NCBI GenBank assembly: GCA_964499705.1
Contig: CAZCME010000015.1
Location: 1 to 64,000 of the forward strand
Source: an uncultured bacterium
GTDB taxonomy: Bacteria > UBA8481
Direction of reading: 5' to 3'
DNA length: 64,000 bases
Shown: piece after piece, positions 1 through 64,000 of the stretch
How the letters are laid out: each line of letters opens with the position of its first letter
Numbering within the stretch: the first letter of the stretch is position 1
The notes under the pieces: model-generated
What the model saw: the letters and a program-made list of their open reading frames with translations, nothing else
What the model was told of the DNA's origin: nothing
The model's database searches: none
Made by a program: the position numbers and the translations under genes

Positions 1-676
1 CCGCGACCAATTCTTCCTGCGAGTAATCACCGTCTCCGAAGTGGCCGCCACTCACGATCGCCGGCCGAGCAAGCCGCTTCACGCTTCCAGTCGCGTGACC
101 GATCTCATGCAGCAGGGTGGAGTAATACGCTGAGCTCGAAGTGAAGGCCGAGCGAGGCGGCATCGATACGATGTCGCCGCGAGAGTTGTAGGAAGCGTGC
201 GCTCCAACGTGCCGGATCTCGGGAGGATCCGGCATCTCGGCGATGACCTTCTCGACTGCCTCGATGGGATTGAATGTCGACGCGTCGTCGTCCTGCTTCG
301 GCACGTCGATCCCCTCAGTCTGGTCGAGGTTGAAGACCGTGTAGTGGCGCATGAGCGGAACGCGATCCTCTCGAATCTCGCCCGACTCAACGCGTTCGAT
401 CGCGCGCAGGAATTTCCAGAAGACAACCGTCGTTCCCTTCTCACCGACCTTGATTCGCCCGCCGAGTTCCTTCGCCTGGTTGAACGTCGCCCAGAAAGGG
501 GAGGTGTGACCGCTCATCGACAAGACGAGGAGATTGATCCCCCGATAAACCTTCTTGCTCCTGAAATTCGTCGGCAAGAGCCCCGCGATCTTCCAAGGCC
601 TCCGCCAGGGCGCCCCAACTTTCTCCAACATCTCAATGACCCGTTCCGTGACCTCGCTGTAAACGTCGCGCTTCAT
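1..676 (-). CDS. ardC: ArdC-family antirestriction / ssDNA-binding protein with zincin-like domain (runs off the window; not in the ORF track)
   Basis: Manual translation from ATG 676 (GGAGG RBS at 683-687): MKRDVYSEVTERVIEMLEKVGAPWRRPW...YRGINLL...WATFNQAKELGGRIKVGEKG...YTVFNLDQTEG...YYSTLLHEIGHATG...YSQEELVA, matching ArdC N-terminal and HExxH motifs. Confidence 0.9.
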   Translation of the reverse strand, partial: MKRDVYSEVTERVIEMLEKVGAPWRRPWKIAGLLPTNFRSKKVYRGINLLVLSMSGHTSPFWATFNQAKELGGRIKVGEKGTTVVFWKFLRAIERVESGEIREDRVPLMRHYTVFNLDQTEGIDVPKQDDDASTFNPIEAVEKVIAEMPDPPEIRHVGAHASYNSRGDIVSMPPRSAFTSSSAYYSTLLHEIGHATGSVKRLARPAIVSGGHFGDGDYSQEELVA

Positions 677-712
677 ATCGCGCCTCCTCACTATGGGATA
701 TGAGGCGCGGCA

Positions 713-747
713 GCATCTCCGCCCTCGCGTCAGCGGGGCGGGGATGC
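713..747. promoter_or_regulatory. GC-rich imperfect hairpin upstream of ardC
   Basis: gcatctccgccctcgc-gtca-gcggggcggggatgc forms a near-perfect stem with a 4-nt loop. Confidence 0.4.
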
Positions 748-911
748 GGGCAATTGGGAATGTCTAATCTCACATGACAAGACGTTATCAGGTCGAGTCC
801 GACACCAGATTACCGAAAAAATATCACTGAGCGAGTCGAGTGGCAGCACTCATTTGCGCCCGCTTCTCAGTGCTTACCCTTGACGCACGTCGCGAAAATG
901 TGAATATTTCT

Positions 912-1652
912 ATGTCCATGAACGACATGAAGAAATCTTCCGAAGCAATCGAATGCGGGCACTGCGGTGAAATAAATCGAATGCGCGTGATCGGTGCCGT
1001 CACTGATACTGAGGGATATGATATCGACGCGCCGAATGAGGCGGGAATATTATATGAGGTATACGCTTGTTCGAACTGCAAGCAGCCTATGTTGGTAGGT
1101 GGATTCTGGCATGACGGGATGGACGATCCCTCAGAGTGGAAGCCAAACTTATGGTTACCCGATGGAACAAATCGAATCGCTCGTCTAGAACATAAGGAAC
1201 GCATCGCAGACCGTGAGTTCATGAAGTTGGCTATCATGGAAGCTCGTAAATCAAAAAGCGAGGCGGGTATCAAACCAAAAGTGGGCGCCGTTGTCTCTCG
1301 TGCGGGTGCGCTTTTAGCGTTTGGTCACCGAGGCGAGCTTGCAGCGGGAGACCATGCCGAATTCACCGTGCTTGAGGGGAAGTGCAAGGACGAGATGCTT
1401 GCAGGAGCGACGGTTTATACGACGCTTGAACCCTGCACGACTCGCACAGATCCAAAAATACCCTGCGTTAATCGCTTGGTAGGTAGGAAGGTTGCACGCG
1501 TTGTTATAGGCATGCTCGACCCAAATGAGACTATTCGTGGTCGGGGCGTATTAGCGCTTCGGAAGGCAAATATACAGGTCGATCTTTTTCCGCCGGATCT
1601 AATGAATCAATTGGAAGAGTTGAACCGAGAGTTTATCGCCGAGCACGAGTGA
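912..1652 (+). CDS. Zn-ribbon plus RibD-like (cytidine/dCMP deaminase fold) protein lacking the reductase domain
   Basis: N-terminal CGHC...CSNC; C-terminal PKVGAVV, HAE, TLEPC-x8-C, DPN and GRG motifs. Start taken at ATG 912 (ORF track starts at 840). Confidence 0.8.
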   Translation: MSMNDMKKSSEAIECGHCGEINRMRVIGAVTDTEGYDIDAPNEAGILYEVYACSNCKQPMLVGGFWHDGMDDPSEWKPNLWLPDGTNRIARLEHKERIADREFMKLAIMEARKSKSEAGIKPKVGAVVSRAGALLAFGHRGELAAGDHAEFTVLEGKCKDEMLAGATVYTTLEPCTTRTDPKIPCVNRLVGRKVARVVIGMLDPNETIRGRGVLALRKANIQVDLFPPDLMNQLEELNREFIAEHE

Positions 1653-1871
1653 TCCGAAGGGAAGCGTGGCACATTGCATTCCGCAATCCCCGCGTCGTTG
1701 TCTCCATTATTCATGATGAAATGTTACCTTCGCCTTGTTTGACCGGAAATCGCGAGCGGGTAGAGGGCTCCAATCCGATCCTTGAGTTACTTTTGCACGG
1801 CAGCTTCGTTTTTCCAAACGATCCACCGGAACCCCGTTGATCGTCAGCCCGGAAAGATACACAATTGTCGG

Positions 1872-4322
1872 GTGAACGATGAAGATGGAGTTGCATTTTT
1901 CGAAGTCCGGCCGATCTCGGCAGCGTACCTGATTCCGAAAAACGATGCCGGCGCCATAGTTCAGCTCGACGCCATCATTCGGCACGCCCACGAGACCTGG
2001 GGCGGCCGCTTCTATCCCATTATTTTGACCGACGGAACGAGTTTGTCAGATGCGGACTGGAATCTCCTTAATGCCGCAGACCCCGATATCATCACGTCTT
2101 CGATCCCGCTGGAGAAAGAGCTTCTGCAGGAACTCGACAGAAAGCTGACGCCCCTGTCGATCGAATTGCCCCGTGACCAGGGCACGACACGCAGCGCTTT
2201 CGAAGCAGGCAGATCCGGGTATGAGGGATTCCCGATTTTTCCTTCCGCTCTCAATGTCCGCAGCGTCCTAGGAATTCCGGCCATTGCGCGGCAACCATCG
2301 CTTGTGAAATTCGACATCGATACTGACGCCGATCCGGTATGCAGGAATTTTATCGACCGTAATTTCGGGCAATTCTCAGCAATCTGGGCGGCGGAGTCGG
2401 CACTGAATGAAAATCAGGTTGAATCGCACACGATCAAGGATCTCGCCTCATTGACGGCCGCGCTATCAAAGTTGTCACGCTGGGACCCGCTAATGTATCC
2501 CGTGCATTTCTGTTCACACCCTTGGAAATGGTTTCGCTCAAACGAGGGTCATCGAAGGGACGTATTCACCGTTGTCGTCGGCGATCAGCTCACTGATCTT
2601 GCCTGCTTCTGGAATCGCGTTTTCCTCAATGATTTCGGAGATCGGTCGAAACTGAAGCAACTGTGGCTTCCGACTCGTCTGGCAGAAGACGCAAGTTTCT
2701 GTCGCGTTCTCTCAAAGTGGCTATCAATCGTGTCGCACTCCTTCACAAATTCTCACGATGAAATCTTGATCACCAGCACCAGCATGACGTCGGCCGAACT
2801 TGGCGGACTAGAGGCTCGCCTTCGCGACGGCTCCTATCTTCGCACTTCCCAGGAGCAAACTCTACCGATGCCCATGTTCGAGAAGACCTACGCCTTCATT
2901 AATCGTCCTAGGGATATGAGGCCGACCCCCATGCCTGTGGGTAAACAGTCGCATTTCAACATCTCAGCTCCGGAAGTGTTCTCGAAGAATTTATCAAATG
3001 GTCACTGGATGGTTGACTGCTTCATCGAACACCGTTCCAGAATGCATGACGGTGTCCGTGGGAGCACGTTATGGTGGCAGCTCCCTCAACGCCGGCAATT
3101 AGCCCGCGAGATATTCGCCCGGCCGGCTCGTATCCGCCGCGAAGGCATACCTTCAGTTCTGATGGACAGCAATTCCCATTGCCCCTGGGATTCACCGGAA
3201 ACGATCAGCATTACGTCTCCGTCGCCGGGTAAGCTTTTTTCCGCTCTCTGTTGCGGCGAACGCCAGCCCCAATATCTGAGGTCGAAAGAGCAGCCTTCAG
3301 AGCACATTGGTCCGTACCGGGGTTTAGCGATCTCCGACAAGGGAGGCTATCTTCGGGGCGTTGTCGAGCTACTCGGCGGTCTCTATTCCGCAAGCCGGAC
3401 TTTCGAATCACGGCTGTGGCGAAGAATCCTGTTCAATCTTGGCCGCAGCAACCCAGACGCCGACACGTCGCTACGAGAACAGGTGGAAAGAATATGGCTC
3501 GAGACGAAGACGCAGGTGGTCGACGAAGCCGAACGTCTTAATGCGATCTCCCAACGGCTTGCGGGCCTTGTGCGAAGCGCCGCTAAAGAAATGAGCTCTA
3601 AAGCTCGTTCCATGACGTTCAAAGGCATTTTGCAAGAAGCAAGCCGCGAGATGAAGGACTACAATACTCTCGCGAAAACTTACGGGGGTCCGATATTCCA
3701 AAATAACCCGAAGGCTGTTCAACGCTCTTTGTCGGAGCTGACGGAGCAAAATGTGATCCGGATAGGATATGAACTTTCTTGTGATCACTGCTTCTTCAAG
3801 AACTGGAAGCATATAGACGAGACGCGACAATCGGTTATTTGCGACGGCTGCGGTAAGTCTTTCTCGTTTCCGCCCGAAACCAGGATGAGTTATCGACTGA
3901 ACCATCTCGTGCACCTTGCCGTCAATCATCAAGGGGTCGTACCGGTCTTGCTTGTGTTGGGCGACCTTTTTCGGCGCTCAAGGTCGTCATTCGTCTATAT
4001 ACCCAGCCTCGACCTATTTGAGGAATCGTCCGGAGGACCATCGTCCGAGCTCGACATCGTATGTATTCAAGACGGTCAATTCATCATCGGCGAGGTCAAG
4101 ACCTCGTCTGACTCGTTTCGCCAAAGCGACTTCGACAAGATGAGGAATGTCGCCGCAAAACTGCGACCCGAAGTCGTTCTATTTTCGGCGCTTGACGGCA
4201 AGAACACTCAGAATATTTCCGAAATGATGAATGCTCTTCAAGCGGCACTCACTGGGCAGAATACCAAAGTGATCTGGCACGAGCTTATGTCCAACATTCA
4301 CGAGCCGGATCCTGAACGGTAG
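1872..4322 (+). CDS. Large (~816-846 aa) uncharacterised protein with C-terminal Zn ribbon and PD-(D/E)xK-like nuclease domain
   Basis: Long ORF; CDHC...CDGC followed by ELDIVCIQDGQFIIGEVK (D...ExK). Start uncertain (GTG 1872 or TTG 1782). Confidence 0.65.
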   Translation: MNDEDGVAFFEVRPISAAYLIPKNDAGAIVQLDAIIRHAHETWGGRFYPIILTDGTSLSDADWNLLNAADPDIITSSIPLEKELLQELDRKLTPLSIELPRDQGTTRSAFEAGRSGYEGFPIFPSALNVRSVLGIPAIARQPSLVKFDIDTDADPVCRNFIDRNFGQFSAIWAAESALNENQVESHTIKDLASLTAALSKLSRWDPLMYPVHFCSHPWKWFRSNEGHRRDVFTVVVGDQLTDLACFWNRVFLNDFGDRSKLKQLWLPTRLAEDASFCRVLSKWLSIVSHSFTNSHDEILITSTSMTSAELGGLEARLRDGSYLRTSQEQTLPMPMFEKTYAFINRPRDMRPTPMPVGKQSHFNISAPEVFSKNLSNGHWMVDCFIEHRSRMHDGVRGSTLWWQLPQRRQLAREIFARPARIRREGIPSVLMDSNSHCPWDSPETISITSPSPGKLFSALCCGERQPQYLRSKEQPSEHIGPYRGLAISDKGGYLRGVVELLGGLYSASRTFESRLWRRILFNLGRSNPDADTSLREQVERIWLETKTQVVDEAERLNAISQRLAGLVRSAAKEMSSKARSMTFKGILQEASREMKDYNTLAKTYGGPIFQNNPKAVQRSLSELTEQNVIRIGYELSCDHCFFKNWKHIDETRQSVICDGCGKSFSFPPETRMSYRLNHLVHLAVNHQGVVPVLLVLGDLFRRSRSSFVYIPSLDLFEESSGGPSSELDIVCIQDGQFIIGEVKTSSDSFRQSDFDKMRNVAAKLRPEVVLFSALDGKNTQNISEMMNALQAALTGQNTKVIWHELMSNIHEPDPER

Positions 4323-4337
4323 TTCCGTCGGTATGCC

Positions 4338-7244
4338 TCAGTAGTATTGCTTGATATACCCGTAAGCTCTGTCGAAGAGTTCCTGGTCCTTGATCTGGTA
4401 TTTCACGTAGATCACCTTCCGTAGCGCCTTCTGAACCTCGCGCTCGCCGGCGTTCGTGGTCTGCCACCCGGGGAAGCGCACGATGCGAACGAGGTCGTCG
4501 ATGTCGGCGACGACGCGTTCAACCATCACGGGCGTCTTCTCGGTTCGTGCCTCGGCGAAGAGCTCGGTCAGCGCGGCCTTGGCTTTGTCCTGCTCCTCTG
4601 CGGGCTCGACCTCCTTCTCGGTCTCGACCACGTCCTTGGCCAGCTGGAGCAGTTCCTTCAGGAACTCGATGCTCGTCAATAGCCCCTGCTCATGACGCTC
4701 CTTGATCTTCTCGAGGCGCTCACCCAGAGCCACGAACTTCGAATCGCCGGCATGCTTACGGAGTCGCGCCACGATCTTGACCTGGACTTCCTTTGACTTT
4801 TTGTCCGGATTCTTCGCGCCTTGGAGATCAGCCAGGACCTCGGCGTCCATGACGAGCGTGTCGAGGTCATCGCGGACCGTTTCCAGGTGCACGTGCTCGT
4901 GCACTAATTCGATCGTCTTCGCTCCGAGCGCGTGCCAGATCAATTTTCCGTTTCCGCTCGCGGGTTTGACTGACTCGTAGACCTGCGAGAGCCAGCGGTA
5001 GTCGGTCTTATGCGGGCCGAGGCATGAATCAGGCGAGAGCGCTTCCCAGAGCCGGCTCAGAGCAGAGAACTCCGCCGCGAATCGGTCGCGGACTTCGTTG
5101 TTCGGAAGGCAATCCTGTGCAGCAATGAGCCCCTCATACCCACCCACAGTGCGATCCACGTTCGGGAAGAAACTGAGACACTTCATGACTTGCCCCGGCA
5201 GATCCTTCTTCAGCTCATCGAGGTTTGTGATAACGCGTTGAACCGCCGCTTCGTCGAAGTCGAGCGCCGTGGCCACATCATCGAAGATGCCGAGGTAATC
5301 CACGATGAGACCGTGGGTCTTTTCCGGATAGACCCGATTCGTGCGGCAGATGGCCTGGAGCAGGTTGTGATCCTTCACGGGTTTATCGAGATACATCGTC
5401 TGGAGGATGGGCGCGTCGAAACCGGTGAGGAGCTTGGAGGTGACGATCAGGAAGTTGAGCGGGTCAGCGGGGTCGCGGAAGCGATCGAGGAGCTTCTCTT
5501 CCTCGTCTTTTGAAAGGCGGTGATCGGCATACTCGTCGGCCTTGCTGCCCTTCGTGTGCATGACGATCGCGCTCGCCTCCGGCCCCACGATTGCATCCAT
5601 CGCGTTTTTGTAGAGCACGCAGCACTCCCGGTCGAAGGTCACGACCTGGGCCTTGAAGCCGTTCGGCTCCACCTTCTCGCGGAAGTGATCCGTGATGTGT
5701 CGGCAGATCGCCGTGACCCGTTCCGGGGACTTGATGAGAACGGCCATCTTCGCCGCGCGCTTCGCGAGGTCATCCCGATCCTGCTCGCTGAGTTGATCCG
5801 TGATCTGGGCATAGGCCTCATCGATGGCCGCTCGATCGATCTTGAGCTTCACGTCGACGGTCTCGAAATGGAGCGGGAGCGTCGCCTTGTCGCGGATCGA
5901 GTCCTCGAACGAGTATCGGCTCATGTAGCCTGATTCATCCTCGTCCGCGCCGAAGGCCCAGAACGTATTGCGGTCCCTCTTGTTTATGGGCGTTCCGGTC
6001 AGGCCGAAGAGGAACGCATGAGGCAGGGCCTCGCGCATCTGTCGGCCGAGATCGCCCTCCTGCGTGCGGTGGGCCTCGTCGACCATAACGATGATATTGG
6101 AACGGTCGTTCAGTCGACCGCCGGACTCGGCGAACTTGTGGATGGTTGTGATGATGATCTTGCGCGTGTCCTTGGCGAGGAGGTCCTGGAGTTCCTGCCG
6201 ATTGGCGGTTCCGACCGTATTTGGAACGTCGGTCGCGTTGAAGGTAGCCGTGATCTGAGTATCGAGGTCGATACGATCCACGACGATGAGGACCGTGGGG
6301 TTCTGCAGTTCCGGATGCATGCGCAGCTTCTGCGCGGCGAAGACCATGAGCAGGGACTTACCCGAGCCCTGGAAGTGCCAAAGCAAACCCTTCTTCGTCT
6401 TGCCGCGCACGACGCGCTCGACCATAAGGTTGGCACCCTCGAACTGCTGGTATCGTGCGATGATCTTGATACGTCGGTGCTTCTTGTCCGTGGCGAAGAC
6501 CGTGAAGTTCCGCAGAAAATCGAGGACGACTTCCGGCCGCAACATGCTTCGGACGCTCCGTCGGACATCGGCCATTGTCCCTTCCGACTTGTTGCCGGGC
6601 TCATGCCAGGGTCCCCAGAGTTCGATCGGCATCTGGACCGAGCCATAGCGGAAGCACTTTCCTTCGGTGGCGAAGTTGAAGATGTTCGAGACGAAGACCT
6701 GTGGGATGCTGTGCTCGTATCCGTTCCTGATATCGGCCGCGCCATCGACCCACGTGACCGCGGGGCGCACCGGCGTCTTGGCCTCGCCGATAACGACCGG
6801 CAGCCCATTGATGAGCAGGACAACATCGAGCCGCTTGCCGCCTTGTTTGGTCGGATAGACCCACTGGTTCGTGACGACATACTGGTTGTTGGCTGAAACC
6901 TTGAAGTCGATGAGATTGACCGAGACATGCTCGCCCCTCTCGCCGAACGGCATGCTCTTCTCGCCACGCAACCACTCCGCGAACTCTTCATTCGCCCGCA
7001 CCAGGCCCGAGTTCCGGACCGAGAGCGCGATCGCGCGCAGCTTGTACAAAACCTCATCCGCCCGATCCGGCGACTTCGCAATCTCCGGATTGAGCCGGAT
7101 CAGCGCATCCCGCACTATCGACTCCACGAAGACGGCCGAGTCCTCCCGCGGCAGATCGTCGGCGGAGATGAACGTCCAGGGGCTTCCAGTGCCAGATAGC
7201 GCGTCGATAACCATCTGCTCGACGGTGTTTTCTTCGTTAAACAT
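4338..7244 (-). CDS. hsdR: Type I restriction endonuclease subunit R
   Basis: LDVVLLINGLPVVIGEAK nuclease motif, HFQGSGKS Walker A, DEAHR, LTGTP, LLTGFDAP, QAICRTNR. ATG 7244 has an AGGAGAGG RBS and overlaps the hsdS stop. Confidence 0.96.
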   Translation of the reverse strand: MFNEENTVEQMVIDALSGTGSPWTFISADDLPREDSAVFVESIVRDALIRLNPEIAKSPDRADEVLYKLRAIALSVRNSGLVRANEEFAEWLRGEKSMPFGERGEHVSVNLIDFKVSANNQYVVTNQWVYPTKQGGKRLDVVLLINGLPVVIGEAKTPVRPAVTWVDGAADIRNGYEHSIPQVFVSNIFNFATEGKCFRYGSVQMPIELWGPWHEPGNKSEGTMADVRRSVRSMLRPEVVLDFLRNFTVFATDKKHRRIKIIARYQQFEGANLMVERVVRGKTKKGLLWHFQGSGKSLLMVFAAQKLRMHPELQNPTVLIVVDRIDLDTQITATFNATDVPNTVGTANRQELQDLLAKDTRKIIITTIHKFAESGGRLNDRSNIIVMVDEAHRTQEGDLGRQMREALPHAFLFGLTGTPINKRDRNTFWAFGADEDESGYMSRYSFEDSIRDKATLPLHFETVDVKLKIDRAAIDEAYAQITDQLSEQDRDDLAKRAAKMAVLIKSPERVTAICRHITDHFREKVEPNGFKAQVVTFDRECCVLYKNAMDAIVGPEASAIVMHTKGSKADEYADHRLSKDEEEKLLDRFRDPADPLNFLIVTSKLLTGFDAPILQTMYLDKPVKDHNLLQAICRTNRVYPEKTHGLIVDYLGIFDDVATALDFDEAAVQRVITNLDELKKDLPGQVMKCLSFFPNVDRTVGGYEGLIAAQDCLPNNEVRDRFAAEFSALSRLWEALSPDSCLGPHKTDYRWLSQVYESVKPASGNGKLIWHALGAKTIELVHEHVHLETVRDDLDTLVMDAEVLADLQGAKNPDKKSKEVQVKIVARLRKHAGDSKFVALGERLEKIKERHEQGLLTSIEFLKELLQLAKDVVETEKEVEPAEEQDKAKAALTELFAEARTEKTPVMVERVVADIDDLVRIVRFPGWQTTNAGEREVQKALRKVIYVKYQIKDQELFDRAYGYIKQYY

Positions 7245-8430
7245 CGATGCCTCTCCTGAAATCAAATATCCCGTTAACCAGGATAAGAGCAATTTGTCGC
7301 AAGTTGGCGACATGATTTCCCGCAGCGGCTGCCCCATTTCTTACAGCGGTCATGGTTGCGGCGATTTGGCGCTGAACATTTAGCGAAGGTAGCGGCACGC
7401 GAAGAGCATGAATATCTTCCTGGGTGATGTTTTTCATCGCTCCTCCTGTGCCGGTCGCACAGCCTATCAGTTGGCGACGCATATCCCGAGAACGAAGCAT
7501 TTCGAAAATGAACCTTGGTTCCGCCATTTCGTCATTCACTACTAGCTGAAGCGTCTTGTCGCACAACATCAGATTCGGATAATCCTGGGTAGTCCAACAT
7601 ACTCGTCCAACTAGTTCGGCAGTGTTACATCTGGTCATTAAGAGCGAGTCTTTCTTCACTCCGAATCTGGTCACGAATAGGCTTGCATCCAAGAGTCGTT
7701 TGTTCTCGCTAGGTTGAAATCCATCGGGGCCAACGGCACTCACCTTAAGAACTCCATATTCGCCAACTCCTGCGGGGGAGCTGGCCCCGACAACGCTTTT
7801 TCCCGCGACAATTGCCTTGAGTGCAGGTCTGAGATGTCTTCGAACGTGCTGTCCGGTCCCAAAACATTCGGTTCGCATGGAGTCAAGAAGCACGTTTGCG
7901 TCGCGCCATATGTGCTCGATGTGGCTTGCCGCCTCATCCGCCGCCCAGAGGATTTCGGCGAGGCGTTTTTGCTCGGCGAGCGGGGGGAGGGGGAATTCGA
8001 AGTTCTTAAGAGCGCCCCAGCTTGTACGCGGCGAGAGCGAGCCTGCGGACGTTCCAAGCGCGTAATCGAAAAACTTATCGGTCTTGCAGATGAACGGAAG
8101 CAGTTCGGGCAATAGGATCTTCGGATCAACGGGCTCGAACGTCAGAATGTCTCCGGAGCAGATCCCATCGAACTCCGCAAAGGCGACTTTGCGCTGATAG
8201 GCGCGGCGCTTTCCGAAGAGCGTCTGGCCTTGTACGAATTTGCGTGAAAATGACGATGCATCGCCGGGACTGTCCCACCGCCGGATGTGCAGATTCTCAG
8301 GCTCCATATGCTCGAGCCCCACAATCCGTTTGAGCCCGGCCGCCGCCGCATCCCGCTCGACAAGGTTAGCGTTTCGCACCACGTCCCCGAACTTCACGAG
8401 AGTCCGCTGATGTTTTCCGGCGCGAACCAT
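7237..8430 (-). CDS. hsdS: Type I R-M specificity subunit S
   Basis: Two TRDs with conserved PLPPLAEQKRLAEIL and PLPSLNVQRQIA repeats. ATG 8430 overlaps the upstream TAA (TAATG). Confidence 0.93.
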   Translation of the reverse strand: MVRAGKHQRTLVKFGDVVRNANLVERDAAAAGLKRIVGLEHMEPENLHIRRWDSPGDASSFSRKFVQGQTLFGKRRAYQRKVAFAEFDGICSGDILTFEPVDPKILLPELLPFICKTDKFFDYALGTSAGSLSPRTSWGALKNFEFPLPPLAEQKRLAEILWAADEAASHIEHIWRDANVLLDSMRTECFGTGQHVRRHLRPALKAIVAGKSVVGASSPAGVGEYGVLKVSAVGPDGFQPSENKRLLDASLFVTRFGVKKDSLLMTRCNTAELVGRVCWTTQDYPNLMLCDKTLQLVVNDEMAEPRFIFEMLRSRDMRRQLIGCATGTGGAMKNITQEDIHALRVPLPSLNVQRQIAATMTAVRNGAAAAGNHVANLRQIALILVNGIFDFRRGIDV

Positions 8431-11400
8431 TACGCCAGGCTCCATGCATTTCGAAGATCGGCAAATGAATCCGGTGACGAGCAGATTTCTTTCCACTGCT
8501 CAATCACGCCGGGGATCTCCTGACCTTCTGCCGTGAAGAACTTGTGAAGGACGGATGCAAGATGCGCCGCGGCCGTCCTCACTAACATTAGCTCATTTAC
8601 GTCGTCGCTGAAGGGCTCCAAATTCAGATCGGTCTCTCGAAGCAAAGCGCCGAGTCCCACCAACAGCCGCGTCAGTGTCTCGTGTGAAAGTACTATCTTA
8701 TTCCGAATCATTTGGCGCGCGAGGAACCTCAGTGCATGAACCAATGCCGCCCGTCGTCGCCACTCTACTTGTTGAACCACGATATCAACAAGACTGTCGC
8801 GCTCGATCTTTTCTATTTCGCCAAGCTTCTTAGTCGAATCAAGTAATACATAGATCGCATCGAAGGCGTCATTGATTTGGTCCTCATCTGTCAGATGAAA
8901 CATCTCATAGATGGAAACGAGAATGCTTCCGCTGCTATCCCGGGTTAAATGCACAGCCGCCGCGCGAGCCCTCATTGCCGGAACTCTATGCGAGTCAAAC
9001 TCAGCAAAAAGTCGGTCGACATTCGTCTTGATCCGGTCATCGGCGTCAGTATCCAACCGGGGCAGTACGACATAGGTAAGCACGTTCACGAGTGTTTCGA
9101 ATCGCGAATAGAATTCCCCCTTTATCGACCCGAGGAGCCCCTCCCGTTCCTCTTGAAGAAGCACATGCTTATCGGCATCCCACCATGACACCAACCGTGA
9201 GAAAAGGGACGTAATCTCGTCTTTCGTCCAGCCAATCGAGTCGCCGATCCGAGTTGCGCCCAATATCTCCGCACACAATGGATCGTGACCGCCCGATATC
9301 GGTATTCCGGGTTCACCGGACCCTGATACGACTGGAAAACCTGCTCTTTGCACGTAATCTTTGAATAGTCGAATGACATCAACATCCCTCGGATGTAACT
9401 CGTCGATGAATGCGAACTTGTAGCGATCGACGTTGGATGGAAAGCCGTCCTCATCCGTCATTGTCCACAATGCCCGAATGAATCCATCTCTTTGTGGTTG
9501 CGTCAAAAGGTGTGCGTCATTCAAGACAAACAGCCGAGTTGCTGCGCGCGCGCGGGTCTCGATCCTATCGGGAGCCACAGCCCCGATAAGTGTTTCTACC
9601 AGCAAAGGGTCTATGGCGGGTAATGGATGCCCGTCGTCATTCCGCGCATTGAGCTGGATGTACTTGAAGGGTTCCGGAAGGTCATGCTGACTCCGCGGGT
9701 GGGTATCCCCCATTACCGGAATACGAATAAGGCTCCCAACGAGTGGAGTCAATTCTGACTGAGAATACGAGTGGATAAGCCTCGCGAATAGATGGTCTAT
9801 ACTTCCGTATTTGCCTTTCTGAGGGCTCGTATACACCGTCGTCAAGAAATCCAGCATTCTTTGACGAGTGGCAATAGAACACTTAACGCATAGCCTGGAC
9901 AACGCTTCGGGAAGTATTTTGGCTATACGTATGGCAAGATTGTAATTGCCGAAATCGTTCGCGATCCCCAAGTCTGGAGTGATGCAATTCAGAACATCGA
10001 GATAATTCGTCGCGATTTGATCAGCTTGGTCGGCTGACATCAGCCATAGAGACTTGCGATTATAGATTGGCTCAATGTTCTTGTCCTCGCCGGTCCGTAT
10101 CATTGTCGCAACGGCCCAGTACGGCGAGTAATCGGCAATCCGGCGGATTGCCCCCTGTGCGGCCTTCGTGCTCGCCGTGACACTCGATATCCGAAACGGC
10201 ATACTACATTCCTCGACATGCCGTAAGAAGGCGTACGCCACGTCCGCTTCCAGATCGGTTTCCCCTATGTGGTGAGTTGTCGTTACATGGCCGACATCGA
10301 ATCCGAATGTCGTTTTCCTCATCGGTGAGTACTCTGGTTCTCGCTCTAGGTTAGCTTCGAACAGTTTGCGCTCCGCCCACGGGTCGCACCTGTATTGTTT
10401 GAGTTCGTTCCATCGCTCTCTGAATTCATCGCGAATATGGTCGAGACCTTCAAACTTGTAGGCTCCGATTGCTTTGGCATGCTTGACGTATTGAAGCAAT
10501 TGCATCGTGTAGGCTTCCTGGGATACCAGCGTGAAATCACTCATAGTCGGGCGGAGGTTCAGTTTTTGTCTAATGGAGGATAGGGATCGCTCAAGGATGA
10601 GTTCGGCGCCTGATAGCTCTCCAAGTTCCGCTAATAGTCCAGCCCGTTTTGCCTCCCAAAAGGGTAGCCCCTCATCTACCGACCACTCCTCCAGACGCGA
10701 TCGCAGATCGGATGTTCTCAATGAGAAGAGAGCGAACAGGCACCGCTCGTATTTGTATCGTGCAGCGAGCTCACTGGTGAACATCGGCAATCCTCGTGCT
10801 ATTATTTCATCTGTCCTCCGCCAATTGCCCAGGTCCCCATTTTCTCGGTAATATCGGAGAAGCGAGAGAATCAATTCCATCCATTGCTGGCTGATGGACT
10901 TCCACGGGAGCGCAAGGTGTGACTCGGGTGTTACGGTAGCAGACTGATCTTTCACAAGCTGAGGGAATGGGTTATACGCGCAAACCAGCTTCTCGTAGTA
11001 TCGCGCAACGTCGTTTGGAATTGGATAGAGGCACCTTTCCATTCGCCAGTTCAACTCATATAGAAACTGGATATCGAAAGGAGGATTTAGCTCGCTCACT
11101 TTCTTGAGAACGCCGGTCCAATGATCAGTGTGCATCCACAAGGATGCCCGCAGTTCCTCAGGAAGGACGACCCAGTTGGGATATCGATTACGAGTGCCGC
11201 GCCACGTTTCGGCAATCTGTCGGATGCTATCTTCATTAACATTAAGCTGCGGCAGCGCTCCGTTCTCTTTGCCGGGCCAGCCTAAGGCGTCAGGTAATTC
11301 TCTCTTCTTAGTTAGATGCGCAATGAAAAACTCCAACGCTTTTGAGTGATCATCCTTACTTCCGATGCAGTCTGCCAAATCTACCAAGACAATGTTTCTC

Positions 11401-11717
11401 TGCTCGAGAAGCTTTTTCTGAGGTTCTGAAATGTCAAAGAGTCCGATTAGGTATATTCTTGCGGAGTTAGCGTTACCCAGATTGTCGCGTATCCAACCAA
11501 TCCACCTTAGAAAGTTCGGGTCATCGCCCGAAAAGCCAATCAAGCAAAGAGTGTTTTCCAGTAATGACTGCTGAACAGTGTTAACAAACGCGGCGTAATC
11601 AGTCGGGTATCTGCGGTAATCTTCTTCCGTGACAACGAATGGGCGTTGAGACGGGAAACTGCCGTGAAGCTTGATAATTCGAGGCCTACTTGAGTAAACC
11701 ATGTCTTCTTGATTAAC

Positions 11718-13140
11718 GGCAATGTCCCGACCCCTGTTGAACTTTAAATGGCGGCTCTCCGCCCGAGATTGTAAAACCTCGGGAGAAGAGAGACCTCGTT
11801 GCCTTGCAGGGCAACAAAAGGAGAGCCACCGATGGGAAGATACAGGAACGCCCCGAGCAGGGGCAATGTCATTCACGCGCAGGATCGATTTGAGAATCTC
11901 GCAGCCAGTCTCAAGGGCAGCTTGATGTCGGCGTTCATGCGATGCGGAGTCGAGGCATTCAACGAGATGCTGCGTAAGGAGGCCGAGGCACTGGCGGGGC
12001 CCAAGGGCAAGCATAATGCCGACCGCGGCGCGCATCATTGGGGCGCGACGCCGTCCGAGGTTATCCTTGGAGGGGGAAAGCTCAAGGTCATGCGACCGCG
12101 CATTCGAGCGACGGACAACCGGGAACTGTCCTTGGCTTCTTTCGAGCACGCTTCGAGCGAGGACTTGCTGAGCGATACCATGATGGAAGGCATCCTCTGC
12201 GGCCTTTCCACGAGAAGCTATGGCCGCTTCGTTGAGAAGGTGCAGGAGCGGAACGTGCGCGCGATGTCGAAGTCGGCGGTAAGTCGCCGCCTCGTCAAGG
12301 GAACACGGAAACGGATGGGCGAGATCCTCGGGCGTTCGCTGGCCGGTTTCGATCTTCTCGTTCTGATGATGGACGGCGTGGCGATCGGCGATCATACGAT
12401 CGTGGTCGCGCTCGGGATCGACAGGAACGGCCACAAGCAAGTTCTGGGGCTTCGAGAAGGCTCCACAGAGAACGCGGCCGTCGCGACCGCGTTGCTGAAC
12501 GATCTTGTGGAACGAGATCTGAAGATCGAAAAATGCCTGGCGGTCATCGACGGCGGCAAGGGAATCCGAAAAGCCATCATCGACGTCATGGGAAAGGACA
12601 CTCCGATTCAACGGTGCCGGCTTCACAAGGAACGGAACATCCTTGATCACCTTCCAAGAGAAAAAAGATCCTGGGTGAAGCTCCTGATCCAGAAGGCCTG
12701 GAACGCGGAAGGGGCTGACACGGCGAAGAACACGATGCTGAATCTGGCGAAGACGCTGGAAAACGATTACCCCGGCGCGGCGGGCAGTATTCGAGAAGGG
12801 CTCGATGATCTCTTCACCATCAAGAAGCTCGGGTTGAAAGGACCGCTTGCCGCGTGCCTGAGCTCCACGAATATCATTGAGGCGTTGATCGGTCGCGGTC
12901 GCGTGATCACGGGCAAGGTAAAGCGGTGGCGCAGCGGCGGAATGGCGATGCGTTGGATGGCTACGGCACTGGTAGAAGCGGAACGAGGATTCCGCCGCAT
13001 CAGAGGTCATCGAGAAATTCCATTCTTAGCAAATGTTCTCGGCCGCGGAGAACGCTTGGCCATGGCCGAGAAGACGGCGTAAGATCGAAATGAAATTGGA
13101 GAGCCGCCATTCAAAGTTCAACAGGAGCCGGGACATTGCC
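11718..13140 (+). mobile_element. IS256-family insertion sequence, 1423 bp
   Basis: 43-bp terminal inverted repeats (11718-11760 and 13098-13140, 3 mismatches) and an 8-bp target duplication TGATTAAC at 11710-11717 and 13141-13148. Confidence 0.96.
11832..13082 (+). CDS. IS256/mutator-family DDE transposase
   Basis: GLSTRSY, LMMDGV, VALGI, VIDGGKG, IQRCRLHKERN and STNIIE motifs; AAGGAGAG RBS before ATG 11832. Confidence 0.93.
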   Translation: MGRYRNAPSRGNVIHAQDRFENLAASLKGSLMSAFMRCGVEAFNEMLRKEAEALAGPKGKHNADRGAHHWGATPSEVILGGGKLKVMRPRIRATDNRELSLASFEHASSEDLLSDTMMEGILCGLSTRSYGRFVEKVQERNVRAMSKSAVSRRLVKGTRKRMGEILGRSLAGFDLLVLMMDGVAIGDHTIVVALGIDRNGHKQVLGLREGSTENAAVATALLNDLVERDLKIEKCLAVIDGGKGIRKAIIDVMGKDTPIQRCRLHKERNILDHLPREKRSWVKLLIQKAWNAEGADTAKNTMLNLAKTLENDYPGAAGSIREGLDDLFTIKKLGLKGPLAACLSSTNIIEALIGRGRVITGKVKRWRSGGMAMRWMATALVEAERGFRRIRGHREIPFLANVLGRGERLAMAEKTA

Positions 13141-13585
13141 TGATTAACGACTACATCGTATCTTCGAGATGGGACGTTGACGGTTGCGCGCTCAAGGAGA
13201 GTATCGTAGTTAGTCGTGAAGACATCGGACCACGGCAACTTCATTAGGCTGACATGAAGTGGCGACGGCTCGTACTCCGTGTCGGGTATTTCGGATCTCA
13301 ATATTTGGTCTAACGCTGGTCTTCCGAAGGCGGCTTGAACTTCATCTGCAAGTTTCAGCAAACTCAAGTAGTGATCAGTGTCTTTAGGAGCTTGCCCGTG
13401 AATCTTCTTATAGAAGATATTTCCTAATTCCGCCCAATCGGGAATCCTCTTGGCGGACGGATCAGCTTTCCTTGCATTTTTGCTAAATCCGGCACCGACC
13501 ATCACTGCCGCATGGCCTGACCACAGCCGCCTTGCTACTTCGTCCAAAAATGGCTCCATTTTGCAAGGGAGAGGTGATGCGTCGT

Positions 13586-15109
13586 TCATTTTCCATCACC
13601 TGAGGCTACCGCAGAATTCTCTAATATCTCAAATAGGCCTCGCATGGATTTTCGCAACTCCTTAGAACTCTTCTGCCAGTCGGCAATGGCCTGATTCAGG
13701 TCGCCGTCGGTGGCGCCGGCCTTGGATTCACCGTTTGACTTGAGCGGCTGGACGTACATAGGAATGCTCAGGTTGCACTTCTTCTCGCGGATCTCGTCAT
13801 TCGTCGCTACTTGAGCGAAGCCTGGAATGTTCGTGAAATCGCGATACGCGGTGACGATACGCTCGATGTGGTCGTTGGTCAGGAAACTCTGCGCGCGCTC
13901 GCGGGTCACTTCGTCCACGGCGTTGATGAAGAGAACCTTGTTGCGCCGCTCCTTTGGTTTACTCCGGCGGCAGACGACGACGCAGGCCTCCATCGGCGAG
14001 TTGTAGAAGAGGTTGGGGCCGAGGCCGAGCACGCACTCGACGACATCGTGCGCCACGAGTTTCTCGCGCATCTCGGACTCTTCGTTCCGGAAGAGGACGC
14101 CGTGCGGGAAGAGAATAGCGCAACGGCCCGTCTTCGGCTTCAGGCTCTGGATGATGTGCTGCCAGAATGCGTAGTCGGCACGGCCCTGGGGCGGAGTGCC
14201 GTAGATGTTGCGGCCCCACGGATCGGCCGACCAGGCGTCACGGTCCCACTGCTTGATTGAATATGGTGGATTCGCCAGGATCAGGTCGAACTGCTGGAGG
14301 CGGTCACCCTCGACGAAGGCCGGATGTGCGAGCGTGTCCGCCCTCGCGATCCGGAAGTCCTGGATGCCGTGCAGGAAGAGATTCATCCGGCCGATCGCCG
14401 ACGTCAGAAGGTTGCGTTCCTGGCCGGAGAGCTTGAGATTCCGCCACTCCTTCTTCCGCCGCTTCAGGTGCGTGACCGCGGAGAGGAGCATGCCTCCGGA
14501 ACCGCAGGTCGGATCGTAGATGGATTCGCCGGGGCGGGGTTCGAGCATCTCGGTCATCAGGTGAACGACCGTGCGATTCGTGTAGAACTCGGCCGCGGTG
14601 TGCCCCGAGTCGTCGGCGAACTTCTTGATGAGAAACTCGTAGCCTACGCCGAGTTCATCCTCCGGGCAGTTCGCGAGCGACAAAGTACGGGAGCTGAAGT
14701 GCTCTACCAGTTCTCTCAGCATCCGGTCAGGCAGACGATCCTTGTTCGTCCACTGAGCGTCGCCGAAGACGCCGAAGAGCGTCTCGGGGTTGGCCTGCTC
14801 GATTGCGCGCAACGCGTCCTGTATCTCCTTGCCGACATTACTGACCTTCGAGCGCGTCGCGCTCCATTGCGCTTCAGGCGGAATCTGGAAGCGGTGCTGT
14901 TCCGGCAGAGCCGCATATTGTTCGTCGCCACCTGATTCTTCAAGTGCGGCGGCCCGCTCCTCGTCGTGCACGTCGCAAAGCCTTTTGTAGAAGAGCAGCG
15001 GGAAGATGAATTGCTTGTAGTCCCCAGCGTCGATGGTTCCCCGTAGTAGCACGGCAGCGCCCCAGAGGTAGGACTCGAGTTCATTCTGTGTGATGCGGGC
15101 TACGCTCAT
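13586..15109 (-). CDS. hsdM: Type I R-M methyltransferase subunit M (NPPY motif; candidate m4C subunit)
   Basis: LESYLWGAA, EFYTNR, YDPTCGSGGML, ANPPY, PHGVLFR; ATGA overlaps with both neighbours. Confidence 0.95.
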   Translation of the reverse strand: MSVARITQNELESYLWGAAVLLRGTIDAGDYKQFIFPLLFYKRLCDVHDEERAAALEESGGDEQYAALPEQHRFQIPPEAQWSATRSKVSNVGKEIQDALRAIEQANPETLFGVFGDAQWTNKDRLPDRMLRELVEHFSSRTLSLANCPEDELGVGYEFLIKKFADDSGHTAAEFYTNRTVVHLMTEMLEPRPGESIYDPTCGSGGMLLSAVTHLKRRKKEWRNLKLSGQERNLLTSAIGRMNLFLHGIQDFRIARADTLAHPAFVEGDRLQQFDLILANPPYSIKQWDRDAWSADPWGRNIYGTPPQGRADYAFWQHIIQSLKPKTGRCAILFPHGVLFRNEESEMREKLVAHDVVECVLGLGPNLFYNSPMEACVVVCRRSKPKERRNKVLFINAVDEVTRERAQSFLTNDHIERIVTAYRDFTNIPGFAQVATNDEIREKKCNLSIPMYVQPLKSNGESKAGATDGDLNQAIADWQKSSKELRKSMRGLFEILENSAVASGDGK

Positions 15110-16599
15110 GCCATGAACCCTTCGCGTCGCAACAGCGCGGTAAGACGATCCTCGGCGGCATAGGCCGCTTCAAGAGACTTCTTTAGCTGGGACACGGCCT
15201 CCGCGACTGTGATCGTCTCCTCCTCCAGAACAGGTTCGACGTAGCGGGGTATGTTTAGGTTTCCGTCGTTCTCGCGGATCGCATCGAGCGTCGCGACGTG
15301 ACAATTTCCGGGGACGTCCGCGTATGACTCATACCACCCGTGAATACGATCGACCTGTTCGGGAAGCAGCTCGTTCTGGGCCCGGCCAGTCTTGAACTCC
15401 CGCGAGGCATCGATGAAAAGCACTTTCCCGCGGCGCGACTTCGGTTTCGCGTCGCGAAAGATTAGGATGCAGGCGGCAAGCCCGGCCCCGTAGAAGAGGT
15501 TCGGGGCGAGGCCGATGATTGCGTCAAGGATGTCCATTTCCAATATCTTTTCGCGGATTTTGCCTTCCTTCGACATTCGGAAGAGCACGCCATGTGGGAG
15601 GACAACGGCCATGCGCCCCTTCTTCTTCGCCATTGACTTGATCATGTGCTGGACCCAGGCGAAGTCGCCGCTTTTGGACGGCGGGACGCCGGCGAAGTTG
15701 CGGCCATAGGGATCGCTCGCCCAGAGATCATCGCCCCAGTTCTCGAGCGAGAAGGGCGGATTGGCGATCACGCAATCGAAGGTCGCGAGACTGTCGCCCG
15801 TATAGAAGGCAGGCTCCCGGAGCGTATCGCCACGCTCGATATGGAAATCCTCGGCGCCATGCAGGAAGAGATTCATGCGCGCGATAGCCGAGGTCGTCAG
15901 GTTCTTCTCCTGCCCGAAGAGTTTCCCGAGCATGAGCTGAGTGTCGCCGCCATGCTCGTTCACATGATGCAGCGCCTCCAACAGCATTCCGCCAGTCCCG
16001 CAGGCGGGATCGTAGATCGTTTCGCCCTCCGCCGGAGCGAGGATCCTGACCATCAACGCTACTACGGCCCGCGGCGTATAGAACTCGCCGGCTTTCTTGT
16101 TGGTAAGGTCGGCGAACTTCTTGATGAGGTATTCGTACGCCTGCCCGAGCAGATCAGCCCGGCACGCCTCGTTGCCAAGCTTTAGCCGTGAGAAATGCTC
16201 GATCAAGTCCTTGAGGAGCGCGTCGGAGAGGCGCTCCTTGTTCGTCCAGGGCGCATCGCCGAAGATGGCGTGCAGCGTATCGGGATTGGCCTTTTCGATC
16301 GCGCGCATGGACTTCTGAATCGCCGCGCCCAGGTTGGCGTTTCGCTCGCGGACCAGAGACCAGTGGCACCCCTCCGGAATCTGGAACCGATGGTTCTCGG
16401 GAAAATGCGCAAAGTCATAGTCCCCGTTCGACTCCTTGAACGCGATCTCAAATTCCTCGTCGTACACGTCGCAGATCCTCTTGAAGAAGAGGAGCGGGAA
16501 GATGTAGGTCTTGAAGTCCGCGGCGTCGACAGGCCCGCGCAGTATGTTGGCGGCCTCCCAAAGGTAGGACTCGAGCTGCTGCTGAGTCAGTTGGGGCAT
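15106..16599 (-). CDS. hsdM: Type I R-M methyltransferase subunit M (NPPF motif; m6A subunit)
   Basis: LESYLWEAANILRG, GEFYTPR, YDPACGTGGML, ANPPF, PHGVLFR. Confidence 0.95.
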   Translation of the reverse strand: MPQLTQQQLESYLWEAANILRGPVDAADFKTYIFPLLFFKRICDVYDEEFEIAFKESNGDYDFAHFPENHRFQIPEGCHWSLVRERNANLGAAIQKSMRAIEKANPDTLHAIFGDAPWTNKERLSDALLKDLIEHFSRLKLGNEACRADLLGQAYEYLIKKFADLTNKKAGEFYTPRAVVALMVRILAPAEGETIYDPACGTGGMLLEALHHVNEHGGDTQLMLGKLFGQEKNLTTSAIARMNLFLHGAEDFHIERGDTLREPAFYTGDSLATFDCVIANPPFSLENWGDDLWASDPYGRNFAGVPPSKSGDFAWVQHMIKSMAKKKGRMAVVLPHGVLFRMSKEGKIREKILEMDILDAIIGLAPNLFYGAGLAACILIFRDAKPKSRRGKVLFIDASREFKTGRAQNELLPEQVDRIHGWYESYADVPGNCHVATLDAIRENDGNLNIPRYVEPVLEEETITVAEAVSQLKKSLEAAYAAEDRLTALLRREGFMA

Positions 16600-16606
16600 G
16601 GGGGTC

Positions 16607-16720
16607 TCATCTTAGAATCTCCCGGAAGGTCACGACTAGCCAGGTGCGGGCGCGAACGCGGATGATGTCGCCTTGCTTGGGGAGTTTGGTGGTGGGCTTG
16701 GATGCGGTTGTGGCGGGCAA
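16607..16720 (-). pseudogene. 37-codon remnant resembling the N-terminus of SNF2/DrmD-like helicases
   Basis: TTG-started frame just after the gmrSD-like stop: LPATTASKPTTKLPKQGDIIRVRARTWLVVTFREILR*. P..G.I.RVR.R.WLV resembles DrmD-type N-termini as I recall them. Confidence 0.4.
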
Positions 16721-16723
16721 GGA

Positions 16724-19345
16724 CTACTCTACCCCGAGGCGCTTCGAGAAGCCGCTTCGAAACTTCAAGGCCGTGTCTCGGATCCACTGATGGAAGCGTA
16801 GCCACTCGTCAGAGTTTTCAAGGTGAAAGTCGATGTAGGTGGAGAAATACTGTTCGGAGGTCTCGATCTTCGCGTCAATCTCTGCTTCGAGCTCCGACAA
16901 CGGCGATTGGGAAAGCTCCTTGAACTTGGACTTGTATTTGCGACTCGCGCGGTTCGCGATGCCGAAGTAGATCCCGACATACGGCTCGCCCGCGGTAATC
17001 TCGGCACCGAAAAGCAGGCCGTTGTCGATGTTCTCGAATCGGCAGTAGCGGTGGCCGGCGCCGGGGTCATTCTCTCGAAATGCCAGTCCGCTGCCTTCGA
17101 GAACTAGCGCGCAGGCCTGCCAGAAGGACTTCATTCGTAGTTGCTGTTCGACGCGCTGTCTCAAACCCGAATCCTTGAGCGCTTCAGCCTCGTATTCCTT
17201 CACTCTGGGCGCAAAGACCCGAAGGTAGTCTTCAAGCCGATCGCCAAACCAATCGTGCTGCACCGGCCAGTCCTCTTTGTCCTTAAGCTGGAGGCCCTCG
17301 TCGGCCGCCTTGATCTCCGATGAGCGTTTCGCGATTTCCCAATGGAGCGGATAGCCGATCTCCTGCTCGAGAGCGGACTTCTGGTCCTGGAGACGATTAG
17401 CGATTCGCTCGCCCAGCTCACCGGGGAGAAAGAGCGAGACGTGGATTCGCCCATGTTGATGATTCAGTCCGAGTTGGATGCGAAGCAGTCCGGTATCTCC
17501 GACCGCGATGTCGATGGTGCTCTTCGTGGTCGGCACGATGAGGTTGGCGGGGACGCCTCGCTCTTCGAGTTGACTGTCGAGATGGCGCCAATATTCAAGC
17601 CGGACTTTTTCCCCTGAGGAGAGGCGCTCCGGGGAAGGCAGAGCCTCGGCGGATGCGGTGTATTCCTGACCCACCGCCGGCCGCGGCCAGAGTCGGAGTA
17701 TCTCTTCGGTCAGAGCTGATGCTCTCGCCTTAATGGCCGGTTCGTTCCATTCGGACAGATTTGCGAAGTGGCGGTTCAACTCAAGGTGACTCTGCGCGAG
17801 AAGCTCCTTCTTGTCGGAGAAGCTCGAGTTGCTGAGATCGGGGTTATAGCCGGTCAGGGAGAGATTTCCGAGCGTATGAAGGAGTCGAGCATGAACGTCC
17901 TCCCATTGCGGTCCGAGCATTGCCTTCCAGTTCTTTCCGGGCGCATTGTTGGAGATCGTCTGTGGCATGACGTGCTCGATAGAGAGGTTGGCCATGTCCA
18001 CCTTCTCTTTGTGTCCGAAAGATTCTTCGATGGTCTCGAGAATGATTCTGGCCTTCCGCTTTTCGCGCGAATAGAGGGCGAAGTCCGCGATGCGTTGGCG
18101 CACCGTGGCATCATCCGGCCAGCGCCTCGCGAGAAGATAGTTCCGGAGGTCGTGCCTGGGATTGTCCTTCAATGCTGGTATCGCCTCGGTGAACCAACGG
18201 CCGTAGGTTCGCGTGGATTCTCCGCAGATGGAGCGGCGTAGAGCGAAACTGGCAAGGTCGGACAAAGCGCCGACAATGTCGTCGTCGTTCATAAGGCCGC
18301 GGGCATGTCTGTCGAGAAGGTTGAGGATGAGGGGATACGCGGTCGTGATCTCCATGCTGTCGATCTGGGTCAGGGCCGCGCGTAGCCGCTCGTGCTTCAC
18401 AGCGCGCGGCCTTCGAATCATCAGTTCAAGCGCGGCGTAATGAATCAACTCCTTGACCTGATCCTCAGGCGAGAGGTTCGCATCCTTCTGGTAGTTCTTG
18501 AAGTCGACGAAGGTCGAATCTTCCTTTGAGTAGAAACCGTTTCGCATGATGAAGTCGCGGTAGAAGGGAGTCATGGGAACTGCCGGCTGACCCTCTGCTG
18601 CGGCGAAGAGGCCCTCCAACTTCTTCCAGAATTGTTCGTCGAACTCGTGTTGACGAGCGTGCGGAATCTGCATGAAGACGAAGTTCCGGATCAGATCGGA
18701 TTCCTCGAGTGGAAGACCGGTTGAGTTGAGGCTCTCGAAGATCTCATAGGGGTTTTCGCCCTCGATGGTCACGACGACGAGCGATAGCCGCCGCGATACC
18801 GTGTCGAGGAGACGGTGCAACTGCTGTTCACTGTCCTTCCGCGCCCAATGTTCGACGTGACGTCGGAAATATTTCCAAGCATGGAAGACCTGACGGTCGG
18901 AGTAGGGCGTCAGGTCCTGGCCTTCGACGATGGCATTGAGCGCCTCGCGGTCGCCGAAACGCGGGAGGACTTTGAATCGTTCGGACCCTTGCTTGCGCTT
19001 GTGCAGGAGATAATCCTCGGTGACTTCCTCCGCCAGCGACGAAAGATTGCGCATAACGGCGACATCGCGAATCGCGGCCAGCAAAATCGTAAGCGTGGTC
19101 AACCGCTGTTGGCCATCGATGAGCTGGTATGCCGGAACGGATCCGGGAAAATGCGAAGTCGGCGTGCAGACGAGCGGGCCGAGAAAATGGACATCTTTCT
19201 CGTGATCGTCCATCAGCGCCCAGAGGTCCTTGCGGATGCGGTCCCAGTGTTCCTTCTTCCAGGAGTAGTAGCGCTGGAAAAGCGGGATGACGTATTGGTC
19301 GCCGGTGTGAAGGATGTCTCGAATCGACTTCGGTCTAGCGTCCAA
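16724..19345 (-). CDS. GmrSD-like modification-dependent restriction endonuclease (DUF262 + DUF1524/HNH) with C-terminal DUF4268-like domains
   Basis: YVIPLFQRYYSW, LIDGQQRLTT, IFESLNSTG, SIEHVMPQ and LGNLSL..N motifs, plus a ~300-aa C-terminal extension containing two YW/FW-started repeats. Confidence 0.88.
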   Translation of the reverse strand: MDARPKSIRDILHTGDQYVIPLFQRYYSWKKEHWDRIRKDLWALMDDHEKDVHFLGPLVCTPTSHFPGSVPAYQLIDGQQRLTTLTILLAAIRDVAVMRNLSSLAEEVTEDYLLHKRKQGSERFKVLPRFGDREALNAIVEGQDLTPYSDRQVFHAWKYFRRHVEHWARKDSEQQLHRLLDTVSRRLSLVVVTIEGENPYEIFESLNSTGLPLEESDLIRNFVFMQIPHARQHEFDEQFWKKLEGLFAAAEGQPAVPMTPFYRDFIMRNGFYSKEDSTFVDFKNYQKDANLSPEDQVKELIHYAALELMIRRPRAVKHERLRAALTQIDSMEITTAYPLILNLLDRHARGLMNDDDIVGALSDLASFALRRSICGESTRTYGRWFTEAIPALKDNPRHDLRNYLLARRWPDDATVRQRIADFALYSREKRKARIILETIEESFGHKEKVDMANLSIEHVMPQTISNNAPGKNWKAMLGPQWEDVHARLLHTLGNLSLTGYNPDLSNSSFSDKKELLAQSHLELNRHFANLSEWNEPAIKARASALTEEILRLWPRPAVGQEYTASAEALPSPERLSSGEKVRLEYWRHLDSQLEERGVPANLIVPTTKSTIDIAVGDTGLLRIQLGLNHQHGRIHVSLFLPGELGERIANRLQDQKSALEQEIGYPLHWEIAKRSSEIKAADEGLQLKDKEDWPVQHDWFGDRLEDYLRVFAPRVKEYEAEALKDSGLRQRVEQQLRMKSFWQACALVLEGSGLAFRENDPGAGHRYCRFENIDNGLLFGAEITAGEPYVGIYFGIANRASRKYKSKFKELSQSPLSELEAEIDAKIETSEQYFSTYIDFHLENSDEWLRFHQWIRDTALKFRSGFSKRLGVE

Positions 19346-19415
19346 GGGCTTTCCTGCCTTTCTTCGTCAGCCGGTATTTCTGGAGGCGGCTGTTGGGTTT
19401 GTCGGGGATGATCAT
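19335..19415 (-). pseudogene. C-terminal remnant of a Fic-associated/winged-helix protein
   Basis: MIIPDKPNSRLQKYRLTKKGRKALGR* is the IPDKPxSRxQKYRLT tail typical of Fic-family proteins; the rest of the gene is absent. Confidence 0.65.
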
Positions 19416-19420
19416 ATGGC

Positions 19421-20323
19421 TCACATTTTCTTCCATGGTCCCGGTGCCGTCCATGCGCGCGTGGACGTGTTCGCGGGCGATTGGCCTGCGGCGACTACGG
19501 GGCCAAGAAAGCCGTCGATGGCACGAACGATCTCTCCAAATGGTTCCGGAATCTGTTCCTGCTTGAGCCGCTTTCGAAATGCCGTCCACTGGACTTGCTT
19601 CGCCTCGATGAAATTCGGAGTGAAGAGGTCGATCTTCGCTGGGAGGTCCGTGGAACGTTGGCGGAACGTCTGCGTCAGCGCCTCTGCCAGGTCGGCCTCT
19701 GTGAAGTCGAATTGACGCGAGAGCAGCCAGATGTCGTAAAAATCCTTCATGCGGCTGTTGAGTTCGCCCAATTTGATCATGGCGTGGAATTTCTCGGCGA
19801 TAGCGCTTTCCCGGCTATAGCAGAGGAGCTGCGGGGCGGGAAAGTGAAGAAGCGTGGGGATGTCCGCGAGCTTCGGAGTTGGATAGACGACATCTCCGAA
19901 TCCGATGTCGATCTGCATGTGGATGATCGCCGAGTCGAGCTGGCCCTTGAAGAGAATCCGCAGTCCATCATATTCGGCGTCGTCGGTGATCGTTTCCGAT
20001 TCGACAGAATCTGAATCGAAGATGAGTCCGTCCGGCTCCACTTCGGCACCGATGATCTCGCGAATCTGGACGATCACTGCCTCCGATTCGTTGCTCGTTT
20101 TTCCGAGCATGTCGATGTCCATTGTTGGACGTATCTGAGGAGACTTCCAGACTCTCAAGAGCAAGGCACCCTTGAGGACGAATCGATCGGCATGCTTCGA
20201 TGAGGCAAGGCGATACAGGAATCGCTCCATCGCGAAATACTGGAGCAGTTCGTTGAATGGTCGCTGATCCTCCTTAGAACGGTTCAGGAGCTTCTGTCGT
20301 ACCGACGCGGGGAGGTTCTTCAC
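19421..20323 (-). CDS. abiEii: AbiEii-family nucleotidyltransferase toxin (type IV TA)
   Basis: MERFLYRL, FVLKGALLL, RPTMDIDML, IDIGFGD, AEKFHAM, NSRMKDFYDI; GTG start overlaps the antitoxin TGA. Confidence 0.92.
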   Translation of the reverse strand: MKNLPASVRQKLLNRSKEDQRPFNELLQYFAMERFLYRLASSKHADRFVLKGALLLRVWKSPQIRPTMDIDMLGKTSNESEAVIVQIREIIGAEVEPDGLIFDSDSVESETITDDAEYDGLRILFKGQLDSAIIHMQIDIGFGDVVYPTPKLADIPTLLHFPAPQLLCYSRESAIAEKFHAMIKLGELNSRMKDFYDIWLLSRQFDFTEADLAEALTQTFRQRSTDLPAKIDLFTPNFIEAKQVQWTAFRKRLKQEQIPEPFGEIVRAIDGFLGPVVAAGQSPANTSTRAWTAPGPWKKM

Positions 20324-20937
20324 ACCGTGGCCTCGAGATATGGACGCATCACTTTCTCGACGCGGCAAATGCGAGCGTAGTGGAGGAGCTCGCCGGCGTT
20401 GAACTTCTTCCGCGCCTTATAGAACTTCAGCGCTTCGAGAACGATATCCAGTCCGAGCTTGTTCCGGAACTTGAAGCAGTCAGCGAGCGTTTTCTCGGGG
20501 GAGTAGATCCGGACGCGCACGCCATCGATGACATGAACCTGAACACCTTCGTTCAGGGCGGATTCGGCAAAGCGATGGACCGAGATCGGTGGATGAGCCA
20601 GGCGAGGAGTCTCCGCGCCCTTCTTCAGAGCGACCGAGACGGCATGCGGTATCTGCGTTGTGATGCCATGAAACGCCAGCGCGGAGATCAAGCAGATCAC
20701 GCCTTTGGGAACGCGCGATGCGACGGTGACCAGGTCGGGATTGGTGATCGGGCCGAACTCCGCGAGTCGATAGATGCCGCGCGAAATCTTCTCGAGATCG
20801 CCGGCCTCATGGAGGCGACAGAGGGTGCGGGGATGTATTCCGGCGGCGATGGCCTCGGCGGTGCGAATCATGCCGCTTCGCTTTTTGATGATCCGCAGAG
20901 CTTGGCTGGAATCGTGCGCCTGGGTTGCGGTGGTCAT
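20320..20937 (-). CDS. abiEi: AbiEi-family antitoxin / transcriptional regulator
   Basis: LEKISRGIYRL, GVICLISALAFHGITTQIP, YSPEKTLADCFKFRNKLG; coupled to the toxin gene. Confidence 0.92.
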   Translation of the reverse strand: MTTATQAHDSSQALRIIKKRSGMIRTAEAIAAGIHPRTLCRLHEAGDLEKISRGIYRLAEFGPITNPDLVTVASRVPKGVICLISALAFHGITTQIPHAVSVALKKGAETPRLAHPPISVHRFAESALNEGVQVHVIDGVRVRIYSPEKTLADCFKFRNKLGLDIVLEALKFYKARKKFNAGELLHYARICRVEKVMRPYLEATV

Positions 20938-20944
20938 TTAGGAA

Positions 20945-20980
20945 ATATTACCGATACTTCGTCATAAGTATAGTTAATAT
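20945..20980. promoter_or_regulatory. Inverted-repeat operator upstream of abiEi
   Basis: atattaccgatactt-N6-aagtatagttaatat (15-bp arms, 2 mismatches), AT-rich, 7 nt upstream of the antitoxin ATG. AbiEi proteins are known to autorepress through promoter inverted repeats. Confidence 0.65.
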
Positions 20981-21012
20981 TAACCGGACGCGCTGCGGAG
21001 TAATGAGCGGAT

Positions 21013-21054
21013 CCTGTGATGGCTACGCTCGTGCACGAGCGTAGCCATCACAGG
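21013..21054. repeat. Perfect 42-bp palindrome with no loop
   Basis: cctgtgatggctacgctcgtg|cacgagcgtagccatcacagg. Confidence 0.95.
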
Positions 21055-21182
21055 GAGATAAGTCAACGCATTGCAAATAATGTGAGCCGAATACGACGAT
21101 TTATGGCGTTGGCAGGTGTTCGGATGCTGAGGTGAAGAACACGCGGTTGATGGGCCCGAGGAGCCACGACTCGTTCATCGCG

Positions 21183-22964
21183 CTACAGGGCGAGTCTCAG
21201 GCCGAGCAAAGCGACGGTCGAGATGATTCCGATGAAGGTCCGGAGGTCGTTCATGCCTTGTCTGCGGGGTTCGTCGGACTCGACGTAGACGGTCGAGTTG
21301 GCGGGGAGTGTGGGGTTGTCCTGTTTGCCGGAAGTGATTCGGGTGAGATCGTACGTGGTGGCGCGGCCGTCGGGGAATCGGACGCGGATCGCGCTCGTTC
21401 GGGATGTGTTCGTCACGCCGCCGGCGGAGGCGAGGACTTGGGTGAGGGTGCCGGGCTGGAACTGGCCGGGGGTCTTCACGTCGCCGATGACGGTCACGGT
21501 CTGCGGTGTGTCGGCCTGACCTGCGGCGGCAACTGGAAGACGCGGAATGAGCACGCGGTCGCCTTCGCGGAGGTCGGTGTCGGGATCGTGGCCGAGGGCG
21601 ATGTCGCGGGCGTTAACGGTGGCTGTGTCGCCGTGGCCGCGGTCGATTATGACGCTGGTGAGATCGGCACGGGTGTCTGGCTTGGCTTCCCGGACGGCGT
21701 CAGCGACGGTGAAGGCTTCGGTTGTGCCGGGATGTTGCACGGGGCCGTAGACCTGCACGTTGGGGACGAGTGCGCGAGCGCGGATCGGGATTGTGATGCG
21801 GTCGCGGTCGTCCAGTCTGGGGTCGTCAAGTTTTCCGGAGAAGATTGCCTGGACGTTGATGCGCACGGATGTTTCGGCACCTGAGCGGAATTCTACGTTT
21901 TCGAGGTCGGCTTCGGGGATTGGGCCGCCGGCGGCGGAGATGGCTTCGGAGAGAAAGAGCGCGGTGACCCAGTTCGGTTTCGATACGGCGCCGGAGACGA
22001 GGATTCTTGGGAGCGTGGGAACGACGATGATCTCGCCGCCCTGCAGTTCGATGTCGCGTTCGACGCCGGCCATGATTCTGGCGGCGTTGTAGAGCGTGGT
22101 GCTTTCTCCGGAGGTGATGCGGACTTCTGTGGGATTGGCTTCGTATGTGAATCCTTCGGCGGCGGAGATTGCGCCGAGGAGGGTTGTCGCGGGAAACGTG
22201 CCGGACTTCTTTACGGCACCCAGGACGACGGCGTTGCGCTGAATCTTAACCGGGGGTGCGAGGTAGAAGACGGTGACGGGACTGGCGGCGATGCCCTTCG
22301 CGCGGATCGTGGAGTCGAGGTCCGTGGTGGCTATTGCCGCGGTCTTGCTCGCGACACGAAAGACACCGAGGCCGCGGATGAGAATCTCGCCGTCGGGATT
22401 GATCGTGAAATCCTGTGTCTGGTTGCCCACAACAATTCGTATGCGATCACCTGGGGAGAGGACGTGACCGGCTACGGTCACGTCATCGAGGGGCGCGGCT
22501 CGCCGCGCCCCTTCTGCCTCGATTGTTGAGGCGGCGTTTCGAAATGCTGATTCGTCTATCATGGGCGAAAGGTCGACGTAGCGGATCTCCGCATTGCCGT
22601 TGCGGACCATCTCGATGTTTACGTCCTTGTCGCCGTGCATGACGAGTGCCACGGTGCGGCCGTAGCGATCTGTGGAATGCGCTTGATCGATGAGCACGGT
22701 GACGCGCTCGCTGAGGATCATTTGCTTCAGAGCATCCGACGATTCTTCGCCGCCCGGTTCGCCGGTGGGCTTGTTGTGCTCGGGGTGGGCGACCTCGGGC
22801 GCGTTGATTCCGGCGAGGCGGTAATTGATCCCATCTGCGCCCTTGAACGTGTCGCCGTCGTATATGAATTCGACGGCGACCGTTCTTCGCTCAATGTCGG
22901 CTTCGGCGCGAAGGTAGGATGGACTCGATATCTGAGCGATGAGTGCGAGGATGAGAAACGTCAT
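21183..22964 (-). CDS. Thermonuclease (SNase) fused to a Wza/OPX-like protein (Poly_export domain + 4 SLBB/beta-grasp repeats + C-terminal hydrophobic helix)
   Basis: Hydrophobic N-terminus; YDGDTF, RLAGINAPE, DRYGR, NIEMVRNG (SNase); LSPGDRIRIVV...INPDGEILIRGLG (Poly_export); four V.G.V..(P)G repeats. ATG 22964 overlaps the radA-like TGA. Confidence 0.82.
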   Translation of the reverse strand: MTFLILALIAQISSPSYLRAEADIERRTVAVEFIYDGDTFKGADGINYRLAGINAPEVAHPEHNKPTGEPGGEESSDALKQMILSERVTVLIDQAHSTDRYGRTVALVMHGDKDVNIEMVRNGNAEIRYVDLSPMIDESAFRNAASTIEAEGARRAAPLDDVTVAGHVLSPGDRIRIVVGNQTQDFTINPDGEILIRGLGVFRVASKTAAIATTDLDSTIRAKGIAASPVTVFYLAPPVKIQRNAVVLGAVKKSGTFPATTLLGAISAAEGFTYEANPTEVRITSGESTTLYNAARIMAGVERDIELQGGEIIVVPTLPRILVSGAVSKPNWVTALFLSEAISAAGGPIPEADLENVEFRSGAETSVRINVQAIFSGKLDDPRLDDRDRITIPIRARALVPNVQVYGPVQHPGTTEAFTVADAVREAKPDTRADLTSVIIDRGHGDTATVNARDIALGHDPDTDLREGDRVLIPRLPVAAAGQADTPQTVTVIGDVKTPGQFQPGTLTQVLASAGGVTNTSRTSAIRVRFPDGRATTYDLTRITSGKQDNPTLPANSTVYVESDEPRRQGMNDLRTFIGIISTVALLGLRLAL

Positions 22965-24730
22965 TGCAGATTTCTTCTCGCCGGCTCGGTCGCCTTCGAC
23001 GACACGCAGTCGTTCCATACTTTGTGTAGCTGATACGCCTTTCGGATGCCGACGTTGAGCTGCCTTCGGAGAAGGTCGGGCGTGACATCGTGGTGGCGTT
23101 GAACAAGCTCGGCGATGCGCGCAATCAGCGGGTCGATGGGTGGACAAGCTGGGCGAGTGGGCGGTAGTGGGGCAGGCGGAATGATCGCCGGCGGTTCTGG
23201 AATCTGAACGGGTGCGCTTTCTGGCTTCGGTTTCTCCGGTTCGACTGGCGACTTCAATTTCCTGATCCTCTTCGAGTGCTGTTTACGCTTCGTGTCCTTC
23301 TCGAGAGATTTCGCTTTTGCCTCGATGGACTTGGCTTTGGACTGTCGCGTTTCTTTTGGACGACCAGACTCGCTTTGCTCGATTGGGAATTCGATGGCGC
23401 GTAAGGCATCGAGGAGAGTCTTCGCGCGAAACGTCGTGAGCTTCGCGCTCGGGGGGAGCGCGTCGCTGCCGATGTGAGGGACGATGACGTTCTGGATTCC
23501 GAGGATCTCGAGTTCGCGGTAGCGCGAGACGAAGTCGCGCGGCGGTAGAAGTCTTCCGTCGAGCGCTACTTCGCCGATTGCTCCCCAGCTTGTGGGCATG
23601 GGCATGGCTTTGACCGCGTGTGCCGTTGCGATCGCGACGGCGAGATCGGCGGCGGAATCCGAAATCTTGTAGCCGCCCAGGACGGTGAGCGCGATGGTGT
23701 TCGGAGCCTTGATGCCGTATCCGTCGAGGATTGTCTGGATGAGTCGGAGCCGCTCCTTCGGGTAGCCGACCACGGCTTCGGAGAGATCGCCGCGTTGGAG
23801 AAATCCGACCTGAATCTCGGTCGCGATGGGCTTCGTGCCTTCCATCGCGACAGCGATGATGCCCTTCCCGCCGCCTTTCAGAATCTCGGCACCGGGGCTG
23901 GCGACTTCCTCGATGCCGTGCGAGGTCATGCGAAAACTTCCGACCTCCTCCTTCGAGCCGAAGCGATTCTTTTCGACACGGAGGAGGATGAAACCGGGGA
24001 GGGTCATCTCGTCGAGGTGAAAAACGGCATCGTATAGATGCGGGACGGACATGGGGCCGGCGAACTCGCCGGTCTTCACGATCTGGCCGGCGACAAGAAA
24101 TGGTATGCCGGACATTTTCGCGAGCTCGACTATCTTGGCGGAGACTTCTTTGACCTGGGCCGGACTGCCGGGCTCGTTGTTGCAGGATTTCGTGCGCATT
24201 CGCTGAAGCGAGTCAATGATGACGATTACGGCCTTGAGCGCATACATCTCGTGGACGGTTTCCTCGAAACCTTTGTCCGCGAGGATGAATAGTTTGGGAT
24301 CTCGCGCATCGATACGTTTCGATCTCGCCGCGGCTTGCGGGAGCGATTCTTCCGCGGAGACGTAGAGCACGGGGCCGTGCTTCTCGGCGATGCGCGAGGC
24401 GATTTGCATGAGCATGGTGGACTTTCCGACTCCGGGTGCGCCCGTGAAAATGACGGCGGATCCCTCGCAGATGCCTCCTGCCTCGGGCGGTCCGCCGAGA
24501 ACGCGGTCGACCTCGGGGTAACAGGTCGAGATGCGCGGAGGATCTTTGACGTCGGCGTCACTTACCGAGAGCGCCGGCATTCTCGGCGCAACCCGATGCA
24601 TTGTCTGCTCGGACTCCTCGACGCGAATCTCGCTCGGATCGAGCCACTTGCCGCACGCGGGGCAACGGGGGAAGTATTCGGACTCCTGGTGCCCGCAGGA
24701 CGGACAGGAGTAGATGGCGCGGTTGCTCAT
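22961..24730 (-). CDS. radA: RadA/Sms-family ATPase with a Lys/Pro-rich linker and FtsK-gamma-like C-terminal winged helix
   Basis: CPSC...CPAC Zn finger, GAPGVGKST, YVSAEES, IIDSLQ, KNRFG signature, Lon-like ADLAVAIA...GEVALDG; extra tail DPLIARIAELV...LLRRQLNVGIRKAYQL. Confidence 0.85.
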   Translation of the reverse strand: MSNRAIYSCPSCGHQESEYFPRCPACGKWLDPSEIRVEESEQTMHRVAPRMPALSVSDADVKDPPRISTCYPEVDRVLGGPPEAGGICEGSAVIFTGAPGVGKSTMLMQIASRIAEKHGPVLYVSAEESLPQAAARSKRIDARDPKLFILADKGFEETVHEMYALKAVIVIIDSLQRMRTKSCNNEPGSPAQVKEVSAKIVELAKMSGIPFLVAGQIVKTGEFAGPMSVPHLYDAVFHLDEMTLPGFILLRVEKNRFGSKEEVGSFRMTSHGIEEVASPGAEILKGGGKGIIAVAMEGTKPIATEIQVGFLQRGDLSEAVVGYPKERLRLIQTILDGYGIKAPNTIALTVLGGYKISDSAADLAVAIATAHAVKAMPMPTSWGAIGEVALDGRLLPPRDFVSRYRELEILGIQNVIVPHIGSDALPPSAKLTTFRAKTLLDALRAIEFPIEQSESGRPKETRQSKAKSIEAKAKSLEKDTKRKQHSKRIRKLKSPVEPEKPKPESAPVQIPEPPAIIPPAPLPPTRPACPPIDPLIARIAELVQRHHDVTPDLLRRQLNVGIRKAYQLHKVWNDCVSSKATEPARRNLQ

Positions 24731-25818
24731 TCGCTTCCATCGCCTTGTCTGTGCTCCGAGGTTGTGACGGTCAGCTGGCCGTGGAGGACGAAAATGCCGC
24801 GCGAGAAGAGCGCTGCGCGGAACCGCTCCGCAGTGCAGTACGTGATGACGATCTCGTTCGCGTCTTTGCTTCTCGACTTGATCAGGACCGTGGGAAACTC
24901 CTCCGATGCGGCGAGGTAGTTCTCCTCGCGCTGGTCTTCGTCGAGTGGTTCCGTCACGAGAAGCCCGGTGACAATGGCGCTGTCCGGAATTTTGTCAGCG
25001 ATCTCATCCACGAGCAGGTGGTCGATCTCGACGTGGCTCGACTTTCTCGTGATGGGGCGAGCGCGCTCTACGAGGATGCGGTCGAGGGTGACGGACGGTG
25101 ACGACGTGCCGGTCGTGAAGACGGCATCGCCTCTGGCGAAGTAGAGCGTGGACTGCTCCACGGCAACGACACGGAATTTCTCCTCGTAGTCGGTGGGGAG
25201 AAGTGTGTCGCGCCAGGTGCCGCGGATCTTGGCGGTGAGTTCGTAGTCGGGGAAGAAGCGACGGGCCTCGCGGGAGGCGGAATACACGTCGCGCGTGAGA
25301 AGGTAGAAGCTCGAGCGCAAACCCATGACGGAGATCGGCGTAAAAGCGGTCGTGACGAGGAAGAGGAGAGCGCAGAGGATGAACTCGGGGACGCTGCCGA
25401 CGTTGATGCGGTAATCCTCGGACGCGGGAAAGACCCAGCGGGCGCGGTGCGGCCAGAAGAGTGGAACGCCGGGGATATTCGCCATGTCGATCAAGATGTG
25501 CGAGAGAACGCCGAACCATGCGGCGAGGTAGTAGAGAAGGCCCCATCCGATCCAGAGCGGTATGAAGAGGAAGAGACACGCGACTAAAAAGACCCACGAG
25601 TGCGTCACAGTGCGATGGCCGAGTTTTCGCTCGAGGAACTGCGGGATGCCGGTGAAGTAGAAGAGAAATCCGATGGTTGAGCGTGGGTGGTCGATGTCGG
25701 GGAGAAGTGAACCGATCGCGGCAAGAGCGAGCGCGGTGCCGTCCATCTCGAACTCGAAAGACGAGCACGCGAATTCGGCGGTGAGCAGGCCGAAGGGAAT
25801 GTGAGTGATCGAGGTCAT
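24727..25818 (-). CDS. YdjM-like inner-membrane metal-dependent hydrolase with a C-terminal soluble domain
   Basis: TH, GSLLPDIDH, HRTVTHS, SHILID and GVPLFWP motifs with several TM segments. Confidence 0.85.
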   Translation of the reverse strand: MTSITHIPFGLLTAEFACSSFEFEMDGTALALAAIGSLLPDIDHPRSTIGFLFYFTGIPQFLERKLGHRTVTHSWVFLVACLFLFIPLWIGWGLLYYLAAWFGVLSHILIDMANIPGVPLFWPHRARWVFPASEDYRINVGSVPEFILCALLFLVTTAFTPISVMGLRSSFYLLTRDVYSASREARRFFPDYELTAKIRGTWRDTLLPTDYEEKFRVVAVEQSTLYFARGDAVFTTGTSSPSVTLDRILVERARPITRKSSHVEIDHLLVDEIADKIPDSAIVTGLLVTEPLDEDQREENYLAASEEFPTVLIKSRSKDANEIVITYCTAERFRAALFSRGIFVLHGQLTVTTSEHRQGDGSE

Positions 25819-26711
25819 CAGTTACTTCTCGATGTCCGCATCATGAACCAGCGGACGAGGAGCATCATTCCGGAGAGCGCTCCGAAGATGGCGTACATGT
25901 CGAACTGGTACATGCCTCGGTTTATGTAGCGCATGATGATGAGAAATGCGAAGAACGTAAGGATGAGCGGCGCTGCGTCGAAATACGAATTGCCGGACCG
26001 ATGAACGAAGAGTTCACGGATGTAGGACTTGTCGATTCGCTCGGCGCCGCGGAGGCGGTCGGCGGATTCGACGATAGCGCTCGGGACTCCGCTCGAGAGC
26101 GTGGCAATCTGGTTCAGGAGAAAATCCTTCGTGCCCTTGTCGATGGGTTTCACGCCAGGGACGGTCTGTATAACGTGCGCGGCCAAATCGCGCGCGTGCT
26201 GAGGCGAGAGCGGGTTCACGATGACCTCGTCGAAGCGCCAGAAGAGGCGGTTGAATCTTGGATGCCTGTGGCGGTTTCGCGCGGCGGCGATGATCGCGAC
26301 TTTCTCGGCGAGAACCTCGATGACGGGGACCGCGAGGACGGGAAGCTGATCGAATTCGTCGAGGAGGAGAACGACTTTCTTGCCGCTCATCTGCGGGAGC
26401 GCGAGAATTTCAGCGATCATGTGGCCGAGTTCCACTATTCGTGTGGCGTGTCCGACCTTCCGCGGCTTTGAGACGCCGGCGGTGATGCAGAGCCAGGAGT
26501 AGATCGAGTCGATGATCTCCTTTGCGGGCACGGGACGGCGAACGTAGTGAATCGCTGTGTCGGTCTTCTTGATCTTGCGCTGAAGGTCGAGGAGGAGATG
26601 GGTCTTGCCGATACCGTTTCTTCCAATGAGCAAGGTGTGGTGCCCCTGCATGGTGTTCCGGAGCAAAGTCTCGATCTCGTTATCGCGACCGATGGTGGCA
26701 TCGAGGATCAC
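25818..26711 (-). CDS. AAA+/P-loop ATPase with two C-terminal transmembrane helices
   Basis: IGRDNE, GRNGIGKT Walker A, LLLDEFD Walker B, SSGVP; hydrophobic tail. Confidence 0.8.
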   Translation of the reverse strand: MILDATIGRDNEIETLLRNTMQGHHTLLIGRNGIGKTHLLLDLQRKIKKTDTAIHYVRRPVPAKEIIDSIYSWLCITAGVSKPRKVGHATRIVELGHMIAEILALPQMSGKKVVLLLDEFDQLPVLAVPVIEVLAEKVAIIAAARNRHRHPRFNRLFWRFDEVIVNPLSPQHARDLAAHVIQTVPGVKPIDKGTKDFLLNQIATLSSGVPSAIVESADRLRGAERIDKSYIRELFVHRSGNSYFDAAPLILTFFAFLIIMRYINRGMYQFDMYAIFGALSGMMLLVRWFMMRTSRSN

Positions 26712-27730
26712 GAGTCGCTCTTTGGTGAGGTGCCGACGGATACCGTGAAGTACGCGGCGGGTTTGCCGGGCTCGTGGACGTAGATCGGGATCGAGTAGAA
26801 ATCCTGTGGCTTGGTGAAGACGACTTCGAATGTGACCGTGTCGCCCTGGCGAAGGTCCTGACCGAGGACGAGGACGTTGGCCTGCACGTATCGATACTGC
26901 GTACCTTCCTTGTCGGTGCGGGAGACGGGGCGGAGGAGAAATCCGTCGACGCGCACTTCGACGGATTTCTGCGAGGTGACGGTGAGCAAGTGGGTGGCGG
27001 GGTTGTACGTTGCCGCGATACCCGGTGGCGCGGGTTCAGCGGTGGATGCTCCGGACTGTGCGACGGCAGCAACTCCATGCGTGGTCCCCGCCACCCGCTC
27101 GCTTCCACCGACGGTGCCGGAAGTTCCGGCCCCCTGGAAAGAGCGCGTGGCGCGTTTGGTCTGACCGTCTTCGATCCACTCGAACTGAACCGAAAAGTTG
27201 TCGGCGGGAAGTTCGATGGTTTGGTTTGGGGCGAGAGTGCCGATCAGGCGATAACGCGGCTTCGTCACCTCGAGATTGATCGCGGGCACGTCGCCGGCAT
27301 TCGTGAGCTTGCCGTTTTGCACGACGATGAGCGGGCGACCGTTGTTCTGGCTTGCACCGGGCATAAGCGTCGTGAGGTCGATCTCGCTTCGCGCGACATG
27401 GGCGGTGATGATCGCGGCGAGGAAGATCGTGGCGGCGATGACGGTGACGCGGATCGGAGGCGCGGATGTGGCGGCGCGAGTGAGTTTCGCTGTCCACACA
27501 CACACGGATTTCGCGAGCACGCGTAAAAATCTCGTAATTAATGAGTCCGGAACTGGTGCGGCATGAGTTACGAGCGGTATGGAATAGGGCGTCTTGACGG
27601 TCGACCTGCGCGCTTCACGGAATTCCGGATCATCGAGTGGAATCTCAACGACAGAGACTGCGCGTGCGTGGGGCGTGCCGGATGAGCGCACGCTCGTGGC
27701 GACGCGCTGGCCGTAGATCATTCGACTCAT
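26708..27730 (-). CDS. Single-pass membrane protein of unknown function with beta-rich extracytoplasmic domains
   Basis: TM segment VTVIAATIFLAAIITAHVA; ATGA/GTGA overlaps with both neighbours. Confidence 0.7.
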   Translation of the reverse strand: MSRMIYGQRVATSVRSSGTPHARAVSVVEIPLDDPEFREARRSTVKTPYSIPLVTHAAPVPDSLITRFLRVLAKSVCVWTAKLTRAATSAPPIRVTVIAATIFLAAIITAHVARSEIDLTTLMPGASQNNGRPLIVVQNGKLTNAGDVPAINLEVTKPRYRLIGTLAPNQTIELPADNFSVQFEWIEDGQTKRATRSFQGAGTSGTVGGSERVAGTTHGVAAVAQSGASTAEPAPPGIAATYNPATHLLTVTSQKSVEVRVDGFLLRPVSRTDKEGTQYRYVQANVLVLGQDLRQGDTVTFEVVFTKPQDFYSIPIYVHEPGKPAAYFTVSVGTSPKSDS

Positions 27731-28380
27731 GGTGTGAGTCGATTCGCGCGGAGCACTTCGATCACGTCTCGCCATGCCGCATCGGCTGATTTACCATCCG
27801 CGCCGGCGACGGCGACCGTGAGTCCTATGTCGATCGGCTTGCCGTTTCCGGGCGTGACGAGACAGACGGATTTGGCGATTCTGTCGGAGATCTCCGCGGC
27901 ACTCTCCGTGTCCGAATTGCGGAGTATAAGACCGAAGATGCCAGGATCGATACGGGCGAGGTCATCGCCTGTTCGTATGGCCGAGAGAAGCGAGGCCGCG
28001 AGATTCTTCACGACGATGTCTCCTCGCTGCGCGCCGAATCGAATGTAGATCCCCTCAATGTCGAATGCGAACGCGGCGATGCTGATGAAGAAGCGATGGC
28101 TCGCGGTTGCGATCTCGGCGGCCAGACGGTGGAAGAAGAATGCTCGACTTTTTGTCTGCGTGAGCGGGTCGATTGCATTCTCGCGGCGGATGTTCTCGAC
28201 GATGGGACGGAATATGCGAGTGAGGTCGATGTTGCGCCGGGGATCGGCGAGAATCGCGGCGTCAAACGCTACGCCGAGGCACTCCGGGCAGATGAAGACG
28301 ATGAGTTCTCCCGCTTCCACGACGCGCGCGTCAGTGACCGCGCCGCACGAGAGCGGGCATGTATGACGAAGAAGGCTCAT
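27727..28380 (-). CDS. Zn-finger plus degenerate GGDEF-domain protein (I-site retained)
   Basis: CPLSC...CPEC; DPLT, FDIE, G...GD; RTGD I-site followed by DLARIDPGIF in place of GGDEF. Confidence 0.8.
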   Translation of the reverse strand: MSLLRHTCPLSCGAVTDARVVEAGELIVFICPECLGVAFDAAILADPRRNIDLTRIFRPIVENIRRENAIDPLTQTKSRAFFFHRLAAEIATASHRFFISIAAFAFDIEGIYIRFGAQRGDIVVKNLAASLLSAIRTGDDLARIDPGIFGLILRNSDTESAAEISDRIAKSVCLVTPGNGKPIDIGLTVAVAGADGKSADAAWRDVIEVLRANRLTP

Positions 28381-28664
28381 TGAAGAACCATCCCGACGAT
28401 CCAATTATCTGTGAGGGGCGACCGTTTTCGATGTAGCCGGACGATTACAGCGCCGTGTGTCTCGCCGTGAAGGGTAAGCGAGATCGGCGCGCGTAGATCT
28501 TCGACAGTCCATGACAGGAACGCGGGATCATGGATTCGGACAGCGCAATTTGTCGCGGAGAAATCGAGGAGATTGCCTTTGCACCGCTTGTCGCCGCGCG
28601 TGAGTTTTACGAGCGCGAGCGATGATGTCCTCATCCGCACGGAGACGCGATCGCGGCGGATCAT
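28377..28664 (-). CDS. PilZ-like small protein (divergent motifs)
   Basis: 95 aa; N-terminal RRDRVSV, GNLLDFSATNCAVRI (DxSxxG-like with N), AVIVR and terminal WIVGMVL follow the PilZ barrel pattern; ATGA-coupled on both sides. Confidence 0.55.
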   Translation of the reverse strand: MIRRDRVSVRMRTSSLALVKLTRGDKRCKGNLLDFSATNCAVRIHDPAFLSWTVEDLRAPISLTLHGETHGAVIVRLHRKRSPLTDNWIVGMVLQ

Positions 28665-29287
28665 CCGTCCCTCCTGCGCCAGTCGGGGGCGCTCCAGGTG
28701 AGCCGAAGGCCTTCGCAAAGTCGCGAGAGGGCGCGGGGATACCGTTCCTCGAAGGCGGCCATGTCGAGATTTGTGGCGATGAGCGTGGGGAGCCGCCGGC
28801 GGTATCGCTGATCGAGGATTCGGTCGGCGAGTTCGCGCGTCCAGTCGGACCGACCCTCGGCCCCGAGGTCGTCGAGGATGAGGAGGTGCTGATACTCGCC
28901 AAGGTTGGGCACGATGGCGCCGTGGTCTGAGATCGCGTTACGGTGCCGTTCGACGAGGTCCGGATGATACCAGTACCAGACCTCCTTTCCGGACTCGATC
29001 CAGCTCGTTGCAAAGGCGAGGAGGGCGTGGGTCTTTCCTGAACCGAAGTTCGTTTTGCCTCGGTCTGAGTGGAGAAAGGCACTCCACTCCGCGAATCTCC
29101 ACGTCCGGAGCATCGGTGTCTGCTCGCGGAGTTCGAGAATCTCCTGCCACGTCGCCCAGGTGCAATTCTCGCGGCCGGCCTGCGCGGCGAGTCGGTCGAG
29201 CAGGCATTGCTTGCACCGTCGGACAGACTCACGTCCCTGCGGATCCTTGGTGTAGAGCCAGCCGCTCATGCATCCGTGTTCGGTCAT
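28661..29287 (-). CDS. DnaC/IstB-like ATPase (helicase loader)
   Basis: N-terminal Cys/His, FGSGKTHA, LLILDDLGAE, RYRRRLPTLIATN; GGAGG RBS; follows the replication initiator. Confidence 0.85.
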   Translation of the reverse strand: MTEHGCMSGWLYTKDPQGRESVRRCKQCLLDRLAAQAGRENCTWATWQEILELREQTPMLRTWRFAEWSAFLHSDRGKTNFGSGKTHALLAFATSWIESGKEVWYWYHPDLVERHRNAISDHGAIVPNLGEYQHLLILDDLGAEGRSDWTRELADRILDQRYRRRLPTLIATNLDMAAFEERYPRALSRLCEGLRLTWSAPDWRRRDG

Positions 29288-30291
29288 GATTTCCTCCTCG
29301 TCGATGGATGCGGGAAGGTCTTGAGGACCGCCCCTGATTCGATGTCGTATTGCTCGCGCATGAGCTGGCCGTCGATGAGCCGGTCGCGGATGTCGGTCTT
29401 TCTCTGAGGGGCCGATGGCGCGGCGCATTCTCTCCGACCGCTTCTCGTCGAACTCGGCCTGCCGCTGTCCTGTTGAGTCGTGAGCCAGCTCGTGACGAAG
29501 CGGCCGATGCCCGCGGCGGTCTTCCGGCGTTTCGGGTTGCCGATGAGCCACGCGCGCATTTTGCCAAGCTCGTGTCGAACATCGACGCCGGGGAAGGCTT
29601 TCTCCATCTCGGTGATGAAGTCTTCGGTGACAGGCGCTTCCTTGTCGCTTGTCAGCGGGAGCATCACGACGATTTCGCCGGTGCATTGTGTAGCGGGCTT
29701 GACTCCTCCATGTCGCTTCAGTTTTGCCACTTGTGCAACCGGCTTGGAGGAATCGCCACTCGTCGGCGATCCCTCCGAGCTACCAGATTCCTGCTCCTGT
29801 TCTTGCTCCTGCTCCTGCTCTTTAACCCCCTCAGGTGCGGGTGACCTCGTTTCGACACGTGGGGGGACAGGTGTCGGGGAGTAGGATTCGAAGATCCCGT
29901 GCAGGTGCCGGGACAGGTGCGCTGTATTGGCGAAGAAGTGGCTGAGGAGATGCGTCGATGGCAGGTCGTGGAGGTCGTTCAGGCAGTTCTTGAAGACGCT
30001 GGGGTTCTCCGGCGCGTTGTACTTCCACCAGGTGGGGATGTAGAGGACGCGGAGTTGGTTGTCGAAGCGCCATTCGAAGGTCCGGCAGACCTTGTCGAAG
30101 AAGAGGAGGAAGACGTTCGGCTCGAGGTTCAGGTCCTCGGCAGCGAGTGCGGGAGAAAAGTTGAAGAGGCCGATGCGATTGGATTGCGCGGTGAAGGCGT
30201 AGATCGCGACCAGCTTTTCGATGTGATCCAGCTTGCGGATGTTCTCGTCACGCCACATTCGGGGATCGATCTTTCGGTATCGCTGAGCCAT
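29284..30291 (-). CDS. Phage-type replication initiator protein
   Basis: MAQRYRKIDPRMWRD N-terminus, WWKYN, EQEQEQEQE linker, C-terminal ELGKMRAWL..NP.RRKT..GI.RF..SWL domain; directly upstream of the DnaC-like gene. Confidence 0.8.
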   Translation of the reverse strand: MAQRYRKIDPRMWRDENIRKLDHIEKLVAIYAFTAQSNRIGLFNFSPALAAEDLNLEPNVFLLFFDKVCRTFEWRFDNQLRVLYIPTWWKYNAPENPSVFKNCLNDLHDLPSTHLLSHFFANTAHLSRHLHGIFESYSPTPVPPRVETRSPAPEGVKEQEQEQEQEQESGSSEGSPTSGDSSKPVAQVAKLKRHGGVKPATQCTGEIVVMLPLTSDKEAPVTEDFITEMEKAFPGVDVRHELGKMRAWLIGNPKRRKTAAGIGRFVTSWLTTQQDSGRPSSTRSGRRECAAPSAPQRKTDIRDRLIDGQLMREQYDIESGAVLKTFPHPSTRRKS

Positions 30292-30292
30292 C

Positions 30293-31060
30293 TCAGTGGT
30301 CCGGCTTCGCCACGACGCGCTTTGCGCGTTCTTCGTCCGTGAGGTCGCCGGCGTAAACGGATGTCGCGCGGCCACGATCCTTCGCGGCGTAGAGCGCGGC
30401 ATCGGCGAGATCGAAAATGCGGTCGTGGAGTTCGATGGCGTCGTCAGGAGGAGTCTCGCCGAAGTCGGGCGGATACGAGGAGATGCCGCATGAAACATTG
30501 ATGCTGCTCTTCAGAGATCGACCCGTGATCGCGTGGAATTGGTATTCGGACGTTTCCTTCACGATGCGCTCGGCAATGGCTTTGGCGCCGACGACATCGG
30601 TCTCGGGGAGGATGAGGCCAAACTCGTCGCCTCCGACGCGGGCGGCGCAATCGCTCTTACGGGTGAAGTGCGCGAGGAGTTCTCCGAACTCCTTCAAGAC
30701 GAAATCACCGGTTGCGTGGCCGAAATCGTCGTTTGCGGCCTTGAAGCCATCGAGGTCCATGAGGACGAGCGAGAGAAAGTGCGAGCCTTTCGCGCGAGCG
30801 AGCTCGGCGGTGAGTTGCCGATCGAAGAACTTGCGATTGCCGAGGCCTGTGAGTTTGTCGATGTACGCGCCCTTCTCGATCTGGCGGATGCGGCCGAGGA
30901 GTGTGGTCATGAACTGATCCGCGGGCATTCCGCGCTCGGCGACGATGCCGATGACGGCCTGCGACGGAAGCCAGATTCCGAGGCATGTCTGGCAGATGTC
31001 GAAGTTGACGGACGCGATCTTCTGCGTCTCGATCGGCACACGACAGCAGGGACAGTCCAT
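30293..31060 (-). CDS. zf-TFIIB-like Zn finger plus diguanylate cyclase (intact GGDEF)
   Basis: CPCC...DICQTCLGIWL; DKLTGLGNR, DLDGFK.AND.FGH.TGD, RKSD I-site, ARVGGDEF, ADAALYAAK. Start at 31060 or 31111. Confidence 0.92.
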   Translation of the reverse strand: MDCPCCRVPIETQKIASVNFDICQTCLGIWLPSQAVIGIVAERGMPADQFMTTLLGRIRQIEKGAYIDKLTGLGNRKFFDRQLTAELARAKGSHFLSLVLMDLDGFKAANDDFGHATGDFVLKEFGELLAHFTRKSDCAARVGGDEFGLILPETDVVGAKAIAERIVKETSEYQFHAITGRSLKSSINVSCGISSYPPDFGETPPDDAIELHDRIFDLADAALYAAKDRGRATSVYAGDLTDEERAKRVVAKPDH

Positions 31061-31070
31061 CAGACGCGTT

Positions 31071-31433
31071 TCACTTCGCTGGCGGCGTTTCGGTTTCATC
31101 GTGTGATCCATTTCGTTCGGCGACCAGTTTTTCGACGACGGCGCCGACCTTCTCGCGGATGTCGGAGGCCTGAAGGACCTGACCGCCGCGGAGCTCGTTC
31201 ACCTTGTCGCGGAGGTAGAAGTGCGCGAGAACCAGGTCCCGGTCTTTACTGTCCCATGCGTACGGATCGGCCTCGACGTATGCGTCATCGTCGATCGCGA
31301 TCATGTAGAGACCTTCCGTAGTGATGCCGACATCGGCGGTGCGATCGTCGGCGAGTTTTGCAAAGTTGATCGGGATGAGCGCGACGAGATAGTGGCGATC
31401 GCCGGTCTCGAGGCGGAAGTGTTTTACGCGCAT
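31071..31433 (-). CDS. Hypothetical protein (120 aa)
   Basis: Protein-like ORF that fills its slot in the operon. Confidence 0.65.
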   Translation of the reverse strand: MRVKHFRLETGDRHYLVALIPINFAKLADDRTADVGITTEGLYMIAIDDDAYVEADPYAWDSKDRDLVLAHFYLRDKVNELRGGQVLQASDIREKVGAVVEKLVAERNGSHDETETPPAK

Positions 31434-31798
31434 GGGGAGCTTCGATCCTCGAAGAGTGAGGACTGGCGTGGAAGGGCTACGCTCTGGCGGAACGCGGTTT
31501 CGAGGGCTTTGAGTCGCTCGCTCAGCGCGACAATGCGCGCGGTGAGTTCGTGCCGCGCGGCTTCGAATTCCGCTTCGTTTGCGATGATGAAGTAGCCGTT
31601 TACGGGATCCGCGCCGATGGGCACTCGATGAGTCTTGATGAGCGCCTCGATGGTCTCGCGCAGGCGACGGTTGGGGAGATCGAGTTTTTCCTGAAGAGCT
31701 TTGCCGCCGATGCCGTTTCCGGAACCGGTGTGGTCTCTTTGCAGGGCGGAGAGGACTGCATCCTCGTTGGGCGTGAGCTTCATGTGTCTGTCATCCAC
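31424..31798 (-). CDS. Winged-helix DNA-binding protein of phage/satellite type
   Basis: HTG..NGI..KAL...L....RRLRETIEAL.....PIGA....GYFI pattern followed by a coiled-coil tail. Confidence 0.7.
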   Translation of the reverse strand: MDDRHMKLTPNEDAVLSALQRDHTGSGNGIGGKALQEKLDLPNRRLRETIEALIKTHRVPIGADPVNGYFIIANEAEFEAARHELTARIVALSERLKALETAFRQSVALPRQSSLFEDRSSPCA

Positions 31799-32045
31799 GT
31801 TTCTTCGCGGGTTTCTTCAGGGCCGCCGGCGTGTGATCAGGCCTATCGTCGGGATCGAACGGGAGCTTCTCTTCGGGGGTCGGGCTGTCAGACGGCGGAA
31901 TCGGGAGCGCGATTGCGATCCGGACTTCCTGGTCGACGAGGTCGGCGAGAAGCGAGATGTCGGGCGGGGAGATGTCGAGCACGGCCTGCATTCCGGAGTC
32001 TGTGATCTCGAGGCTCTTGATGATCGCGGGGAACGAGAAGGTCAC
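31791..32045 (-). CDS. Hypothetical protein (84 aa)
   Basis: GTG start overlaps the upstream TGA; stop overlaps the next gene. Confidence 0.6.
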   Translation of the reverse strand: MTFSFPAIIKSLEITDSGMQAVLDISPPDISLLADLVDQEVRIAIALPIPPSDSPTPEEKLPFDPDDRPDHTPAALKKPAKKRG

Positions 32046-32197
32046 GGTGTTCTCCGGCGGTAGTGGCGCCGGCGGTCGACTCGGCGACGGTCGCCGTATC
32101 GCCGGCGGCCGTGTTCGAGCATTGTGATGCGATGCCGGCGGTTGGCGGTGCCTCGTCGCTCTTGAGTGCGGCGCTCGCCGGTGCGTCGGCTATTCAT
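32042..32197 (-). CDS. 51-aa arginine-repeat peptide (not in the ORF track)
   Basis: MNSRRTGERRTQERRGTANRRHRITMLEHGRRRYGDRRRVDRRRHYRRRTP*; GGAGG RBS at 32205-32209; ATGA overlap upstream and GTGA overlap downstream. Confidence 0.7.
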   Translation of the reverse strand: MNSRRTGERRTQERRGTANRRHRITMLEHGRRRYGDRRRVDRRRHYRRRTP

Positions 32198-32370
32198 TTG
32201 GCCGCCTCCGTCTGGAATTCGACTTCACGGGCAAGACGGAGGAGGCGAGCCCACGCCCAGAGGCAATCGGGGGAGGAGGAGTAGACGACGCCTTTGGGCA
32301 ATGTCGGTTGGGAAGCGGCGTCATTCCGGACATCGGCGGCTCGGTCCGTGTTGGGCTGATCGTCAAGCAT
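32194..32370 (-). CDS. Hypothetical protein (58 aa)
   Basis: ATG 32370 with AGGAG RBS, overlapping the cro-like stop. Confidence 0.55.
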   Translation of the reverse strand: MLDDQPNTDRAADVRNDAASQPTLPKGVVYSSSPDCLWAWARLLRLAREVEFQTEAAK

Positions 32371-32653
32371 CGCGTCTCCTTCGCGCCTGCGGACGATCAC
32401 GGCGGGGGAGATTTGGCCGTGCGCTGGATTGCTCGGACCAGCGGCAACCCGCTTCGGTGAACATTCGGGGGAATAGAACGTAGGGAGGCACACCGAGAGC
32501 TTTGGCGATGCGAAGTGCGGTAGCCGGTCTGGTATGGGCGCGAGCTTCAATCCTGGCAATTCCACCGCGAGTGAGGCCCACGCGGCGTGCCAGTTCCCCA
32601 AGCGACCATCCCTTGGCGAGGCGGATTTCTTTCAGTGGTTCTTTCAGTTCCAT
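32363..32653 (-). CDS. Cro-like XRE helix-turn-helix regulator
   Basis: LKEIRLAKGWSLGELARRVGLTRGGIARIE...IAKALGV; first gene of the long operon. Confidence 0.85.
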   Translation of the reverse strand: MELKEPLKEIRLAKGWSLGELARRVGLTRGGIARIEARAHTRPATALRIAKALGVPPYVLFPRMFTEAGCRWSEQSSARPNLPRRDRPQARRRRDA

Positions 32654-32762
32654 ATCAATTATGAATGACAGATATGAACTACAAATTAGCATTCTGTCAA
32701 CATTAGATTTCATACGCGTTATTTGTGTTGACAAACGTTGACAAACCGCTACATTTCCACTC
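32654..32762. promoter_or_regulatory. Divergent promoter/operator region of the switch
   Basis: AT-rich; TTGACA on the minus strand (32695-32700) and twice on the plus strand (32728, 32738, in a tandem GTTGACAAAC repeat); TACATT at 32750-32755, 7 nt before the ATG. Confidence 0.7.
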
Positions 32763-33158
32763 ATGAAAGTCATCGAGTTTCTCAAGCAGACGTTAAAGGA
32801 CTGTGACAAGCCTCAATACGAGGTGTGCAATAGCGTGAACGTCGCGCAATCGACGCTCAGCCATGTGATGCGCGGGCGCAGCGATCCCAGACTGGACACC
32901 TTTGTGAAGCTTGGTGGTCCGCTCGGCTACGAGGTGCAGGTCGTCACAAGGAAGGCGGCCTTCATGCTCGGGATCAAGGGAGGCAAGGCGGATCTTGTCG
33001 AAGAAAATAGCAGGCGCAAGGAAACTCGATTGGAACGGCTCGCGACCTTCTACTCACGGCGATTATCTCCCCTGGAGCTCGAAGGCTTGTGCGAGGAGCT
33101 GGAGATGCGCGCAGATCACATCGACAAACAAAAAAAGCGCGTCGCGAAAGCGAGCTAA
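32763..33158 (+). CDS. XRE-family HTH repressor (CI-like, no peptidase domain)
   Basis: QYEVCNSVNVAQSTLSHVMRGRSDPRLDTFVKL; divergent from the cro-like gene and upstream of the integrase. Confidence 0.8.
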   Translation: MKVIEFLKQTLKDCDKPQYEVCNSVNVAQSTLSHVMRGRSDPRLDTFVKLGGPLGYEVQVVTRKAAFMLGIKGGKADLVEENSRRKETRLERLATFYSRRLSPLELEGLCEELEMRADHIDKQKKRVAKAS

Positions 33159-33323
33159 CCCCTTGGACGCCCACGCTGATCCTGGGCGGCAAGCCGGAAT
33201 CGGCACCGGTGCTCGAACTTGCGAAGCCGCGAAAGCCGCGAAAACGTCGGTCCCCTTCGGTGCCGGCGATCAGCAATCCGGAATCTGGTCCGGTGATATG
33301 CACTGATCCGGGAGGGTCGAACT

Positions 33324-34907
33324 ATGAATAAGAAATCAGAGGAGAACGCGGAAGGCGTTATTATGCCGCCCGAACGTCGCGCCATCATCTACTGTCGCGT
33401 CTCGACGGAAGAGCAGGCCAAGGGCGGCATCTCGATCGAGATGCAGATGGAAAAATTGCACCACCTTGCGAAAGTTCACGACCTCACTGTCACCGAAACC
33501 ATCTGTGACGCCGGCGTCTCAGCGAAAAACCTCCATCGCAAGGGAGTCGAGAAAGCGCTTGAACTTGTGCGCGAAGGCCATGTCTCGCATCTCCTCATCT
33601 ATAAGCTGGATCGCCTCTCGCGTTCCATTCGAGATATCGGCGTGCTCATCGACCTCTTTCAAGAAAAGGGAGTGGCTCTCATCTCAGCAACCGAAAGTAT
33701 CGACACTGCTTCGCCAATGGGGCGGATGATCTGCAACATCCTCGGGTCGTTTGCGCAATTCGAACGTGAACTTATCGCGGAGCGGACGCGTGATGCTATG
33801 GAGCAACTTTGGAAGGCCGGTCGCTGGACAACGCGCGCTCCATTCGGATACATCTTCGATGATAATCGCCGGCTACTCCCGCATCCGGAGCAGGCTCCAC
33901 TGGTGCGCGAGCTATTCGAGCGAACGGCCGATGAACGACTGACGACGAGAGACGCATTTCACTCGGTTATCGACGACAGCCGCTACACTGCGGCGCGAAA
34001 GTGGAACAAGTCTGGTGTTTACTTCGTCCTGACATCTCGCGTTTACCTGGGCGAGGTGAAGCGAGGCAAGAAGTGGGGGCGCGGGATGCACGACGGTATC
34101 ATCGACGCCGAACTCTTTGATCGTGTTCAGGGTCAGCTCAGCGCGCGCAACAATATCGGGACGATTACGCGCGGACTCTCCGCGAATGTGCTGGCGGGTA
34201 TCGCGGTGTGCGGGCATTGCGGCCGGAAGCTAATCGCACGAACCGGGCGCAGGAAAGGTTCGAAGACCGACAAGGATCGTCAGACCGCGCGCTACGCTTA
34301 TTACGTCTGCCCAAGTTCTGCGGATCGAAAAGACTGCGTGCTTGCGCCGGTTCCAGCACCTGCAATCGAGGAGGCGATCTTCTCCGAGATGGCGAGCATC
34401 GGGCAGAACCGGGCCTTGGTGGCTGCCATCGTTCGTGATGCTGAAACGTTGCTCGAGACCAGAACTCGCGGCGAACGGGTCGAGATCAAGACGGCGCGCC
34501 GGCGACTCACGCTTCTCGAGAAGAAAGTTCGCGTCGTCATGGATCACCTTTCGGAGATTCCTCCGAGTGATCCGCGCGCCAAGGAATTCACGACCGAGCT
34601 CGATCGGTTGAGCGCGGAGAAGGACTTGGTGAGCAACCGCGTCAGCGAGATCGAGGCACAGCTCTTCACGAAGCGCCGCGACCGGATGAACGTGGATCTG
34701 CTGGTCTCCCTGCTGATGTATCCCAGGCTCTACCTGCCGAAGCTGAACGGGAAAGACCTGCGTGAGGTCATGAAGGGGATCATCCACAAAGCGACGATCT
34801 GGAGCCGTGAGGAGATCGAAATCGAGGTCGCCGTGCCCGCAGGCTCGCGCGGGGTTATGATGGCGTCCAATGGAGCGTCCCCAACGGGATTCGAACCCGT
34901 GTTTTAG
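33324..34907 (+). CDS. Large serine recombinase (integrase)
   Basis: IYCRVSTEEQ catalytic Ser, KLDRLSR, FAQFERELIAERT, APFGY, CGHCG Zn ribbon, coiled coil; GGAGG RBS; last codons read antisense through the tRNA. Confidence 0.95.
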   Translation: MNKKSEENAEGVIMPPERRAIIYCRVSTEEQAKGGISIEMQMEKLHHLAKVHDLTVTETICDAGVSAKNLHRKGVEKALELVREGHVSHLLIYKLDRLSRSIRDIGVLIDLFQEKGVALISATESIDTASPMGRMICNILGSFAQFERELIAERTRDAMEQLWKAGRWTTRAPFGYIFDDNRRLLPHPEQAPLVRELFERTADERLTTRDAFHSVIDDSRYTAARKWNKSGVYFVLTSRVYLGEVKRGKKWGRGMHDGIIDAELFDRVQGQLSARNNIGTITRGLSANVLAGIAVCGHCGRKLIARTGRRKGSKTDKDRQTARYAYYVCPSSADRKDCVLAPVPAPAIEEAIFSEMASIGQNRALVAAIVRDAETLLETRTRGERVEIKTARRRLTLLEKKVRVVMDHLSEIPPSDPRAKEFTTELDRLSAEKDLVSNRVSEIEAQLFTKRRDRMNVDLLVSLLMYPRLYLPKLNGKDLREVMKGIIHKATIWSREEIEIEVAVPAGSRGVMMASNGASPTGFEPVF

Positions 34908-34948
34908 CCTTGAAAGGGCCATGTCCTGGGCCTCTGGACGATGGGGAC
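34876..34948 (-). tRNA. tRNA-Glu (anticodon TTC); CCA not contiguous
   Basis: GTCCCCATCGTCCAGAGGCCCAGGACATGGCCCTTTCAAGGCTAAAACACGGGTTCGAATCCCGTTGGGGACG: 7-bp acceptor stem, CTTTCAA loop, GTTCGAATC T-loop. Confidence 0.95.
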
Positions 34949-35010
34949 TGGATGCAGGTCGAAAAACGACGGGGAATTATCCCATGGGCGGCGGCGTTCC
35001 GCCACCGAAA

Positions 35011-35907
35011 TCAGCTTTGGAATTTCTCCAGCGTGGCGATGGCTTCGTCGACCTTCTTCTGCGTGGCTTGCGTCGCCTGCGTCAACGGCCGCCGGACGAT
35101 GTTCTGGCATTTGCCGAGCCTGGCGACGGCGGCCTTTACCGGGATCGGATTGGTTTCGGCGAAGAGCGCCTTCGCCAGCGGGAGCATCGCGTAGTGGATC
35201 TTCTTCGCGCGCTCGGTGTCGCCCGCTTCCCACGCGCGGATCAGCTCGGCGTTCAGGCGCGGCGCGACGTTGGCGGTCACGGAGATGACGCCCTTGCCTC
35301 CGATGGCTAATGTCGGAAGGATCGTGAAGTCGTCGCCGGAAAGGACGACGAACTCGCGAGGGGTCGTCGCGATCACCTCGGAGATCTGCTCCAGGTTCGC
35401 CGTGGCTTCCTTGATGCCGACGATCTTCTGGTGCGAGGCGCAGGCCGCGACAGCGGGAGGCAGCATATTCACGCAGGTTCGGCCCGGGACATTGTACAGG
35501 ATGATCGGAATGTTCGACGCGTGCTCGATCGCCTGGAAGTGCTCGATCAAGCCCGCCTGCGTCGGCTTGTTGTAATACGGCGTGATCGAGAGAACGAAAT
35601 CCGCTCCGACCTTCGATGCGAAATTCGTCAGCCGGATCGCTTCGTCCGTCGAATTGGATCCGGCGCCGGCGACGACCGGAACGCGTTTGGCCACCTGCTT
35701 CACCACAAGCTCGACGACATGGTTGTGCTCGTCGTGCGTCAACGTCGCGGATTCGCCGGTCGTTCCGCACGGCACGATGCCGTCGGTTCCCTCGGCGATG
35801 TGCCACTCCACGAGTTCCTTCAGCGCGTCGTCGTCGATCGATCCGTCCCGTTTGAAGGGCGTTATGAGCGCGACGAACGAGCCGCGCAGTTTTTCAAGGC
35901 CTCGCAT
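35011..35907 (-). CDS. dapA: 4-hydroxy-tetrahydrodipicolinate synthase
   Basis: ALITPF, CGTTGES, PYYNKP, LYNVPGRT, GIKEA, SGDD, TNPIPVK. Confidence 0.97.
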   Translation of the reverse strand: MRGLEKLRGSFVALITPFKRDGSIDDDALKELVEWHIAEGTDGIVPCGTTGESATLTHDEHNHVVELVVKQVAKRVPVVAGAGSNSTDEAIRLTNFASKVGADFVLSITPYYNKPTQAGLIEHFQAIEHASNIPIILYNVPGRTCVNMLPPAVAACASHQKIVGIKEATANLEQISEVIATTPREFVVLSGDDFTILPTLAIGGKGVISVTANVAPRLNAELIRAWEAGDTERAKKIHYAMLPLAKALFAETNPIPVKAAVARLGKCQNIVRRPLTQATQATQKKVDEAIATLEKFQS

Positions 35908-37165
35908 TTTTCTTCTCCAGTTCCATTTCAGGTTGCAGCATATCTTCGTATGTTTCCCGGCGGCGGACAAGACTCGCCTTCGTGCCCGCCACGAGCACTT
36001 CCGCGGCCCGGGGGCGCAGATTGTAGTTCGACGACATCGCCATGCCGTACGCTCCGGCTGATCCGATCGCCAGCAGGTCGCCTGCCGCCGGCAGGGGCAT
36101 GACGCGCCCCTTCGCGATGAAGTCTCCGGTCTCGCAGACGGGGCCGACGATCTCGCACGTCGTCTCCTGCCGTCCCACCGGCGTCTTGACGTGCCAGACC
36201 GGATGATAGGCGTCGTACAGCGCGGGGCGCATCAGGTCGTTCATCGCGGCGTCGACGACGACATACCGATGAATCGGCGTTTCCTTCACGTAGTGGACTT
36301 TCGTCAGCAGGACGCCCGCCTCTCCGACAAGCGACCGGCCCGGCTCGAGTATCAGCCGGCAGCCGGCCGCGTCCAGGAACGGCGCGATCGCGGCCGCGAG
36401 ATCCTGGGGCGAAGGCGGAGTCTCGTTGTTGTAGGTGATCCCGAGCCCGCCTCCGAAGTCGAGGATGCGGAGATCGATGCCGACCGAACGGATCTCCTTG
36501 ATGACCCGCGTGATTTTCTCGGCGGCCTGGACGAAGGGCTCGATCTTCGTGATCTGGCTCCCGATGTGGCAATGGATCCCGATCGGATCAATGTTCGGCA
36601 GGTCCTTCGCCAGCTTGTAGGTCTCGATGGCGGCCTTGATGTCGAGCCCGAACTTGGATTCCTTCTTGCCCGTGGAGATGTAGGCGTGCGTCCGGGGATC
36701 GACGTCGGGATTGACGCGGATGGCGATCGGCGCCTTGACGCCGGTTCGCGCGGCAACATCGTTCAGGAGTTTCAGCTCCGGGATGGATTCGACGTTGAAC
36801 ATGAGGATCTTCTTCGCCAGCGCCGATTCCATCTCCTCTGCCGCTTTTCCGACGCCGGCGAAGACGATCCGCTCGGGCGGGATTCCCGCCGTCAAGGCGC
36901 GGTGCAATTCGCCGCCGGAGACGATATCGGCTCCGCCGCCGGATCGGGCCACCTCCCTGATGATCGCGAGGTTGAAGTTCGCCTTGATGGCGAAGGCCAC
37001 GATCGGGTCGTAGGCCTTGAACGCGGTTTGATACGCGGAGAGGATTCCGAGGACGGAGTTGAGGGAGTAGACGAAGAGGGGAGTTCCGTGGTCCCGGGCG
37101 AGCTGCGACAGAGCCACGCCCTCGCAGTGGAGCTCGCCGTTGCGTTCTGAAATGAAGTTGGCCAT
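35894..37165 (-). CDS. lysA: Diaminopimelate decarboxylase
   Basis: FAIKAN, DIVSGGE, SKFG, HCHIGSQ, EPGRS, GPVCETGD, GAYG. Confidence 0.97.
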   Translation of the reverse strand: MANFISERNGELHCEGVALSQLARDHGTPLFVYSLNSVLGILSAYQTAFKAYDPIVAFAIKANFNLAIIREVARSGGGADIVSGGELHRALTAGIPPERIVFAGVGKAAEEMESALAKKILMFNVESIPELKLLNDVAARTGVKAPIAIRVNPDVDPRTHAYISTGKKESKFGLDIKAAIETYKLAKDLPNIDPIGIHCHIGSQITKIEPFVQAAEKITRVIKEIRSVGIDLRILDFGGGLGITYNNETPPSPQDLAAAIAPFLDAAGCRLILEPGRSLVGEAGVLLTKVHYVKETPIHRYVVVDAAMNDLMRPALYDAYHPVWHVKTPVGRQETTCEIVGPVCETGDFIAKGRVMPLPAAGDLLAIGSAGAYGMAMSSNYNLRPRAAEVLVAGTKASLVRRRETYEDMLQPEMELEKKNARP

Positions 37166-37344
37166 GAGCGCGGAAAAGTGTATCAGGATGCGGCGCGCAG
37201 GAAAAGAAAAAGGCCGGGAATTCCAGAGGGGCCCCGGGCTGAGGGTTCGGTTGACACGCCCTCCGCCACACCTGATAGTGATTCATCGTGACGGGGTTTC
37301 AAACCAGGTTCGACCGGCAGGCGCGCCGTTTCCGAAGGGAAGGG

Positions 37345-38967
37345 ATGCTCCGCGCGTGGAGCGCTCTTGCGCTGATCTTCTGCGCCGCCGCGATCGCGGG
37401 CGCCGCCGTCCAGGTGAGCCGCGTGGAGAACGCCGGGGAGGATGAACCGGAACTGTATGACGTCACCTTCACCTTCCGGTATCCCTACGCCGATTCTGTG
37501 TATGTTCTGGGGACCTTCAACGGCTGGGAACTGGCCGACTCCAGCTCCATGGTTCGTAGCGGAGATAGCTGGGTCAAGACGGTGCGACTCGCGCGCGGCG
37601 ATTACCAATACAAGTTCCGGGTGATCGACAACCCTCCGCTGGCGGATGACGGCTGGATGCACGATCGCGAGAATCCGCAATATGCCGTCAATGAGTTCGG
37701 CACATTCAACTCGCTTGTGTCAGCGGGAGGACTGCTCGGCGCGTTTCACAACCGGGAATTCGCTTCGATCGAGGACGCCATCCTGAAGCTGGTGGAACAT
37801 CAATCGGACCGGCGCGAAGCGCGGAAGTTGAGCGCGCTGTATGAATCTCTCGTTCCCAGGGTGGATGAGGAGACATGGAACAGGCTCGACGAATGGGCGA
37901 CGGCGTCTCCAGAATTCCACGGTGTCCATATTTTGCGCGGGACATTTCTCATCGATCGAGCCTGGAAGTCGCGCGGATCAGGATGGGCATATACCGTCGC
38001 GGATGACAGCTGGGCCATGTTCAAGGCGGATCTGGACGCGGCCAGGGTGGAGCTGGAGAAGGCCTTCAGGCTCGAGCCCCGCGATCCCAATTCCTCGGCT
38101 TATCTCATCACAGTGTCGATGGGACAAGGATCGTCCTACGAGGTCATGGACGCGCACTTCATGGACGCGATTCAGGCATCGCCCGCTCACACGTCAGCGC
38201 ACATCCGGAAGGCTCAATACCTCTACGGGCGCTGGATGGGTCGGGGCACGCAGCTGCGGGATTTCGTCCGCGAATTCGCGGAAAAAATCCGCGACAATCC
38301 GGATCTGTTCACCGTCGCCCTCAACGCGCACCGGGACCTCTACAATTATCCGCAGAGAAATCCTGAATATTACCGCCTTCCCGGAGTCTGGGACGAGCTG
38401 CTGCTTGTCTATGGTTACGCCTTCGAGTCGCACCCGGACAAGGATTACGTGTATACCAATTTCATTCACGATGCCATGCGGGCCGAACCGCGCGCGCAGC
38501 GGCCCGTCCAGGCCAATCGCTTGAAGATAGACCGCGTCTACTGGGCGGAGATGAACGATCTCGCGTACATGCTGGCGACGCATCCGCGCGCCGATCATCG
38601 CCGGGGCGACGCCGCGGTTGCGATCGCGCTTCGTGTTACCGGGATCGTCCGGCTGCCGCAGACGCTCGATACGCTATCCGCCGCTTACGCCGAGGAGGGC
38701 GATTTCGCCTCCGCTCTCCAGGTGATGGACGAGGCTCTCAAGATGCCGATGGCCGATAAGCTGCGGCGCGAGCTTGCGGCGCACGCGGAGACGTTGAGGC
38801 GCGGCGAGCCGATTCGCGAAGGCGCGGCCCGGGCGGCGTCACCGGACAGGCAGAACCCGGGCAAGGAGAAGAAACCGTCCGTGGCTCCGGAAGAGGGGAG
38901 ACAGGTCCCGAAAGAAGACTATGACGACAGGATCAGGCCTTCCGAGTCCATCAGCAATACGATATGA
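37345..38967 (+). CDS. Exported protein with CBM48/AMPK-like glycogen-binding domain, DUF4034-like helical domain and TPR-like tail
   Basis: Signal peptide; VYVLGTFNGW...YQYKF...W.HD..NP; AWKSRGSGWA motif; LDTLSAAYAEEGDF. Confidence 0.7.
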   Translation: MLRAWSALALIFCAAAIAGAAVQVSRVENAGEDEPELYDVTFTFRYPYADSVYVLGTFNGWELADSSSMVRSGDSWVKTVRLARGDYQYKFRVIDNPPLADDGWMHDRENPQYAVNEFGTFNSLVSAGGLLGAFHNREFASIEDAILKLVEHQSDRREARKLSALYESLVPRVDEETWNRLDEWATASPEFHGVHILRGTFLIDRAWKSRGSGWAYTVADDSWAMFKADLDAARVELEKAFRLEPRDPNSSAYLITVSMGQGSSYEVMDAHFMDAIQASPAHTSAHIRKAQYLYGRWMGRGTQLRDFVREFAEKIRDNPDLFTVALNAHRDLYNYPQRNPEYYRLPGVWDELLLVYGYAFESHPDKDYVYTNFIHDAMRAEPRAQRPVQANRLKIDRVYWAEMNDLAYMLATHPRADHRRGDAAVAIALRVTGIVRLPQTLDTLSAAYAEEGDFASALQVMDEALKMPMADKLRRELAAHAETLRRGEPIREGAARAASPDRQNPGKEKKPSVAPEEGRQVPKEDYDDRIRPSESISNTI

Positions 38968-38993
38968 CGCGGTTGCTCCGGCTGGAGTGAGAG

Positions 38994-41585
38994 GTGGAAG
39001 GGGAGCCCGACGCTGAGCAATCGGGGCGTTCGATTATCGCTGCATCGTTGACGGAGGATGCGCCGATTCCGGAGTCGGGCCCGGCTTTGATACCTGTCGC
39101 GCGCCGCCGGGGCTTTTTCGAATGGTTCGCCGCGTCGTATGACGCGATCATCTTCGCGATACTCCTGTTTGAATATCTCTTCATTCAACTCGTCTTCACG
39201 ACGTACACCCAGAACATCGTCATCATGAAGGAGATCGCTCTCTTCGTCTGCCCTTTATCGATCTTGTCGGTCTGGTTGATCGGCGACTTCGCCCGCTACG
39301 GCCGCTTTAATCTTCCACGACATGGGTTTGTAAGCGTCTCGGTGGCCGCGCTTCTGTTTTGGGGAGCGTTGGTCTTCGCGTCGCCCTCGACACCGATAGC
39401 GGTCTACTATTGGGGATTCTACTTTTCGCTCTTCGTCAACGTCTGGGCCATTCTCAAGGTGCTCGACTCAACACTTCGGCTGATGGTCCTGCTGAGAATC
39501 GTGCTCGTCACGAATGTGCTGATGATTCTGTACGGATTGAATCAGCTTTGCGGAAGCGATGTCCTCGTGGAGCTGGGCGTCATTCCGGACTGGGGATCGA
39601 ATGTCTTCGTTTCGACCTACGGCAGCCCGAATTTCTTCTCCGGTTACATGATCGTCACCGTTCCGCTGCTCGTGGGGTACTGGTTCCTGACGCGGAATCT
39701 GTTTCTCCGCCTCTTCCTGCCGGCACTCGTCGCCGTCAATCTCTTCGAGATCGTGAAGTCGACGGCGCGCGGAGCTTACATGGCAATGGCGTGGTATCTC
39801 GTCCTGTATCCGGTTCTGCTTGTCCTGGGGCGAGGTGTCCGCAGCATCGCGGACGACTACGATTGGAAACGAATCCTCCGCACCGGCATGATGATCCTGG
39901 TCATGGTGGCGTTGATCCTCGCCGTCGTTGCGCCGCATAAGACGCGCGAATTCGGCACCCAGGTCTATCAGCAGTTTTACTCGTTATGCGACTTCGAGGG
40001 GAATTACACCAACTGGGTTCGGATGGTCTTCTTTCAGATGGGGATCGATGGAGCTTTGCGCGCGCCTTTCTTCGGCCGCGGACTGGGCAGCTTCAATTTC
40101 CAGATGCCCGAGTCTCGCGCTATCTGGTATCACCGGACAGGCGTGTCGCATAATACGGATCACCCTCACAACGAGCACTTCGAGTGGCTCCACGACACCG
40201 GGATCTTCGGCCTCACGTTTTTCTGGGCGATTCTCGCTGCTTATGGCTGTCTCGGGCTCCGCGGCATTCGCCGTCATCGTGGCGGAATATTCTATGCCTT
40301 TCTCATATCCGCCTTCATGGGTCCGTGGAATGAATGGTGGCAGTCCACGTTCGATGTCGAGTCGCGCTGGACGGGGCCGGCTTTGACGCAGTGGTTCAGC
40401 GTCGGGATCGTTCTCGCGGTCGCAAGACTCCCCTTGATCCGGACCCGGGAGGAACTGGAACACGCATGCGCGGAGCGGCGACCCGCGCCTCCTGTTCCGA
40501 TCGGTTCGGAATTTCTGCCGCTCGTCATCATCGCGTGCGCTCTACCGCTCTATTTCCTCTGTTATGTATGCTACGACTTCTGGATGGCCGATCATCATCT
40601 CAGGAACAACATGGCGTATACGGACGCCAACCAGGGGAGCGTCAACAGCGCGCTCCACGAAGCGGAAACCGCGCGGTCGCTCTGCTACATGAACCCGTCG
40701 AACTATTACAAGCTCGCCTACACGTATCTCGTCGCGGGCCAACTCGAACATGCCATGAATTCCTACCGCGATCTTCAGTCCTTCGCGCCCAACTACGCGC
40801 AAATCCATATCAACCTCGCGTTCCTTAACGATCAGATGGGACTTCGAACGGCCTCCGCCTGGGAACGTGATCGCGCCGCGACGATCGAGCACAACACGAA
40901 GAATCATCGCGACGCGGCGCAATACTGGCTGCAACTGGGCGATTCGAATCGCGCTCTCGCTCATTTGAGACACTGTTTCACGATCGAGCTGGATCGGCTG
41001 GAAGATGGGTATCACTTCTGGTACGATCACGACAACCTCCGGTCGGAAGCGGCGCGAATTTACATGCAACGCGGCGAGAGAACGATTGCCGAGATGGAAC
41101 TGGCGCTTGCGCTCCAATCGAATCCGAACAATGTCCTTGCCGCCGTGCTTCTGACGCAGCTCCGCACGGAGGAGCAGGATCACGAGCGGACGACGGAACT
41201 GGAGGAGATGCTCCAGAAGTACGCGCCAGCGAATCCCGCGCTCCTCCTCCTGAAAATGTCCCGCGCCGTCGCCTCGAGGGATTATGCTACCGCATTGCTG
41301 ATCGCGGACGAGGCGTCTTCAGGGCTGCCGCTTCCTCCGCAGGGCGGTCAGCCTTCTCAGGAAACCGCCCACCTTGGAAATTCTCTTCTCTCGATGACCC
41401 AGGTCATTTTCGGAGCCCATCACGACCAGGCGAAATGTTTCGATATCGCCGGGTGGGTCTACGCGACGCAGGGGCGGTATGAGGAATCGGATCAATTTCT
41501 CGCGCGTGCCTTTATGATGACACAGGACGCCCGAACAGGGGAGAGACTGGGCAGAGTCAGGGCGGCGCGGAAGATCAAGCCGTGA
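38994..41585 (+). CDS. O-antigen ligase/Wzy_C-like membrane protein with TPR region
   Basis: Many TM helices; STYGSPNF, STARGA, PFFGRGLGSF, HPHNEHFE...GIFG; C-terminal TPR-like repeats. Confidence 0.8.
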   Translation: MEGEPDAEQSGRSIIAASLTEDAPIPESGPALIPVARRRGFFEWFAASYDAIIFAILLFEYLFIQLVFTTYTQNIVIMKEIALFVCPLSILSVWLIGDFARYGRFNLPRHGFVSVSVAALLFWGALVFASPSTPIAVYYWGFYFSLFVNVWAILKVLDSTLRLMVLLRIVLVTNVLMILYGLNQLCGSDVLVELGVIPDWGSNVFVSTYGSPNFFSGYMIVTVPLLVGYWFLTRNLFLRLFLPALVAVNLFEIVKSTARGAYMAMAWYLVLYPVLLVLGRGVRSIADDYDWKRILRTGMMILVMVALILAVVAPHKTREFGTQVYQQFYSLCDFEGNYTNWVRMVFFQMGIDGALRAPFFGRGLGSFNFQMPESRAIWYHRTGVSHNTDHPHNEHFEWLHDTGIFGLTFFWAILAAYGCLGLRGIRRHRGGIFYAFLISAFMGPWNEWWQSTFDVESRWTGPALTQWFSVGIVLAVARLPLIRTREELEHACAERRPAPPVPIGSEFLPLVIIACALPLYFLCYVCYDFWMADHHLRNNMAYTDANQGSVNSALHEAETARSLCYMNPSNYYKLAYTYLVAGQLEHAMNSYRDLQSFAPNYAQIHINLAFLNDQMGLRTASAWERDRAATIEHNTKNHRDAAQYWLQLGDSNRALAHLRHCFTIELDRLEDGYHFWYDHDNLRSEAARIYMQRGERTIAEMELALALQSNPNNVLAAVLLTQLRTEEQDHERTTELEEMLQKYAPANPALLLLKMSRAVASRDYATALLIADEASSGLPLPPQGGQPSQETAHLGNSLLSMTQVIFGAHHDQAKCFDIAGWVYATQGRYEESDQFLARAFMMTQDARTGERLGRVRAARKIKP

Positions 41586-41601
41586 TCGCGGTGTTCTCCC
41601 G

Positions 41602-42213
41602 CTACGGAGCGTCCGGCTGGTAGGCTTCGATGCCCAGCCGGATCCGGACTTCATCTCCGATGACAGCCGTCTCGGCGAAGCTTCCCGATCCCACGCCGAA
41701 ATCGTTCCGCTTGATCACGAATTCCGATATCGCTCCGGCAACCTGGTGGCCCTTCTTCGCGGGATGAGCTTTTATTCCCTCGAGTCGGAATGGAATCGTG
41801 ATCCGTTTCGTGACGCCGTGGATCGTCATGTCGCCTGTCACCTTGTACGTCGACTTGCCGGCGCGACGGAAGTGATCCGCCACGAAGGTCATGTCGGGAT
41901 ACTTTTCGACATCGAAAAAGTCAGCGCTTTTCAGATGCGAATCCCTCCGGTCGACTCGGGTGCTGATCGTCGCCACGGGGATGCGGACGTTCATCCGGCT
42001 GCCGGAAAGATTCTTCGGATCGAAGTTGAGCTTGCCGGAGAGCGATGAGAACGAACCGTAAACGGGAGTGAAGATATGCCGGACGGAAAACGTGATGCTG
42101 GAATGAGCCGGATCGATGGTCCATTCCGGCGCATCCTCCGCGTCTTGACGCTCCGCGATGGCCGCGAGCGGCGTGAAGATCAATAATGCAATAACCAGAC
42201 AGTTCCTGAACAT
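41602..42213 (-). CDS. YceI-family polyisoprenoid-binding periplasmic protein
   Basis: WTIDPAHSSITFSVRH, RDSHLKSADFFDVEKYP, GDMTIHGVTK, KRNDFGVG. Confidence 0.93.
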   Translation of the reverse strand: MFRNCLVIALLIFTPLAAIAERQDAEDAPEWTIDPAHSSITFSVRHIFTPVYGSFSSLSGKLNFDPKNLSGSRMNVRIPVATISTRVDRRDSHLKSADFFDVEKYPDMTFVADHFRRAGKSTYKVTGDMTIHGVTKRITIPFRLEGIKAHPAKKGHQVAGAISEFVIKRNDFGVGSGSFAETAVIGDEVRIRLGIEAYQPDAP

Positions 42214-42354
42214 GGAGTCCCTCCTCAGATGGTGTTGAATGACATTATAGGCTTCCCGGGCTGAAAAATGTTCGAACCCGAGCCGTAATATCCACTTGTC
42301 CGATTTCGTCGGGCAGGAATTGTGGAAAACCAGGGTCCTGATTCCACCGGGCGC

Positions 42355-43830
42355 TTATCGCCCCAGGTAATTCCTTGCCCAGCGATTCGTAGGGTTGACT
42401 TCCAGCGTCCTCTCGAAGGCTTCACGGGCGGACATCTCGTCGCCCAATTTCAGGCGGCTCATTCCGAGGTAGAACCACGCATCGCCGTCCGAAGGTTCGT
42501 GGCGCGCAACTTCCGCATACAGATGAGCGGCATCGTAAAAATCCTCCCTGTTGTACTGGATCGTCGCGAGATTATACAGCGCCGTGGTGTTGGCGGGATC
42601 CAGGAGGATAATCCTGCGATAAAGTCCGGCTGCATTTTCGACATCGCCCTTGTCGGAAGCATGTCTCGCGTCGATCAACAGGGCGTTGATCCGCTCTTCG
42701 ACCGGGACGACGTCGGCGGGCGTGGGCTTCGCGGGAGCCGAAAATACCGCTCGCGGCGGCGTCCTTTCTTCACCCGGCATCGCGCTCATCTTGGGGCGGC
42801 GTGGACCCTGCGAAACTTCGCGCCTCATCGTCTCTTCGAAGTAACCTGACCGCGCGACCTTCGGACGGACGGTGATCTCCCCGAATGCCCACTCCGCGGA
42901 GACACGATGCTCGTCACCCAGGTCTCCAAGCGGTATGAACGCGTAATCGATCTGCAGGTCCTTCATCCGGAATCCCGTTCCGAATGTGATTCCATATCCC
43001 GCTTCGTTCCGGCCGTCATAGCCCAGCCGGAGCGCGAGCGACACGACCGGCCGATACTCCACGCCTGCCTTGATGGCGCCTTCCATCGACCGCACCGCTT
43101 CGTAGTCCGCCGTGAGGAGCCACCGCCCGGTCGGTTGCCAGGCCGCGCCCAGGTCGAAGGTCAGCGGCAGCTTCTCCGGTTCGGTCTGGAACTTCGCGTT
43201 GGATCCGATATTCCGGACGGCGCCGCCGATTTTCAATCCCTCAATAGGAGATATGTACATTCCTGATAAGTCAACGGTGACGCCGCGCGCCGCGACATCG
43301 TCCAGTTCCAGGCTGTAGAAGGCGACGGAGCCGCCCAGGGAGATCCGATGGCTCACGAACCGGCCGTACGCCGCGCGCAACAGCCAGTCCGACGCTCCGA
43401 AGGTTCCCGCTCCCGTCTTCGATGTTGTGGTCGTCCTGACGATCGAACCGTAATCGAGGTAGGATATCGAAACGCCGAGGCCGCCGTCGAGCCATGGCGT
43501 TGTTCCCGCGAGATCGGACCGGTTGATATCGAGTATGGAGACAGCGTGCTGGGCGAAGAGCCGGAATCGATCGGTGCGTCCCGTTTCGTCTTCCGCTTCA
43601 TCCAGAAGGGAAAGCGAGGCCGGATTATACCGCACGGCAAGCGGTCCTTCGGCCACGGCGGAGTAGGCGCCGCCCAGGGCCGCCGGACGCGCGCCGACGA
43701 CTCCGCGCAGGAGCGCGTCGCCGGAGGAACTGCCCGCGCGGCCTCGTGCGGCGGCCGGCAGGACGGATGCAGCAAGAAGCGCCGCGGCGAAGAATACGCG
43801 GGTTCCTGCGGCCGACCGCCGGCTCGTCAT
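42355..43830 (-). CDS. PorV/PorQ-like (UPF0164) outer-membrane beta-barrel with C-terminal TPRs
   Basis: Signal peptide; GARPAALGGAYSA, YNPASL, LDYG, GVEY, LRLGY, IDYAFIP.GDLG..HRVS; ATGA overlap with the giant gene. Confidence 0.8.
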   Translation of the reverse strand: MTSRRSAAGTRVFFAAALLAASVLPAAARGRAGSSSGDALLRGVVGARPAALGGAYSAVAEGPLAVRYNPASLSLLDEAEDETGRTDRFRLFAQHAVSILDINRSDLAGTTPWLDGGLGVSISYLDYGSIVRTTTTSKTGAGTFGASDWLLRAAYGRFVSHRISLGGSVAFYSLELDDVAARGVTVDLSGMYISPIEGLKIGGAVRNIGSNAKFQTEPEKLPLTFDLGAAWQPTGRWLLTADYEAVRSMEGAIKAGVEYRPVVSLALRLGYDGRNEAGYGITFGTGFRMKDLQIDYAFIPLGDLGDEHRVSAEWAFGEITVRPKVARSGYFEETMRREVSQGPRRPKMSAMPGEERTPPRAVFSAPAKPTPADVVPVEERINALLIDARHASDKGDVENAAGLYRRIILLDPANTTALYNLATIQYNREDFYDAAHLYAEVARHEPSDGDAWFYLGMSRLKLGDEMSAREAFERTLEVNPTNRWARNYLGR

Positions 43831-46800
43831 CGGATCACCACGAGCTTGCCGGTCCGTCGCTCGCCCGACGGCGAGATGATGAGGTAGATGTAGACGCCGC
43901 TGGCCATCTTGATGCCGCGGGAATTCCGGACATCCCATTGCGCGCCTCCGGACGCGTCAACGGACACTTCCGCCGCCTGCTCCCCGAGAGCCGAGTAGAT
44001 CCTGATGATTGAACCCTGGGGCAGATTCTCGAAGGTAATGCCCGTGTTCGCGACTCCCGGGATGTACTCCGCGCCGTTAGTGGCGTCCCCGTCGTTCGGC
44101 TTGAATGGATTCGGATAAACGACGAAGGTCGCGAGATTCGTTGTCGCCGCGACCGGAGCGGCCAGAGTGAAGAAGGAGAAGTGACGCGTCCTGAAGCGCG
44201 CGGTCCCGGCGGTGAGATCGATCTCCGGGGCGCCGAGCTCCTCCCAGCGTCCCGTGTCGCTCGAATAAGTCCAGATCTTCAGATCGAAGACGGATACCTT
44301 CGATCCCTGGACGCTCACCTTGTTGTCGGCGTCGAGCTCGGGCAGCGGGATCGTGATCCAGACGTCGGCGCCGGGCTGCGAACTGTCGGAGAAAGCGACC
44401 TCGGCCACCAATCCCACTTCCTGCCGCTGCGAATTCCGGATCGCCTGCGTCTCGATGGGGCTGGTGGGCGAGAGAGCCACGCGCAGCTTGACGGGCCGGG
44501 TATCGGATGCCGCTGGAGCGGCGCCGGAATCGAGCATGACCTCGCAGCGCCGGCCCGACGGAGTGATCGCGACGATCGTATCCTGCCGGGTCCTGAAGAC
44601 GACATGGTCGACACGGAAGGTGTCCGCCGCGTGGTTCGCATCGCTGTGAACATTCGCGTCGTCGGCGTTGGAGACCAGTTCGATCCGGACAACCTCGGAC
44701 ATCGAATCGGCGGAGAACCCGCCCGAAAGCATCGGGATGGCGCGGATATCGACGAGGCCGTCCGCGAGGGCCTGCGCGTTCCAGTGGACGTTGGAATTTC
44801 CCGTGCCGCCGTAGGTCGTGGGATTCGACTGGCGCGAGGAAACGAGCATGTCGGTCCAGTTTCCGCCGGAGGGTCGGTACTGGAAGCGGACCGCCGCCAC
44901 CCCGGACTTCTGCGCCGGCGTTCCGAGAACGCGCGTCACAACCTCCACGCCGCCCGTGCGCGTGACGCGGTGTCCGGAATGCGGCGTGATGATCTGCGTC
45001 TGCGCATAAGGCGGAGCGCCGCCGAGAACGCGCACCTCGACGAGATTCGTATTGAGATCGGAATTTCCGAGCGCGTCGACGGATTGGATGCGAAATCGAT
45101 ATATCGAATCGGTTGCCAGGATGCCGGTGATGTATGTGATGGGACCCGCCGCTTGATGCGCGACATAGTCGAGGATGGTATCGGCGGATGTGCGAAGACC
45201 GGAGTCCCAGTAGATGCGATAGCCTCCTCCGGACATGTCGGAAGAAGGAGAAGGCTGCCAGGAGAGTTTGACTCCGCCGGTTTCCAACGCCACCCCGCGA
45301 AGCTCCAGAGGCGGCTGCGGCGGGATCGTGTCCGCCGGAACGGCGCGTTGGAAGGAACTGGCGGTGACGGCGCGGTTACCGAGCCGATCGACTGCGGCAA
45401 CCTGCCAGTAGATCGCGCCCGAATCCGAATGGGCGAGCAAAATCAACGCGTGCGTTTCCGTCGTCGTGTCATTTGCAATAAACGACGAGTAGCCCGGCGA
45501 ACGCGACAACTGGAGATTGTAGCGAACCTGGTTCGACGCAGCCGAGAGCGCAAGCGCAGAATTGCCGGCCGGAGTATCGAACGAAGCGTCCCATCGGAAA
45601 TCCAGCGTGGATGTCGTGATCGTCGCGCCGTTTGTCGGCGCGCGAAGGGGAGGATTCGACGGCGCCTGCGGATCGACGGCGAAAACGCGTGTTTCGGAAA
45701 CGACCTGATTGCCGAAGGAATCGCTCGCGATGACGCGCCAGGCCTGCCACGCGCTCGCCGTGAATAATATCATCGCGGATGTCTGCGCAAGCCCGGGCGA
45801 ATCGATCGCCAGCGAAGTGAACGAGGCATTGTTCGCGACCTGCAATCGATACATCACCGAACTGGAATCCGAAGACGGGCTCCACTGGAAGCGCAGCGAC
45901 GCCGAAGTTGTTTCCGCGCCATGCTCGGGTTGAATCAGCGTGAACGGAGACGGCGTATTGGACTCCGGATCGGTCCGAGCGGTCGCGATCGAATCAGAGT
46001 AGAAGGATTCATTCGGAAAGGGCGCGTGCGCATCGAAGGAAGTGACGCGATAGTATCGGCGGTCGCTCATCGCAAGACCCGAATCGTCGAACGATGTCGT
46101 CCCTGCGCCCACGGTTGCATGCCGCACCCAGAGCGAAGTATCTGCCGCAAGGGAACGATACAGATGGTATCCCGCCAGTCCGTGCGCCGCTTCCTGCTCC
46201 TCCGAACTCGACACCGCGGACCAAGTTACGCGGATCCCGCTTTGGCCGAGTGCCGCGGCCGTAACGGTCGTGGGAGCGCGAGGCGCGACCGTGTCCGAAC
46301 CGGCCGTCGTGTCCACGGTGCCAAGGCGGTACGGAGTGAAAGTAACCATCCCGGCCGTTCCCCATATGCGGCTTCTCAAGATTGAGCTGTCGACGGTGCC
46401 CCACCAGTTTCGCGCCATGGCAACGGAAGCGCTTCCCGCATTGAAGACGGCATAGCTCGTACCCGGAATCGCGAGATTATTCTTCTCAAATGTGTTTCCG
46501 CCGCCGAAGGCTCCAATCCTTACGTCATACTGCCCGCACCCGCGGATTTCGTTGCCGGAAACAAGATTCTGCGTTCCGGATGCGAGATGGATCCCGTCGA
46601 TCACGGAAGATTCGATGATATTGCCGGCAATTATGTTCCGGTCGGAAGCATCGCCGAAGAGGATGCCCGTGCTGTTTTCTCTGATGAGGTTTCCCGCGAC
46701 GATCGTACCGCGGGCAAGGGCGAGATCGATACCGCGATTCCCGATCGAAACGATCCTGTTCCACCGGATGATGTTGGAGTCGGATTTCAGGATGATGATG

Positions 46801-49800
46801 CCCCGGGACGCCTGGGTCCGGATGAGCGACGATTCGATCGTGTTGTTGTTATTCGGCGCATAAGTCGAATCCAGCGTCACGCCGTGGCTGGCGCCGTCGG
46901 AGATTTCAAGATCCCGCAGAACATTCCCGTCGGAACCCCGGACCAGGTATACGCCCGCCTCGTAGCAGCCGGAAGCGTTTGAGTTCTCGATGACCGACTG
47001 ATCGGTCGAGGTGAAGCGGATCCCATCGAATGCTCCGGCGGTTCCTACATTGCGGATGCGAACGCCGGCCACGCCGGTGCAGTGCAGCGCGAACAGGCCG
47101 GGAATCGAGGAATCCCCGGGAGGATCGATCCTGGTGGACGCGGAGTCCTTTCCGATGATCGCGATATTGCTCGTGGAAATAACGACAGCCTCCGCGAACA
47201 ACCCCGAGTCAACGAGGACGATATCCCCGGCGGAGAGAAGCGACATGACCGCCGCGATCGTCCGCTTTGGAGTAGCCATCGTCAGACCATTGTTGGCGTC
47301 GTTTCCGACGGCTGACGTGAAACTGTCGCCCGATGTCGATCCATCATTCACATACCAGAAGTTCGCGATGGAAGTATCGACGGCATCCGTTGTGGCGGAC
47401 GCGATCGAGTCGGAGTAGAAGCTTTGGTTCTCATATGGCGTCCAGGAGTCGACAGCCGTGACCCGATAGAACCATGTTGCGTTTGCCTGAAGGCCCGTGT
47501 CGTCATACGAAAGAGAAGCCGCCGCGACAGAGGCGAGCGGAGACCAATAGGATGTATCGGCAAGGGGGGAACGGTAGATCTTGTATCCAGCCAGGTTGGT
47601 CGAATAAGCGTCAGGCTCCTCGTCCATTATCGTCGGCGACCAAGAAACCCGGATCGACGTCGTCGTCAGCGGCGCCGCCATGACGGTGTCAGGAGCCTTC
47701 GGCGCCACTGTGTCGGCGCCGGGCGCCGTGTCCACGGGTCCGAGGCGATAGGGAATGAAAATAATGAAATCCCGGCCCGGACCGCGAATCTTCGACTTGA
47801 TCTGCAGCGAATCCGTCGTTCCCCACCAATTGCGAGGATAATCGAATCGCGCCGGCGTGTTATTATACAAGATGGAATCCGGTCGGGCGACGCTTCCGCT
47901 GAAGTTATTCTTGCGGCATGTATCGCCGCCCGACGCGCCGTCGATGGAGTGCGACCAAGCGGTATTCGCATACATCGCATTGGCTTCGAAACGATTGCTG
48001 TTGGACGATTCGAGCCTGAGACCATTCACCGCATTCATCGATGCCGTGTTCCGAAGGAAGACATTATTGTCCGCGCCGGTCGCAACGAAGAATCCGTAGA
48101 TCTTGTTAGAATCGGCGGCATTTCCGGCGAACGTGTTGTTCGTCGTCGCGTCGATGTAGATGCCGTAATTGAGATTCGAATCTGCGCGATTGTCCCGGAC
48201 CGTGTTGTACATCGTCTGCGCATGGAGATAGATGCCGACGGCGCCGTTGGAATCCGATACGTTGTTTGCGATCAGATTCGAATCGCAGCCATTCCTGAGA
48301 TAGATGCCATGCAGCCCGTTGAGACATGTGCGGTCGTTCCGAATCGTCGAGCGATCCACGTTATAGAACTTGATTCCCTCATACGCGCCTTGGATTCCCA
48401 GGCCTTGCACCGTGATTCCGGACTGCGTATCCGCATAGACTCCGAATAGGCCGACCGTTGCGCCGGAACCGGCCGGATCGATGACCGTCGAAAGCGAATC
48501 CTTTCCGACGATCCAGACATTATCGGTGTCGATCCTGGCGACCGCGAATTCCGAACTGTTCACGGAGGAATGGGAGTCAAACGTTCCCGCATCGATGTAG
48601 ACCGTGTCCCCAGAAGACAGAAGCGCCATGACGATATGCAGATCCCTTTTCGGCGTCGCGATCGTAAGCCCATCGTTGGCATTGTTTCCCACGGCGGATG
48701 TGAACGAATCCCCCGCGGTCGATGTGTCGTTGACATACCAGATATTAGGCCCGGAGGTATCTACTACTGAAGTGGACGCCGACGCAATCGAATCCGAGTA
48801 GAAGCTTTGATTCTCGAAAGGCGAGTGATTGTCAAAAGCGGTGACGCGATAGTGATAGGGCGTATTTGCGGCCAGGCCTGAGTCGGTGAAACTTGTCGAC
48901 GGAGTCGCGCCATGCAGGATCCAGAGCGATGTGTCGGCCGATGTCGAACGGAAGACGCGGTAGCCGGCCAGGTCGACCGAAGATTCGGCTTCTTCCGACG
49001 CCGTCACTGCTGCCCACGTGACTAGAATGCGAGATGAGTCGAGCGCGGCGGCTGTTACTGTATCGGGCGCGCGCGGCGCGACCACATCGGCGCCGCAGGC
49101 GGTGTCGATCATGCCGAGGCGGTACGGCCAGTAGACGATGGAGTCGCGGCCCAGTCCCCAGATCTTCGCCCTGATCGCGGCCGAGTCTGTGGTACCCCAC
49201 CAGTTGCGCGTGAAATCGAAGCGATTCAGCGTGCCATTGAACACCGCCGAATCGGGCGTCGCGATCGTTCCGAGAATCGTACTCTTGTTGACAGTGTCGG
49301 CCGATGAGGTGTCCTCGATATAGAAACCGGCGCCCCATCCCTCTTCCGTGGCGCTTGTCTGGTGTGTGAAGATGCGATTGTTCGAGCATTGCGAGAGCCT
49401 CACGCCTGGGTTTCGGTCCCGATTGATGTTATTGACGAGCAAATTGTGACTCCCGCCAAGAATCCAATAACCGGCTCCCCCCTGGTACCCGCCGGCTTGA
49501 TTGCATGTGAGCGTGTTCCATGAGCCGGCAATGAGAAAGGCATCTCCCACGTTGCTTTCAGAGCGGTTTTCCACGAATAGATTGGTGTCGGAACTGTTGA
49601 GGTAGACTCCGTAACCCGAGTTGTTGTTGATCTGGTTGAGACGGAACGTGTTTCGATTCGAAAGGCGCGAGTAGACGCCCATGGCCGTATTGATGACAAT
49701 TTGATTCCGCTCGAACGTGTTCGAGTCGCAACCGAAATTGAGGTAGATCCCATACTGAAGAGATCTCGTCACGGTGAGATCGGAAATGACGGACGAATCG

Positions 49801-52800
49801 ACATTGAGGAGATAGAGGCCGTGCCGGCCTTGCAGAATCTGGAAATGCTGCAGGCGGATCCGGGCGGCGTTGCGCGCATGAAATGACGGCGCCGTCGGAG
49901 CGCTGTCCGCCTCATTGAAAACGATGATCGTCGAGAAGGAATCTTTGCCGATGACGACGACATCGGAGCAGCTGATCGTGACCGTGTCCGGCTCGTAGTA
50001 CCACCCCGCATCCACCAGGATCGTGTCGCCCGGTGAGAGGAGGCCTTCCACGTCATTCAGCGTCCGCTTCGGCGTGGATGGCGATCGTCCATCGTTGGTC
50101 GAGGCGCCCGCCGCCGATGTGAAGGAATCGCCGGCGGTCGAGGTATCATTCACATACCAGACGTTGGGAATCGTGTCCCTCGTGCTGGCGCGGACGATCG
50201 AATCGGAATAGAAGCTCTGATTCTCGAACGGCGCGTGATTATCGAATGCCGTGACGCGATAGCACCACGTCTGTGATTCCAGCAGTCCAGTATCGTCGTA
50301 AAGAAGAATACCGGCCGTGGCGGCTCCGCGCAGCACCCAGAGCGACGTGTCCGCCGTTCGAGAGCGATAGATCTTGTAGCCTGAGAGGCCAAGTTCGGTT
50401 TCCGATTCTTCGGACGCAACCGTCGCCGACCAGGTGACCCGGATTGCCCTCGAGTCTCGCGCGACTGCGGCAACGGTGTCCGGCGCTCGGGGGGCGATCG
50501 TATCGGCGCGAGGCGACGTATCAACGATGCCCAGCCGCCAGGGAAAGTATAAGACCGATGTTGCAGTGGAACCAGCGATTCGGTTGCGAAGAGAAACCGA
50601 ATCCACAGTGGCGAACCAGTTTCGGCGGAACAATAGCCCGCCCGCCGCTGAACTGGCGGCCATCGTTTCCGCTGGAGCGCCGCTCGAGATGAAATTGTTC
50701 TTCTCATGCAGATTCGTGGTTCCGGGCCCCAGAACGAAGAAGCCGGCCAACGCGTTCGCGCGGACAGTATTCTGAGCGAGATAACAGCCATCGACATCTC
50801 CCAGATAAAATCCCGCGCGCGCATTAGACAATGCAGAGTTGTTTGTGAAACGATTGCTGTCCCCCGTGACGTAGAATCCATCCTCGCCGTTTGACTCGGC
50901 ACGATTCTCGCTCAGCGTCGTCAGATTCATGCCGATGTCGAACCCGTCGGTCGTGTTGTTGCGGGCCATGGACCGCATGACAGTGTTGTTGGATCCCGTA
51001 TTGACCACGTAGATCGCTGAAAGAAGAATTTCCTCCGCCAGCACGCGATCGAGCGTATTGCCGCTGGAGGATCCCCTGATAAAGAATCCATGGCGTCCCG
51101 CCCGGCTCGCCGCGCAACCTTCGATCCGGGAATTCATGACGTTGTTGAAGTCGATCCCCTTGTAGACGTCTCTGACGCGCAGATCCCGTATCAGAAGATT
51201 GGATCGTCCTGTTGCCGCAATGCCGATTGCGTTCGTGCCGGCTGAACTGTCGTTCAGATCGATGACCGTGCCTGCCGCGGATGAATCCTTTCCTATGAGG
51301 GCGACGCTATCGACGGAGAAGACGACTGCTTCAGCGTAGTTTCCCGCATCGACGAGGATCGTGTCTCCGGATGTTGCGAGAGTCATTACGGCGCCGATCG
51401 TTCGTTTCGGCGCCGACGGAAAATACCCGCTCTGCGTGTCATATCCCGCGGCGCTCGTGAAGGAATCTCCCGATGTGGAAAGATCGTTCACATACCAGAT
51501 GTTCGGCCCGGAGGTGTCGATCGTCGAAGCGGTTGCGACGGAGTCGGAATAAAAGCTCTCGTTCGGATACGCCGCATGATTATCGATGGCCGTCACGCGA
51601 TAATACCGCGTCGTTCCAGCCGCCAATCCCGTATCGTCGAACTGGAGGGTGCCGGAACCGACCGAACCGTGCAGGATCCAGAGCGTCGTGTCGCTTGTTT
51701 GAGAACGGTAGATCCTGTATCCGGCAAGATTGACCGCGCTCTCCGCTTCTTCGGACGCGGTCACGACCGACCAGGAGATTCGAATATCGTTTAACCCCAT
51801 CAACATCGCGGCCACGGTGTCCGGATCTCGCGGCGCCACAATATCCGCGCCGCAGGTAGAATCGAGCGGCCCGAGTCGGTAGGGAATGAAGACGACCGAC
51901 TCCGCGCCGAACCCGGTTATCCGGGAGCGAATGACGCCGGAGTCGATCATTCCCCACCAGTTGCGTGTCATATCGAATCTCTTCGTCGAAAGCACGTGCA
52001 CGCCTGCTGCTCCGATGTTGCACTTGTTGAATGTGTCGGATGAAGCTACGCTTCGAAAAGTGATTTCCGTATCGGCGTTGCCGGTTATGTCGATTCTGGA
52101 AAACGAATTACCGATGCCGCTCAGATCGATGCCTTCGGTGAAACCATACGTGGCGTTCCCGGAGAAGATGTTGCATGTGAACTGGTTATTGGTCGAGCTA
52201 TCATCCACCATGATCCCTTCATCCCAATTGGCGCTTGCCCTGTTGCCGCGCACGATGTTGCGATGACTGCCCACGCCGTTCCAGTCGCCGATCCGAAGCG
52301 CGCGTCGATTCCCGTAGCCGACGTTGTCTTCGACGACGTTGTCGATCGTGGAATAGAGATTAATTCCTGTCGTGACGTTTGAGTCGGTCCGGTTATTCGC
52401 GACCGTATTCGTGTCCGCGCCATAACCGGCGACTTCACCGGATCCGATGACGATTCCATGCCCGTTATTCGTACGCGTCGTATTGAAGCTGATTGTGTTG
52501 CGGTCGCTTCTCTTTCCGCCAAAAGGCACATCGCCCTCGACATTGATTCCTCGGCGGCCATTGCCGCTGGCGAGATTTCCATGCACCGTGCTGCCGGAAG
52601 ATCCTCTCAGATCAATGCCGTGTCCCCACCCGCCATTGATGTTGGAATCGCAAATGTTATTAGTGACCGTGGCGAAGTCGGAATTGCGGAGCCAGAGGCC
52701 GTAGTCGCCGTTATGGCTCAGACTGTCGGATCGGATGACGCAGGAATCGGAATAGACGAGGTAAACGCCATTGAGCGCTCCATGAACGGCCAGGTTCTCG

Positions 52801-53201
52801 ATACGGAGCCCGTTCTTACCATACGCATAGATGCCCGTTAACGCCGTCGCTGTAGTGGGACCGGGAGGATCTATTATCGTGAATCGTGAGTCGGCTCCGA
52901 TCAGGCTGACGTACGAATCCTGGATGGCAATCGTCTCGTAGTAGTATCCGTTATCGATGTAGACGGTGTCGCCCGGCGTCAATAACTGCGCAACGGAATC
53001 GATGCTGCGCTTTGGAGTCGCGATCGTGAGACCGTCGTTGATGTTGTTTCCGACAGCGGAGGTGTACGAATCGCCCGAAGTCGACGTGTCGTTCACATAC
53101 CAGACTGTCGCGCGGGCCGGCGAAGAGCCGATGCTGAGAATCAATATCGCAAGAGAAAGCCGTAAAAGAGGAATGCATTTTATCCATTCCCAAAGCGCCA
53201 T
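43827..53201 (-). CDS. 3124-aa secreted/surface protein: five (right-handed beta-helix + FN3) modules, Ig-like domains and a T9SS/FlgD-like C-terminal domain
   Basis: Signal peptide; five WYVND.ST.GDS.TSA.G-started modules, each ending in NWW/FG..DS, PY/WRLG, APR/KAP and YRVTA/S.D...N.SFYSDS; terminal VYPNPFKP...IRIYS...WD.RN..G...ASGVYIY...KLVVIR. Confidence 0.88.
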   Translation of the reverse strand: MALWEWIKCIPLLRLSLAILILSIGSSPARATVWYVNDTSTSGDSYTSAVGNNINDGLTIATPKRSIDSVAQLLTPGDTVYIDNGYYYETIAIQDSYVSLIGADSRFTIIDPPGPTTATALTGIYAYGKNGLRIENLAVHGALNGVYLVYSDSCVIRSDSLSHNGDYGLWLRNSDFATVTNNICDSNINGGWGHGIDLRGSSGSTVHGNLASGNGRRGINVEGDVPFGGKRSDRNTISFNTTRTNNGHGIVIGSGEVAGYGADTNTVANNRTDSNVTTGINLYSTIDNVVEDNVGYGNRRALRIGDWNGVGSHRNIVRGNRASANWDEGIMVDDSSTNNQFTCNIFSGNATYGFTEGIDLSGIGNSFSRIDITGNADTEITFRSVASSDTFNKCNIGAAGVHVLSTKRFDMTRNWWGMIDSGVIRSRITGFGAESVVFIPYRLGPLDSTCGADIVAPRDPDTVAAMLMGLNDIRISWSVVTASEEAESAVNLAGYRIYRSQTSDTTLWILHGSVGSGTLQFDDTGLAAGTTRYYRVTAIDNHAAYPNESFYSDSVATASTIDTSGPNIWYVNDLSTSGDSFTSAAGYDTQSGYFPSAPKRTIGAVMTLATSGDTILVDAGNYAEAVVFSVDSVALIGKDSSAAGTVIDLNDSSAGTNAIGIAATGRSNLLIRDLRVRDVYKGIDFNNVMNSRIEGCAASRAGRHGFFIRGSSSGNTLDRVLAEEILLSAIYVVNTGSNNTVMRSMARNNTTDGFDIGMNLTTLSENRAESNGEDGFYVTGDSNRFTNNSALSNARAGFYLGDVDGCYLAQNTVRANALAGFFVLGPGTTNLHEKNNFISSGAPAETMAASSAAGGLLFRRNWFATVDSVSLRNRIAGSTATSVLYFPWRLGIVDTSPRADTIAPRAPDTVAAVARDSRAIRVTWSATVASEESETELGLSGYKIYRSRTADTSLWVLRGAATAGILLYDDTGLLESQTWCYRVTAFDNHAPFENQSFYSDSIVRASTRDTIPNVWYVNDTSTAGDSFTSAAGASTNDGRSPSTPKRTLNDVEGLLSPGDTILVDAGWYYEPDTVTISCSDVVVIGKDSFSTIIVFNEADSAPTAPSFHARNAARIRLQHFQILQGRHGLYLLNVDSSVISDLTVTRSLQYGIYLNFGCDSNTFERNQIVINTAMGVYSRLSNRNTFRLNQINNNSGYGVYLNSSDTNLFVENRSESNVGDAFLIAGSWNTLTCNQAGGYQGGAGYWILGGSHNLLVNNINRDRNPGVRLSQCSNNRIFTHQTSATEEGWGAGFYIEDTSSADTVNKSTILGTIATPDSAVFNGTLNRFDFTRNWWGTTDSAAIRAKIWGLGRDSIVYWPYRLGMIDTACGADVVAPRAPDTVTAAALDSSRILVTWAAVTASEEAESSVDLAGYRVFRSTSADTSLWILHGATPSTSFTDSGLAANTPYHYRVTAFDNHSPFENQSFYSDSIASASTSVVDTSGPNIWYVNDTSTAGDSFTSAVGNNANDGLTIATPKRDLHIVMALLSSGDTVYIDAGTFDSHSSVNSSEFAVARIDTDNVWIVGKDSLSTVIDPAGSGATVGLFGVYADTQSGITVQGLGIQGAYEGIKFYNVDRSTIRNDRTCLNGLHGIYLRNGCDSNLIANNVSDSNGAVGIYLHAQTMYNTVRDNRADSNLNYGIYIDATTNNTFAGNAADSNKIYGFFVATGADNNVFLRNTASMNAVNGLRLESSNSNRFEANAMYANTAWSHSIDGASGGDTCRKNNFSGSVARPDSILYNNTPARFDYPRNWWGTTDSLQIKSKIRGPGRDFIIFIPYRLGPVDTAPGADTVAPKAPDTVMAAPLTTTSIRVSWSPTIMDEEPDAYSTNLAGYKIYRSPLADTSYWSPLASVAAASLSYDDTGLQANATWFYRVTAVDSWTPYENQSFYSDSIASATTDAVDTSIANFWYVNDGSTSGDSFTSAVGNDANNGLTMATPKRTIAAVMSLLSAGDIVLVDSGLFAEAVVISTSNIAIIGKDSASTRIDPPGDSSIPGLFALHCTGVAGVRIRNVGTAGAFDGIRFTSTDQSVIENSNASGCYEAGVYLVRGSDGNVLRDLEISDGASHGVTLDSTYAPNNNNTIESSLIRTQASRGIIILKSDSNIIRWNRIVSIGNRGIDLALARGTIVAGNLIRENSTGILFGDASDRNIIAGNIIESSVIDGIHLASGTQNLVSGNEIRGCGQYDVRIGAFGGGNTFEKNNLAIPGTSYAVFNAGSASVAMARNWWGTVDSSILRSRIWGTAGMVTFTPYRLGTVDTTAGSDTVAPRAPTTVTAAALGQSGIRVTWSAVSSSEEQEAAHGLAGYHLYRSLAADTSLWVRHATVGAGTTSFDDSGLAMSDRRYYRVTSFDAHAPFPNESFYSDSIATARTDPESNTPSPFTLIQPEHGAETTSASLRFQWSPSSDSSSVMYRLQVANNASFTSLAIDSPGLAQTSAMILFTASAWQAWRVIASDSFGNQVVSETRVFAVDPQAPSNPPLRAPTNGATITTSTLDFRWDASFDTPAGNSALALSAASNQVRYNLQLSRSPGYSSFIANDTTTETHALILLAHSDSGAIYWQVAAVDRLGNRAVTASSFQRAVPADTIPPQPPLELRGVALETGGVKLSWQPSPSSDMSGGGYRIYWDSGLRTSADTILDYVAHQAAGPITYITGILATDSIYRFRIQSVDALGNSDLNTNLVEVRVLGGAPPYAQTQIITPHSGHRVTRTGGVEVVTRVLGTPAQKSGVAAVRFQYRPSGGNWTDMLVSSRQSNPTTYGGTGNSNVHWNAQALADGLVDIRAIPMLSGGFSADSMSEVVRIELVSNADDANVHSDANHAADTFRVDHVVFRTRQDTIVAITPSGRRCEVMLDSGAAPAASDTRPVKLRVALSPTSPIETQAIRNSQRQEVGLVAEVAFSDSSQPGADVWITIPLPELDADNKVSVQGSKVSVFDLKIWTYSSDTGRWEELGAPEIDLTAGTARFRTRHFSFFTLAAPVAATTNLATFVVYPNPFKPNDGDATNGAEYIPGVANTGITFENLPQGSIIRIYSALGEQAAEVSVDASGGAQWDVRNSRGIKMASGVYIYLIISPSGERRTGKLVVIR

Positions 53202-53343
53202 GAGTGTCAGGATATCTTAGGGTAGCACCCGTTCCCAAAGATAAATTAGCTATGTAAGAAAATGCACATAGATGGTTGGTCTTACCCTCCGGATATTTCA
53301 GCGAGTGTCCGCCGTTAGAATTAATGTCACAGGAGATTTCGTA

Positions 53344-54693
53344 TTAAAGCTTGCGTCGTCTCGCGGCTTCGTGAGGATCCAGGCGTGAACGGCTGTTCTT
53401 CAGGGAAGGGTGAACTTTGGCCAGTGATTCGTCGTCGCTGGCCGCGAGATCCGCGCCGGAATGCACGAGGCGCGCCACGATCTCGTGGGCGTGGCGGAAC
53501 GGCACGCCCTGCTCCACGAGGTGCTCCGCCAGGTCCGTCGCCAGCATCGACGGATCGATTGCCTTTTCGGCTCGCTCGGAGTTGAACTGCATCGTCTCCA
53601 CCGCCAGGGCCATTGCTTCCGACGCCGCCAGGATCGTATCGATCGAGTCGAAGACCGGCTCCTTGTCCTCCTGCATGTCGCGGTTGTAGGTCATCGGGAG
53701 GCCCTTCATCGTGGTGAGGAGCGCCACGAGGTTGCCGACGACGCGGCCCGTCTTGCCCCGGGTCAATTCGCAGACATCCGGATTCTTCTTCTGCGGCATG
53801 AGCGAGGAACCCGTCGTCACGGAATCGGCGAGCTGGATGAATCCGAATTCCTTCGACGAGAAGATGATGAGATCTTCCGCCAGGCGCGAGAGATGGACCT
53901 GGAAGAGGCTCGCCGCGAAGAGAAGCTCCAGCGCGAAATCGCGATCGGCGACGGAATCCATCGGATTCCGGGATGGGTGGGCGAATCCCAGCTTGCGGGC
54001 CGTGAACGCGCGGTCGATCGGGAGCGTGGAACCGGCCAGCGCGCCGCTGCCGAGCGGGCAGATGAAGAGCGCTTCGAGCCGGGCCGCGAGGAAACGCTTC
54101 ATGTCCCGCACGAACATCTCCCGATACGCGCCGAAATGTGTCCGGAACCGGACGGGCTGGGCCTGCTGCAGGTGCGTGTATCCGGGCATGATCTTCTCGC
54201 CGTAGATGCTGATGACGCGCGCCAGGGCATGCACGAGTCCCTCAACTCTCTTCAACGCCTTCTCCGCGGCGTCCGCGCAATACAGCTTGAAGGCGGTCGC
54301 GACCTGGTCGTTGCGGCTTCGCGCCGTGTGAACCCGAGCGCCCGCGTCGCCGATCTTTCTCGTCAGCGCCGACTCGATGTTCATGTGGACGTCTTCCAGC
54401 GATTCGTTCCAGGAGAATTCCCCGTCCTCGATCTCCTGAAGGATGTCCTTCAGTCCCTTCACGATCTTCTGGGCGTCCGGCAACGGGATGATCTTCTGCT
54501 TGCCGAGCATCTCGGCGTGAGCGATGGAACCGCGGATATCGAAAGGCGCAAGCCGCTTGTCGAAGGAGACGGATTCGGTGAACTTCTCGACGACCGCGGA
54601 CGTCCGGGCGGCGTAACCTCCGCCCCACAACTTGGCTGATCCGGTCTTGTCCCTGACTTTTGCTTTTTTCTTTTTGCCTCTTGCCTTCTTCAT
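53344..54693 (-). CDS. argH: Argininosuccinate lyase
   Basis: [54 protein letters not shown]. Confidence 0.98.
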
Positions 54694-55892
54694 TTCCCCC
54701 GGCGCACCATCTCCCGGATGCGGAGCCTCAGTGCGTTCAACTTGATGAAACCGGTCGCGTCCGCCTGGTTGTACGATCCGCCCGCCTCGAACGTGACAAT
54801 GTCGGGACGATAGAGCGAGTTCTTCGACTTGCGTCCCGCGACGTGGCAGTTGCCCTTATAGAGCCTCAACCGGACGGTGCCGTTCACGACCTTCTGCGAT
54901 TCGTCGCAGGCGGTCTGCAGCATTTCCCGTTCCGGAGCGAACCAGTAGCCGTAGTAGCACATCTCCGCATAGCGGGGAATCCAGGAATCCCGGAGGTGCA
55001 TCACTTCGCGATCGAGCGTGATGGATTCGAGCGCGCGGTGCGCGACATGGAGAATCGTCCCGCCGGGCGTCTCATACACGCCTCGCGATTTCATTCCCAC
55101 GTAACGGTTTTCCACGCAGTCCGCACGGCCGATTCCGTTCCTGCCGCCGATCTGGTTCAGTTTTTCCAGGAGCTTTGCGGGGGAGAGTTTCCTGCTGTCG
55201 ACGGCGATCGGATTGCCAGCCTTGAAGTCGATCTCCACATACGTCGGCTTGTTCGGCGCTTTCTCCGGGGAGACCGTCAGCTGATAAATATCCGCTGGCG
55301 GCTCCGCCCAGGGATCCTCCAGGATTCCGCCCTCGAAGGAGATGTGAAAGAGATTCCGGTCGGAGGAATACGGCTTGCCCGCGAACTTGGGCACGGAGAT
55401 CCCGTGCTTCTTCGCGTACGAGATGAGGTCGGCGCGGCCCTGGAAGGTCCATTCGCGCCATGGCGCCACGACCTCGATGTCCGGATCCAGCGCATAGCAT
55501 GTCAGCTCGAACCGAACCTGGTCATTTCCCTTGCCGGTCGCTCCGTGCGACACCGCGCGCGCGCCTTCCTTGCGCGCGATCTCGATGTGAGTCTTCGCGA
55601 TGCAGGGTCGCGCCAGGGATGTTCCCATCAGGTACGTACCCTCGTAGACCGCGTTCATCCGGAGCGCGGGGAAGACGTAGTTCGCGACGAAGTCTTCCTT
55701 CAGGTCGACGATGACGGTCTTCAGCGCGCCCGTCGCCTTCGCCTTCCGGCGCACTTCGTCGACCTCGGCGCCCTGCCCGAGATCCGCGGCATACGCGATG
55801 ACTTCGTAGCCCTTCTCCTCGATGAGCCACTTCAAGATGACCGATGTATCCAACCCGCCTGAATAGGCGAGAACGACTTTCTTCTTAGACAT
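54690..55892 (-). CDS. argG: Argininosuccinate synthase
   Basis: [41 protein letters not shown]. Confidence 0.98.
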
Positions 55893-55904
55893 GTTGACTC
55901 CTTG

Positions 55905-56495
55905 TTATAGTACGCCCTTGGTCGACGGCACTCCGCTGATTCTCGGGTCGATGAACGTCGCCTCCCGGAGCGCCACGGCGACGGACTTGAACGACGATTC
56001 CACGACGTGGTGCGGATTCGTGCCGCCGGTCAGGTCCATGTGCATCGTGATCCCGGCCTGCGAAGCGAAGGCGCGGAAAAAATCCTCCGCGAGATAGCAG
56101 TCGAACGATCCCGTTTTTTCGCGCGGAAAGGCGCCGCGCAGATACAGGCCGCCGCGGCCGGAAATATCGATGTCGACGCGCGTCAGGGCTTCATCCAGGG
56201 GGACGCTTGCCGAGGCGAAGCGGCGGATCGATCGTTTATCTCCGAGCGCCTTCAGGAGGGCCTGTCCGAGAATGATGCCGACGTCCTCCACCGTATGGTG
56301 GTCGTCGATGTGCGTGTCGCCCTTGGCTTTCACGATGAGGTCGATGAGGCTGTGGCGGCCGAGCTCGCCGAGCATGTGATCGAAGAATCCGATCCCCGTT
56401 TCCGCGGTCACCTCGCCGCGGCCGTCGAGCCGGACCGTGGCGCTGATATCGGTTTCCCGCGTCTTCCGCTCCACTCTTCCGATTCTGTCAGCCAT
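55905..56495 (-). CDS. hisB: Imidazoleglycerol-phosphate dehydratase
   Basis: RKTRET, TGIGFFDHML, DDHHTVED, NPHHVVE, PSTKGVL. Confidence 0.97.
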   Translation of the reverse strand: MADRIGRVERKTRETDISATVRLDGRGEVTAETGIGFFDHMLGELGRHSLIDLIVKAKGDTHIDDHHTVEDVGIILGQALLKALGDKRSIRRFASASVPLDEALTRVDIDISGRGGLYLRGAFPREKTGSFDCYLAEDFFRAFASQAGITMHMDLTGGTNPHHVVESSFKSVAVALREATFIDPRISGVPSTKGVL

Positions 56496-57531
56496 GGCGC
56501 TCGATTACCTCCAGCAGTCTGTCGATCTCTTCGTCCGTTCCGACCGTGATCCGGATGCCTTCCGAGATGCGCGGATCGGTTTCGAACCAGCGGACGATGA
56601 TATTCTCTTTTCTCAAAAAGTCATAGACGCGTCGACCGTTCTTGTCAGGAGGGACGGCGAAGATGAAATTTGCCCCGCTTTTATGCACCATGAACCCGAG
56701 TTCCGTCAACCGCTTTTCCAGCCGGGACCGGGTGGAAACCACCTTTTGGCGCAGTGCCACGGCGTAATCGACGTCGCGGAGCGCCGCCGCCGCGCCGGCG
56801 TCGGCCAGGAGGCTGACATTATAGGAGTCCTTCAGCTTCTGGAAATCGGCGATGAGATCCGGGGACGCGACCGCGAATCCGACCCGGAGGCCGGCCAAAG
56901 CATAGGACTTCGAGAGAGTCCGGACGACGATGAGGTTATCGTGCCGCCGGACGAGATCCATCGCGCTCGTTCCCTGGAAATCCGCGTACGCCTCGTCCAC
57001 AAGGACGAGGCCGCCAAACGACAGAAGCGTCTCGATCTCGTCGAGCGGCGTCACCGTTCCCGTGGGCGAATTCGGCGTGGCCAGGATCGTCAGTTTCGCG
57101 CCGACGGATCCCAGCTGGCGGATGTTCACGGCGAAATCCGCCTCGGCCCTCGGCACGTCGATGATCTTCGCTTCCGCGAAGTTGGCGAGAATCTCGTAGA
57201 GCGTGTATGTCGGCGTCGACCACGCGACGCGGTCGCCCGGAGCCACGTAGGCCTGGAAGGCGATCCGCAGGATTTCGTCGGATCCGTTTCCGACAAAGAC
57301 CATATTCTCCGGCAATCCCGCGGTTTCCGCGAAGGCTCTTCGCGCGTTGTCCGCATCCGGCCGGGGATAGCGCATCAGCCGCGGAGCAACCTCTTGCACG
57401 GCGGCGATGACCGCGGACGACGGAGGATACGGGCACTCGTTCGTGTTCAGCTTGATGACCGGCCGGGTAAGCTGTTCGCCAGGCACGTAAGGCGGAGCCG
57501 CGGCTAGGTGCGGACGCAGATAGCGGCTCAT
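56488..57531 (-). CDS. hisC: Histidinol-phosphate aminotransferase
   Basis: KLNTNECP, GNGSDE, PNSPTG, DEAY, RTLSKSYALAGLRVG. Confidence 0.96.
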   Translation of the reverse strand: MSRYLRPHLAAAPPYVPGEQLTRPVIKLNTNECPYPPSSAVIAAVQEVAPRLMRYPRPDADNARRAFAETAGLPENMVFVGNGSDEILRIAFQAYVAPGDRVAWSTPTYTLYEILANFAEAKIIDVPRAEADFAVNIRQLGSVGAKLTILATPNSPTGTVTPLDEIETLLSFGGLVLVDEAYADFQGTSAMDLVRRHDNLIVVRTLSKSYALAGLRVGFAVASPDLIADFQKLKDSYNVSLLADAGAAAALRDVDYAVALRQKVVSTRSRLEKRLTELGFMVHKSGANFIFAVPPDKNGRRVYDFLRKENIIVRWFETDPRISEGIRITVGTDEEIDRLLEVIERHG

Positions 57532-58829
57532 CCACGGCCTTTAAAAAAGGGATCAGACACCTTTTTCTTAGCAGAACGGCGAGCGTTTGTTCTCGCTTCC
57601 GCGGCGCGGGCGTGCGCTTCCAGGCTTTCGGCGCGGGCCAGGCGCGCGGCGGGCGCGGCGAGTTTTCGAGCGGCCTTCGGCGCGAACCACTGGATGGAGG
57701 AGACGGCGACGAAATCGCGAGCGGAGAGCGGAGCGGCGAATCGGGCGGTCCGCGACGTGGGCAGGACGTGATTCGGCCCGGCGATATAATCGCCGAATAC
57801 TTCCGGGGCATCCGGACCGACGAAGATGGCGCCCGCGGCGTTGATCTCCTCCGCGATTTCCCACGGTTCCGCCGTGAGGATCTCCAGGTGTTCCGGCGCC
57901 GCCTGGTTGGCCAGGCCGACCATCTGGTTCCTGTTTTCGCAGAGGACGATGCAGCCATTCCTCAGCAGCGAGGCGCGGGCGATCCCGTGGCGCGGAAGCG
58001 TGGCGAGTTGGGCCAGGAGCTCGTGCGCGATGTCGGGGATCGCATCGCGATATGTCGTCAGGAGCATCGCGCGGGCGTCGGGGTCGTGCTCGGCCTGCGC
58101 CAGGAGATCCGACGCGATAAGGCGCGGATCGGACGTGTGATCGGCCAGGATGAGAATTTCGCTCGGGCCCGCGATGGAGTCGATGCCGACGTGGCCGAAG
58201 ACCTGCCGCTTGGCTTCGGCGACAAAACGATTTCCCGGACCGACGATCTTGTCGACGGGCTCGATCGATTCCGTTCCGTACGACAGCGCCGCGATCGCCT
58301 GAGCTCCACCCACCTGGTGGATCTCCGAAATGCCGCAGATTTTCGCCGCGGCGAGGATGACATCGGCGACAGGGGGCGGCGTCGCGACGGCGATGTTCGT
58401 GACGCCGGCCGCCCTGGCGGCGGCGCCGGCCATCAGGAGCGTCGAGAAAAGCGGCGCGGTGCCGCCAGGGACATAAATGCCTACGCGCCGCAGCGGTTTC
58501 ACGATCCGTCCGAAAGCGGCCGATTTCCCATCCCTCCAGAAGAGGGACGCATCGGCCGTTCGCAGGTGGTAATCCAGGATGCGCCTGAAGGCGAGTTTCA
58601 TATCCTTCAGCAAAGCAGGGGAGATGCGTGGCGCTTTCCGCTTGAGCCGGACCGACTTGATGGAGACCCCGTCGTATTTTCGTGTGAGTTTCATAAGCGC
58701 GCGATCGCCGCCGGCGCGCACCTCGTCGATAATGCGCGTCACATCGGAGGAGGTCGAGGCGGACTGAGCCGGAGCATTGATGCGCCGCAGAAATTCCGAA
58801 GGAGACAAAACTGAGACGATGCTCTTCAT
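57528..58829 (-). CDS. hisD: Histidinol dehydrogenase
   Basis: YVPGG, GGAQAIAAL.YGT, KIVGPGN, AGPSE, QAEHD, APEHLE, GPNHVLPT. Confidence 0.97.
   Translation of the reverse strand: MKSIVSVLSPSEFLRRINAPAQSASTSSDVTRIIDEVRAGGDRALMKLTRKYDGVSIKSVRLKRKAPRISPALLKDMKLAFRRILDYHLRTADASLFWRDGKSAAFGRIVKPLRRVGIYVPGGTAPLFSTLLMAGAAARAAGVTNIAVATPPPVADVILAAAKICGISEIHQVGGAQAIAALSYGTESIEPVDKIVGPGNRFVAEAKRQVFGHVGIDSIAGPSEILILADHTSDPRLIASDLLAQAEHDPDARAMLLTTYRDAIPDIAHELLAQLATLPRHGIARASLLRNGCIVLCENRNQMVGLANQAAPEHLEILTAEPWEIAEEINAAGAIFVGPDAPEVFGDYIAGPNHVLPTSRTARFAAPLSARDFVAVSSIQWFAPKAARKLAAPAARLARAESLEAHARAAEARTNARRSAKKKVSDPFFKGRG
57544..57566. repeat. Short REP-like hairpin inside the hisD 3' end
   Basis: AAAAAGG-GATCAGACA-CCTTTTT, translated as KKVSDPFF. 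Confidence 0.45.
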
Positions 58830-59458
58830 TTCAGTGCCGCCTCGATCCGATCTGTCAGTGTGCGGAGAGGTTCGGCGTTAATCTTGTAGGCTACACGGTT
58901 GGCGATGAGGCGCGCGCTCGACGAGTCGATCTCCTCGATCACCTTCAAACCGTTCGCGGCCAGCGTGGAGCCCGTCTCGACCAGGTCGACCACGATATCC
59001 GCGATTCCGGCCTGCGGCGCGAGCTCCACGGAACCGTAAAGCTTCACGATCTCCACGGGCCGCCCGCGCTTCTGAAAAGCCCGCTCTGCCGAGAGGGGAT
59101 ACTTGGTTGCGACTCTCCAGACCGGATAGGAGGGAATGACTCCTCCCGGCGAAGCTGCGACGAGCCGGCACCTGCCGAATCCGAGATCCAGGAGCTCATA
59201 CAGCGAAGCGTCGAAATCGTTGAATTCCCAGAGCACATCCTTCCCGACGACGCCCAGATCCGCCGCGCCATACGCGACATAGGTCGGAACATCCGCGGAC
59301 CGGACCGCCAGCGCCTCCAGCCGGCCGTCCGCGCTCAGGACACTGAGAGCCTTCGTCGCTTCGATGCCCGGAAACTCATACCCGAGCCGCGCCAGGATCG
59401 AGAGCATTTCCGTGAAGATGCGGCCCTTGGGAAGTGCGATTTTGATGGGGGAAGACAT
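58826..59458 (-). CDS. hisG: ATP phosphoribosyltransferase (short form)
   Basis: IALPKGR, DVPTYV, ADLGVVGKD, ATKYP, KLYGSVELAP, DLVETGSTL; 210 aa. Confidence 0.96.
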   Translation of the reverse strand: MSSPIKIALPKGRIFTEMLSILARLGYEFPGIEATKALSVLSADGRLEALAVRSADVPTYVAYGAADLGVVGKDVLWEFNDFDASLYELLDLGFGRCRLVAASPGGVIPSYPVWRVATKYPLSAERAFQKRGRPVEIVKLYGSVELAPQAGIADIVVDLVETGSTLAANGLKVIEEIDSSSARLIANRVAYKINAEPLRTLTDRIEAALK

Positions 59459-59490
59459 TCCGGAAGCATATAAGAGGATGGACGTTAACT

Positions 59491-59533
59491 AAATGTGAAA
59501 TGTGAATTGTGAAATCGTTTCACATTTCACATT
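59491..59533. repeat. Heptamer-periodic inverted repeat (possible terminator)
   Basis: aaatgtgaaatgtgaattgtgaaa-tcg-tttcacatttcacatt, between the CsgG-like gene and hisG. Confidence 0.65.
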
Positions 59534-59555
59534 CTCGTTTACTGGCGCCGACCGA

Positions 59556-60560
59556 TCACCTCGTCACTCGATCGTTCGCCATGAATCCTTCCCCCTCGAT
59601 CACCCGTCCCTCGGACCATCGATTCTCGACGCGTGTGATTTCGATGGTGCCGACCGTGAGCTTGGTTTCGCCGAGCATCTCGCCGGATTCGGGATCGACG
59701 AGTTCCTCGGTGACGCGGCTGATGCGGAAGCGGTCGCCGACTTTGACTCCGTCGGATATACCCCTGTTGATGACGATCCGGTCCGCGCTTTCGGCCTTCA
59801 CGACGCGCCCCTCGAACTTCTGCGTGACGAGAATCTCGATCGTTCCTGTATCGAGCGTCTTCGTGATGAACGCGGTCATTTCGCCGATCAGCTGCCGGAC
59901 GGCCTGGCCCATCGGATGATTCTCGCTTCCGCCGCCGGAGAAGGAGAAGCCCTGCAGGGTGCCGGCGACGTTGGCTCCGGACGACTTGATCTCCGCAGCC
60001 TGGTCATGCGTCTTCACGATCTCGCCGGTCATGGGATCGATCAGGCGGATGTCCGCCGCGATCCGCGCCTTGGCCTGAGTCACGCCGATGCCGAATCCGC
60101 CGAAGCCGATCCCGGCATTCCGGTTGCTGACGTTGTAGGAGAATTCCGTCACGGCGCCCTTGATCAGGAGCTGCGCGCCCTTGACGCGACCCGTGGCGAT
60201 CTGCTGCCCGCGCTGCGCCCGTCCGCTGTTGGTGAAGTCCTGCTCACCGAGTACTTCCGCCAGCGCGGCGCGTTCCAGCACGGTGTATCGGCCGGTCTTC
60301 TTCAGCTCGCGGATGAGCATTTCCGCCATGCCGGATCCGACATCGTTCAAGCTGCCGGGGACCTTGTTCTCGAAATCCAGGACGGCGACGCGGAGAAGAT
60401 TCTTCGGGGCTTCCGCGGCCGCCCTCGTTTCCGCCGTCGCAACCGCATCGGCGGAGACCGATGTCGCGTCGGAGGAGGGCGAAGCGGGGGCTGCTCCCAC
60501 CGATGCCGTAATCGACGCCGCCAGAATCATGCCCGTAGTGATGAAAATATTCTGCCTCAT
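59556..60560 (-). CDS. CsgG/HfaB-family protein with FlgT-like C-terminal domain
   Basis: Signal peptide; RVAVLDFEN, VLER..L..VL.EQ, GAQLLIKGAVTEF, DIRLID..TGEI; INRG..DGVKVGD, DPESGE.LG. Confidence 0.85.
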   Translation of the reverse strand: MRQNIFITTGMILAASITASVGAAPASPSSDATSVSADAVATAETRAAAEAPKNLLRVAVLDFENKVPGSLNDVGSGMAEMLIRELKKTGRYTVLERAALAEVLGEQDFTNSGRAQRGQQIATGRVKGAQLLIKGAVTEFSYNVSNRNAGIGFGGFGIGVTQAKARIAADIRLIDPMTGEIVKTHDQAAEIKSSGANVAGTLQGFSFSGGGSENHPMGQAVRQLIGEMTAFITKTLDTGTIEILVTQKFEGRVVKAESADRIVINRGISDGVKVGDRFRISRVTEELVDPESGEMLGETKLTVGTIEITRVENRWSEGRVIEGEGFMANDRVTR

Positions 60561-61015
60561 TGACCGCTCTCCTCCCAGGTACGCCTGTTGGATGAAATCA
60601 TCTTCTTAAGATCTTCAAGCTGTTTCTCGATATCTGTCAATTTCTTTTCCAGGAACTGAACGCGCTCCGTCAATCTCTGGCGCTCCGATAATAGCTCATT
60701 GCGTTCCTTCTGCCACGAAGTCCAACCCGAGTTCTGCAGGTAAGCGTTGGCACGGAGGATGCCCGACTGCTCCGCCGCGACCGGATAAGGATACGCGTTG
60801 GGCGCATGCGGATACCCGCTCCCGAAAGCCGCCGGTCCCACGGCCGCGTTATTCAGGGGGCGCAGGTACAGCGTCGATGCCGTGTCGTTGCCGAAAGTGC
60901 CGGGGCCGGACGGCGGCGTGTAGATGATGGTGGTGTTGTCGGAAGTGCACGGGAGCGAGACTCCCAGAGCAAGGGCTCCCGCCGAAATCATAGTTCTCAA
61001 ATGTGTGGCGCGCAT
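60557..61015 (-). CDS. Hypothetical exported protein with C-terminal coiled coil
   Basis: GGAGG RBS before ATG 61015; hydrophobic N-terminus; ATGA overlap with the CsgG-like gene. Confidence 0.55.
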   Translation of the reverse strand: MRATHLRTMISAGALALGVSLPCTSDNTTIIYTPPSGPGTFGNDTASTLYLRPLNNAAVGPAAFGSGYPHAPNAYPYPVAAEQSGILRANAYLQNSGWTSWQKERNELLSERQRLTERVQFLEKKLTDIEKQLEDLKKMISSNRRTWEESGQ

Positions 61016-61145
61016 GAGAAGCCTCCCTTCAGCCTGATAGACCGATCGCGGATCGAAAAGTTTCCAAGTCATTTTACCGCGAATTGATCCCGAATACACC
61101 GCTCAAATTCATCAGACGGAACTTCCCCATCCGATGGCAGGAAAA

Positions 61146-61267
61146 TTAACAGGATGGGCAGGATGGGAAGGATTTGAGAGGAATGAAAACCACTTCCCGA
61201 TCACAGGAATTAATTGCCTGTAATTCCACCCTGAATCAATCCTGCCTATCCTGACCATCCTGTTTAA
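61146..61267. repeat. Small element bounded by 9-bp-periodic inverted repeats
   Basis: ttaacaggatgggcaggatgggaaggat (61146-61173) ... atcctgcctatcctgaccatcctgtttaa (61239-61267). Confidence 0.75.
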
Positions 61268-61293
61268 CATTTTTGATGGGGAAATTCTGTTCA

Positions 61294-61653
61294 TCAGAGC
61301 TTCTTTCCGTCAAATTTCGTAAGGACCAGGGATTCCGGATCCACGCCTTCGAGACAGCGGACGTTCACAGCGCGCATCTCCTGTCCGTTCGGCCCCGTGC
61401 CCGCTCCGAAGGGATGGATGCCGCAGGAAGGGCAGAAGTAATGGTGAATCCGCTTCTTCCCGAACTGGTAGTCCGCGAGCGCGTCTTCGCCCGAAAGCAG
61501 CGTGAACTGGTCCGCAGGCACGAACGCGAGGAGCCATCCCGCCTTGGAGCAGATCGAGCAATTGCAAGCGATCGCCTTCTCCAGAGCCAGCTTCACCTCG
61601 AAGCGGATCTTCCCGCAGTGACATGATCCGCTATACATCCCTGGTTCCGTCAT
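61294..61653 (-). CDS. GFA/CENP-V family protein
   Basis: GSCHCG, CNCSIC, HYFCPSCGIHPF, AVNVRCL; ATGA overlap with the upstream gene. Confidence 0.92.
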   Translation of the reverse strand: MTEPGMYSGSCHCGKIRFEVKLALEKAIACNCSICSKAGWLLAFVPADQFTLLSGEDALADYQFGKKRIHHYFCPSCGIHPFGAGTGPNGQEMRAVNVRCLEGVDPESLVLTKFDGKKL

Positions 61654-64000
61654 CTTGACGTTCCTCCTGTTTGCCCGCTCGCCGTCACTTCTCCCGTCAA
61701 CCGGTTCATCATTCCGAATACGGAATCGATGTACGCCTGCGCGCCTTTTTCGCCGAAGCGCTTTTCGAGGACTTTCTTGAAATTGTCCATGTTGTCGCGG
61801 TTCGCGTCCAGCTCGCACGTCGCCTCGACGACGTCACGATAGGCTTCCAGTTCCACGCCGGAGATGCGCGCCGCGTCGAGCGCGCGGATGAAATACTTCG
61901 CGACCTTCGTCGCCAGTTTCGCCGGATCGCCGCCGTGGTTGTACTCCTTCAGCATGTTGGCGATCTGTTCGTTGTAGCTCTGGCGTCCCTGCGCTTCTGT
62001 AAGCGGAATCGAGAGCTGCGGCCTTTCGGGCGAGAGTAACGACGCGGCCGTGATCTTCCGGCCCGCGGCCTGAATCGAGAGGACCACGTGCTTGATCGCG
62101 GCCTCGGTCTGATAGGCCTCCGCCGCGAAATAGAGCGCGCGAGACTGCGCGTCGCGCAATTGCTGAGCGATCGCCTCCTTTTCCGCGGGAGCGGCATTCT
62201 CGTGCGCCTCTTTCAAGCGGATGATTTCCCGCAGGTTTTCTTCGTACAACCTGTTCCGTGCGGCCCATTCGATGTTTTCGTTGTCGACTCGCGCGCCCGC
62301 CAGTTCCTTCGCGCGCGCCTCGGCCTCGGCGCGCAGCTCCGCCTCGAAGCGCGATATCTTCCCGTTGGCTTCCTTGACCATTCCTTCGATCCGGTCGAGC
62401 CGCGCGTTGAGATCCGCTCGCTGCGCTTCCGGTATGTTCTCCAGGATCGTTCGGCGATGCTCGCCCCATTGCCGGTCGTTCAGATATTTTCTTGCGGCCA
62501 TGTATCCGAAATCGTCCTGGCGCGCGATATCGTCCTTGCCGCCGCGGAAGAGGTCGAAGACGGGATTCGTGTAGAAGTTGACGTCGAGAGTTCCTGCCGA
62601 TTCCTTGCCGCCCAGCTCGAGCGCGCGGCCCCAGCGCGAGCCGAACCGCGCGTTGAAGAGGATGACCGCGAGCTCGGCCTTCGGCCCGTAGAACGAGAGG
62701 TCGTAATCGCTCGTCAGGTTCGACGATCCGAACGCCTTCACGCTCGCCTCGCCGAACGATTCCTTCAGTTCCTTCACGATCTCGGCCGCGAGATCGTCGA
62801 TGACCTCCTTCCGGAGATTGAAGACCGCGCGCATCTGCGCGTCCGAGACGTCGTGATGGAGAAACGCCTTCTTCAGGGCGTTCCACGATCCGCCGTACTG
62901 TTCCATCAGACGCCGCACCGGCAAATATTCGTCCGTGAGGAATCGGTCGAATATCTCCATCGCGTCCCGCGTCTGAGAGACGCGGCCCTGTCCCTGTTCG
63001 CCGCCGATGTGGGAGGCGCGGAGCATGGCGACGGTGAGGAGATTTCCGATGAAGTCATCCTGCGTGATCTGGTTTCCCGAGAGCAGGCGGTTGAGGCCGG
63101 TCAGGAGCGCGGCTTCGCCGGTGGCGGTGATCGAGCCCGCGGCGGCACGGAAGAGCGCTTCCGCGCCCTCGGACGAGATGCGATCGCCGATCGCGCGGCG
63201 GATCCCTTCCTGCCCGAGCCGCATCGCGCCGCCGCCGAGGTTCAATGCGGATATGACGGCCGCGTTGTGGAGGAACTCCGATCCGAGCGCGCGCATCGAC
63301 CAGAGCCTGTCGTCGAGGATCATCTCGGGATTGATGGCGGTCCGCGCGCCGCGCGAGAGCGCCGTGAAGAGCGCCGCTTCGAGCGTTTTCTCCGCGCCCC
63401 ACGTCGCGATATACGCCGCGCCCGTTCGCGACACGAGATACCGTGCCGTGACCTTGATGCCCTCACGCTGGATGATCTCGCCCAGCGCCACGCGTCCGAA
63501 CGCGCCGGCGGCGAAGCGCCCGGAAATTCCGCCGGGAAGGACGACGGTCGCCGCGAGCTCGGCGGCGAACGCGGCGTTGACGTACTTGTCGATCGCCGCG
63601 AGCTTGCCTTCGTTCGCGAGCTCCGCCGCGGCTTTCGTGGGTTCCAAGGTGATCTCGCTCGGGATCCGATATCGCCCGTTCACGATGAAGCCGCGCTCCT
63701 CGAGGAATGCGCGATCGGCCTCCGCCAAGGCATCGACGGGCCGATACGCGGCGCGGATGAGCACCTGGTGGAGCTGAGCGATATCGTCGGATGCGGCGAG
63801 CAGTTCCTTCGCCGTCTCCTCGTGATACAGGCCGATCCGCGCGCCGCGCACCGGCCCGCGCCGATACCACGGCACGTCGAGATAATTGACGTAGGCTTCG
63901 TATTGCCCCGCGAGCGATGCCTCGCGAAGCTGGACGAGCGCAAGGAATCCCTTCTGGGGATCGTTTTCGCGCCGGGAAGCATCGAGGTCGTCGCGGAGCC
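61650..64000 (-). CDS. 3' part of a large protein (>780 aa) with a Gly/Ala-rich hydrophobic region and a C-terminal nucleotidyltransferase-like domain
   Basis: Frame stays open from 63875 to the window edge (LRDDLDASRRENDPQKG...); motif FGSSNLTSDYDLS...LDVNFY. Confidence 0.6.
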   Translation of the reverse strand, partial: LRDDLDASRRENDPQKGFLALVQLREASLAGQYEAYVNYLDVPWYRRGPVRGARIGLYHEETAKELLAASDDIAQLHQVLIRAAYRPVDALAEADRAFLEERGFIVNGRYRIPSEITLEPTKAAAELANEGKLAAIDKYVNAAFAAELAATVVLPGGISGRFAAGAFGRVALGEIIQREGIKVTARYLVSRTGAAYIATWGAEKTLEAALFTALSRGARTAINPEMILDDRLWSMRALGSEFLHNAAVISALNLGGGAMRLGQEGIRRAIGDRISSEGAEALFRAAAGSITATGEAALLTGLNRLLSGNQITQDDFIGNLLTVAMLRASHIGGEQGQGRVSQTRDAMEIFDRFLTDEYLPVRRLMEQYGGSWNALKKAFLHHDVSDAQMRAVFNLRKEVIDDLAAEIVKELKESFGEASVKAFGSSNLTSDYDLSFYGPKAELAVILFNARFGSRWGRALELGGKESAGTLDVNFYTNPVFDLFRGGKDDIARQDDFGYMAARKYLNDRQWGEHRRTILENIPEAQRADLNARLDRIEGMVKEANGKISRFEAELRAEAEARAKELAGARVDNENIEWAARNRLYEENLREIIRLKEAHENAAPAEKEAIAQQLRDAQSRALYFAAEAYQTEAAIKHVVLSIQAAGRKITAASLLSPERPQLSIPLTEAQGRQSYNEQIANMLKEYNHGGDPAKLATKVAKYFIRALDAARISGVELEAYRDVVEATCELDANRDNMDNFKKVLEKRFGEKGAQAYIDSVFGMMNRLTGEVTASGQTGGTSR

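Follow-up and report, generated by a model that had tools for sequence, protein, structure and literature searches.

A thermonuclease fused to a Wza-type export protein in an integrative element: a possible role in controlling the movement of DNA across the envelope

Overall, P0001 of an uncultured groundwater bacterium is one real gene. It lies in an integrative mobile element and encodes an envelope protein in which a thermonuclease (SNase) is tethered flexibly to the N-terminal end of a complete Wza-type OPX stack. The gene closes a translationally coupled cassette whose other members encode a bitopic membrane protein, a membrane-anchored AAA+ ATPase, a YdjM-like membrane protein and a RadA paralogue, and which forms part of the element's conserved core. 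The combination of SNase and OPX is rare and undescribed, and the fusion may control the passage of DNA through the cell envelope. Coordinates are collected in Table 1 and refer to the window, by which we mean the whole stretch of 64,000 nucleotides that was analyzed.

Table 1. Features of the fusion gene and of the surrounding element, with positions in the window.
Feature	Position	Strand	Remarks
SNase–OPX fusion P0001, whole gene	21183..22964	-	593 aa; stop codon 21183-21185
N-terminal hydrophobic helix, residues 1-12	22929..22964	-	AlphaFold2 helix 2-11
Thermonuclease (SNase) domain, residues 24-146	22527..22895	-	Key residues D38, R49, N54, E57, R103
Flexible linker, residues 147-166	22467..22526	-	pLDDT ~38
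Poly_export (Wza D1-like) domain, residues 167-240	22245..22466	-	PGD...DG..L..GLG motif
Four SLBB beta-grasp domains, residues 241-564	21273..22244	-	~241-317, 318-397, 398-480, 481-564
C-terminal amphipathic helix, residues 565-593	21186..21272	-	AlphaFold2 28-residue helix
RadA/Sms paralogue, ~145-aa Lys/Pro-rich C-terminal extension	22961..24730	-	Stop overlaps fusion start (ATGA)
YdjM-like polytopic membrane protein, ~200-aa C-terminal domain	24727..25818	-	Sequence and membrane-segment prediction
AAA+ (AAA_22) ATPase, two C-terminal hydrophobic helices	25818..26711	-	Predicted membrane segments
Bitopic membrane protein, 355 aa, TM ~104-130, beta-rich C-terminal part	26708..27775	-	Likely start 27730
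Upstream operon genes	27727..31111	-	Two GGDEF, DnaC/IstB-like, DnaD-like
Degenerate GGDEF with transmembrane segment	27727-28404	-	Absent in G002
DnaC/IstB-like gene	28661-29686	-	Same operon
DnaD-like gene	29284-30498	-	Same operon
GGDEF with zinc ribbon	30293-31111	-	Same operon
Divergent HTH pair	32363-33158	both	Near element end
Element end	33324..34948		Serine recombinase abutting tRNA-Glu
Large serine recombinase	33324-34907	+	Abuts tRNA-Glu
tRNA-Glu	34875-34948	-	Element end
ArdC anti-restriction gene	2-691		Within window

Results

Integrity of the fusion gene

The concern that a stop or frameshift might separate two genes, raised when the fusion was first read from the sequence, has not materialized. 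The frame on the reverse strand is a single ORF read through without a stop, its ATG overlaps the stop codon of the upstream RadA-like gene, and contigs from four public runs (two studies, one of which may be the source sample) span the start of the gene as well as the junction between the domains without any insertion or deletion, in a check made on assembled contigs. No evidence was found for an assembly or annotation artefact that wrongly merged two genes, and given the uninterrupted frame, the independent contigs bridging the junction without indels, and the same fusion in 10 full-length homologues of differing sources, the chance of such an error is negligible.

N terminus, nuclease domain and linker

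The hydrophobic stretch at the N terminus, seen as a helix in the AlphaFold2 model, represents one of two things, a signal of the Sec type (a short one) or a membrane anchor. As it spans only about 11 residues and has neither a basic n-region nor a canonical cleavage site, we infer the export and topology of the fusion; a homologue, P0013, has a canonical n–h–c signal. There is no Cys within the first 30 residues, and therefore no lipobox.

The hydrophobic N terminus and the lack of a lipobox had been recognized in the sequence-only reading, as had the SNase domain that follows, and all of the motifs named there are present: DGDT (36-39), R49, GINAPE (52-57) and DRYGR (99-103). The domain was recovered by Pfam (PF00565) at residues 49-130 with an E value of 1.4e-13, and VIA comparisons with SNase structures gave Z scores of 15.5-15.9, the best being against 1sty (Z 15.9, rmsd 3.4, 127 aligned residues). 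Alignment to solved SNase pairs D38 with D21, R49 with R35, N54 with D40, E57 with E43 and R103 with R87, and all 11 complete family members that bear the SNase retain the equivalents of the calcium ligand D21 and of the catalytic residues R35, E43 and R87. Judged by these residues, the active site of the nuclease looks intact.

The calcium ligand Asp40 of SNase is replaced by Asn54 in the fusion, a departure from the usual motif that had been singled out earlier. The change is real, but it is not unusual: Asn occupies this position in 10 of the 11 complete SNase-bearing members, and since it is also found in 8 of 11 standalone SNases aligned and in the SNase of the host itself, the Asp-to-Asn exchange is a common natural variant. 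Substitutions of D40 lower the activity of SNase without abolishing it.

Between the nuclease and the OPX part, AlphaFold2 predicted a disordered linker (150-163). The length of this linker varies among family members, reaching about 100 residues in P0013, and a long flexible N-terminal tether is retained even in members that lack the SNase.

The OPX part

The C-terminal part models as an OPX protein, and the assignment of a Poly_export domain, four SLBB repeats and a terminal helix was borne out by Pfam, AlphaFold2 and structural matches to Wza. Specifically, Pfam placed Poly_export (PF02563) at residues 168-230 (E 8.7e-7, 29.5 bits against a cut-off of 28), SLBB_2 in four stretches (E 2.7e-23) and SLBB with an E value of 3e-9. 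The AlphaFold2 model (mean pLDDT 91.3, pTM 0.45) contains the SNase fold at 24-146, beta-grasp units at 244-315, 320-392, 402-472 and 490-563, and the C-terminal helix at 565-592. The best Foldseek matches were Wza (2w8h/2j58, E ~1e-14), followed by SNase. With VIA, residues 167-395 aligned with Wza 9r60 (Z 11.4, 224 residues), and the Poly_export domain matched the OPX protein WzaB (9n9a, Z 14.1) as well as 7xfd (Z 13.3). SLBB1 (241-319) matched ComEA 8dss (Z 8.2, rmsd 1.3, 59 residues, 30% identity), and SLBB4 (488-567) matched GfcC 3p42 (Z 10.0, 76 residues). Pfam gave no match to Caps_syn_GfcC, which bears on the GfcC-like C-terminal module of class-2 (KpsD/GfcC-type) OPX proteins, and no HhH family was among the Pfam matches of the fusion at E values up to 1.

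The amphipathicity of the C-terminal helix is modest, its hydrophobic moment of 0.38 being reached by 81 of 2000 shuffles. This helix is a candidate for an outer-membrane-spanning helix like D4 of Wza; Wza_C (PF18412) gave no Pfam match at E values up to 1, and the helix is unaligned with Wza D4 in the VIA alignments listed. A complex prediction with two copies of residues 164-593 scored 0.00, which speaks neither for nor against oligomerization. The net charge of the OPX part is neutral to acidic.

Family and distribution

The fusion does have homologues, as the sequence-only reading required: about 11 metagenome sequences (51-77% identity, 10 of them full-length) keep the SNase–OPX architecture. 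Among 14 close homologues, however, three lack the SNase, and these are nested among SNase-bearing members in a FastTree tree; the SNase has been lost at least twice within the family. These losses mark the SNase as accessory to the OPX core, and its absence from 3 of the 14 homologues indicates that the nuclease is dispensable for the core role.

The fusion is rare, with three clusters among 1.84 billion representatives. In a plasmid collection, 50 records matched the SNase part only and none of the 50 covered at least 80% of the query, SNase-type nucleases being frequent on conjugative plasmids; a phage collection yielded one record, again for the SNase part only. No relative was found in metagenome contigs searched with the family alignment and with P0006, or in viral contigs searched with the family alignment, the RadA paralogue and the YdjM-like protein. 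A literature search pairing SLBB or polysaccharide export proteins with thermonuclease or SNase returned no papers, and the word "nuclease" is absent from the main text of an OPX classification (PMC9603273), the supplementary architecture tables of which might list such fusions.

Cassette, element and host

Overlaps of 1-4 nt (ATGA, GTGA, TGATG) join five or six genes. The integrative element lies beside tRNA-Glu, and within it the cassette comes after the DnaD-/DnaC-like and GGDEF genes. The element provides a mobile, DNA-related setting for the fusion. The locus of a second genome, G002, has the same gene order and overlaps and conserves one GGDEF gene, but its integrase differs (a tyrosine integrase next to tmRNA). 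The YdjM-like and OPX homologues share longest-contig values of 57537, 32351 and 25834, which suggests a shared location on these contigs; a search of the incomplete MAG G005 did not recover the YdjM-like protein. The other end of the element lies beyond the start of the contig, which ends at window position 1, and a search of the window for a repeat of the tRNA-Glu attachment site gave chance-level matches only (≤12 nt). A look-up of RNA runs for the stretch listed none.

With respect to the individual neighbors, three cassette proteins have predicted membrane segments. The RadA paralogue scores 281 bits against TIGR00416, under the cut-off of 403, and the host genome carries a separate RadA of its own. 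An FtsK_gamma-like Pfam match in the RadA tail (E 0.028) lies below the cut-off, was unseen in the G002 tail and had no FtsK chain among PDB sequence matches, and we treat it as a weak lead. In the Protein Atlas, the 355-aa bitopic protein gave nothing usable (best score 0.78, TM below 0.3), and the sole match of the YdjM C-terminal domain was another YdjM cluster (TM 0.83). In an unrelated protein, P0179, a YdjM domain is fused to the same SNase subtype. A literature search on YdjM and RadA in mobile genetic elements gave nothing relevant, and no known defense system of PADLOC-DB v2 was recognized in the fusion or the cassette, the only matches being a weak one to the SNase domain (PDLC01096, E 1.2e-4) and weak P-loop matches for the neighbors.

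Genes for polysaccharide assembly (PCP/Wzc, Wzx/Wzy, ABC transporter) are missing from both the element (21-35 kb) and the G002 locus, in agreement with the original observation that none is nearby; a Wzy_C/TPR protein at 38994-41585 lies outside the element. The host genome encodes BamA, which identifies the host as diderm, together with a lipoprotein thermonuclease that is 39% identical to the SNase of the fusion. It also has two OPX genes, each beside Wzc-like genes. Since the products of these genes are only about 25% identical to the fusion and sit in their own Wzc-type loci, the suggestion that the fusion co-assembles with host OPX proteins now appears unlikely. In the 96%-complete host genome, four conjugation families (VirB4, VirD4, TraG-D_C and Relaxase) gave no Pfam match; as the contig ends at window position 1, a T4SS could sit on unassembled DNA.

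Discussion

Comparison with known systems

The fusion shares with Wza and other class-1 OPX proteins the Poly_export domain, SLBB beta-grasp domains and C-terminal helix, as well as a diderm host, and its fold matches that of Wza (PDB 2J58) at the Foldseek and VIA scores given above. Its four SLBB domains fall within the range of 1-14 given for class 1 in the OPX classification, where 78% of such proteins have a lipoprotein signal that the fusion lacks (PMC9603273). Whereas Wza has two SLBB domains, the fusion has four, no Pfam Wza_C match and an N-terminal nuclease. Its gene is carried by a mobile element, where the neighbors are RadA, AAA+ and YdjM genes and polysaccharide genes are lacking. 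Compared with bacterial thermonucleases (PF00565), the nuclease has the same fold and four of the key residues, but it has Asn at the D40 equivalent, is acidic (net charge -8), and is joined to an OPX protein where others are free-standing or lipid-anchored.

Two further systems offer points of comparison. YokF of SPbeta, as described in a recent preprint, is a prophage membrane thermonuclease that acts at a trans-envelope DNA conduit and degrades passing DNA (bioRxiv 10.1101/2025.10.26.684598), and the fusion can be likened to it as a nuclease of a mobile element. YokF, however, belongs to a monoderm host, binds FlhA through protein contacts and carries an autoinhibitory domain at its C terminus, whereas the nuclease of the fusion is linked covalently to what may be the conduit and shows no evident inhibitory domain. 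With ComEA the fusion shares the SLBB family, and an envelope protein, a nuclease and RadA together form a system-level analogy to DNA-uptake machinery; the HhH DNA-binding domain of ComEA is nevertheless absent from the fusion, and ComEC, DprA and pilus genes are absent from the cassette. In Methanococcus, a lipoprotein thermonuclease is reported to be required for transformation (PMC10133366).

Possible roles of the fusion

We tentatively favor a role in which the fusion is the envelope part of an element-specific apparatus and its periplasmic nuclease acts as a gatekeeper for DNA. The ring oligomer of Wza is an octamer. The fusion would be exported and would oligomerize in a Wza-like manner into a ring stack that extends across the periplasm, from next to the inner membrane up to the outer membrane, and which, built with the three membrane proteins of the cassette, would form the envelope part of the apparatus. 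The tethered nuclease would sit at the periplasmic, inner-membrane-proximal base and cut DNA appearing in the envelope, either excluding incoming foreign DNA or trimming DNA handled by the apparatus. By analogy, such a role would parallel that of the prophage nuclease YokF in guarding a conduit in Bacillus. The RadA paralogue could simply be the replicative helicase of the element, separate from the envelope genes, and the two GGDEF genes of the operon suit a biofilm or polysaccharide reading equally well.

In that second reading, the fusion is an accessory of polysaccharide or biofilm production: the OPX protein of the element would plug into a host pathway switched on by the diguanylate cyclases of the element, and the nuclease would trim matrix DNA, either outside the cell or in the periplasm. 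The fusion bears both Poly_export and SLBB, the domains by which polysaccharide exporters are defined (PMC9603273), although its Poly_export score is barely over the cut-off (29.5 versus 28 bits). The persistence of the OPX core without the nuclease and the two GGDEF genes, one of them conserved in G002, also fit. The host has two Wzc-type loci with which such a protein might work, but their OPX proteins are already partnered and share only about 25% identity with the fusion. Moreover, genes for a glycosyltransferase, flippase, polymerase, PCP or ABC transporter are missing from the element, and the tight coupling is to the RadA paralogue and AAA+ ATPase, with no sugar genes. On balance, we consider a polysaccharide role unlikely.

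A third possibility is a new trans-envelope DNA translocation machine, in which a RadA-family hexameric motor, inner-membrane proteins and an OPX channel would carry the excised element out of the cell or bring DNA in, while the nuclease processes one strand or the ends. Translational coupling of the RadA paralogue to the OPX gene, the position of the cassette after DnaD-/DnaC-like replication genes, and the ArdC gene, of a type typical of elements transferred as ssDNA, are consistent with this proposal. So is the kinship of SLBB domains in OPX proteins and ComEA, which have been assigned to one family (PMC1796856), with a structural match here between SLBB1 and ComEA. The want of conjugation matches in the host genome fits as well, but that search spanned four families only and a T4SS may lie beyond window position 1; likewise, the FtsK_gamma-like match in the RadA tail may be due to chance. 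Furthermore, the OPX domains are neutral to acidic and the SNase has a net charge of -8, giving no sign of a DNA-friendly surface, and 3 of the 14 family members have no nuclease any more. The sequence-only reading had envisaged a polymer channel repurposed for DNA; the architecture that it described stands, the active site looks intact and the setting is mobile and DNA-related, whereas passage of DNA through the channel is conjectural and the nuclease is accessory. We view a translocation machine as rather unlikely. Improbable, too, is its fullest form, a novel machine encoded by all five coupled genes in an element without detectable type IV secretion genes. Here the RadA-family protein would be the hexameric motor, the AAA+, YdjM-like and bitopic proteins would build the platform in the inner membrane, and the nuclease-bearing OPX protein would be the outer-membrane channel; the machine would expel DNA of the element from the diderm cell or let foreign DNA enter it.

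The fusion might, finally, not be a channel at all but a scaffold in the periplasm, anchored to the inner membrane through its terminal helices, with SLBB repeats that bind peptidoglycan or glycans and position the nuclease, or act as a spacer where the nuclease is absent. Hydrophobic helices are indeed found at both ends, and the long N-terminal tether is conserved even without SNase; yet the N-terminal stretch has too few residues to cross a membrane, and two Arg residues before the C-terminal helix (on its would-be periplasmic side) with one after it contradict the positive-inside rule. SLBB4 resembles GfcC (Z 10.0), which is not a channel and carries an amphipathic helix at its C terminus, and the SLBB domain of ComEA has been described as a surface-attachment or oligomerization domain (PMC1796856). 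The overall architecture is nonetheless that of class-1 OPX proteins as published, Poly_export–SLBB(1-14)–C-terminal helix (PMC9603273), and we find a scaffold quite doubtful.

Taken together, our preferred reading of the fusion as a gatekeeper and its alternatives bear on what OPX proteins can do. To our knowledge, these proteins are known solely as polysaccharide exporters and are encoded beside sugar-polymer genes. In the present case, a mobile element has taken over a complete protein of the Wza type, with its polysaccharide context gone, its gene coupled to those of a RadA paralogue and a membrane ATPase, and a nuclease fused to it. On a modest reading, this is a defined five-gene cassette open to test, in which SNase-bearing and SNase-less versions form a natural experiment. 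If the fusion guards or carries DNA, alpha-helical outer-membrane channels would be extended to nucleic acids, and a new envelope-level layer would be added to the competition among mobile elements, with the Gram-positive gatekeeper YokF as its parallel.

Architecture and integrity of the fusion gene

One uninterrupted frame of 593 codons encodes the fusion, and its ATG overlaps the stop codon of the gene upstream (ATGA). Pfam, an AlphaFold2 model (alignment of 48 rows as input), Foldseek and a second aligner independent of Foldseek fully bear out the sequence-only reading of this protein as a thermonuclease (SNase) domain joined to Poly_export and four SLBB repeats, the parts of an outer-membrane polysaccharide export (OPX) protein. 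Against NCBIfam, EpsE-type exporters and the thermonuclease NucI were matched, partially and below cut-off. The model has a mean pLDDT of 91.3 and a pTM of 0.45, so that the individual domains are confident but their arrangement relative to each other is not. Foldseek ranked Wza first (2w8h, 2j58, 9r64; E about 1e-14), followed by the class-3 OPX protein WzaB and then SNase.

Features of the element and of the fusion protein (residue numbers refer to the fusion)
Feature	Position	Strand	Evidence or remark
Large serine recombinase	33324-34907		abuts tRNA-Glu
tRNA-Glu	34875-34948		
Divergent pair of small HTH genes			element landmark
Operon gene 1, GGDEF with N-terminal zinc ribbon	30293-31111	-	
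Gene 2, DnaD-like		-	
Gene 3, DnaC/IstB-like		-	
Gene 4, degenerate GGDEF with membrane segment	27727-28404	-	
Gene 5, bitopic membrane protein		-	355 aa
Gene 6, AAA_22 ATPase		-	two hydrophobic helices at its end
Gene 7, YdjM-like polytopic membrane protein		-	
Gene 8, RadA/Sms paralogue		-	
RadA paralogue tail	22961-23260	-	
Gene 9 (last), fusion	21183-22964	-	
Split Dsr2-type gene	8430-13589	-	
ArdC and deaminase-like genes	within 2-1652		
Beta_helix/NosD protein (host flank)	43827-53201	-	
SNase	residues 49-130		Pfam, E 1.4e-13
Poly_export	residues 168-230		Pfam, E 8.7e-7; 29.5 bits, cut-off 28
SLBB_2	four stretches		Pfam, E 2.7e-23
SLBB			Pfam, E 3e-9
Short helix	residues 2-11		AlphaFold2 model
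SNase fold	residues 24-146		AlphaFold2 model
Disordered linker	residues 150-163		AlphaFold2 model
Poly_export domain, then four beta-grasp units			AlphaFold2 model
C-terminal helix, 28 residues	residues 565-592		AlphaFold2 model
SNase match	residues 24-153		second aligner, Z 15.5-15.9
WzaB 9n9a match	residues 167-319		second aligner, Z 14.1
Wza 9r60 match	224 residues aligned		second aligner, Z 11.4
GfcC 3p42 match, last SLBB	residues 488-567		second aligner, Z 10.0
ComEA 8dss match, first SLBB	residues 241-319		second aligner, Z 8.2

Ten full-length metagenome proteins share this architecture at 51-77% identity. Moreover, independently assembled contigs from four public runs in two studies cross both the SNase/OPX junction and the start of the gene with zero indels over it, what was compared being assembled sequence, not raw reads, with one of the two studies possibly the source of the window. 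The open frame, the homologues and the indel-free contigs thus uphold the earlier view of one gene, as opposed to two split by a frameshift.

The family is rare, amounting to only three clusters among 1.84 billion representative proteins. SNase is joined to OPX in none of the other 147 matches listed, where the scores are those of ordinary SLBB-repeat exporters. An additional partial copy with 79% identity (L001/L010, G005:C310) was found on a 3.3-kb contig of a different MAG, labelled Nitrospirales, and reflects either spread of the element across phyla or a mis-binned contig. Family members are present in two of the five genomes of the host's phylum and in 1 of 135 from that MAG's phylum, which is a different set.

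Absence of the nuclease in part of the family

Three members (P0012, P0014 and P0015) do not carry SNase. A low-complexity spacer stands where SNase would be in P0014 and P0015, and in P0012 Poly_export directly follows the N-terminal helix. In a FastTree phylogeny of the OPX part (all 15 family rows; outgroups P0038 and P0042), the SNase-bearing P0013 is the first branch, and the SNase-less proteins occupy two separate positions among SNase-bearing ones: P0014 and P0015 form a clade with P0004 (support 0.91), and P0012 is placed elsewhere with weak support (0.72-0.77). SNase thus appears to have been lost two or more times, a count that depends on predicted gene starts.

Nuclease and export domains

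With respect to the nuclease, alignment with the solved staphylococcal enzyme places its D21, R35, E43 and R87 at D38, R49, E57 and R103 of the fusion, and all 11 complete SNase-bearing members have the equivalents of these four. The calcium ligand D40 corresponds to N54, confirming the Asn seen by the sequence-only reading in place of the usual GIDAPE Asp. This position is Asn in 10 of the 11 complete members and in 8 of 11 standalone SNases that were aligned with them. The host's separate thermonuclease, a 200-aa protein with a lipoprotein-type signal (G000:C25; L007 8247-8849, minus strand) and 39% identity to the fused domain, has Asn here too. Being so widespread, Asn54 is a subfamily trait and does not point to decay.

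The OPX part of the fusion matches the architecture described for class 1 OPX proteins (PMC9603273), in which Poly_export is followed by 1-14 SLBB domains and the chain ends in a membrane helix. The fusion differs, however, in having no lipobox and only a short N-terminal hydrophobic stretch with no basic n-region, unlike its homologue P0013, which has a canonical signal. The Pfam Wza_C model has no match in the fusion; its terminal helix is moderately amphipathic (hydrophobic moment 0.38, reached by 81 of 2000 shuffles). The host is diderm, with BamA present, and encodes two OPX genes with strong Poly_export scores, each adjoining a gene for a Wzc-like protein whose tail is rich in tyrosine. 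With only about 25% identity between these two proteins and the fusion, mixed rings are unlikely, which tells against the earlier proposal of co-assembly with host OPX.

Mobile setting and gene coupling

The fusion belongs to an integrative element, where it closes a long minus-strand operon whose genes are numbered in the table in transcription order. Overlaps of 1-4 nt link the final five or six operon genes, of which the RadA/Sms paralogue scores 281 bits, under the 403 cut-off (the host's own RadA scores 471). Gene order and overlaps are identical in a second genome, G002, from the GGDEF-zinc ribbon gene through OPX, at 40-69% identity, in an element that adjoins tmRNA, has an integrase of the tyrosine type and encodes a Gp3-like directionality factor. 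The OPX protein of G002 is without SNase. Downstream of the fusion the cargo is defence: AbiE, GmrSD, a type I restriction system with embedded Dsr2, a deaminase and ArdC. In L001 the OPX gene is followed by different genes without known family, which places the fusion at the border of element core and cargo. YdjM-like and OPX homologues occur in similarly small numbers, and three of the former match OPX homologues in the size of the longest contig, which suggests that the two share contigs. An independent pointer is P0179, an unrelated 417-aa protein in which a YdjM membrane domain is fused with the same SNase subtype, a hint that YdjM and SNase may cooperate at the membrane. The SNases of P0179 and the fusion have a common HP..KPTGEPGGEE motif.

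The 3' end of the recombinase gene runs about 33 nt into tRNA-Glu, which is encoded on the opposite strand, and the tRNA-Glu region has no repeat elsewhere within the window. The GGDEF-zinc ribbon protein strongly matches phage families without assigned function (phrog_5594, E 1.7e-40); its gene also occurs in G002, the degenerate GGDEF in the window only. The last ~60 residues of the RadA paralogue follow a Lys/Pro-rich linker and have FtsK_gamma as their sole Pfam match, under cut-off (E 0.028); a similar tail motif is visible in G002's paralogue, for which Pfam and PDB sequences gave nothing. The Dsr2-type SIR2 gene is apparently split into ORFs of 187 aa (Dsr2 profile positions 6-148) and 1526 aa (positions 142-1220, matching only from ORF residue 428 onward), located between two tandem HsdM genes and HsdS/HsdR of the restriction system. 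The ArdC-type anti-restriction gene (ArdcN plus zincin peptidase), single in the genome, is truncated by the contig start and adjoins a 270-aa cytidine-deaminase-like gene. In the host flank, a TPR protein precedes a protein of 3124 aa that combines nine Beta_helix repeats, seven NosD repeats and fn3/Ig domains.

Proposed function

The domains, conservation, gene coupling and mobile setting of the fusion are established by these data. In terms of function, the protein is probably exported and may assemble into a Wza-like ring stack, whose five ring-forming domains would extend far enough to cross much of the periplasm and whose C-terminal helices would enter the outer membrane. The tethered nuclease would then lie at the ring base nearest the inner membrane, near the three membrane proteins of the five-gene cassette that ends in the fusion. 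We tentatively favor the fusion as part of an element-encoded envelope apparatus, with the nuclease as a gatekeeper cutting periplasmic DNA. As a precedent, YokF comes closest: this membrane thermonuclease, encoded by a prophage, is reported to act at a conduit and degrade plasmid DNA there (bioRxiv 10.1101/2025.10.26.684598).

A polysaccharide or biofilm role, with the element's own GGDEF proteins driving it, is a serious rival, if an improbable one. Bolder is the proposal that the cassette is a DNA conduit powered by the RadA-family motor, which would fit the RadA paralogue being coupled to the fusion, the ArdC gene of the cargo and the reported kinship of the SLBB domains of OPX proteins and ComEA (PMC1796856). 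VirB4, VirD4, TraG-D_C and Relaxase were also without a match in the 96%-complete genome, although the search covered only these four conjugation families and transfer genes could sit in an unassembled part of the element. The acidic to neutral domains of the fusion, and the members that do without a nuclease, argue against such a conduit. A non-channel scaffold is a minor rival and quite unlikely.

Some database entries carry an automatic double name, polysaccharide export and endonuclease YncB. Our literature search found no paper joining OPX/SLBB with thermonuclease/SNase, and nucleases are absent from the main text of the OPX classification paper (PMC9603273). What is new here is a Wza-type protein that has been taken up by a mobile element, fused to a nuclease and placed in an undescribed five-gene cassette.

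Follow-up and report, generated by a model that had tools for sequence, protein, structure and literature searches.

Positions 21183-34948 of the window, i.e. of the whole 64,000-nucleotide stretch analysed, are the part of a mobile element that comprises its regulation, replication and core genes; the element is integrated at a tRNA-Glu gene by a large serine recombinase (Table 1). The 3′ end of the recombinase gene overlaps the tRNA gene by 33 nt and dapA- and lysA-like housekeeping genes lie to the right of the latter, in agreement with the initial annotation of the locus as an integrative element; the left end is beyond the contig start, and only the part of the element's content on the contig is seen. 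A divergent switch of the cI/Cro type controls a 16-gene operon. In the control region, GTTGACAAAC occurs twice at 32727-32746 with an inverted copy at 32687-32704, and there are two plus strand promoter-like sites (32665-32692 and 32728-32755), the number of such sites not being above that in shuffles. The palindrome past g01 is either the end of the operon, as a terminator-like hairpin, or an operator of the AbiEi gene that follows. Beyond the operon lie AbiEi/AbiEii, GmrSD and a type I restriction-modification system with a SIR2 protein.

Table 1. Features of the element, from its right end to the palindrome beyond the operon
Feature	Coordinates	Strand	Match or remark
tRNA-Glu(UUC)	34875..34948	-	integration site, element's right end; ARAGORN
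Large serine recombinase	33324..34907	+	Resolvase 2.3e-41, Recombinase 1.2e-09, Zn_ribbon_recom 4.3e-10
cI-like HTH repressor candidate	32763..33158	+	divergent from operon; HTH_3 1e-4, 22.7 bits, just under the cut-off of 23 bits
Divergent control region, operator-like repeats	32654..32762	.	repeat search
g16, Cro-like HTH	32363..32653	-	first operon gene; HTH_3 2.9e-12
g15, 58 aa	32194..32370	-	no family
g14, 51 aa, 21 Arg/Lys	32042..32197	-	ATGA/GTGA coupling on both sides
g13, 84 aa acidic protein	31791..32045	-	weak homologue in sister-genus element
g12, 124 aa	31424..31798	-	phrog_2113 1.7e-16
g11, 120 aa	31071..31433	-	no family; 59% identity in sister genus
g10, Zn-ribbon diguanylate cyclase	30293..31111	-	GGDEF 4e-40, Zn_ribbon_TFIIB 7.3e-06
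g09, replication initiator (DnaD-like/O-like)	29284..30291	-	phrog_1701 DnaD-like 4e-17
g08, DnaC/IstB-like helicase loader	28661..29287	-	IstB_IS21 4.3e-07; phrog_50 DnaC-like 4.1e-23
g07, 95 aa basic protein	28377..28664	-	no family match
g06, Zn-ribbon + degenerate GGDEF	27727..28380	-	GGDEF 1e-11
g05, bitopic membrane protein	26708..27730	-	one TM helix, residues 95-113 (TM scan); beta-rich ~225 aa outer domain
g04, AAA+ ATPase, conserved C-terminal two-helix membrane hairpin	25818..26711	-	AAA_22 1.1e-07; TM scan
g03, long YdjM, membrane metal-dependent hydrolase domain (residues 1-164)	24727..25818	-	YdjM 1.3e-25
g02, RadA/Sms paralogue	22961..24730	-	TIGR00416 1.6e-83; Zn ribbon, Walker A, KNRFG, Lon-like domain
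g01, secreted SNase fused to Wza-like OPX	21183..22964	-	SNase 1.4e-13, Poly_export 8.8e-07, SLBB_2 2.8e-23
42-nt perfect palindrome	21013..21054	.	~130 nt past g01 stop; read directly from sequence

The ORF listing, start-codon analysis and junctions bear out the annotation of 16 consecutive minus-strand ORFs, from the start of the cro-like gene at 32653 to the stop at 21183, as a single translationally coupled operon of ~11.5 kb. The likely starts are the upper coordinates in Table 1 (with 31099/31060 as alternatives for g10). The genes are joined by 4-nt ATGA/GTGA overlaps (g15/g14, g14/g13, g09/g08, g08/g07, g07/g06, g06/g05, g05/g04, g03/g02 and g02/g01), by TGATG at g04/g03, by overlaps of 8-10 nt (g16/g15, g13/g12 and g12/g11), and across a 1-nt gap at g10/g09; the g11/g10 junction is ambiguous. 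Small regulators come first, followed by a diguanylate cyclase that looks active, an initiator of the theta type and a loader resembling DnaC; then come two proteins specific to the lineage and, last, a membrane module comprising g05, g04, g03, g02 and g01. The divergent cI/Cro-type region, together with the phage-type initiator and DnaC-like loader, agrees with the cro-like gene and the phage-type replication first proposed. The operon is not a chance pattern. An element of another genus, which adjoins tmRNA and has a tyrosine-integrase-like gene, shares ten operon genes in synteny (g13, g11, g10, g09, g08, g05, g04, g03, g02 and g01), with identities of 34-70%; together with the recurrence of the g04-g03 pair across phyla (below), this speaks against the possibility, raised initially, that the genes are nowhere else syntenic. 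Homologues of g03, g02 and g01 were, in separate searches, on contigs of equal length (57537, 32351, 25834), only an indirect sign of co-location. In Omnitrophota elements (blastp matches in L093, L013 and L011), g12 homologues are encoded upstream of the initiator.

Within the membrane module, g05 has no Pfam family and gave weak Ig/CARDB-like structural leads only; in L010, L011, L012, L013, L015, L093 and L094 the gene immediately upstream of the ATPase gene is a g05 homologue. Across 17 aligned g04 sequences, Walker A, the Walker B Asp and residues of the tail are invariant, and in the alignment of g03, the only YdjM in the genome, the His/Asp/Glu residues are invariant. The latter protein carries an extra 199-aa C-terminal domain of unassigned fold, the family of which, with 406 clusters at E<=1e-3, nearly always begins at residue 160-170. 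The TIGR00416 RadA match of g02 covers positions 5-453 with 281 bits, under the family cut-off of 403 bits; a housekeeping RadA, 33% identical to g02, is encoded elsewhere, on C2. In g02 the RadA part is followed by a disordered linker and by a C-terminal motif of ~45 aa, a tail that is conserved in 8 of 12 relatives. In g01, the Poly_export domain and SLBB repeats are followed by a C-terminal hydrophobic helix (TM scan); the SNase-OPX fusion is kept in 10 of 14 relatives, and the SNase catalytic residues are invariant, with Asn replacing Asp at one metal ligand in 10/11. Most of the domain calls made initially are confirmed by profile matches. For the proposed RadA-gamma architecture, the RadA part stands, whereas the likeness of the tail to FtsK_gamma is suggestive at best (E=0.124, not significant).

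The c-di-GMP genes require separate consideration. The GGDEF motif of the cyclase g10 is intact and is preceded by an RxxD I-site (RKSD-x5-GGDEF). By contrast g06, a candidate c-di-GMP receptor, has DPGIF at the active-site position, but retains an RTGD I-site. The assignment of g07 as PilZ-like is unsupported; it has no Pfam (E<=0.01), NCBIfam or PHROG match and is absent among the genome's 10 PF07238 PilZ matches at E<=10. The proposed c-di-GMP control is weakened in that these genes are lineage-specific and lie outside the conserved module: g10 is common only to the sister genus, while g06 and g07 are missing even there (the sole sister-genus tblastn match to g06 falls inside the g10-like gene, with no separate homologue), and c-di-GMP genes are absent from other lineages with the module.

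What recurs across phyla is the g04-g03 pair, a cassette of plasmids and small integrative elements. An adjacent, upstream, co-directional g04-like ATPase accompanies the long YdjM in 47 of 68 loci with enough flank, compared with 4 of 54 for the short YdjM; the 53 pairs, which come from many phyla, group into 22 clusters at 50% identity. The commonest Pfam families in a census of 150 neighbours at 20 loci are ParA-type ATPases (5) and Phage_integrase, VapE, Rep3, DnaG zinc finger and ParE (3 each). Eight annotated plasmids with the pair are all typed non-mobilizable. In L093, a ~6.6 kb array between host genes and tRNA-Thr contains only regulators, an initiator, four membrane/periplasmic genes, two Xis-like genes and an integrase. 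Integrative elements of this size (~6.6 kb) lack virion and T4SS genes. No paper on this module was found in the literature.

Around the pair, lineages recruit analogous parts, i.e. a DNA-motor ATPase, an outer-membrane protein and a secreted staphylococcal-type nuclease. The motor resembles RadA here and DUF87/T4CP ATPases in loci of cyanobacteria and acidobacteria; on four cyanobacterial plasmids the hydrolase gene is immediately followed by one for a DUF87 or 'T4SS DNA-binding domain' ATPase, and the same family is present in L150, L164, L157, L023 and L031. The outer-membrane part is a Wza-like OPX here and a half-size TolC/OEP protein elsewhere, as in Thermus and Microcystis clusters. A Poly_export mini-protein lies directly 3′ of the hydrolase in eight Omnitrophota/Planctomycetia-type loci (Pfam was run on one of the eight), that of L093 having a lipobox and a C-terminal helix. 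SNase genes are present in 8/86 long-YdjM loci compared with 1/62 short-only loci; the pair also has thermonuclease genes nearby on plasmids of Thermus, Synechocystis and S. elongatus, and in the present operon the nuclease is fused to the OPX. The envelope-spanning machine of the initial annotation therefore describes a lineage-specific elaboration, not the minimal unit, the invariant core being two genes only.

Profile searches gave no capsid, terminase, relaxase or VirB4 gene in the window, and searches with six Pfam families gave no VirB4, T4CP, relaxase, HK97 capsid or terminase in the 96%-complete genome, so the absence of standard T4SS and virion genes first reported for the window holds for both. 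We tentatively propose that the module is the element's envelope-spanning apparatus for DNA export or processing, a possibility that falls somewhat short of an even chance; a DNA-handling transfer function, like every step beyond gene content, is what we infer from gene context only. Counting against export, the pair on gammaproteobacterial plasmids is accompanied by an unrelated soluble protein and adjoins no motor, outer-membrane protein or nuclease. Since the motor varies by lineage and RadA is also a DnaB-type helicase, g02 could be no more than a helicase for replication or recombination. Because thermonuclease genes reside in plasmid maintenance regions (RP4 ParB, pKM101 nuc), the link of SNase to the pair may in part stem from the plasmid setting. 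Polysaccharide export is the usual role of Poly_export/OPX proteins and c-di-GMP receptors.

The defence genes among the neighbours, here and, as Abi and restriction-modification genes, at some other loci, also count against export. They suit a role of the module as defence or exclusion cargo, which we consider rather unlikely. The ATPase would be a switch and YdjM a membrane- or nucleic acid-attacking effector in abortive infection or entry exclusion, with the periplasmic SNase-OPX degrading DNA that enters from phages, plasmids or by transformation; the element could then be a plasmid-like island or helper-dependent satellite with the module as payload. A two-gene cassette of ATPase and effector, carried on a plasmid, prophage or satellite, is a form typical of defence systems. 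Near the pair there are Abi, methylase, HEPN and GIY-YIG genes on some plasmids, and a methylase and an SNF2 helicase in L088. The signal peptides on all but one of 10 aligned SNases suit attack on extracytoplasmic DNA, and the combination of integrase, cI/Cro pair and replication genes with no virion genes resembles phage-inducible islands. However, PADLOC gave no match for g03, g05, g06 or g07, and its matches for g04 and g02 are short and confined to the N-terminal P-loop/ATPase region. As the genes are coupled to replication genes downstream of a Cro-like gene, they would be expected to be on after induction, not at rest. Replication, partition and integration families head the neighbour census, the 25 commonest families including none of defence genes; in the ~6.6 kb elements the module would be the sole payload; and no small-terminase or capsid-redirecting genes were recognised among the Pfam and PHROG matches of the window.

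It is improbable that the module carries no DNA but alters or breaches the envelope under c-di-GMP control, e.g. by hydrolysis of lipid or lipid-linked glycan by a phospholipase C-like YdjM domain, by polymer export via the OPX, by vesicle formation or by lysis. Poly_export and SLBB are polysaccharide-export domains, g03 has a weak Zn-dependent phospholipase C match (E=0.0071), and a CHAP peptidoglycan hydrolase lies 3′ of the pair in Allochromatium. The adjoining cyclase and degenerate GGDEF protein with an I-site form a pattern known from Pel and alginate secretion, and in small elements the module adjoins xis-int, next to which temperate-phage conversion genes often sit. Against such remodelling, glycosyltransferase, polymerase and flippase genes are absent from the operon and small elements, c-di-GMP genes are missing in all other lineages with the module, and the recurrent DNA-motor ATPases and nucleases are left unexplained. 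A role in replicon maintenance, in which the pair anchors or arranges the replicating element at the membrane or else serves to resolve or segregate its copies, with g02 as a replicative/recombination helicase and the nuclease as a maintenance nuclease, would fit the position of the pair directly 3′ of the initiator in small elements and beside ParA/ParB or Rep genes on plasmids, the weak likeness of g04 to Orc1/Cdc6- and Hda-type AAA+ proteins, and the matches of g02 to phage DnaB-like families (phrog_19 1.1e-12), but is very doubtful, given that signal-peptide g05 homologues, lipoprotein mini-OPX, OEP and secreted SNase are out of place in maintenance within the cytoplasm and that the operon already has a loader and an initiator.

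In the proposed export or processing apparatus, flipping of the switch would lead to replication of the element and assembly of the module as an envelope-spanning complex. In this complex g04, g03 and g05 would form an inner-membrane and periplasmic platform, g02 (a RadA-type hexamer with a DNA-binding-like tail) may act as an ATP-driven DNA motor, the OPX may provide an outer-membrane conduit, and the SNase, possibly with the YdjM hydrolase, may nick or trim DNA. As a precedent, ICETh1 donates DNA with only a membrane-associated hexameric ATPase and nucleases (PMC5365140). The donor-side DNA secretion proposed here would be comparable in logic to Thermus transjugation; element DNA would be exported or released with neither T4SS nor capsid, and c-di-GMP made by g10 and sensed by g06 may gate the process in this lineage only.

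The two genes at the centre of the membrane module, encoding an AAA+ ATPase with a C-terminal membrane hairpin (g04) and a long YdjM membrane metal hydrolase (g03, i.e. a YdjM domain followed by an extra C-terminal domain), are shown to form a conserved core, and the envelope module to which they belong appears to be undescribed; it has a wide distribution on mobile DNA and is accessible to experiment. In the window they lie within 16 minus-strand ORFs, g16 to g01, which run from 32653 to 21183 in the ORF listing. Start-codon analysis found that nine junctions overlap by four bases (ATGA/GTGA) and three by 8-10 nt, that one has TGATG and that one has a 1-nt gap, with an overlap at each junction from g09 to g01; overlapping junctions of this type indicate a single translationally coupled operon. 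Thus the 16-gene operon of the initial annotation is real, and most of its domain calls were upheld by Pfam, PHROGs and NCBIfam. The palindrome downstream of g01 could be a terminator hairpin lacking a T-run, or an AbiEi operator. The products of g11-g15 are small and soluble, with no TM segment. One of these genes, g14 (32042-32197), is coupled to each neighbour by ATGA/GTGA and has 21 Arg/Lys among 51 residues (41%); it could encode an arginine-rich nucleic-acid-binding peptide, or be an artefact of high G+C.

Coordinates and assignments of features in the window
Feature	Coordinates	Strand	Remarks
Deaminase-domain protein	840-1652	plus	dCMP_cyt_deam_1, 6.7e-14
846-aa ORF	1782-4322		No Pfam family; after deaminase-domain gene
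hsdR	4338-7337		
hsdS	7237-8496		
1526-aa SIR2-domain protein	8430-13010		Embedded in type I R-M, between hsdM and hsdS
187-aa ORF	13026-13589		No family
hsdM	13586-15109		Tandem with next
hsdM	15106-16599		
GmrSD	16724-19345		With DUF4268
AbiEii	19421-20368		
AbiEi	20320-20937		
Perfect palindrome	21013-21054		42 nt; between g01 stop and AbiEi start
g01		minus	SNase + Poly_export + SLBB + C-terminal helix
g02		minus	RadA paralogue
g03		minus	YdjM membrane hydrolase domain + 199-aa domain, fold without known counterpart
g04		minus	AAA+ ATPase; C-terminal TM hairpin conserved
g05		minus	One TM helix + beta-rich outer domain
g06		minus	Zn-ribbon + degenerate GGDEF; RxxD retained, active-site feature lost (DPGIF)
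g08		minus	Loader, DnaC/IstB-like
g09		minus	Initiator, DnaD/O-like
g10		minus	Zn-ribbon diguanylate cyclase; RKSD-x5-GGDEF; GGDEF 137.7 bits
cI-like HTH gene	32763-33158		Divergent from Cro-like g16; serine recombinase gene comes after
Large serine recombinase	33324-34907		Resolvase, Recombinase and zinc beta-ribbon Pfam domains, all over cut-off
tRNA-Glu	34875-34948		Overlapped by 3' end of serine recombinase gene
3124-aa ORF	43827-53201	minus	Chromosomal part of window

The element carrying the operon is of an ordinary kind, an integrative one whose switch and replication genes are phage-like. The 109-bp divergent region of the switch contains GTTGACAAAC twice together with one inverted copy; a promoter/terminator scan returned no more sites than shuffled sequences did. 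The features that mark integration by a large serine recombinase, i.e. its three domains and an attachment-site tRNA that is abutted or overlapped, are all present. The recombinase frame enters the tRNA-Glu gene by 33 nt (34875-34907), so that the element seems to supply the 3' part of the tRNA. Past the tRNA are dapA-, lysA- and arginine-biosynthesis-type genes, and this arrangement, with the cI-like gene, the overlapping recombinase and then housekeeping-type genes, places the right end of the integrated element at the tRNA. No copy of the tRNA-Glu region occurs elsewhere in the genome, the absence of a second attachment site being accounted for by a contig that begins inside or left of the element; no left boundary is present within the window, the contig beginning before any. 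Immediately to the left of the operon is a defence island (4338-20937).

The window covers the opening 64 kb of a contig of 99.6 kb, part of a 4.67 Mb, 96%-complete assembly of 45 contigs, and the host's whole GTDB phylum consists of five genomes. The sequence is present in 9 sequencing runs from 5 studies, all from groundwater or unlabelled, with no RNA run among those listed. A search for excised circles, as proposed in the initial annotation, gave no trustworthy excision or circle joint in the contigs of 4 runs, which cover 19000-38000 piecewise; all candidate joints have just 20-31 nt on the shorter side.

The c-di-GMP genes are truly part of the operon, the link being confined to this lineage. 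The g10 product has both the GG(D/E)EF active site and the RxxD inhibitory site that characterize diguanylate cyclases and, to judge from these motifs, is apparently an active cyclase. The assignment of g07 as PilZ-like was not sustained, there being no PF07238 match at E<=0.01 and g07 being absent from the genome's 10 matches at E<=10. At least 10 PilZ-domain matches in the host genome exceed the cut-off, so that host receptors could also respond to c-di-GMP from the element's cyclase.

Among the products of the membrane module, g04 matched only generic AAA+ proteins in a PDB profile search, in which neither g03 nor its C-terminal domain had a match. In the ESM Atlas the g03 C-terminal domain matched only another long-YdjM cluster (TM 0.83), with WYL-like similarities (0.37), and g05 had CARDB/Ig-like similarities (<=0.38), both sets being weak and of value as leads only. 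The g02 product contains an N-terminal C4 zinc ribbon, a Walker A motif in a RecA-like ATPase, KNRFG and a Lon-like C-terminal domain, and aligns end to end with TIGR00416 at 281 bits against a 403-bit cut-off. A canonical radA is separately present on another contig which, together with the sub-cut-off score, identifies g02 as a divergent RadA paralogue with an added tail. The tail comprises a low-complexity linker and a terminal motif of ~45 residues that is conserved in 8/12 relatives, the four most distant having Lys/Arg-rich tails in its place. The match of the motif to FtsK_gamma (PF09397) is not significant (E=0.124; 14.6 bits, cut-off 30.6 bits), the motif being the second-best FtsK_gamma place in the genome, behind the real FtsK. 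Against plasmids, g02 matched only canonical RadA, at ~32% identity.

The g01 product combines Poly_export (29.5 bits; cut-off 28) and SLBB_2 (82.3 bits) domains with a C-terminal helix at 574-592 and, in an alignment of the fusion proteins, an N-terminal signal without a cysteine lipobox. Its SNase domain (51.6 bits) has the defining features of staphylococcal nuclease: DGDT, R49, E57 and R103 are invariant both in 11 SNase-OPX fusion proteins and in 10 module-linked SNases, with Asn replacing Asp as a metal ligand in 10/11 fusion proteins. We take DGDT to be the calcium site and the Arg/Glu/Arg set to be the catalytic residues of staphylococcal nuclease.

Within the lineage, a genome of the same family and another genus has g13, g11, g10, g09, g08, g05, g04, g03, g02 and g01 in identical order, at 34-70% identity. 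This sister-genus element has neither g06 nor g07, and its OPX protein has a repeat-rich N-terminus where g01 has the SNase. The element (L008, 4957-7769) adjoins a tmRNA gene and has a tyrosine-integrase-like gene rather than a serine recombinase at a tRNA; with the operon retained, the integration module is thus exchangeable. Database searches returned 17 full-length relatives of g03, 11 of g02 and 14 of g01, the SNase fusion being present in 10 of the last. Several relatives of all three are on contigs of the same lengths (57537, 32351 and 25834 nt), which indirectly indicates that they share the same contigs.

Beyond the lineage, loci were fetched from genomes and metagenomes with a g03 alignment followed by iterative local HMM searches, and were divided into long and short YdjM types at 280 aa, an approximate split in that ORF lengths were counted from the first possible start. 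Where the flank was 1 kb or more, an adjacent and co-directional g04-like ATPase gene lies upstream of long YdjM in 47/68 loci, and of short YdjM in 4/54. Clustering at 50% identity sorts the 53 pairs into 22 clusters, and the record titles place them in Omnitrophota, Planctomycetia, Bacteroidota, Spirochaetota, Fusobacteriota, Gemmatimonadota, Acidobacteriota and further groups. The C-terminal domain nearly always starts at residue 160-170; searched as a profile against 1.84 billion representatives, it matched 406 clusters at E<=1e-3. Full-length relatives of g03 were absent from IMG/VR (15 loci, N-terminal domain only) and from INPHARED (2 partial hits).

Minimal elements are found in Omnitrophota/Planctomycetia-type loci, where an HTH or sigma-like gene comes first, followed in L011, L013 and L093 by a g12-like gene, and then by the gene for an O-like initiator. 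Next come a g05-like protein that carries a signal peptide, the ATPase, the hydrolase and a Poly_export protein of 120 aa, and the array closes with Xis-like genes and a tyrosine integrase. The Poly_export protein is present in 8 loci, Pfam having been applied to one. In L093 the entire array occupies ~6.6 kb between host lipid-metabolism genes and tRNA-Thr, and its Poly_export protein, with a lipobox and hydrophobic C-terminus as read by eye, resembles a miniature of Wza. No other transfer or virion function was seen in these minimal elements, and no att repeat in L093. Elsewhere in L093 (12147-12368) a second copy of the tRNA-Tyr 3' end, 92% identical, lies 196 nt further downstream and may be the scar of another integration. 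An inovirus-like reading was considered and rejected: g04 has no Zot family match, and the small proteins (g11-g15 and the L093 small ORFs) include no hydrophobic protein with a TM segment, so the analogy fails.

In PLSDB, g03 matches 150 plasmids, 122 of them typed non-mobilizable, as are 6/6 of the plasmids matched by g04. The clusters vary around the core: ATPase, hypothetical, half-size OEP, two hypotheticals, hydrolase and thermonuclease in Thermus pL4C; ATPase, hydrolase, DUF87, three hypotheticals and thermonuclease in Synechocystis pSYSX; ParA, ParB, two hypotheticals, ATPase, hydrolase and DUF87 in a Gloeocapsa plasmid; hypothetical, ATPase, hydrolase and a 'T4SS DNA-binding domain' protein, with a thermonuclease nearby, in an S. 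elongatus plasmid; hydrolase, ATPase of the same type, hypothetical and half-size OEP in a Microcystis plasmid; hypothetical, ATPase, hydrolase and CHAP in an Allochromatium plasmid; and hypothetical, ATPase and hydrolase only in Nitrosococcus and Methylobacter plasmids. In Nitrosococcus oceani plasmid A (L194, 6156-6696) the ATPase and hydrolase genes are separated by an insertion that comprises a small ORF and the gene of a MazF-type toxin. On plasmids, the partners encoded upstream belong to no Pfam family and do not resemble g05. An HMM of four cyanobacterial motor ATPases also matches comparison loci L150, L164, L157, L023 and L031. SNase genes occur in 8/86 long-YdjM loci compared with 1/62 short-only loci, and in Riemerella one is directly 3' of the hydrolase gene. 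These comparisons show that DNA-motor ATPases, outer-membrane proteins and secreted nucleases were recruited repeatedly and non-homologously around the core, and a peptidoglycan hydrolase once.

The absence of capsid, terminase, relaxase and VirB4 genes reported in the initial annotation was confirmed. Pfam and PHROGs scans of ORFs in the window revealed no large terminase, portal or major capsid, and the whole 96%-complete assembly has no match to PF03354, PF03237 or PF05065 (terminase and capsid), nor to PF03135, PF02534 or PF03432 (VirB4, coupling protein and relaxase), the genome-wide search being of these six families. The favoured reading, held tentatively, is that after induction the parts of the module would act together as an apparatus spanning the envelope, which would export or process DNA of the element. 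A broader proposal, and a more doubtful one, makes the TM-tailed ATPase and long YdjM hydrolase the shared core of a DNA secretion or transfer system of a new kind, independent of any T4SS and completed per lineage. Each lineage would add to the core its own DNA motor, RadA-like or DUF87/T4CP-like, and its own outer-membrane pore, a mini or full OPX or a half-TolC, and a secreted SNase would complete it; c-di-GMP would gate the system in the present lineage. Such a system would be used for spread by small integrative elements and by 'non-mobilizable' plasmids of cyanobacteria, Thermus, Omnitrophota, Planctomycetes and this groundwater phylum.

Chief among the alternatives is a defence or exclusion system linked to the membrane, for which the ATPase-plus-effector shape of the core and the defence genes among its neighbours can be cited; it is nonetheless rather unlikely, given the coupling of the module to induced replication genes, its replication, partition and integration neighbourhood, and the PADLOC results. 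When 150 neighbour proteins drawn from 20 representative loci were scanned (the sister-genus locus being dropped and one locus having no neighbours), ParA-type ATPases, tyrosine integrases, VapE, Rep3, primase zinc fingers and ParE were the most frequent families, with no capsid, terminase or T4SS family among the top 25; for ten immediate neighbours in distant loci, a methylase and an SNF2 helicase were the sole assignments. PADLOC-DB v2, which covers systems described up to 2023, gave no full-length defence-system match for the component proteins and nothing for g03, g05, g06, g07, g08, g09 or g10, the matches being a 19-bit SNase-domain one and short ones confined to the P-loop/ATPase region at the N-terminus. 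Envelope remodelling or polymer export is improbable. A role in replicon maintenance is less probable still.

The element and its operon have partial parallels in several known systems. The g01 product resembles Wza-type OPX proteins in its Poly_export and SLBB domains and C-terminal hydrophobic helix, but differs in its fusion to a staphylococcal-type nuclease, its lack of a lipobox and its location in a mobile-element operon, with polysaccharide synthesis genes absent nearby. ExeA/GspA is an AAA_22 ATPase with a TM segment that, with its bitopic partner ExeB, helps to assemble an outer-membrane secretin; g04 is likewise a membrane-anchored AAA_22-type ATPase, paired with bitopic g05 and a putative outer-membrane multimer, but its similarity extends to the generic AAA+ fold only and its hairpin tail has no peptidoglycan-binding domain. 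Type IV coupling proteins and the FtsK-like TraB of actinomycete integrative elements move element DNA with a single translocase, and the gene after the hydrolase in cyanobacterial modules is annotated DUF87 or 'T4SS DNA-binding domain'; the tethered C-terminal motif of g02 recalls FtsK gamma at a non-significant score, but g02, as a RadA/Sms paralogue, is no FtsK/VirD4 relative. The divergent HTH pair with operator-like repeats, O/DnaD-like initiator, DnaC/P-like loader and integrase at a tRNA recall lambdoid early regions and phage-inducible chromosomal islands; by contrast, genes for late, virion, lysis or packaging-redirection functions were not recognised in the element, and its integrase is a serine recombinase.

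In function, the nearest precedent is ICETh1 of Thermus thermophilus. There, DNA donation needs a membrane-associated hexameric ATPase and nucleases, the DNA being pushed out and then taken up through the recipient's competence system (PMC5365140). This 'transjugation' (TdtA hexameric ATPase, NurA-like nuclease, Tth111II) resembles the present case in involving a small tRNA-integrated element with no T4SS, and in its logic of motor, nuclease and membrane platform. The comparison is one by description, no sequence relationship being seen: ICETh1 relies on a motor of HerA/FtsK type, a NurA nuclease and a restriction enzyme, has no described YdjM hydrolase, TM-tailed AAA+ ATPase or outer-membrane protein, and appears not to replicate, whereas the present element has its own initiator and loader.

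A literature search, with supplementary files outside its scope, found no published account of the envelope module; among the entries listed, YdjM appears in the phage literature in SOS or annotation mentions only; pL4C appears in a genome note only, and slr6006-8/6065-7 and PF04307 not at all. A lead from DUF457 to a paper on the Cap1 pore was discarded, the subject of that paper being DUF4579.

For many plasmids and small integrative elements, no means of moving between cells can be recognised. An envelope-associated gene set that co-travels with replication and integration genes in at least seven phyla, and that in elements of ~6.6 kb is the sole content besides the element's housekeeping functions, is thus a concrete candidate for an overlooked mechanism of transfer, release or exclusion. 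It is directly testable, because homologous clusters are present on plasmids of the tractable Synechocystis PCC 6803, Synechococcus elongatus and Thermus. The operon would also give the first functional context for the widespread, uncharacterised YdjM/DUF457 family and for the SNase-OPX fusion and, in this lineage, ties mobile-element induction to c-di-GMP.

Follow-up and report, generated by a model that had tools for sequence, protein, structure and literature searches.

RadA/Sms is regarded as a housekeeping helicase of recombination, present in a single copy, and the presence of a RadA-like gene with an additional C-terminal HTH on an integrative element raises the question of what such a protein does there. 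We studied this in a stretch of 64,000 nucleotides from an uncultured bacterium (hereafter the window), in which the gene occupies positions 22961..24730 of the minus strand, stop codon included, and encodes P0001, a RadA/Sms paralogue of 589 aa. The analysis suggests that the element-borne protein may drive a DNA-handling machine not yet described. Our preferred reading, held tentatively and with somewhat less than even confidence, is that P0001 acts in the cytoplasm as the DNA motor of an envelope-associated module through which integrative elements handle DNA and which is probably controlled by c-di-GMP.

A preliminary description of the locus had recognized a full RadA with zinc finger, Walker A, KNRFG and Lon-like domain, and the core is indeed complete: residues 4-442 match positions 5-453 of the 454 of the TIGR00416 RadA/sms profile (profile search, E 1.6e-83), although with 281 bits the protein stays under the curated cut-off of 403.05 bits, compared with 471.3 bits for the canonical RadA of the host. 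The C4 zinc-finger motif (CPSC...CPAC, residues 9-26, 24653..24706, minus strand as for all features of P0001) was read from the translation and is also matched by Pfam Zn_ribbon_LapB (E 7.1e-4); its cysteines C9, C12, C23 and C26 are conserved at 90% or above across the clade. The Walker A motif GAPGVGKS lies at residues 97-104 (24419..24442; the span is also given as G97-T105), with G97, P99, G100, G102 and K103 invariant, Walker B was read from the translation as D173, and the KNRFG motif occupies residues 254-258 (23957..23971), of which K254, N255, R256 and G258 are invariant with respect to canonical RadAs. In the alignment with the latter, the C4 finger, both Walker motifs and KNRFG all form invariant columns. 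The Lon-like P domain (approximately residues 290-442, 23405..23863) is covered by the end-to-end TIGR00416 match and gives weak matches to Pfam ChlI (E 1.9e-4, residues 355-419) and to LonB (E 0.0054). In the part of PMC5512693 available to us, KNRFG is named as RadA-specific and RadA is described as a helicase of the DnaB type that forms hexamers, with the ring of P domains in front.

Orthology of P0001 with the chromosomal RadA was considered and rejected, because the protein belongs to a separate clade and the same genome has a second, canonical RadA on contig C2 (471 bits). In a quick tree with midpoint root, the 12 clade members split from 38 canonical RadAs, including that of the host, at 100% SH-aLRT, and P0001 is only about 33-35% identical to the canonical proteins. 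The phylogenetic check proposed at the outset therefore places P0001 outside host RadA, with a tail extension that is conserved in its clade. This clade is rare: 13 cluster representatives were found and nine carry the tail, namely eight of the 12 aligned members and P0160 (48% core identity, longer linker). Members devoid of the HTH, such as P0011 and P0012, have C-terminal ends rich in Lys and Arg (20-33 K+R per last 100 residues); judged from composition, these basic ends in place of the HTH point to DNA binding.

The core of P0001 is followed by a Lys/Pro-rich linker (residues 446-530, 23141..23395) containing 13 K, 6 R and 17 P, for which the composition initially reported was right and the size, about 75 aa, too small, since 85 aa were measured. 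The linker opens with a conserved GRPKETR..KA.S motif and its size varies among homologues from ~85 to ~210 aa. It leads to a wingless FtsK-gamma-type HTH at residues 531-579 (22994..23140; helices 534-546, 551-558 and 562-579), and the string first quoted for the tail, DPLIARIAELVQRHHDVTPDLLRRQLNVGIRKAYQL, corresponds to residues 533-568. In the AF2 model of the tail (64 residues), three helices (9-21, 26-33 and 37-54) are predicted with a core pLDDT of 80-86, and no strand is present; the stretch after helix 3 is unconserved among the tails. Structure prediction thus retained the three-helix HTH core and not the wing.

FtsK gamma reads KOPS, and the tail had been aligned by eye, free of gaps, to the FtsK gamma pattern. 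Searched as a single sequence, the P0001 tail matches Pfam FtsK_gamma (PF09397) with E 0.051 and 13.7 bits (13.7-16 across searches), below the gathering score of 30.6 bits. Six of eight tails are matched by this family (best E 1.8e-4), again with every score below the cut-off, so that the proposed HMM check recovered the family without reaching its threshold; FtsK_gamma is nevertheless the sole Pfam family matched by more than one of the eight tails. Comparison of profiles by hhalign, with the eight tails on one side and 30 FtsK gamma domains on the other, gave an ungapped match of 44 columns at a probability of 94.5% (score 38.9, gamma positions 2-45). With the tail alignment shuffled by column 100 times, at most 10.1% (score at most 18.1) was reached, and two other HTH families gave 18.8% and 1.7%. 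The gap-free alignment is therefore beyond chance. With the tail profile, eight matches at E<=1e-3 were obtained among 1.84 billion proteins, three of which pass the Pfam FtsK_gamma cut-off, and of the seven structure rows from the ESM Atlas, six align to parts of FtsK_gamma with a TM by query of 0.60-0.68. The VIA search ranks the FtsK gamma chain 5dcf_A (gamma-XerD) second (Z 4.9, rmsd 1.9 Å, 44 residues), among listed rows that all lie within 1 Z of each other (Z 4.0-5.0), and 2ve9_A superimposes on the tail model with an rmsd of 1.8 Å over 43 columns. Foldseek returned no match to the tail at E<=0.001, and FtsK gamma was absent when solved structures were searched by sequence with the tail profile, the best match being an AraC-type HTH (E 0.03). 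Fold searches with the model are unable to distinguish the tail from homeodomains or HTHs of the Lrp type. Together, the profile comparisons and the predicted structure support a relationship between the tail and FtsK gamma.

This relationship does not extend to the wing or to the KOPS-reading positions of gamma. The match stops at profile position 39-45 of 62-63, short of the wing, and a winged helix was rejected on this ground and for lack of a strand in the AF2 model. In E. coli FtsK, KOPS is read by R1300, E1303 and E1306 (PMC2680272); these residues, whose presumed positions on the gamma alignment were set by the R-x2-[DE]-x2-E spacing, face Q567, K570 and N573 of P0001, which stand at variable positions of the eight-tail alignment. 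Sequence reading in the way FtsK reads KOPS is therefore not supported. As aligned and modelled, the tail is a wingless gamma-type HTH and not a KOPS reader.

The neighboring genes, all on the minus strand, were identified mainly through domain matches. In the order of the operon, they encode a Zn-ribbon GGDEF diguanylate cyclase with intact GGDEF and RxxD motifs (30293..31111), a DnaD-like protein (29284..30498, start uncertain; phrog_1701, E 4e-17) that is 29% identical to its orthologue in a second genome, G003, a DnaC/DnaI-like AAA+ helicase loader of 208 aa (28661..29287; phrog_50, E 6.5e-23; DnaI, E 3.5e-14), a bitopic protein that fits no known family, has one hydrophobic segment and is otherwise beta-rich (26708..27775, start uncertain), a P-loop ATPase (AAA_22/AAA_16, 25818..26711) anchored by a hydrophobic C-terminal end in which two TM segments are seen by eye, a membrane hydrolase of the YdjM/DUF457 type with a beta-rich domain fused at its C-terminal end (24727..25818), the RadA-HTH protein and a Wza-like exporter (Poly_export and SLBB) with an N-terminal SNase domain (21183..22964). 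An additional Zn-ribbon protein with a degenerate GGDEF, in which DPGIF replaces GGDEF and RxxD is kept (27727..28404), has no counterpart in G003. The stop codon of the YdjM fusion overlaps the start of the RadA-like gene (ATGA), and the stop codon of the latter overlaps the ATG of the exporter at 22964 (ATGA). The G003 operon has the identical gene order, with proteins 29-69% identical to those of the window, all eight ORFs abut or overlap, and its Wza-like orthologue (68% identical) lacks the SNase domain. The YdjM fusion family is as small as the RadA-like family, and clusters of the two could be paired by the size of their longest contig in seven cases, including those of the tail-less P0011 and P0012; synteny at the DNA level was seen at two loci of one bacterial family, the wider linkage consisting of these matched contig sizes. 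The tightest linkage of the RadA-like gene is thus to membrane and envelope genes and not to the loader, a feature that the preliminary description overlooked. Its remark that a loader is present and no DnaB visible was borne out by the DnaC/DnaI-like and DnaD-like genes and by the location, on contig C17, of the assembly's single DnaB_C match to exceed RadA level; the only FtsK_SpoIIIE match over the cut-off is on contig C2.

That the gene is encoded by an element was likewise supported. Next to the operon lie a divergent pair of XRE-type HTH genes (32363..33158, with 32363-32809 on the minus and 32763-33158 on the plus strand; HTH_3, E 2.9e-12 and 1e-4), a large serine recombinase identified by domain match (33324..34907, plus) and a tRNA-Glu found by tRNA search (34875..34948, minus), which marks the end of the element. 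The orthologous operon of G003 adjoins a tyrosine integrase, and at both loci the position is an integrase-proximal core position and not that of cargo. In the window the operon is also adjoined by a defence island (AbiE, GmrSD, type I R-M, Dsr2), and the element carries an ArdC-like anti-restriction gene. The assembly, in which the element runs off its contig, gave no match to the VirB4, coupling-protein and relaxase families searched, and a search for a repeated short motif or iteron-like repeats as a target array found only 8-mers in 3-copy clusters inside genes.

We take P0001 as the motor of an envelope module because its gene is translationally coupled to those of the bitopic protein, the P-loop ATPase, the YdjM fusion and the Wza-like exporter. 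From its family, P0001 would form a hexameric SF4 (DnaB-type) ring driven by ATP along ssDNA. In the computed architecture, the flexible, basic and Pro-rich linker hangs a three-helix HTH of the FtsK-gamma type off each P domain, which would give six HTHs per hexamer, and by analogy with the three gamma domains acting on one KOPS these tails may jointly bind duplex DNA. According to the portion of PMC3384302 consulted, one KOPS is read by three of six gamma domains and a lone gamma domain is a poor binder. The tails could in this way dock or orient the ring on the DNA of the element; since there is no wing and the KOPS-reading residues are not kept, any target sequence would be the element's own, or binding would be largely non-specific. 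The act of the module on DNA may be export, import or destruction. In a more specific version, which we regard as quite unlikely, the five coupled genes would form a new DNA conduit across the diderm envelope for T4SS-independent transfer of the element, with a logic like that of Streptomyces TraB: the conduit would consist of the bitopic protein, the TM-anchored ATPase, the YdjM fusion, RadA-HTH and the Wza-like channel, and the gamma-like tails would guide the RadA-type ring to a site on the element, whose DNA the ring would feed through the conduit. This version fits the ArdC-like gene and an assembly in which the VirB4, coupling-protein and relaxase families searched had no match, with the caveat that the element continues beyond its contig.

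Other functions were weighed against this motor. P0001 might be the replicative helicase or initiator-helicase of the element, loaded at an origin by the DnaD-like and DnaC/DnaI-like proteins while the tail binds that origin. Replication genes of elements are usually placed after an integrase and an XRE pair, as this operon is, and at both loci the DnaD-like and DnaC-like genes are found upstream, within the same strand run; the compact arrangement of the eight G003 ORFs and the placement of the sole DnaB_C match on another contig also agree with this function, as does the helicase fold that RadA shares with DnaB (PMC5512693, in the part consulted). The loader is nevertheless separated from the helicase by three membrane-protein genes, and the stop codon of the latter is coupled to the gene of an envelope exporter, none of which a replisome helicase needs; iteron-like repeats were not found. 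DnaC-like loaders of elements, moreover, commonly recruit the DnaB of the host. The P ring of RadA admits ssDNA only and the primase-binding collar of DnaB is absent, as stated in the same part of PMC5512693, and overall we consider a replicative role unlikely. We give a comparably small chance to a defence system of five to eight genes, in which an envelope complex would sense or meet incoming phage or plasmid DNA, a GGDEF enzyme would signal, and the motor with SNase and YdjM would attack the DNA or the cell. The operon does abut AbiE, GmrSD, type I R-M and Dsr2, encodes a cyclase and domains of nuclease and hydrolase type along with a degenerate GGDEF that resembles a receptor, and is patchily spread (two of five genomes of the phylum). 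PADLOC 2.0, on the other hand, gave no system model for its proteins beyond P-loop-level matches (mad8, E 2.3e-7, residues 89-152) and an SNase match; the operon includes DnaD-like and DnaC-like genes, holds a core position at both loci and lacks SNase in G003.

Two further proposals appear improbable. P0001 could be a recombination helper performing branch migration after loading by RecA, with the tail targeting element DNA, for instance in recombination-dependent replication or repair. All RadA motifs are intact, including the conserved C4 finger, on which loading by RecA and interaction with it depend in RadA (PMC5512693, same part); the host, however, already has a canonical RadA, and such a role would not account for the coupling to membrane and envelope genes, which is conserved. 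There is a similarly slight chance that the tail is a protein-contact module through which the motor is coupled to some partner, for example a recombinase. Such a role would agree with the absence of the wing and of the KOPS-reading residues, and has a model in FtsK gamma, which activates XerD through direct contact (PMC5052618, as far as consulted; the gamma-XerD chain is the one ranked second by VIA). The recombinases of the two elements are nonetheless unrelated, that of the window being of the serine and that of G003 of the tyrosine type, and tail-less relatives bear plain basic tails instead, which argues for DNA binding. The envelope-module motor is thus the reading we retain.

The locus reveals a distinct element-borne RadA lineage that gained a DNA-guiding module of another motor family and whose gene is tied into one operon with those for c-di-GMP enzymes, envelope proteins and a nuclease domain. 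Should the tail direct loading, an SF4 helicase would have arrived anew at the FtsK solution of a guide domain on a hexameric motor. A module that moves DNA over the envelope would be a new way for genes to be transferred, or DNA taken up, in a phylum of which little has been sampled. In vitro tests of the claim are easy, given a soluble protein and a small tail. Among the papers listed by a full-text search of literature outside subscription journals, and judged by those listings, none was seen to describe a RadA-gamma fusion.

Compared with known systems, P0001 shares with RadA/Sms (TIGR00416) the C4 finger, the RecA-like ATPase with Walker A/B and KNRFG, and the Lon-like P domain, and differs by its linker and HTH, its location on an element and its coupling to membrane genes. 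With the gamma domain of FtsK/SpoIIIE, the tail shares three helices aligned without gaps and a C-terminal position on the flexible linker of a DNA motor, which in P0001 would likewise be hexameric; the motor itself is an SF4 ssDNA helicase of RadA type and not the alpha/beta dsDNA pump of FtsK. A precedent for gamma on a non-FtsK DNA-translocating machine of a mobile genome is the small terminase of the Bacillus phages Sam46 and Sam112, with an N-terminal FtsK_gamma; according to the part of PMC8190038 consulted, this domain and stand-alone phage gamma are full domains near host FtsK (reported E ~2e-27), whereas the P0001 tail is divergent and wingless. The ESM Atlas also shows ParB-gamma fusions and stand-alone gamma clusters. 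By analogy, the closest functional counterpart under the transfer reading is TraB/Tra of Streptomyces plasmids and AICEs, a hexameric motor of an integrative element with a cis-acting site, clt (PMC3429521, in part); TraB, however, is an FtsK homologue, is itself membrane-bound and works alone in monoderm mycelia, and a TraB-type translocase was rejected for P0001, which has no FtsK domain and for which no clt-like repeat array was found. Finally, P0001 resembles the DnaB and DnaC/DnaI pair in its SF4 helicase fold and in the DnaC/DnaI-like AAA+ gene of its operon, but in place of the N-terminal primase-binding collar of DnaB it has a P domain and a zinc finger.

The gene at 22961..24730 (minus strand) encodes P0001, a 589-residue RadA/Sms paralogue with a C-terminal helix-turn-helix, here called RadA-HTH. 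Residues 4-442 match the NCBIfam RadA/sms profile TIGR00416 from end to end (profile positions 5-453 of 454, E 1.6e-83), with a score of 281 bits that is below the curated cut-off of 403.05; Pfam returned generic RecA-fold matches only (AAA_25, E 7.7e-11; DnaB_C, E 2.4e-9), together with weak ChlI and zinc-ribbon ones. The C4 finger (C9/C12/C23/C26), the Walker A motif (G97-T105), D173 and the KNRFG motif (K254-NRFG-258) all fall on columns that stay invariant when P0001 is aligned with four canonical RadAs, one of them the host's; the RadA with zinc finger, Walker A and KNRFG that had been noticed from the sequence is confirmed. The core is followed by a linker (residues 446-530; 13 K, 6 R and 17 P) which is Lys/Pro-rich as the preliminary description had it, but is 85 residues long and not about 75.

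P0001 is distinct from the RadA of its host. The assembly (4.67 Mb in 45 contigs, 96% complete) carries a canonical RadA on another contig, C2, at 471 bits. In a search of 5.8 billion proteins, the best 120 of 5169 matches contained eleven relatives of P0001 at 42-68% identity (P0002-P0012), and the next among the matches listed were canonical RadAs at no more than 37%. A quick maximum-likelihood tree, rooted at the midpoint without an outgroup, was built from the 12 members of the clade, the host RadA and every third one of the 109 canonical RadAs listed (37 in all); it separated the clade from the canonical proteins, the host's own included, by a split with 100% SH-aLRT support, as the proposed comparison with chromosomal RadA was meant to decide, and it gathered the eight tail-bearing members into one subclade (95%). 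Among five genomes of the phylum, only G000 and G003 (a second genome of the same family) carry the paralogue. By tblastn, plasmids (111 records) and phages (31 records) yielded only canonical RadA, always at less than 60% identity (31-36% in the listed rows) and with less than 80% of the query covered. No related locus of P0001, A1, A4 or P0002 was confirmed in genome contigs or metagenome contigs.

The tail of P0001 (residues 531-579) had been described as FtsK-gamma-like on the basis of a string corresponding to residues 533-568. Eight of the 12 clade members that were aligned keep it, and D533, L542, R555, R556, L558 and A565 are invariant. The idea that it belongs to a gene of its own or arises from a frame artefact was rejected, since nine homologues have the tail within one ORF. 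Scanned alone against Pfam, the P0001 tail matched FtsK_gamma and nothing else (E 0.051); taken individually, six of the eight tails matched this family (best E 1.8e-4) and no other family matched more than one of them, but every one of these hits is under the cut-off. Compared by hhalign with an alignment of 30 FtsK gamma domains taken from related genomes, the tails gave a probability of 94.5% and a score of 38.9, the match running without gaps through 44 columns (gamma positions 2-45 of 62), against 18.8% (score 19.4) for HTH_24 and 1.7% for Sigma70_r4 from the same genomes, and at most 10.1% for 100 column-shuffled controls. Gamma matches HTH_24 directly at 89% (score 31.2), which means that winged-helix families cross-match, but with gamma the tail still has its higher score.

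Against 1.84 billion representative sequences, the tail profile found eight matches at E<=1e-3, two of which are probably spurious. The other six are P0007; a 55-residue fragment; P0160, a 730-residue RadA-like protein (48% core identity) with the tail behind a linker of about 200 residues; and P0161, P0162 and P0163, which exceed the Pfam FtsK_gamma cut-off (48.2, 35.3 and 45.2 bits). P0162 and P0163 are small and hold a tandem pair of wingless gamma-like HTHs, surrounded by low-complexity His-rich or Lys-rich sequence, and one stretch in them is closely similar to VTPDLLRRQLNVG of the RadA tail. Against the kinship, FtsK gamma was not among the results when PDB sequences were searched with the tail profile.

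Fold searches were not discriminating, and Foldseek found nothing for the tail at E<=0.001 (best E 1.1). In the ESM Atlas, residues 526-589 retrieved FtsK_gamma-bearing clusters in six of seven structure rows (TM by query 0.60-0.68), and the feature score of 0.77 is a lead and no more. The AF2 model of the tail has three helices and no strand (mean pLDDT 72, core 80-86), and every tail-gamma match ends before the wing, which in FtsK gamma contacts DNA. By alignment and prediction, the tail is therefore a wingless gamma-type HTH: the kinship claimed at the outset stood up, the winged helix did not. E. coli FtsK residues described as contributing to KOPS recognition, R1300, E1303 and E1306 (PMC2680272), face Q567, K570 and N573 of P0001, at positions that differ from tail to tail; we infer where these E. 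coli residues fall on the tail-gamma alignment.

The genes from 31111 down to 21183 all lie on the minus strand and form an operon. It opens with a Zn-ribbon GGDEF cyclase of 272 residues whose GGDEF and RxxD are intact (30293-31111), and includes a DnaD-like protein (phrog_1701, E 4e-17), a DnaC/DnaI-like loader (phrog_50, E 6.5e-23), a degenerate Zn-ribbon GGDEF protein with DPGIF in place of GGDEF and RxxD kept (27727-28404), a 355-residue protein with one hydrophobic segment and no ESM Atlas match, an AAA_22 P-loop ATPase with a hydrophobic C-terminus, a YdjM/DUF457 hydrolase fusion, RadA-HTH and a Wza-like polysaccharide-export protein (Poly_export and SLBB) with an N-terminal staphylococcal-nuclease (SNase) domain (21183-22964). 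Together, the two GGDEF paralogues suggest the pairing of a cyclase with a receptor. The final five ORFs overlap by 1-4 nt, and both junctions flanking RadA-HTH are ATGA overlaps. The model of the YdjM fusion (pLDDT 73) has a membrane part with conserved His and Asp, and over residues 169-257 it is similar to the sugar-binding domain of TrmB (Z 9.8, rmsd 2.8 Å over 87 residues); Foldseek gave weak MscS-like rows only (TM about 0.15). An uncontrolled complex prediction of the RadA core with this fusion scored 0.00 and speaks neither for nor against contact.

In G003 the operon has the same order at 29-69% identity, its ORFs abutting or overlapping, without the degenerate GGDEF protein and with a Wza-like orthologue that has no SNase domain. 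There it adjoins a tyrosine integrase and a 467-residue protein (L021 7989-9392, plus strand) with a Gp3-like 'recombination directionality factor-like' domain, which sits between integrase and operon and has no visible counterpart in the window. With 20 proteins at E<=1e-10, the YdjM fusion family is as small as the RadA-like clade. Seven clusters of the family match a RadA-like cluster, including those of tail-less P0011 and P0012, in the size of the longest contig, and we infer that equal sizes denote the same contig. Synteny is thus seen at the DNA level in two loci and beyond these through equal contig sizes only. A homologue search with the DnaC-like protein missed both known copies, the window's and G003's. 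It is therefore silent on loader absence and was set aside for the question of whether loader and RadA-YdjM pair occur together.

The region upstream of the operon contains a divergent XRE pair, a large serine recombinase and tRNA-Glu, the recombinase ORF (33324-34907) overlapping with its 3' end the opposite-strand tRNA (34875-34948), no direct repeat of which was found elsewhere in the assembly. Downstream are AbiE, GmrSD, type I R-M and Dsr2 genes. The gap that separates the Wza-like gene from AbiEi holds a perfect 42-bp palindrome (21013-21054; 21-nt arms without spacer, the arm unique in the assembly), which may act as a terminator or be bound by a protein. No clt-, iteron- or KOPS-like arrays were found, only 3-copy 8-mer clusters, mostly within genes. 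The Dsr2-like gene (8430-13589, minus strand), within an R-M cluster with two tandem hsdM genes, is split into a 187-residue ORF (Dsr2 positions 6-148) and a 1526-residue ORF that corresponds to positions 142-1220 from its residue 428 on, some 427 N-terminal residues being unexplained. An 846-residue ORF in the island (1782-4322, plus strand) has no Pfam or NCBIfam match and a weak Csx1-like PADLOC one (E 0.0022). The contig begins with an ArdC-like anti-restriction gene (2-691, minus strand) cut by its end (ArdcN, E 1.5e-31, and a zincin-like peptidase), the sole such match in the assembly and the five phylum genomes. A 3124-residue ORF (43827-53201, minus strand) lies outside the element.

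Computation showed which domains P0001 has, that its motifs are intact, that it belongs to a separate clade and that its tail is kin to gamma, as well as the conserved operon and the gene overlaps. As to function, we tentatively rank first that P0001 is the motor of an envelope-associated DNA-handling module, because its coupling is with membrane and envelope genes. That P0001 is instead a replicative helicase, in an operon that also holds DnaD-like and loader genes, seems unlikely to us, and we are similarly doubtful that the operon, with AbiE, GmrSD, R-M and Dsr2 downstream, serves defence. The boldest reading, DNA transfer by the module independent of a T4SS, is rather improbable: it is slightly favoured by the ArdC-like gene and by the lack of any match in the assembly to VirB4, AAA_10 (over the cut-off), T4CP or two relaxase families, VirB4 being found in none of the five phylum genomes; however, the element extends past the contig end, and such genes often go unassembled. 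A helper role in recombination appears very unlikely. So does the proposal that the tail is a protein-contact module, which concerns the role of the tail and could be combined with any of the four readings as envelope-module motor, replicative helicase, defence or recombination helper.

For a motor of an envelope-associated module, a mechanism can be sketched from known systems. RadA is described as a hexamer-forming helicase of the DnaB type whose P ring admits ssDNA only and leads in 5'-3' movement, and whose C4 finger is required for RecA interaction (PMC5512693). At the leading face of such a ring, six tails carried by long linkers might bind duplex DNA jointly and would dock or orient the ring. 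The tail-less relatives have Lys/Arg-rich ends instead, which agrees with a DNA-tethering role of the whole extension. The parallel is FtsK, where one KOPS is reported to be bound by three of the six gamma domains, binding by a lone gamma being poor (PMC3384302).
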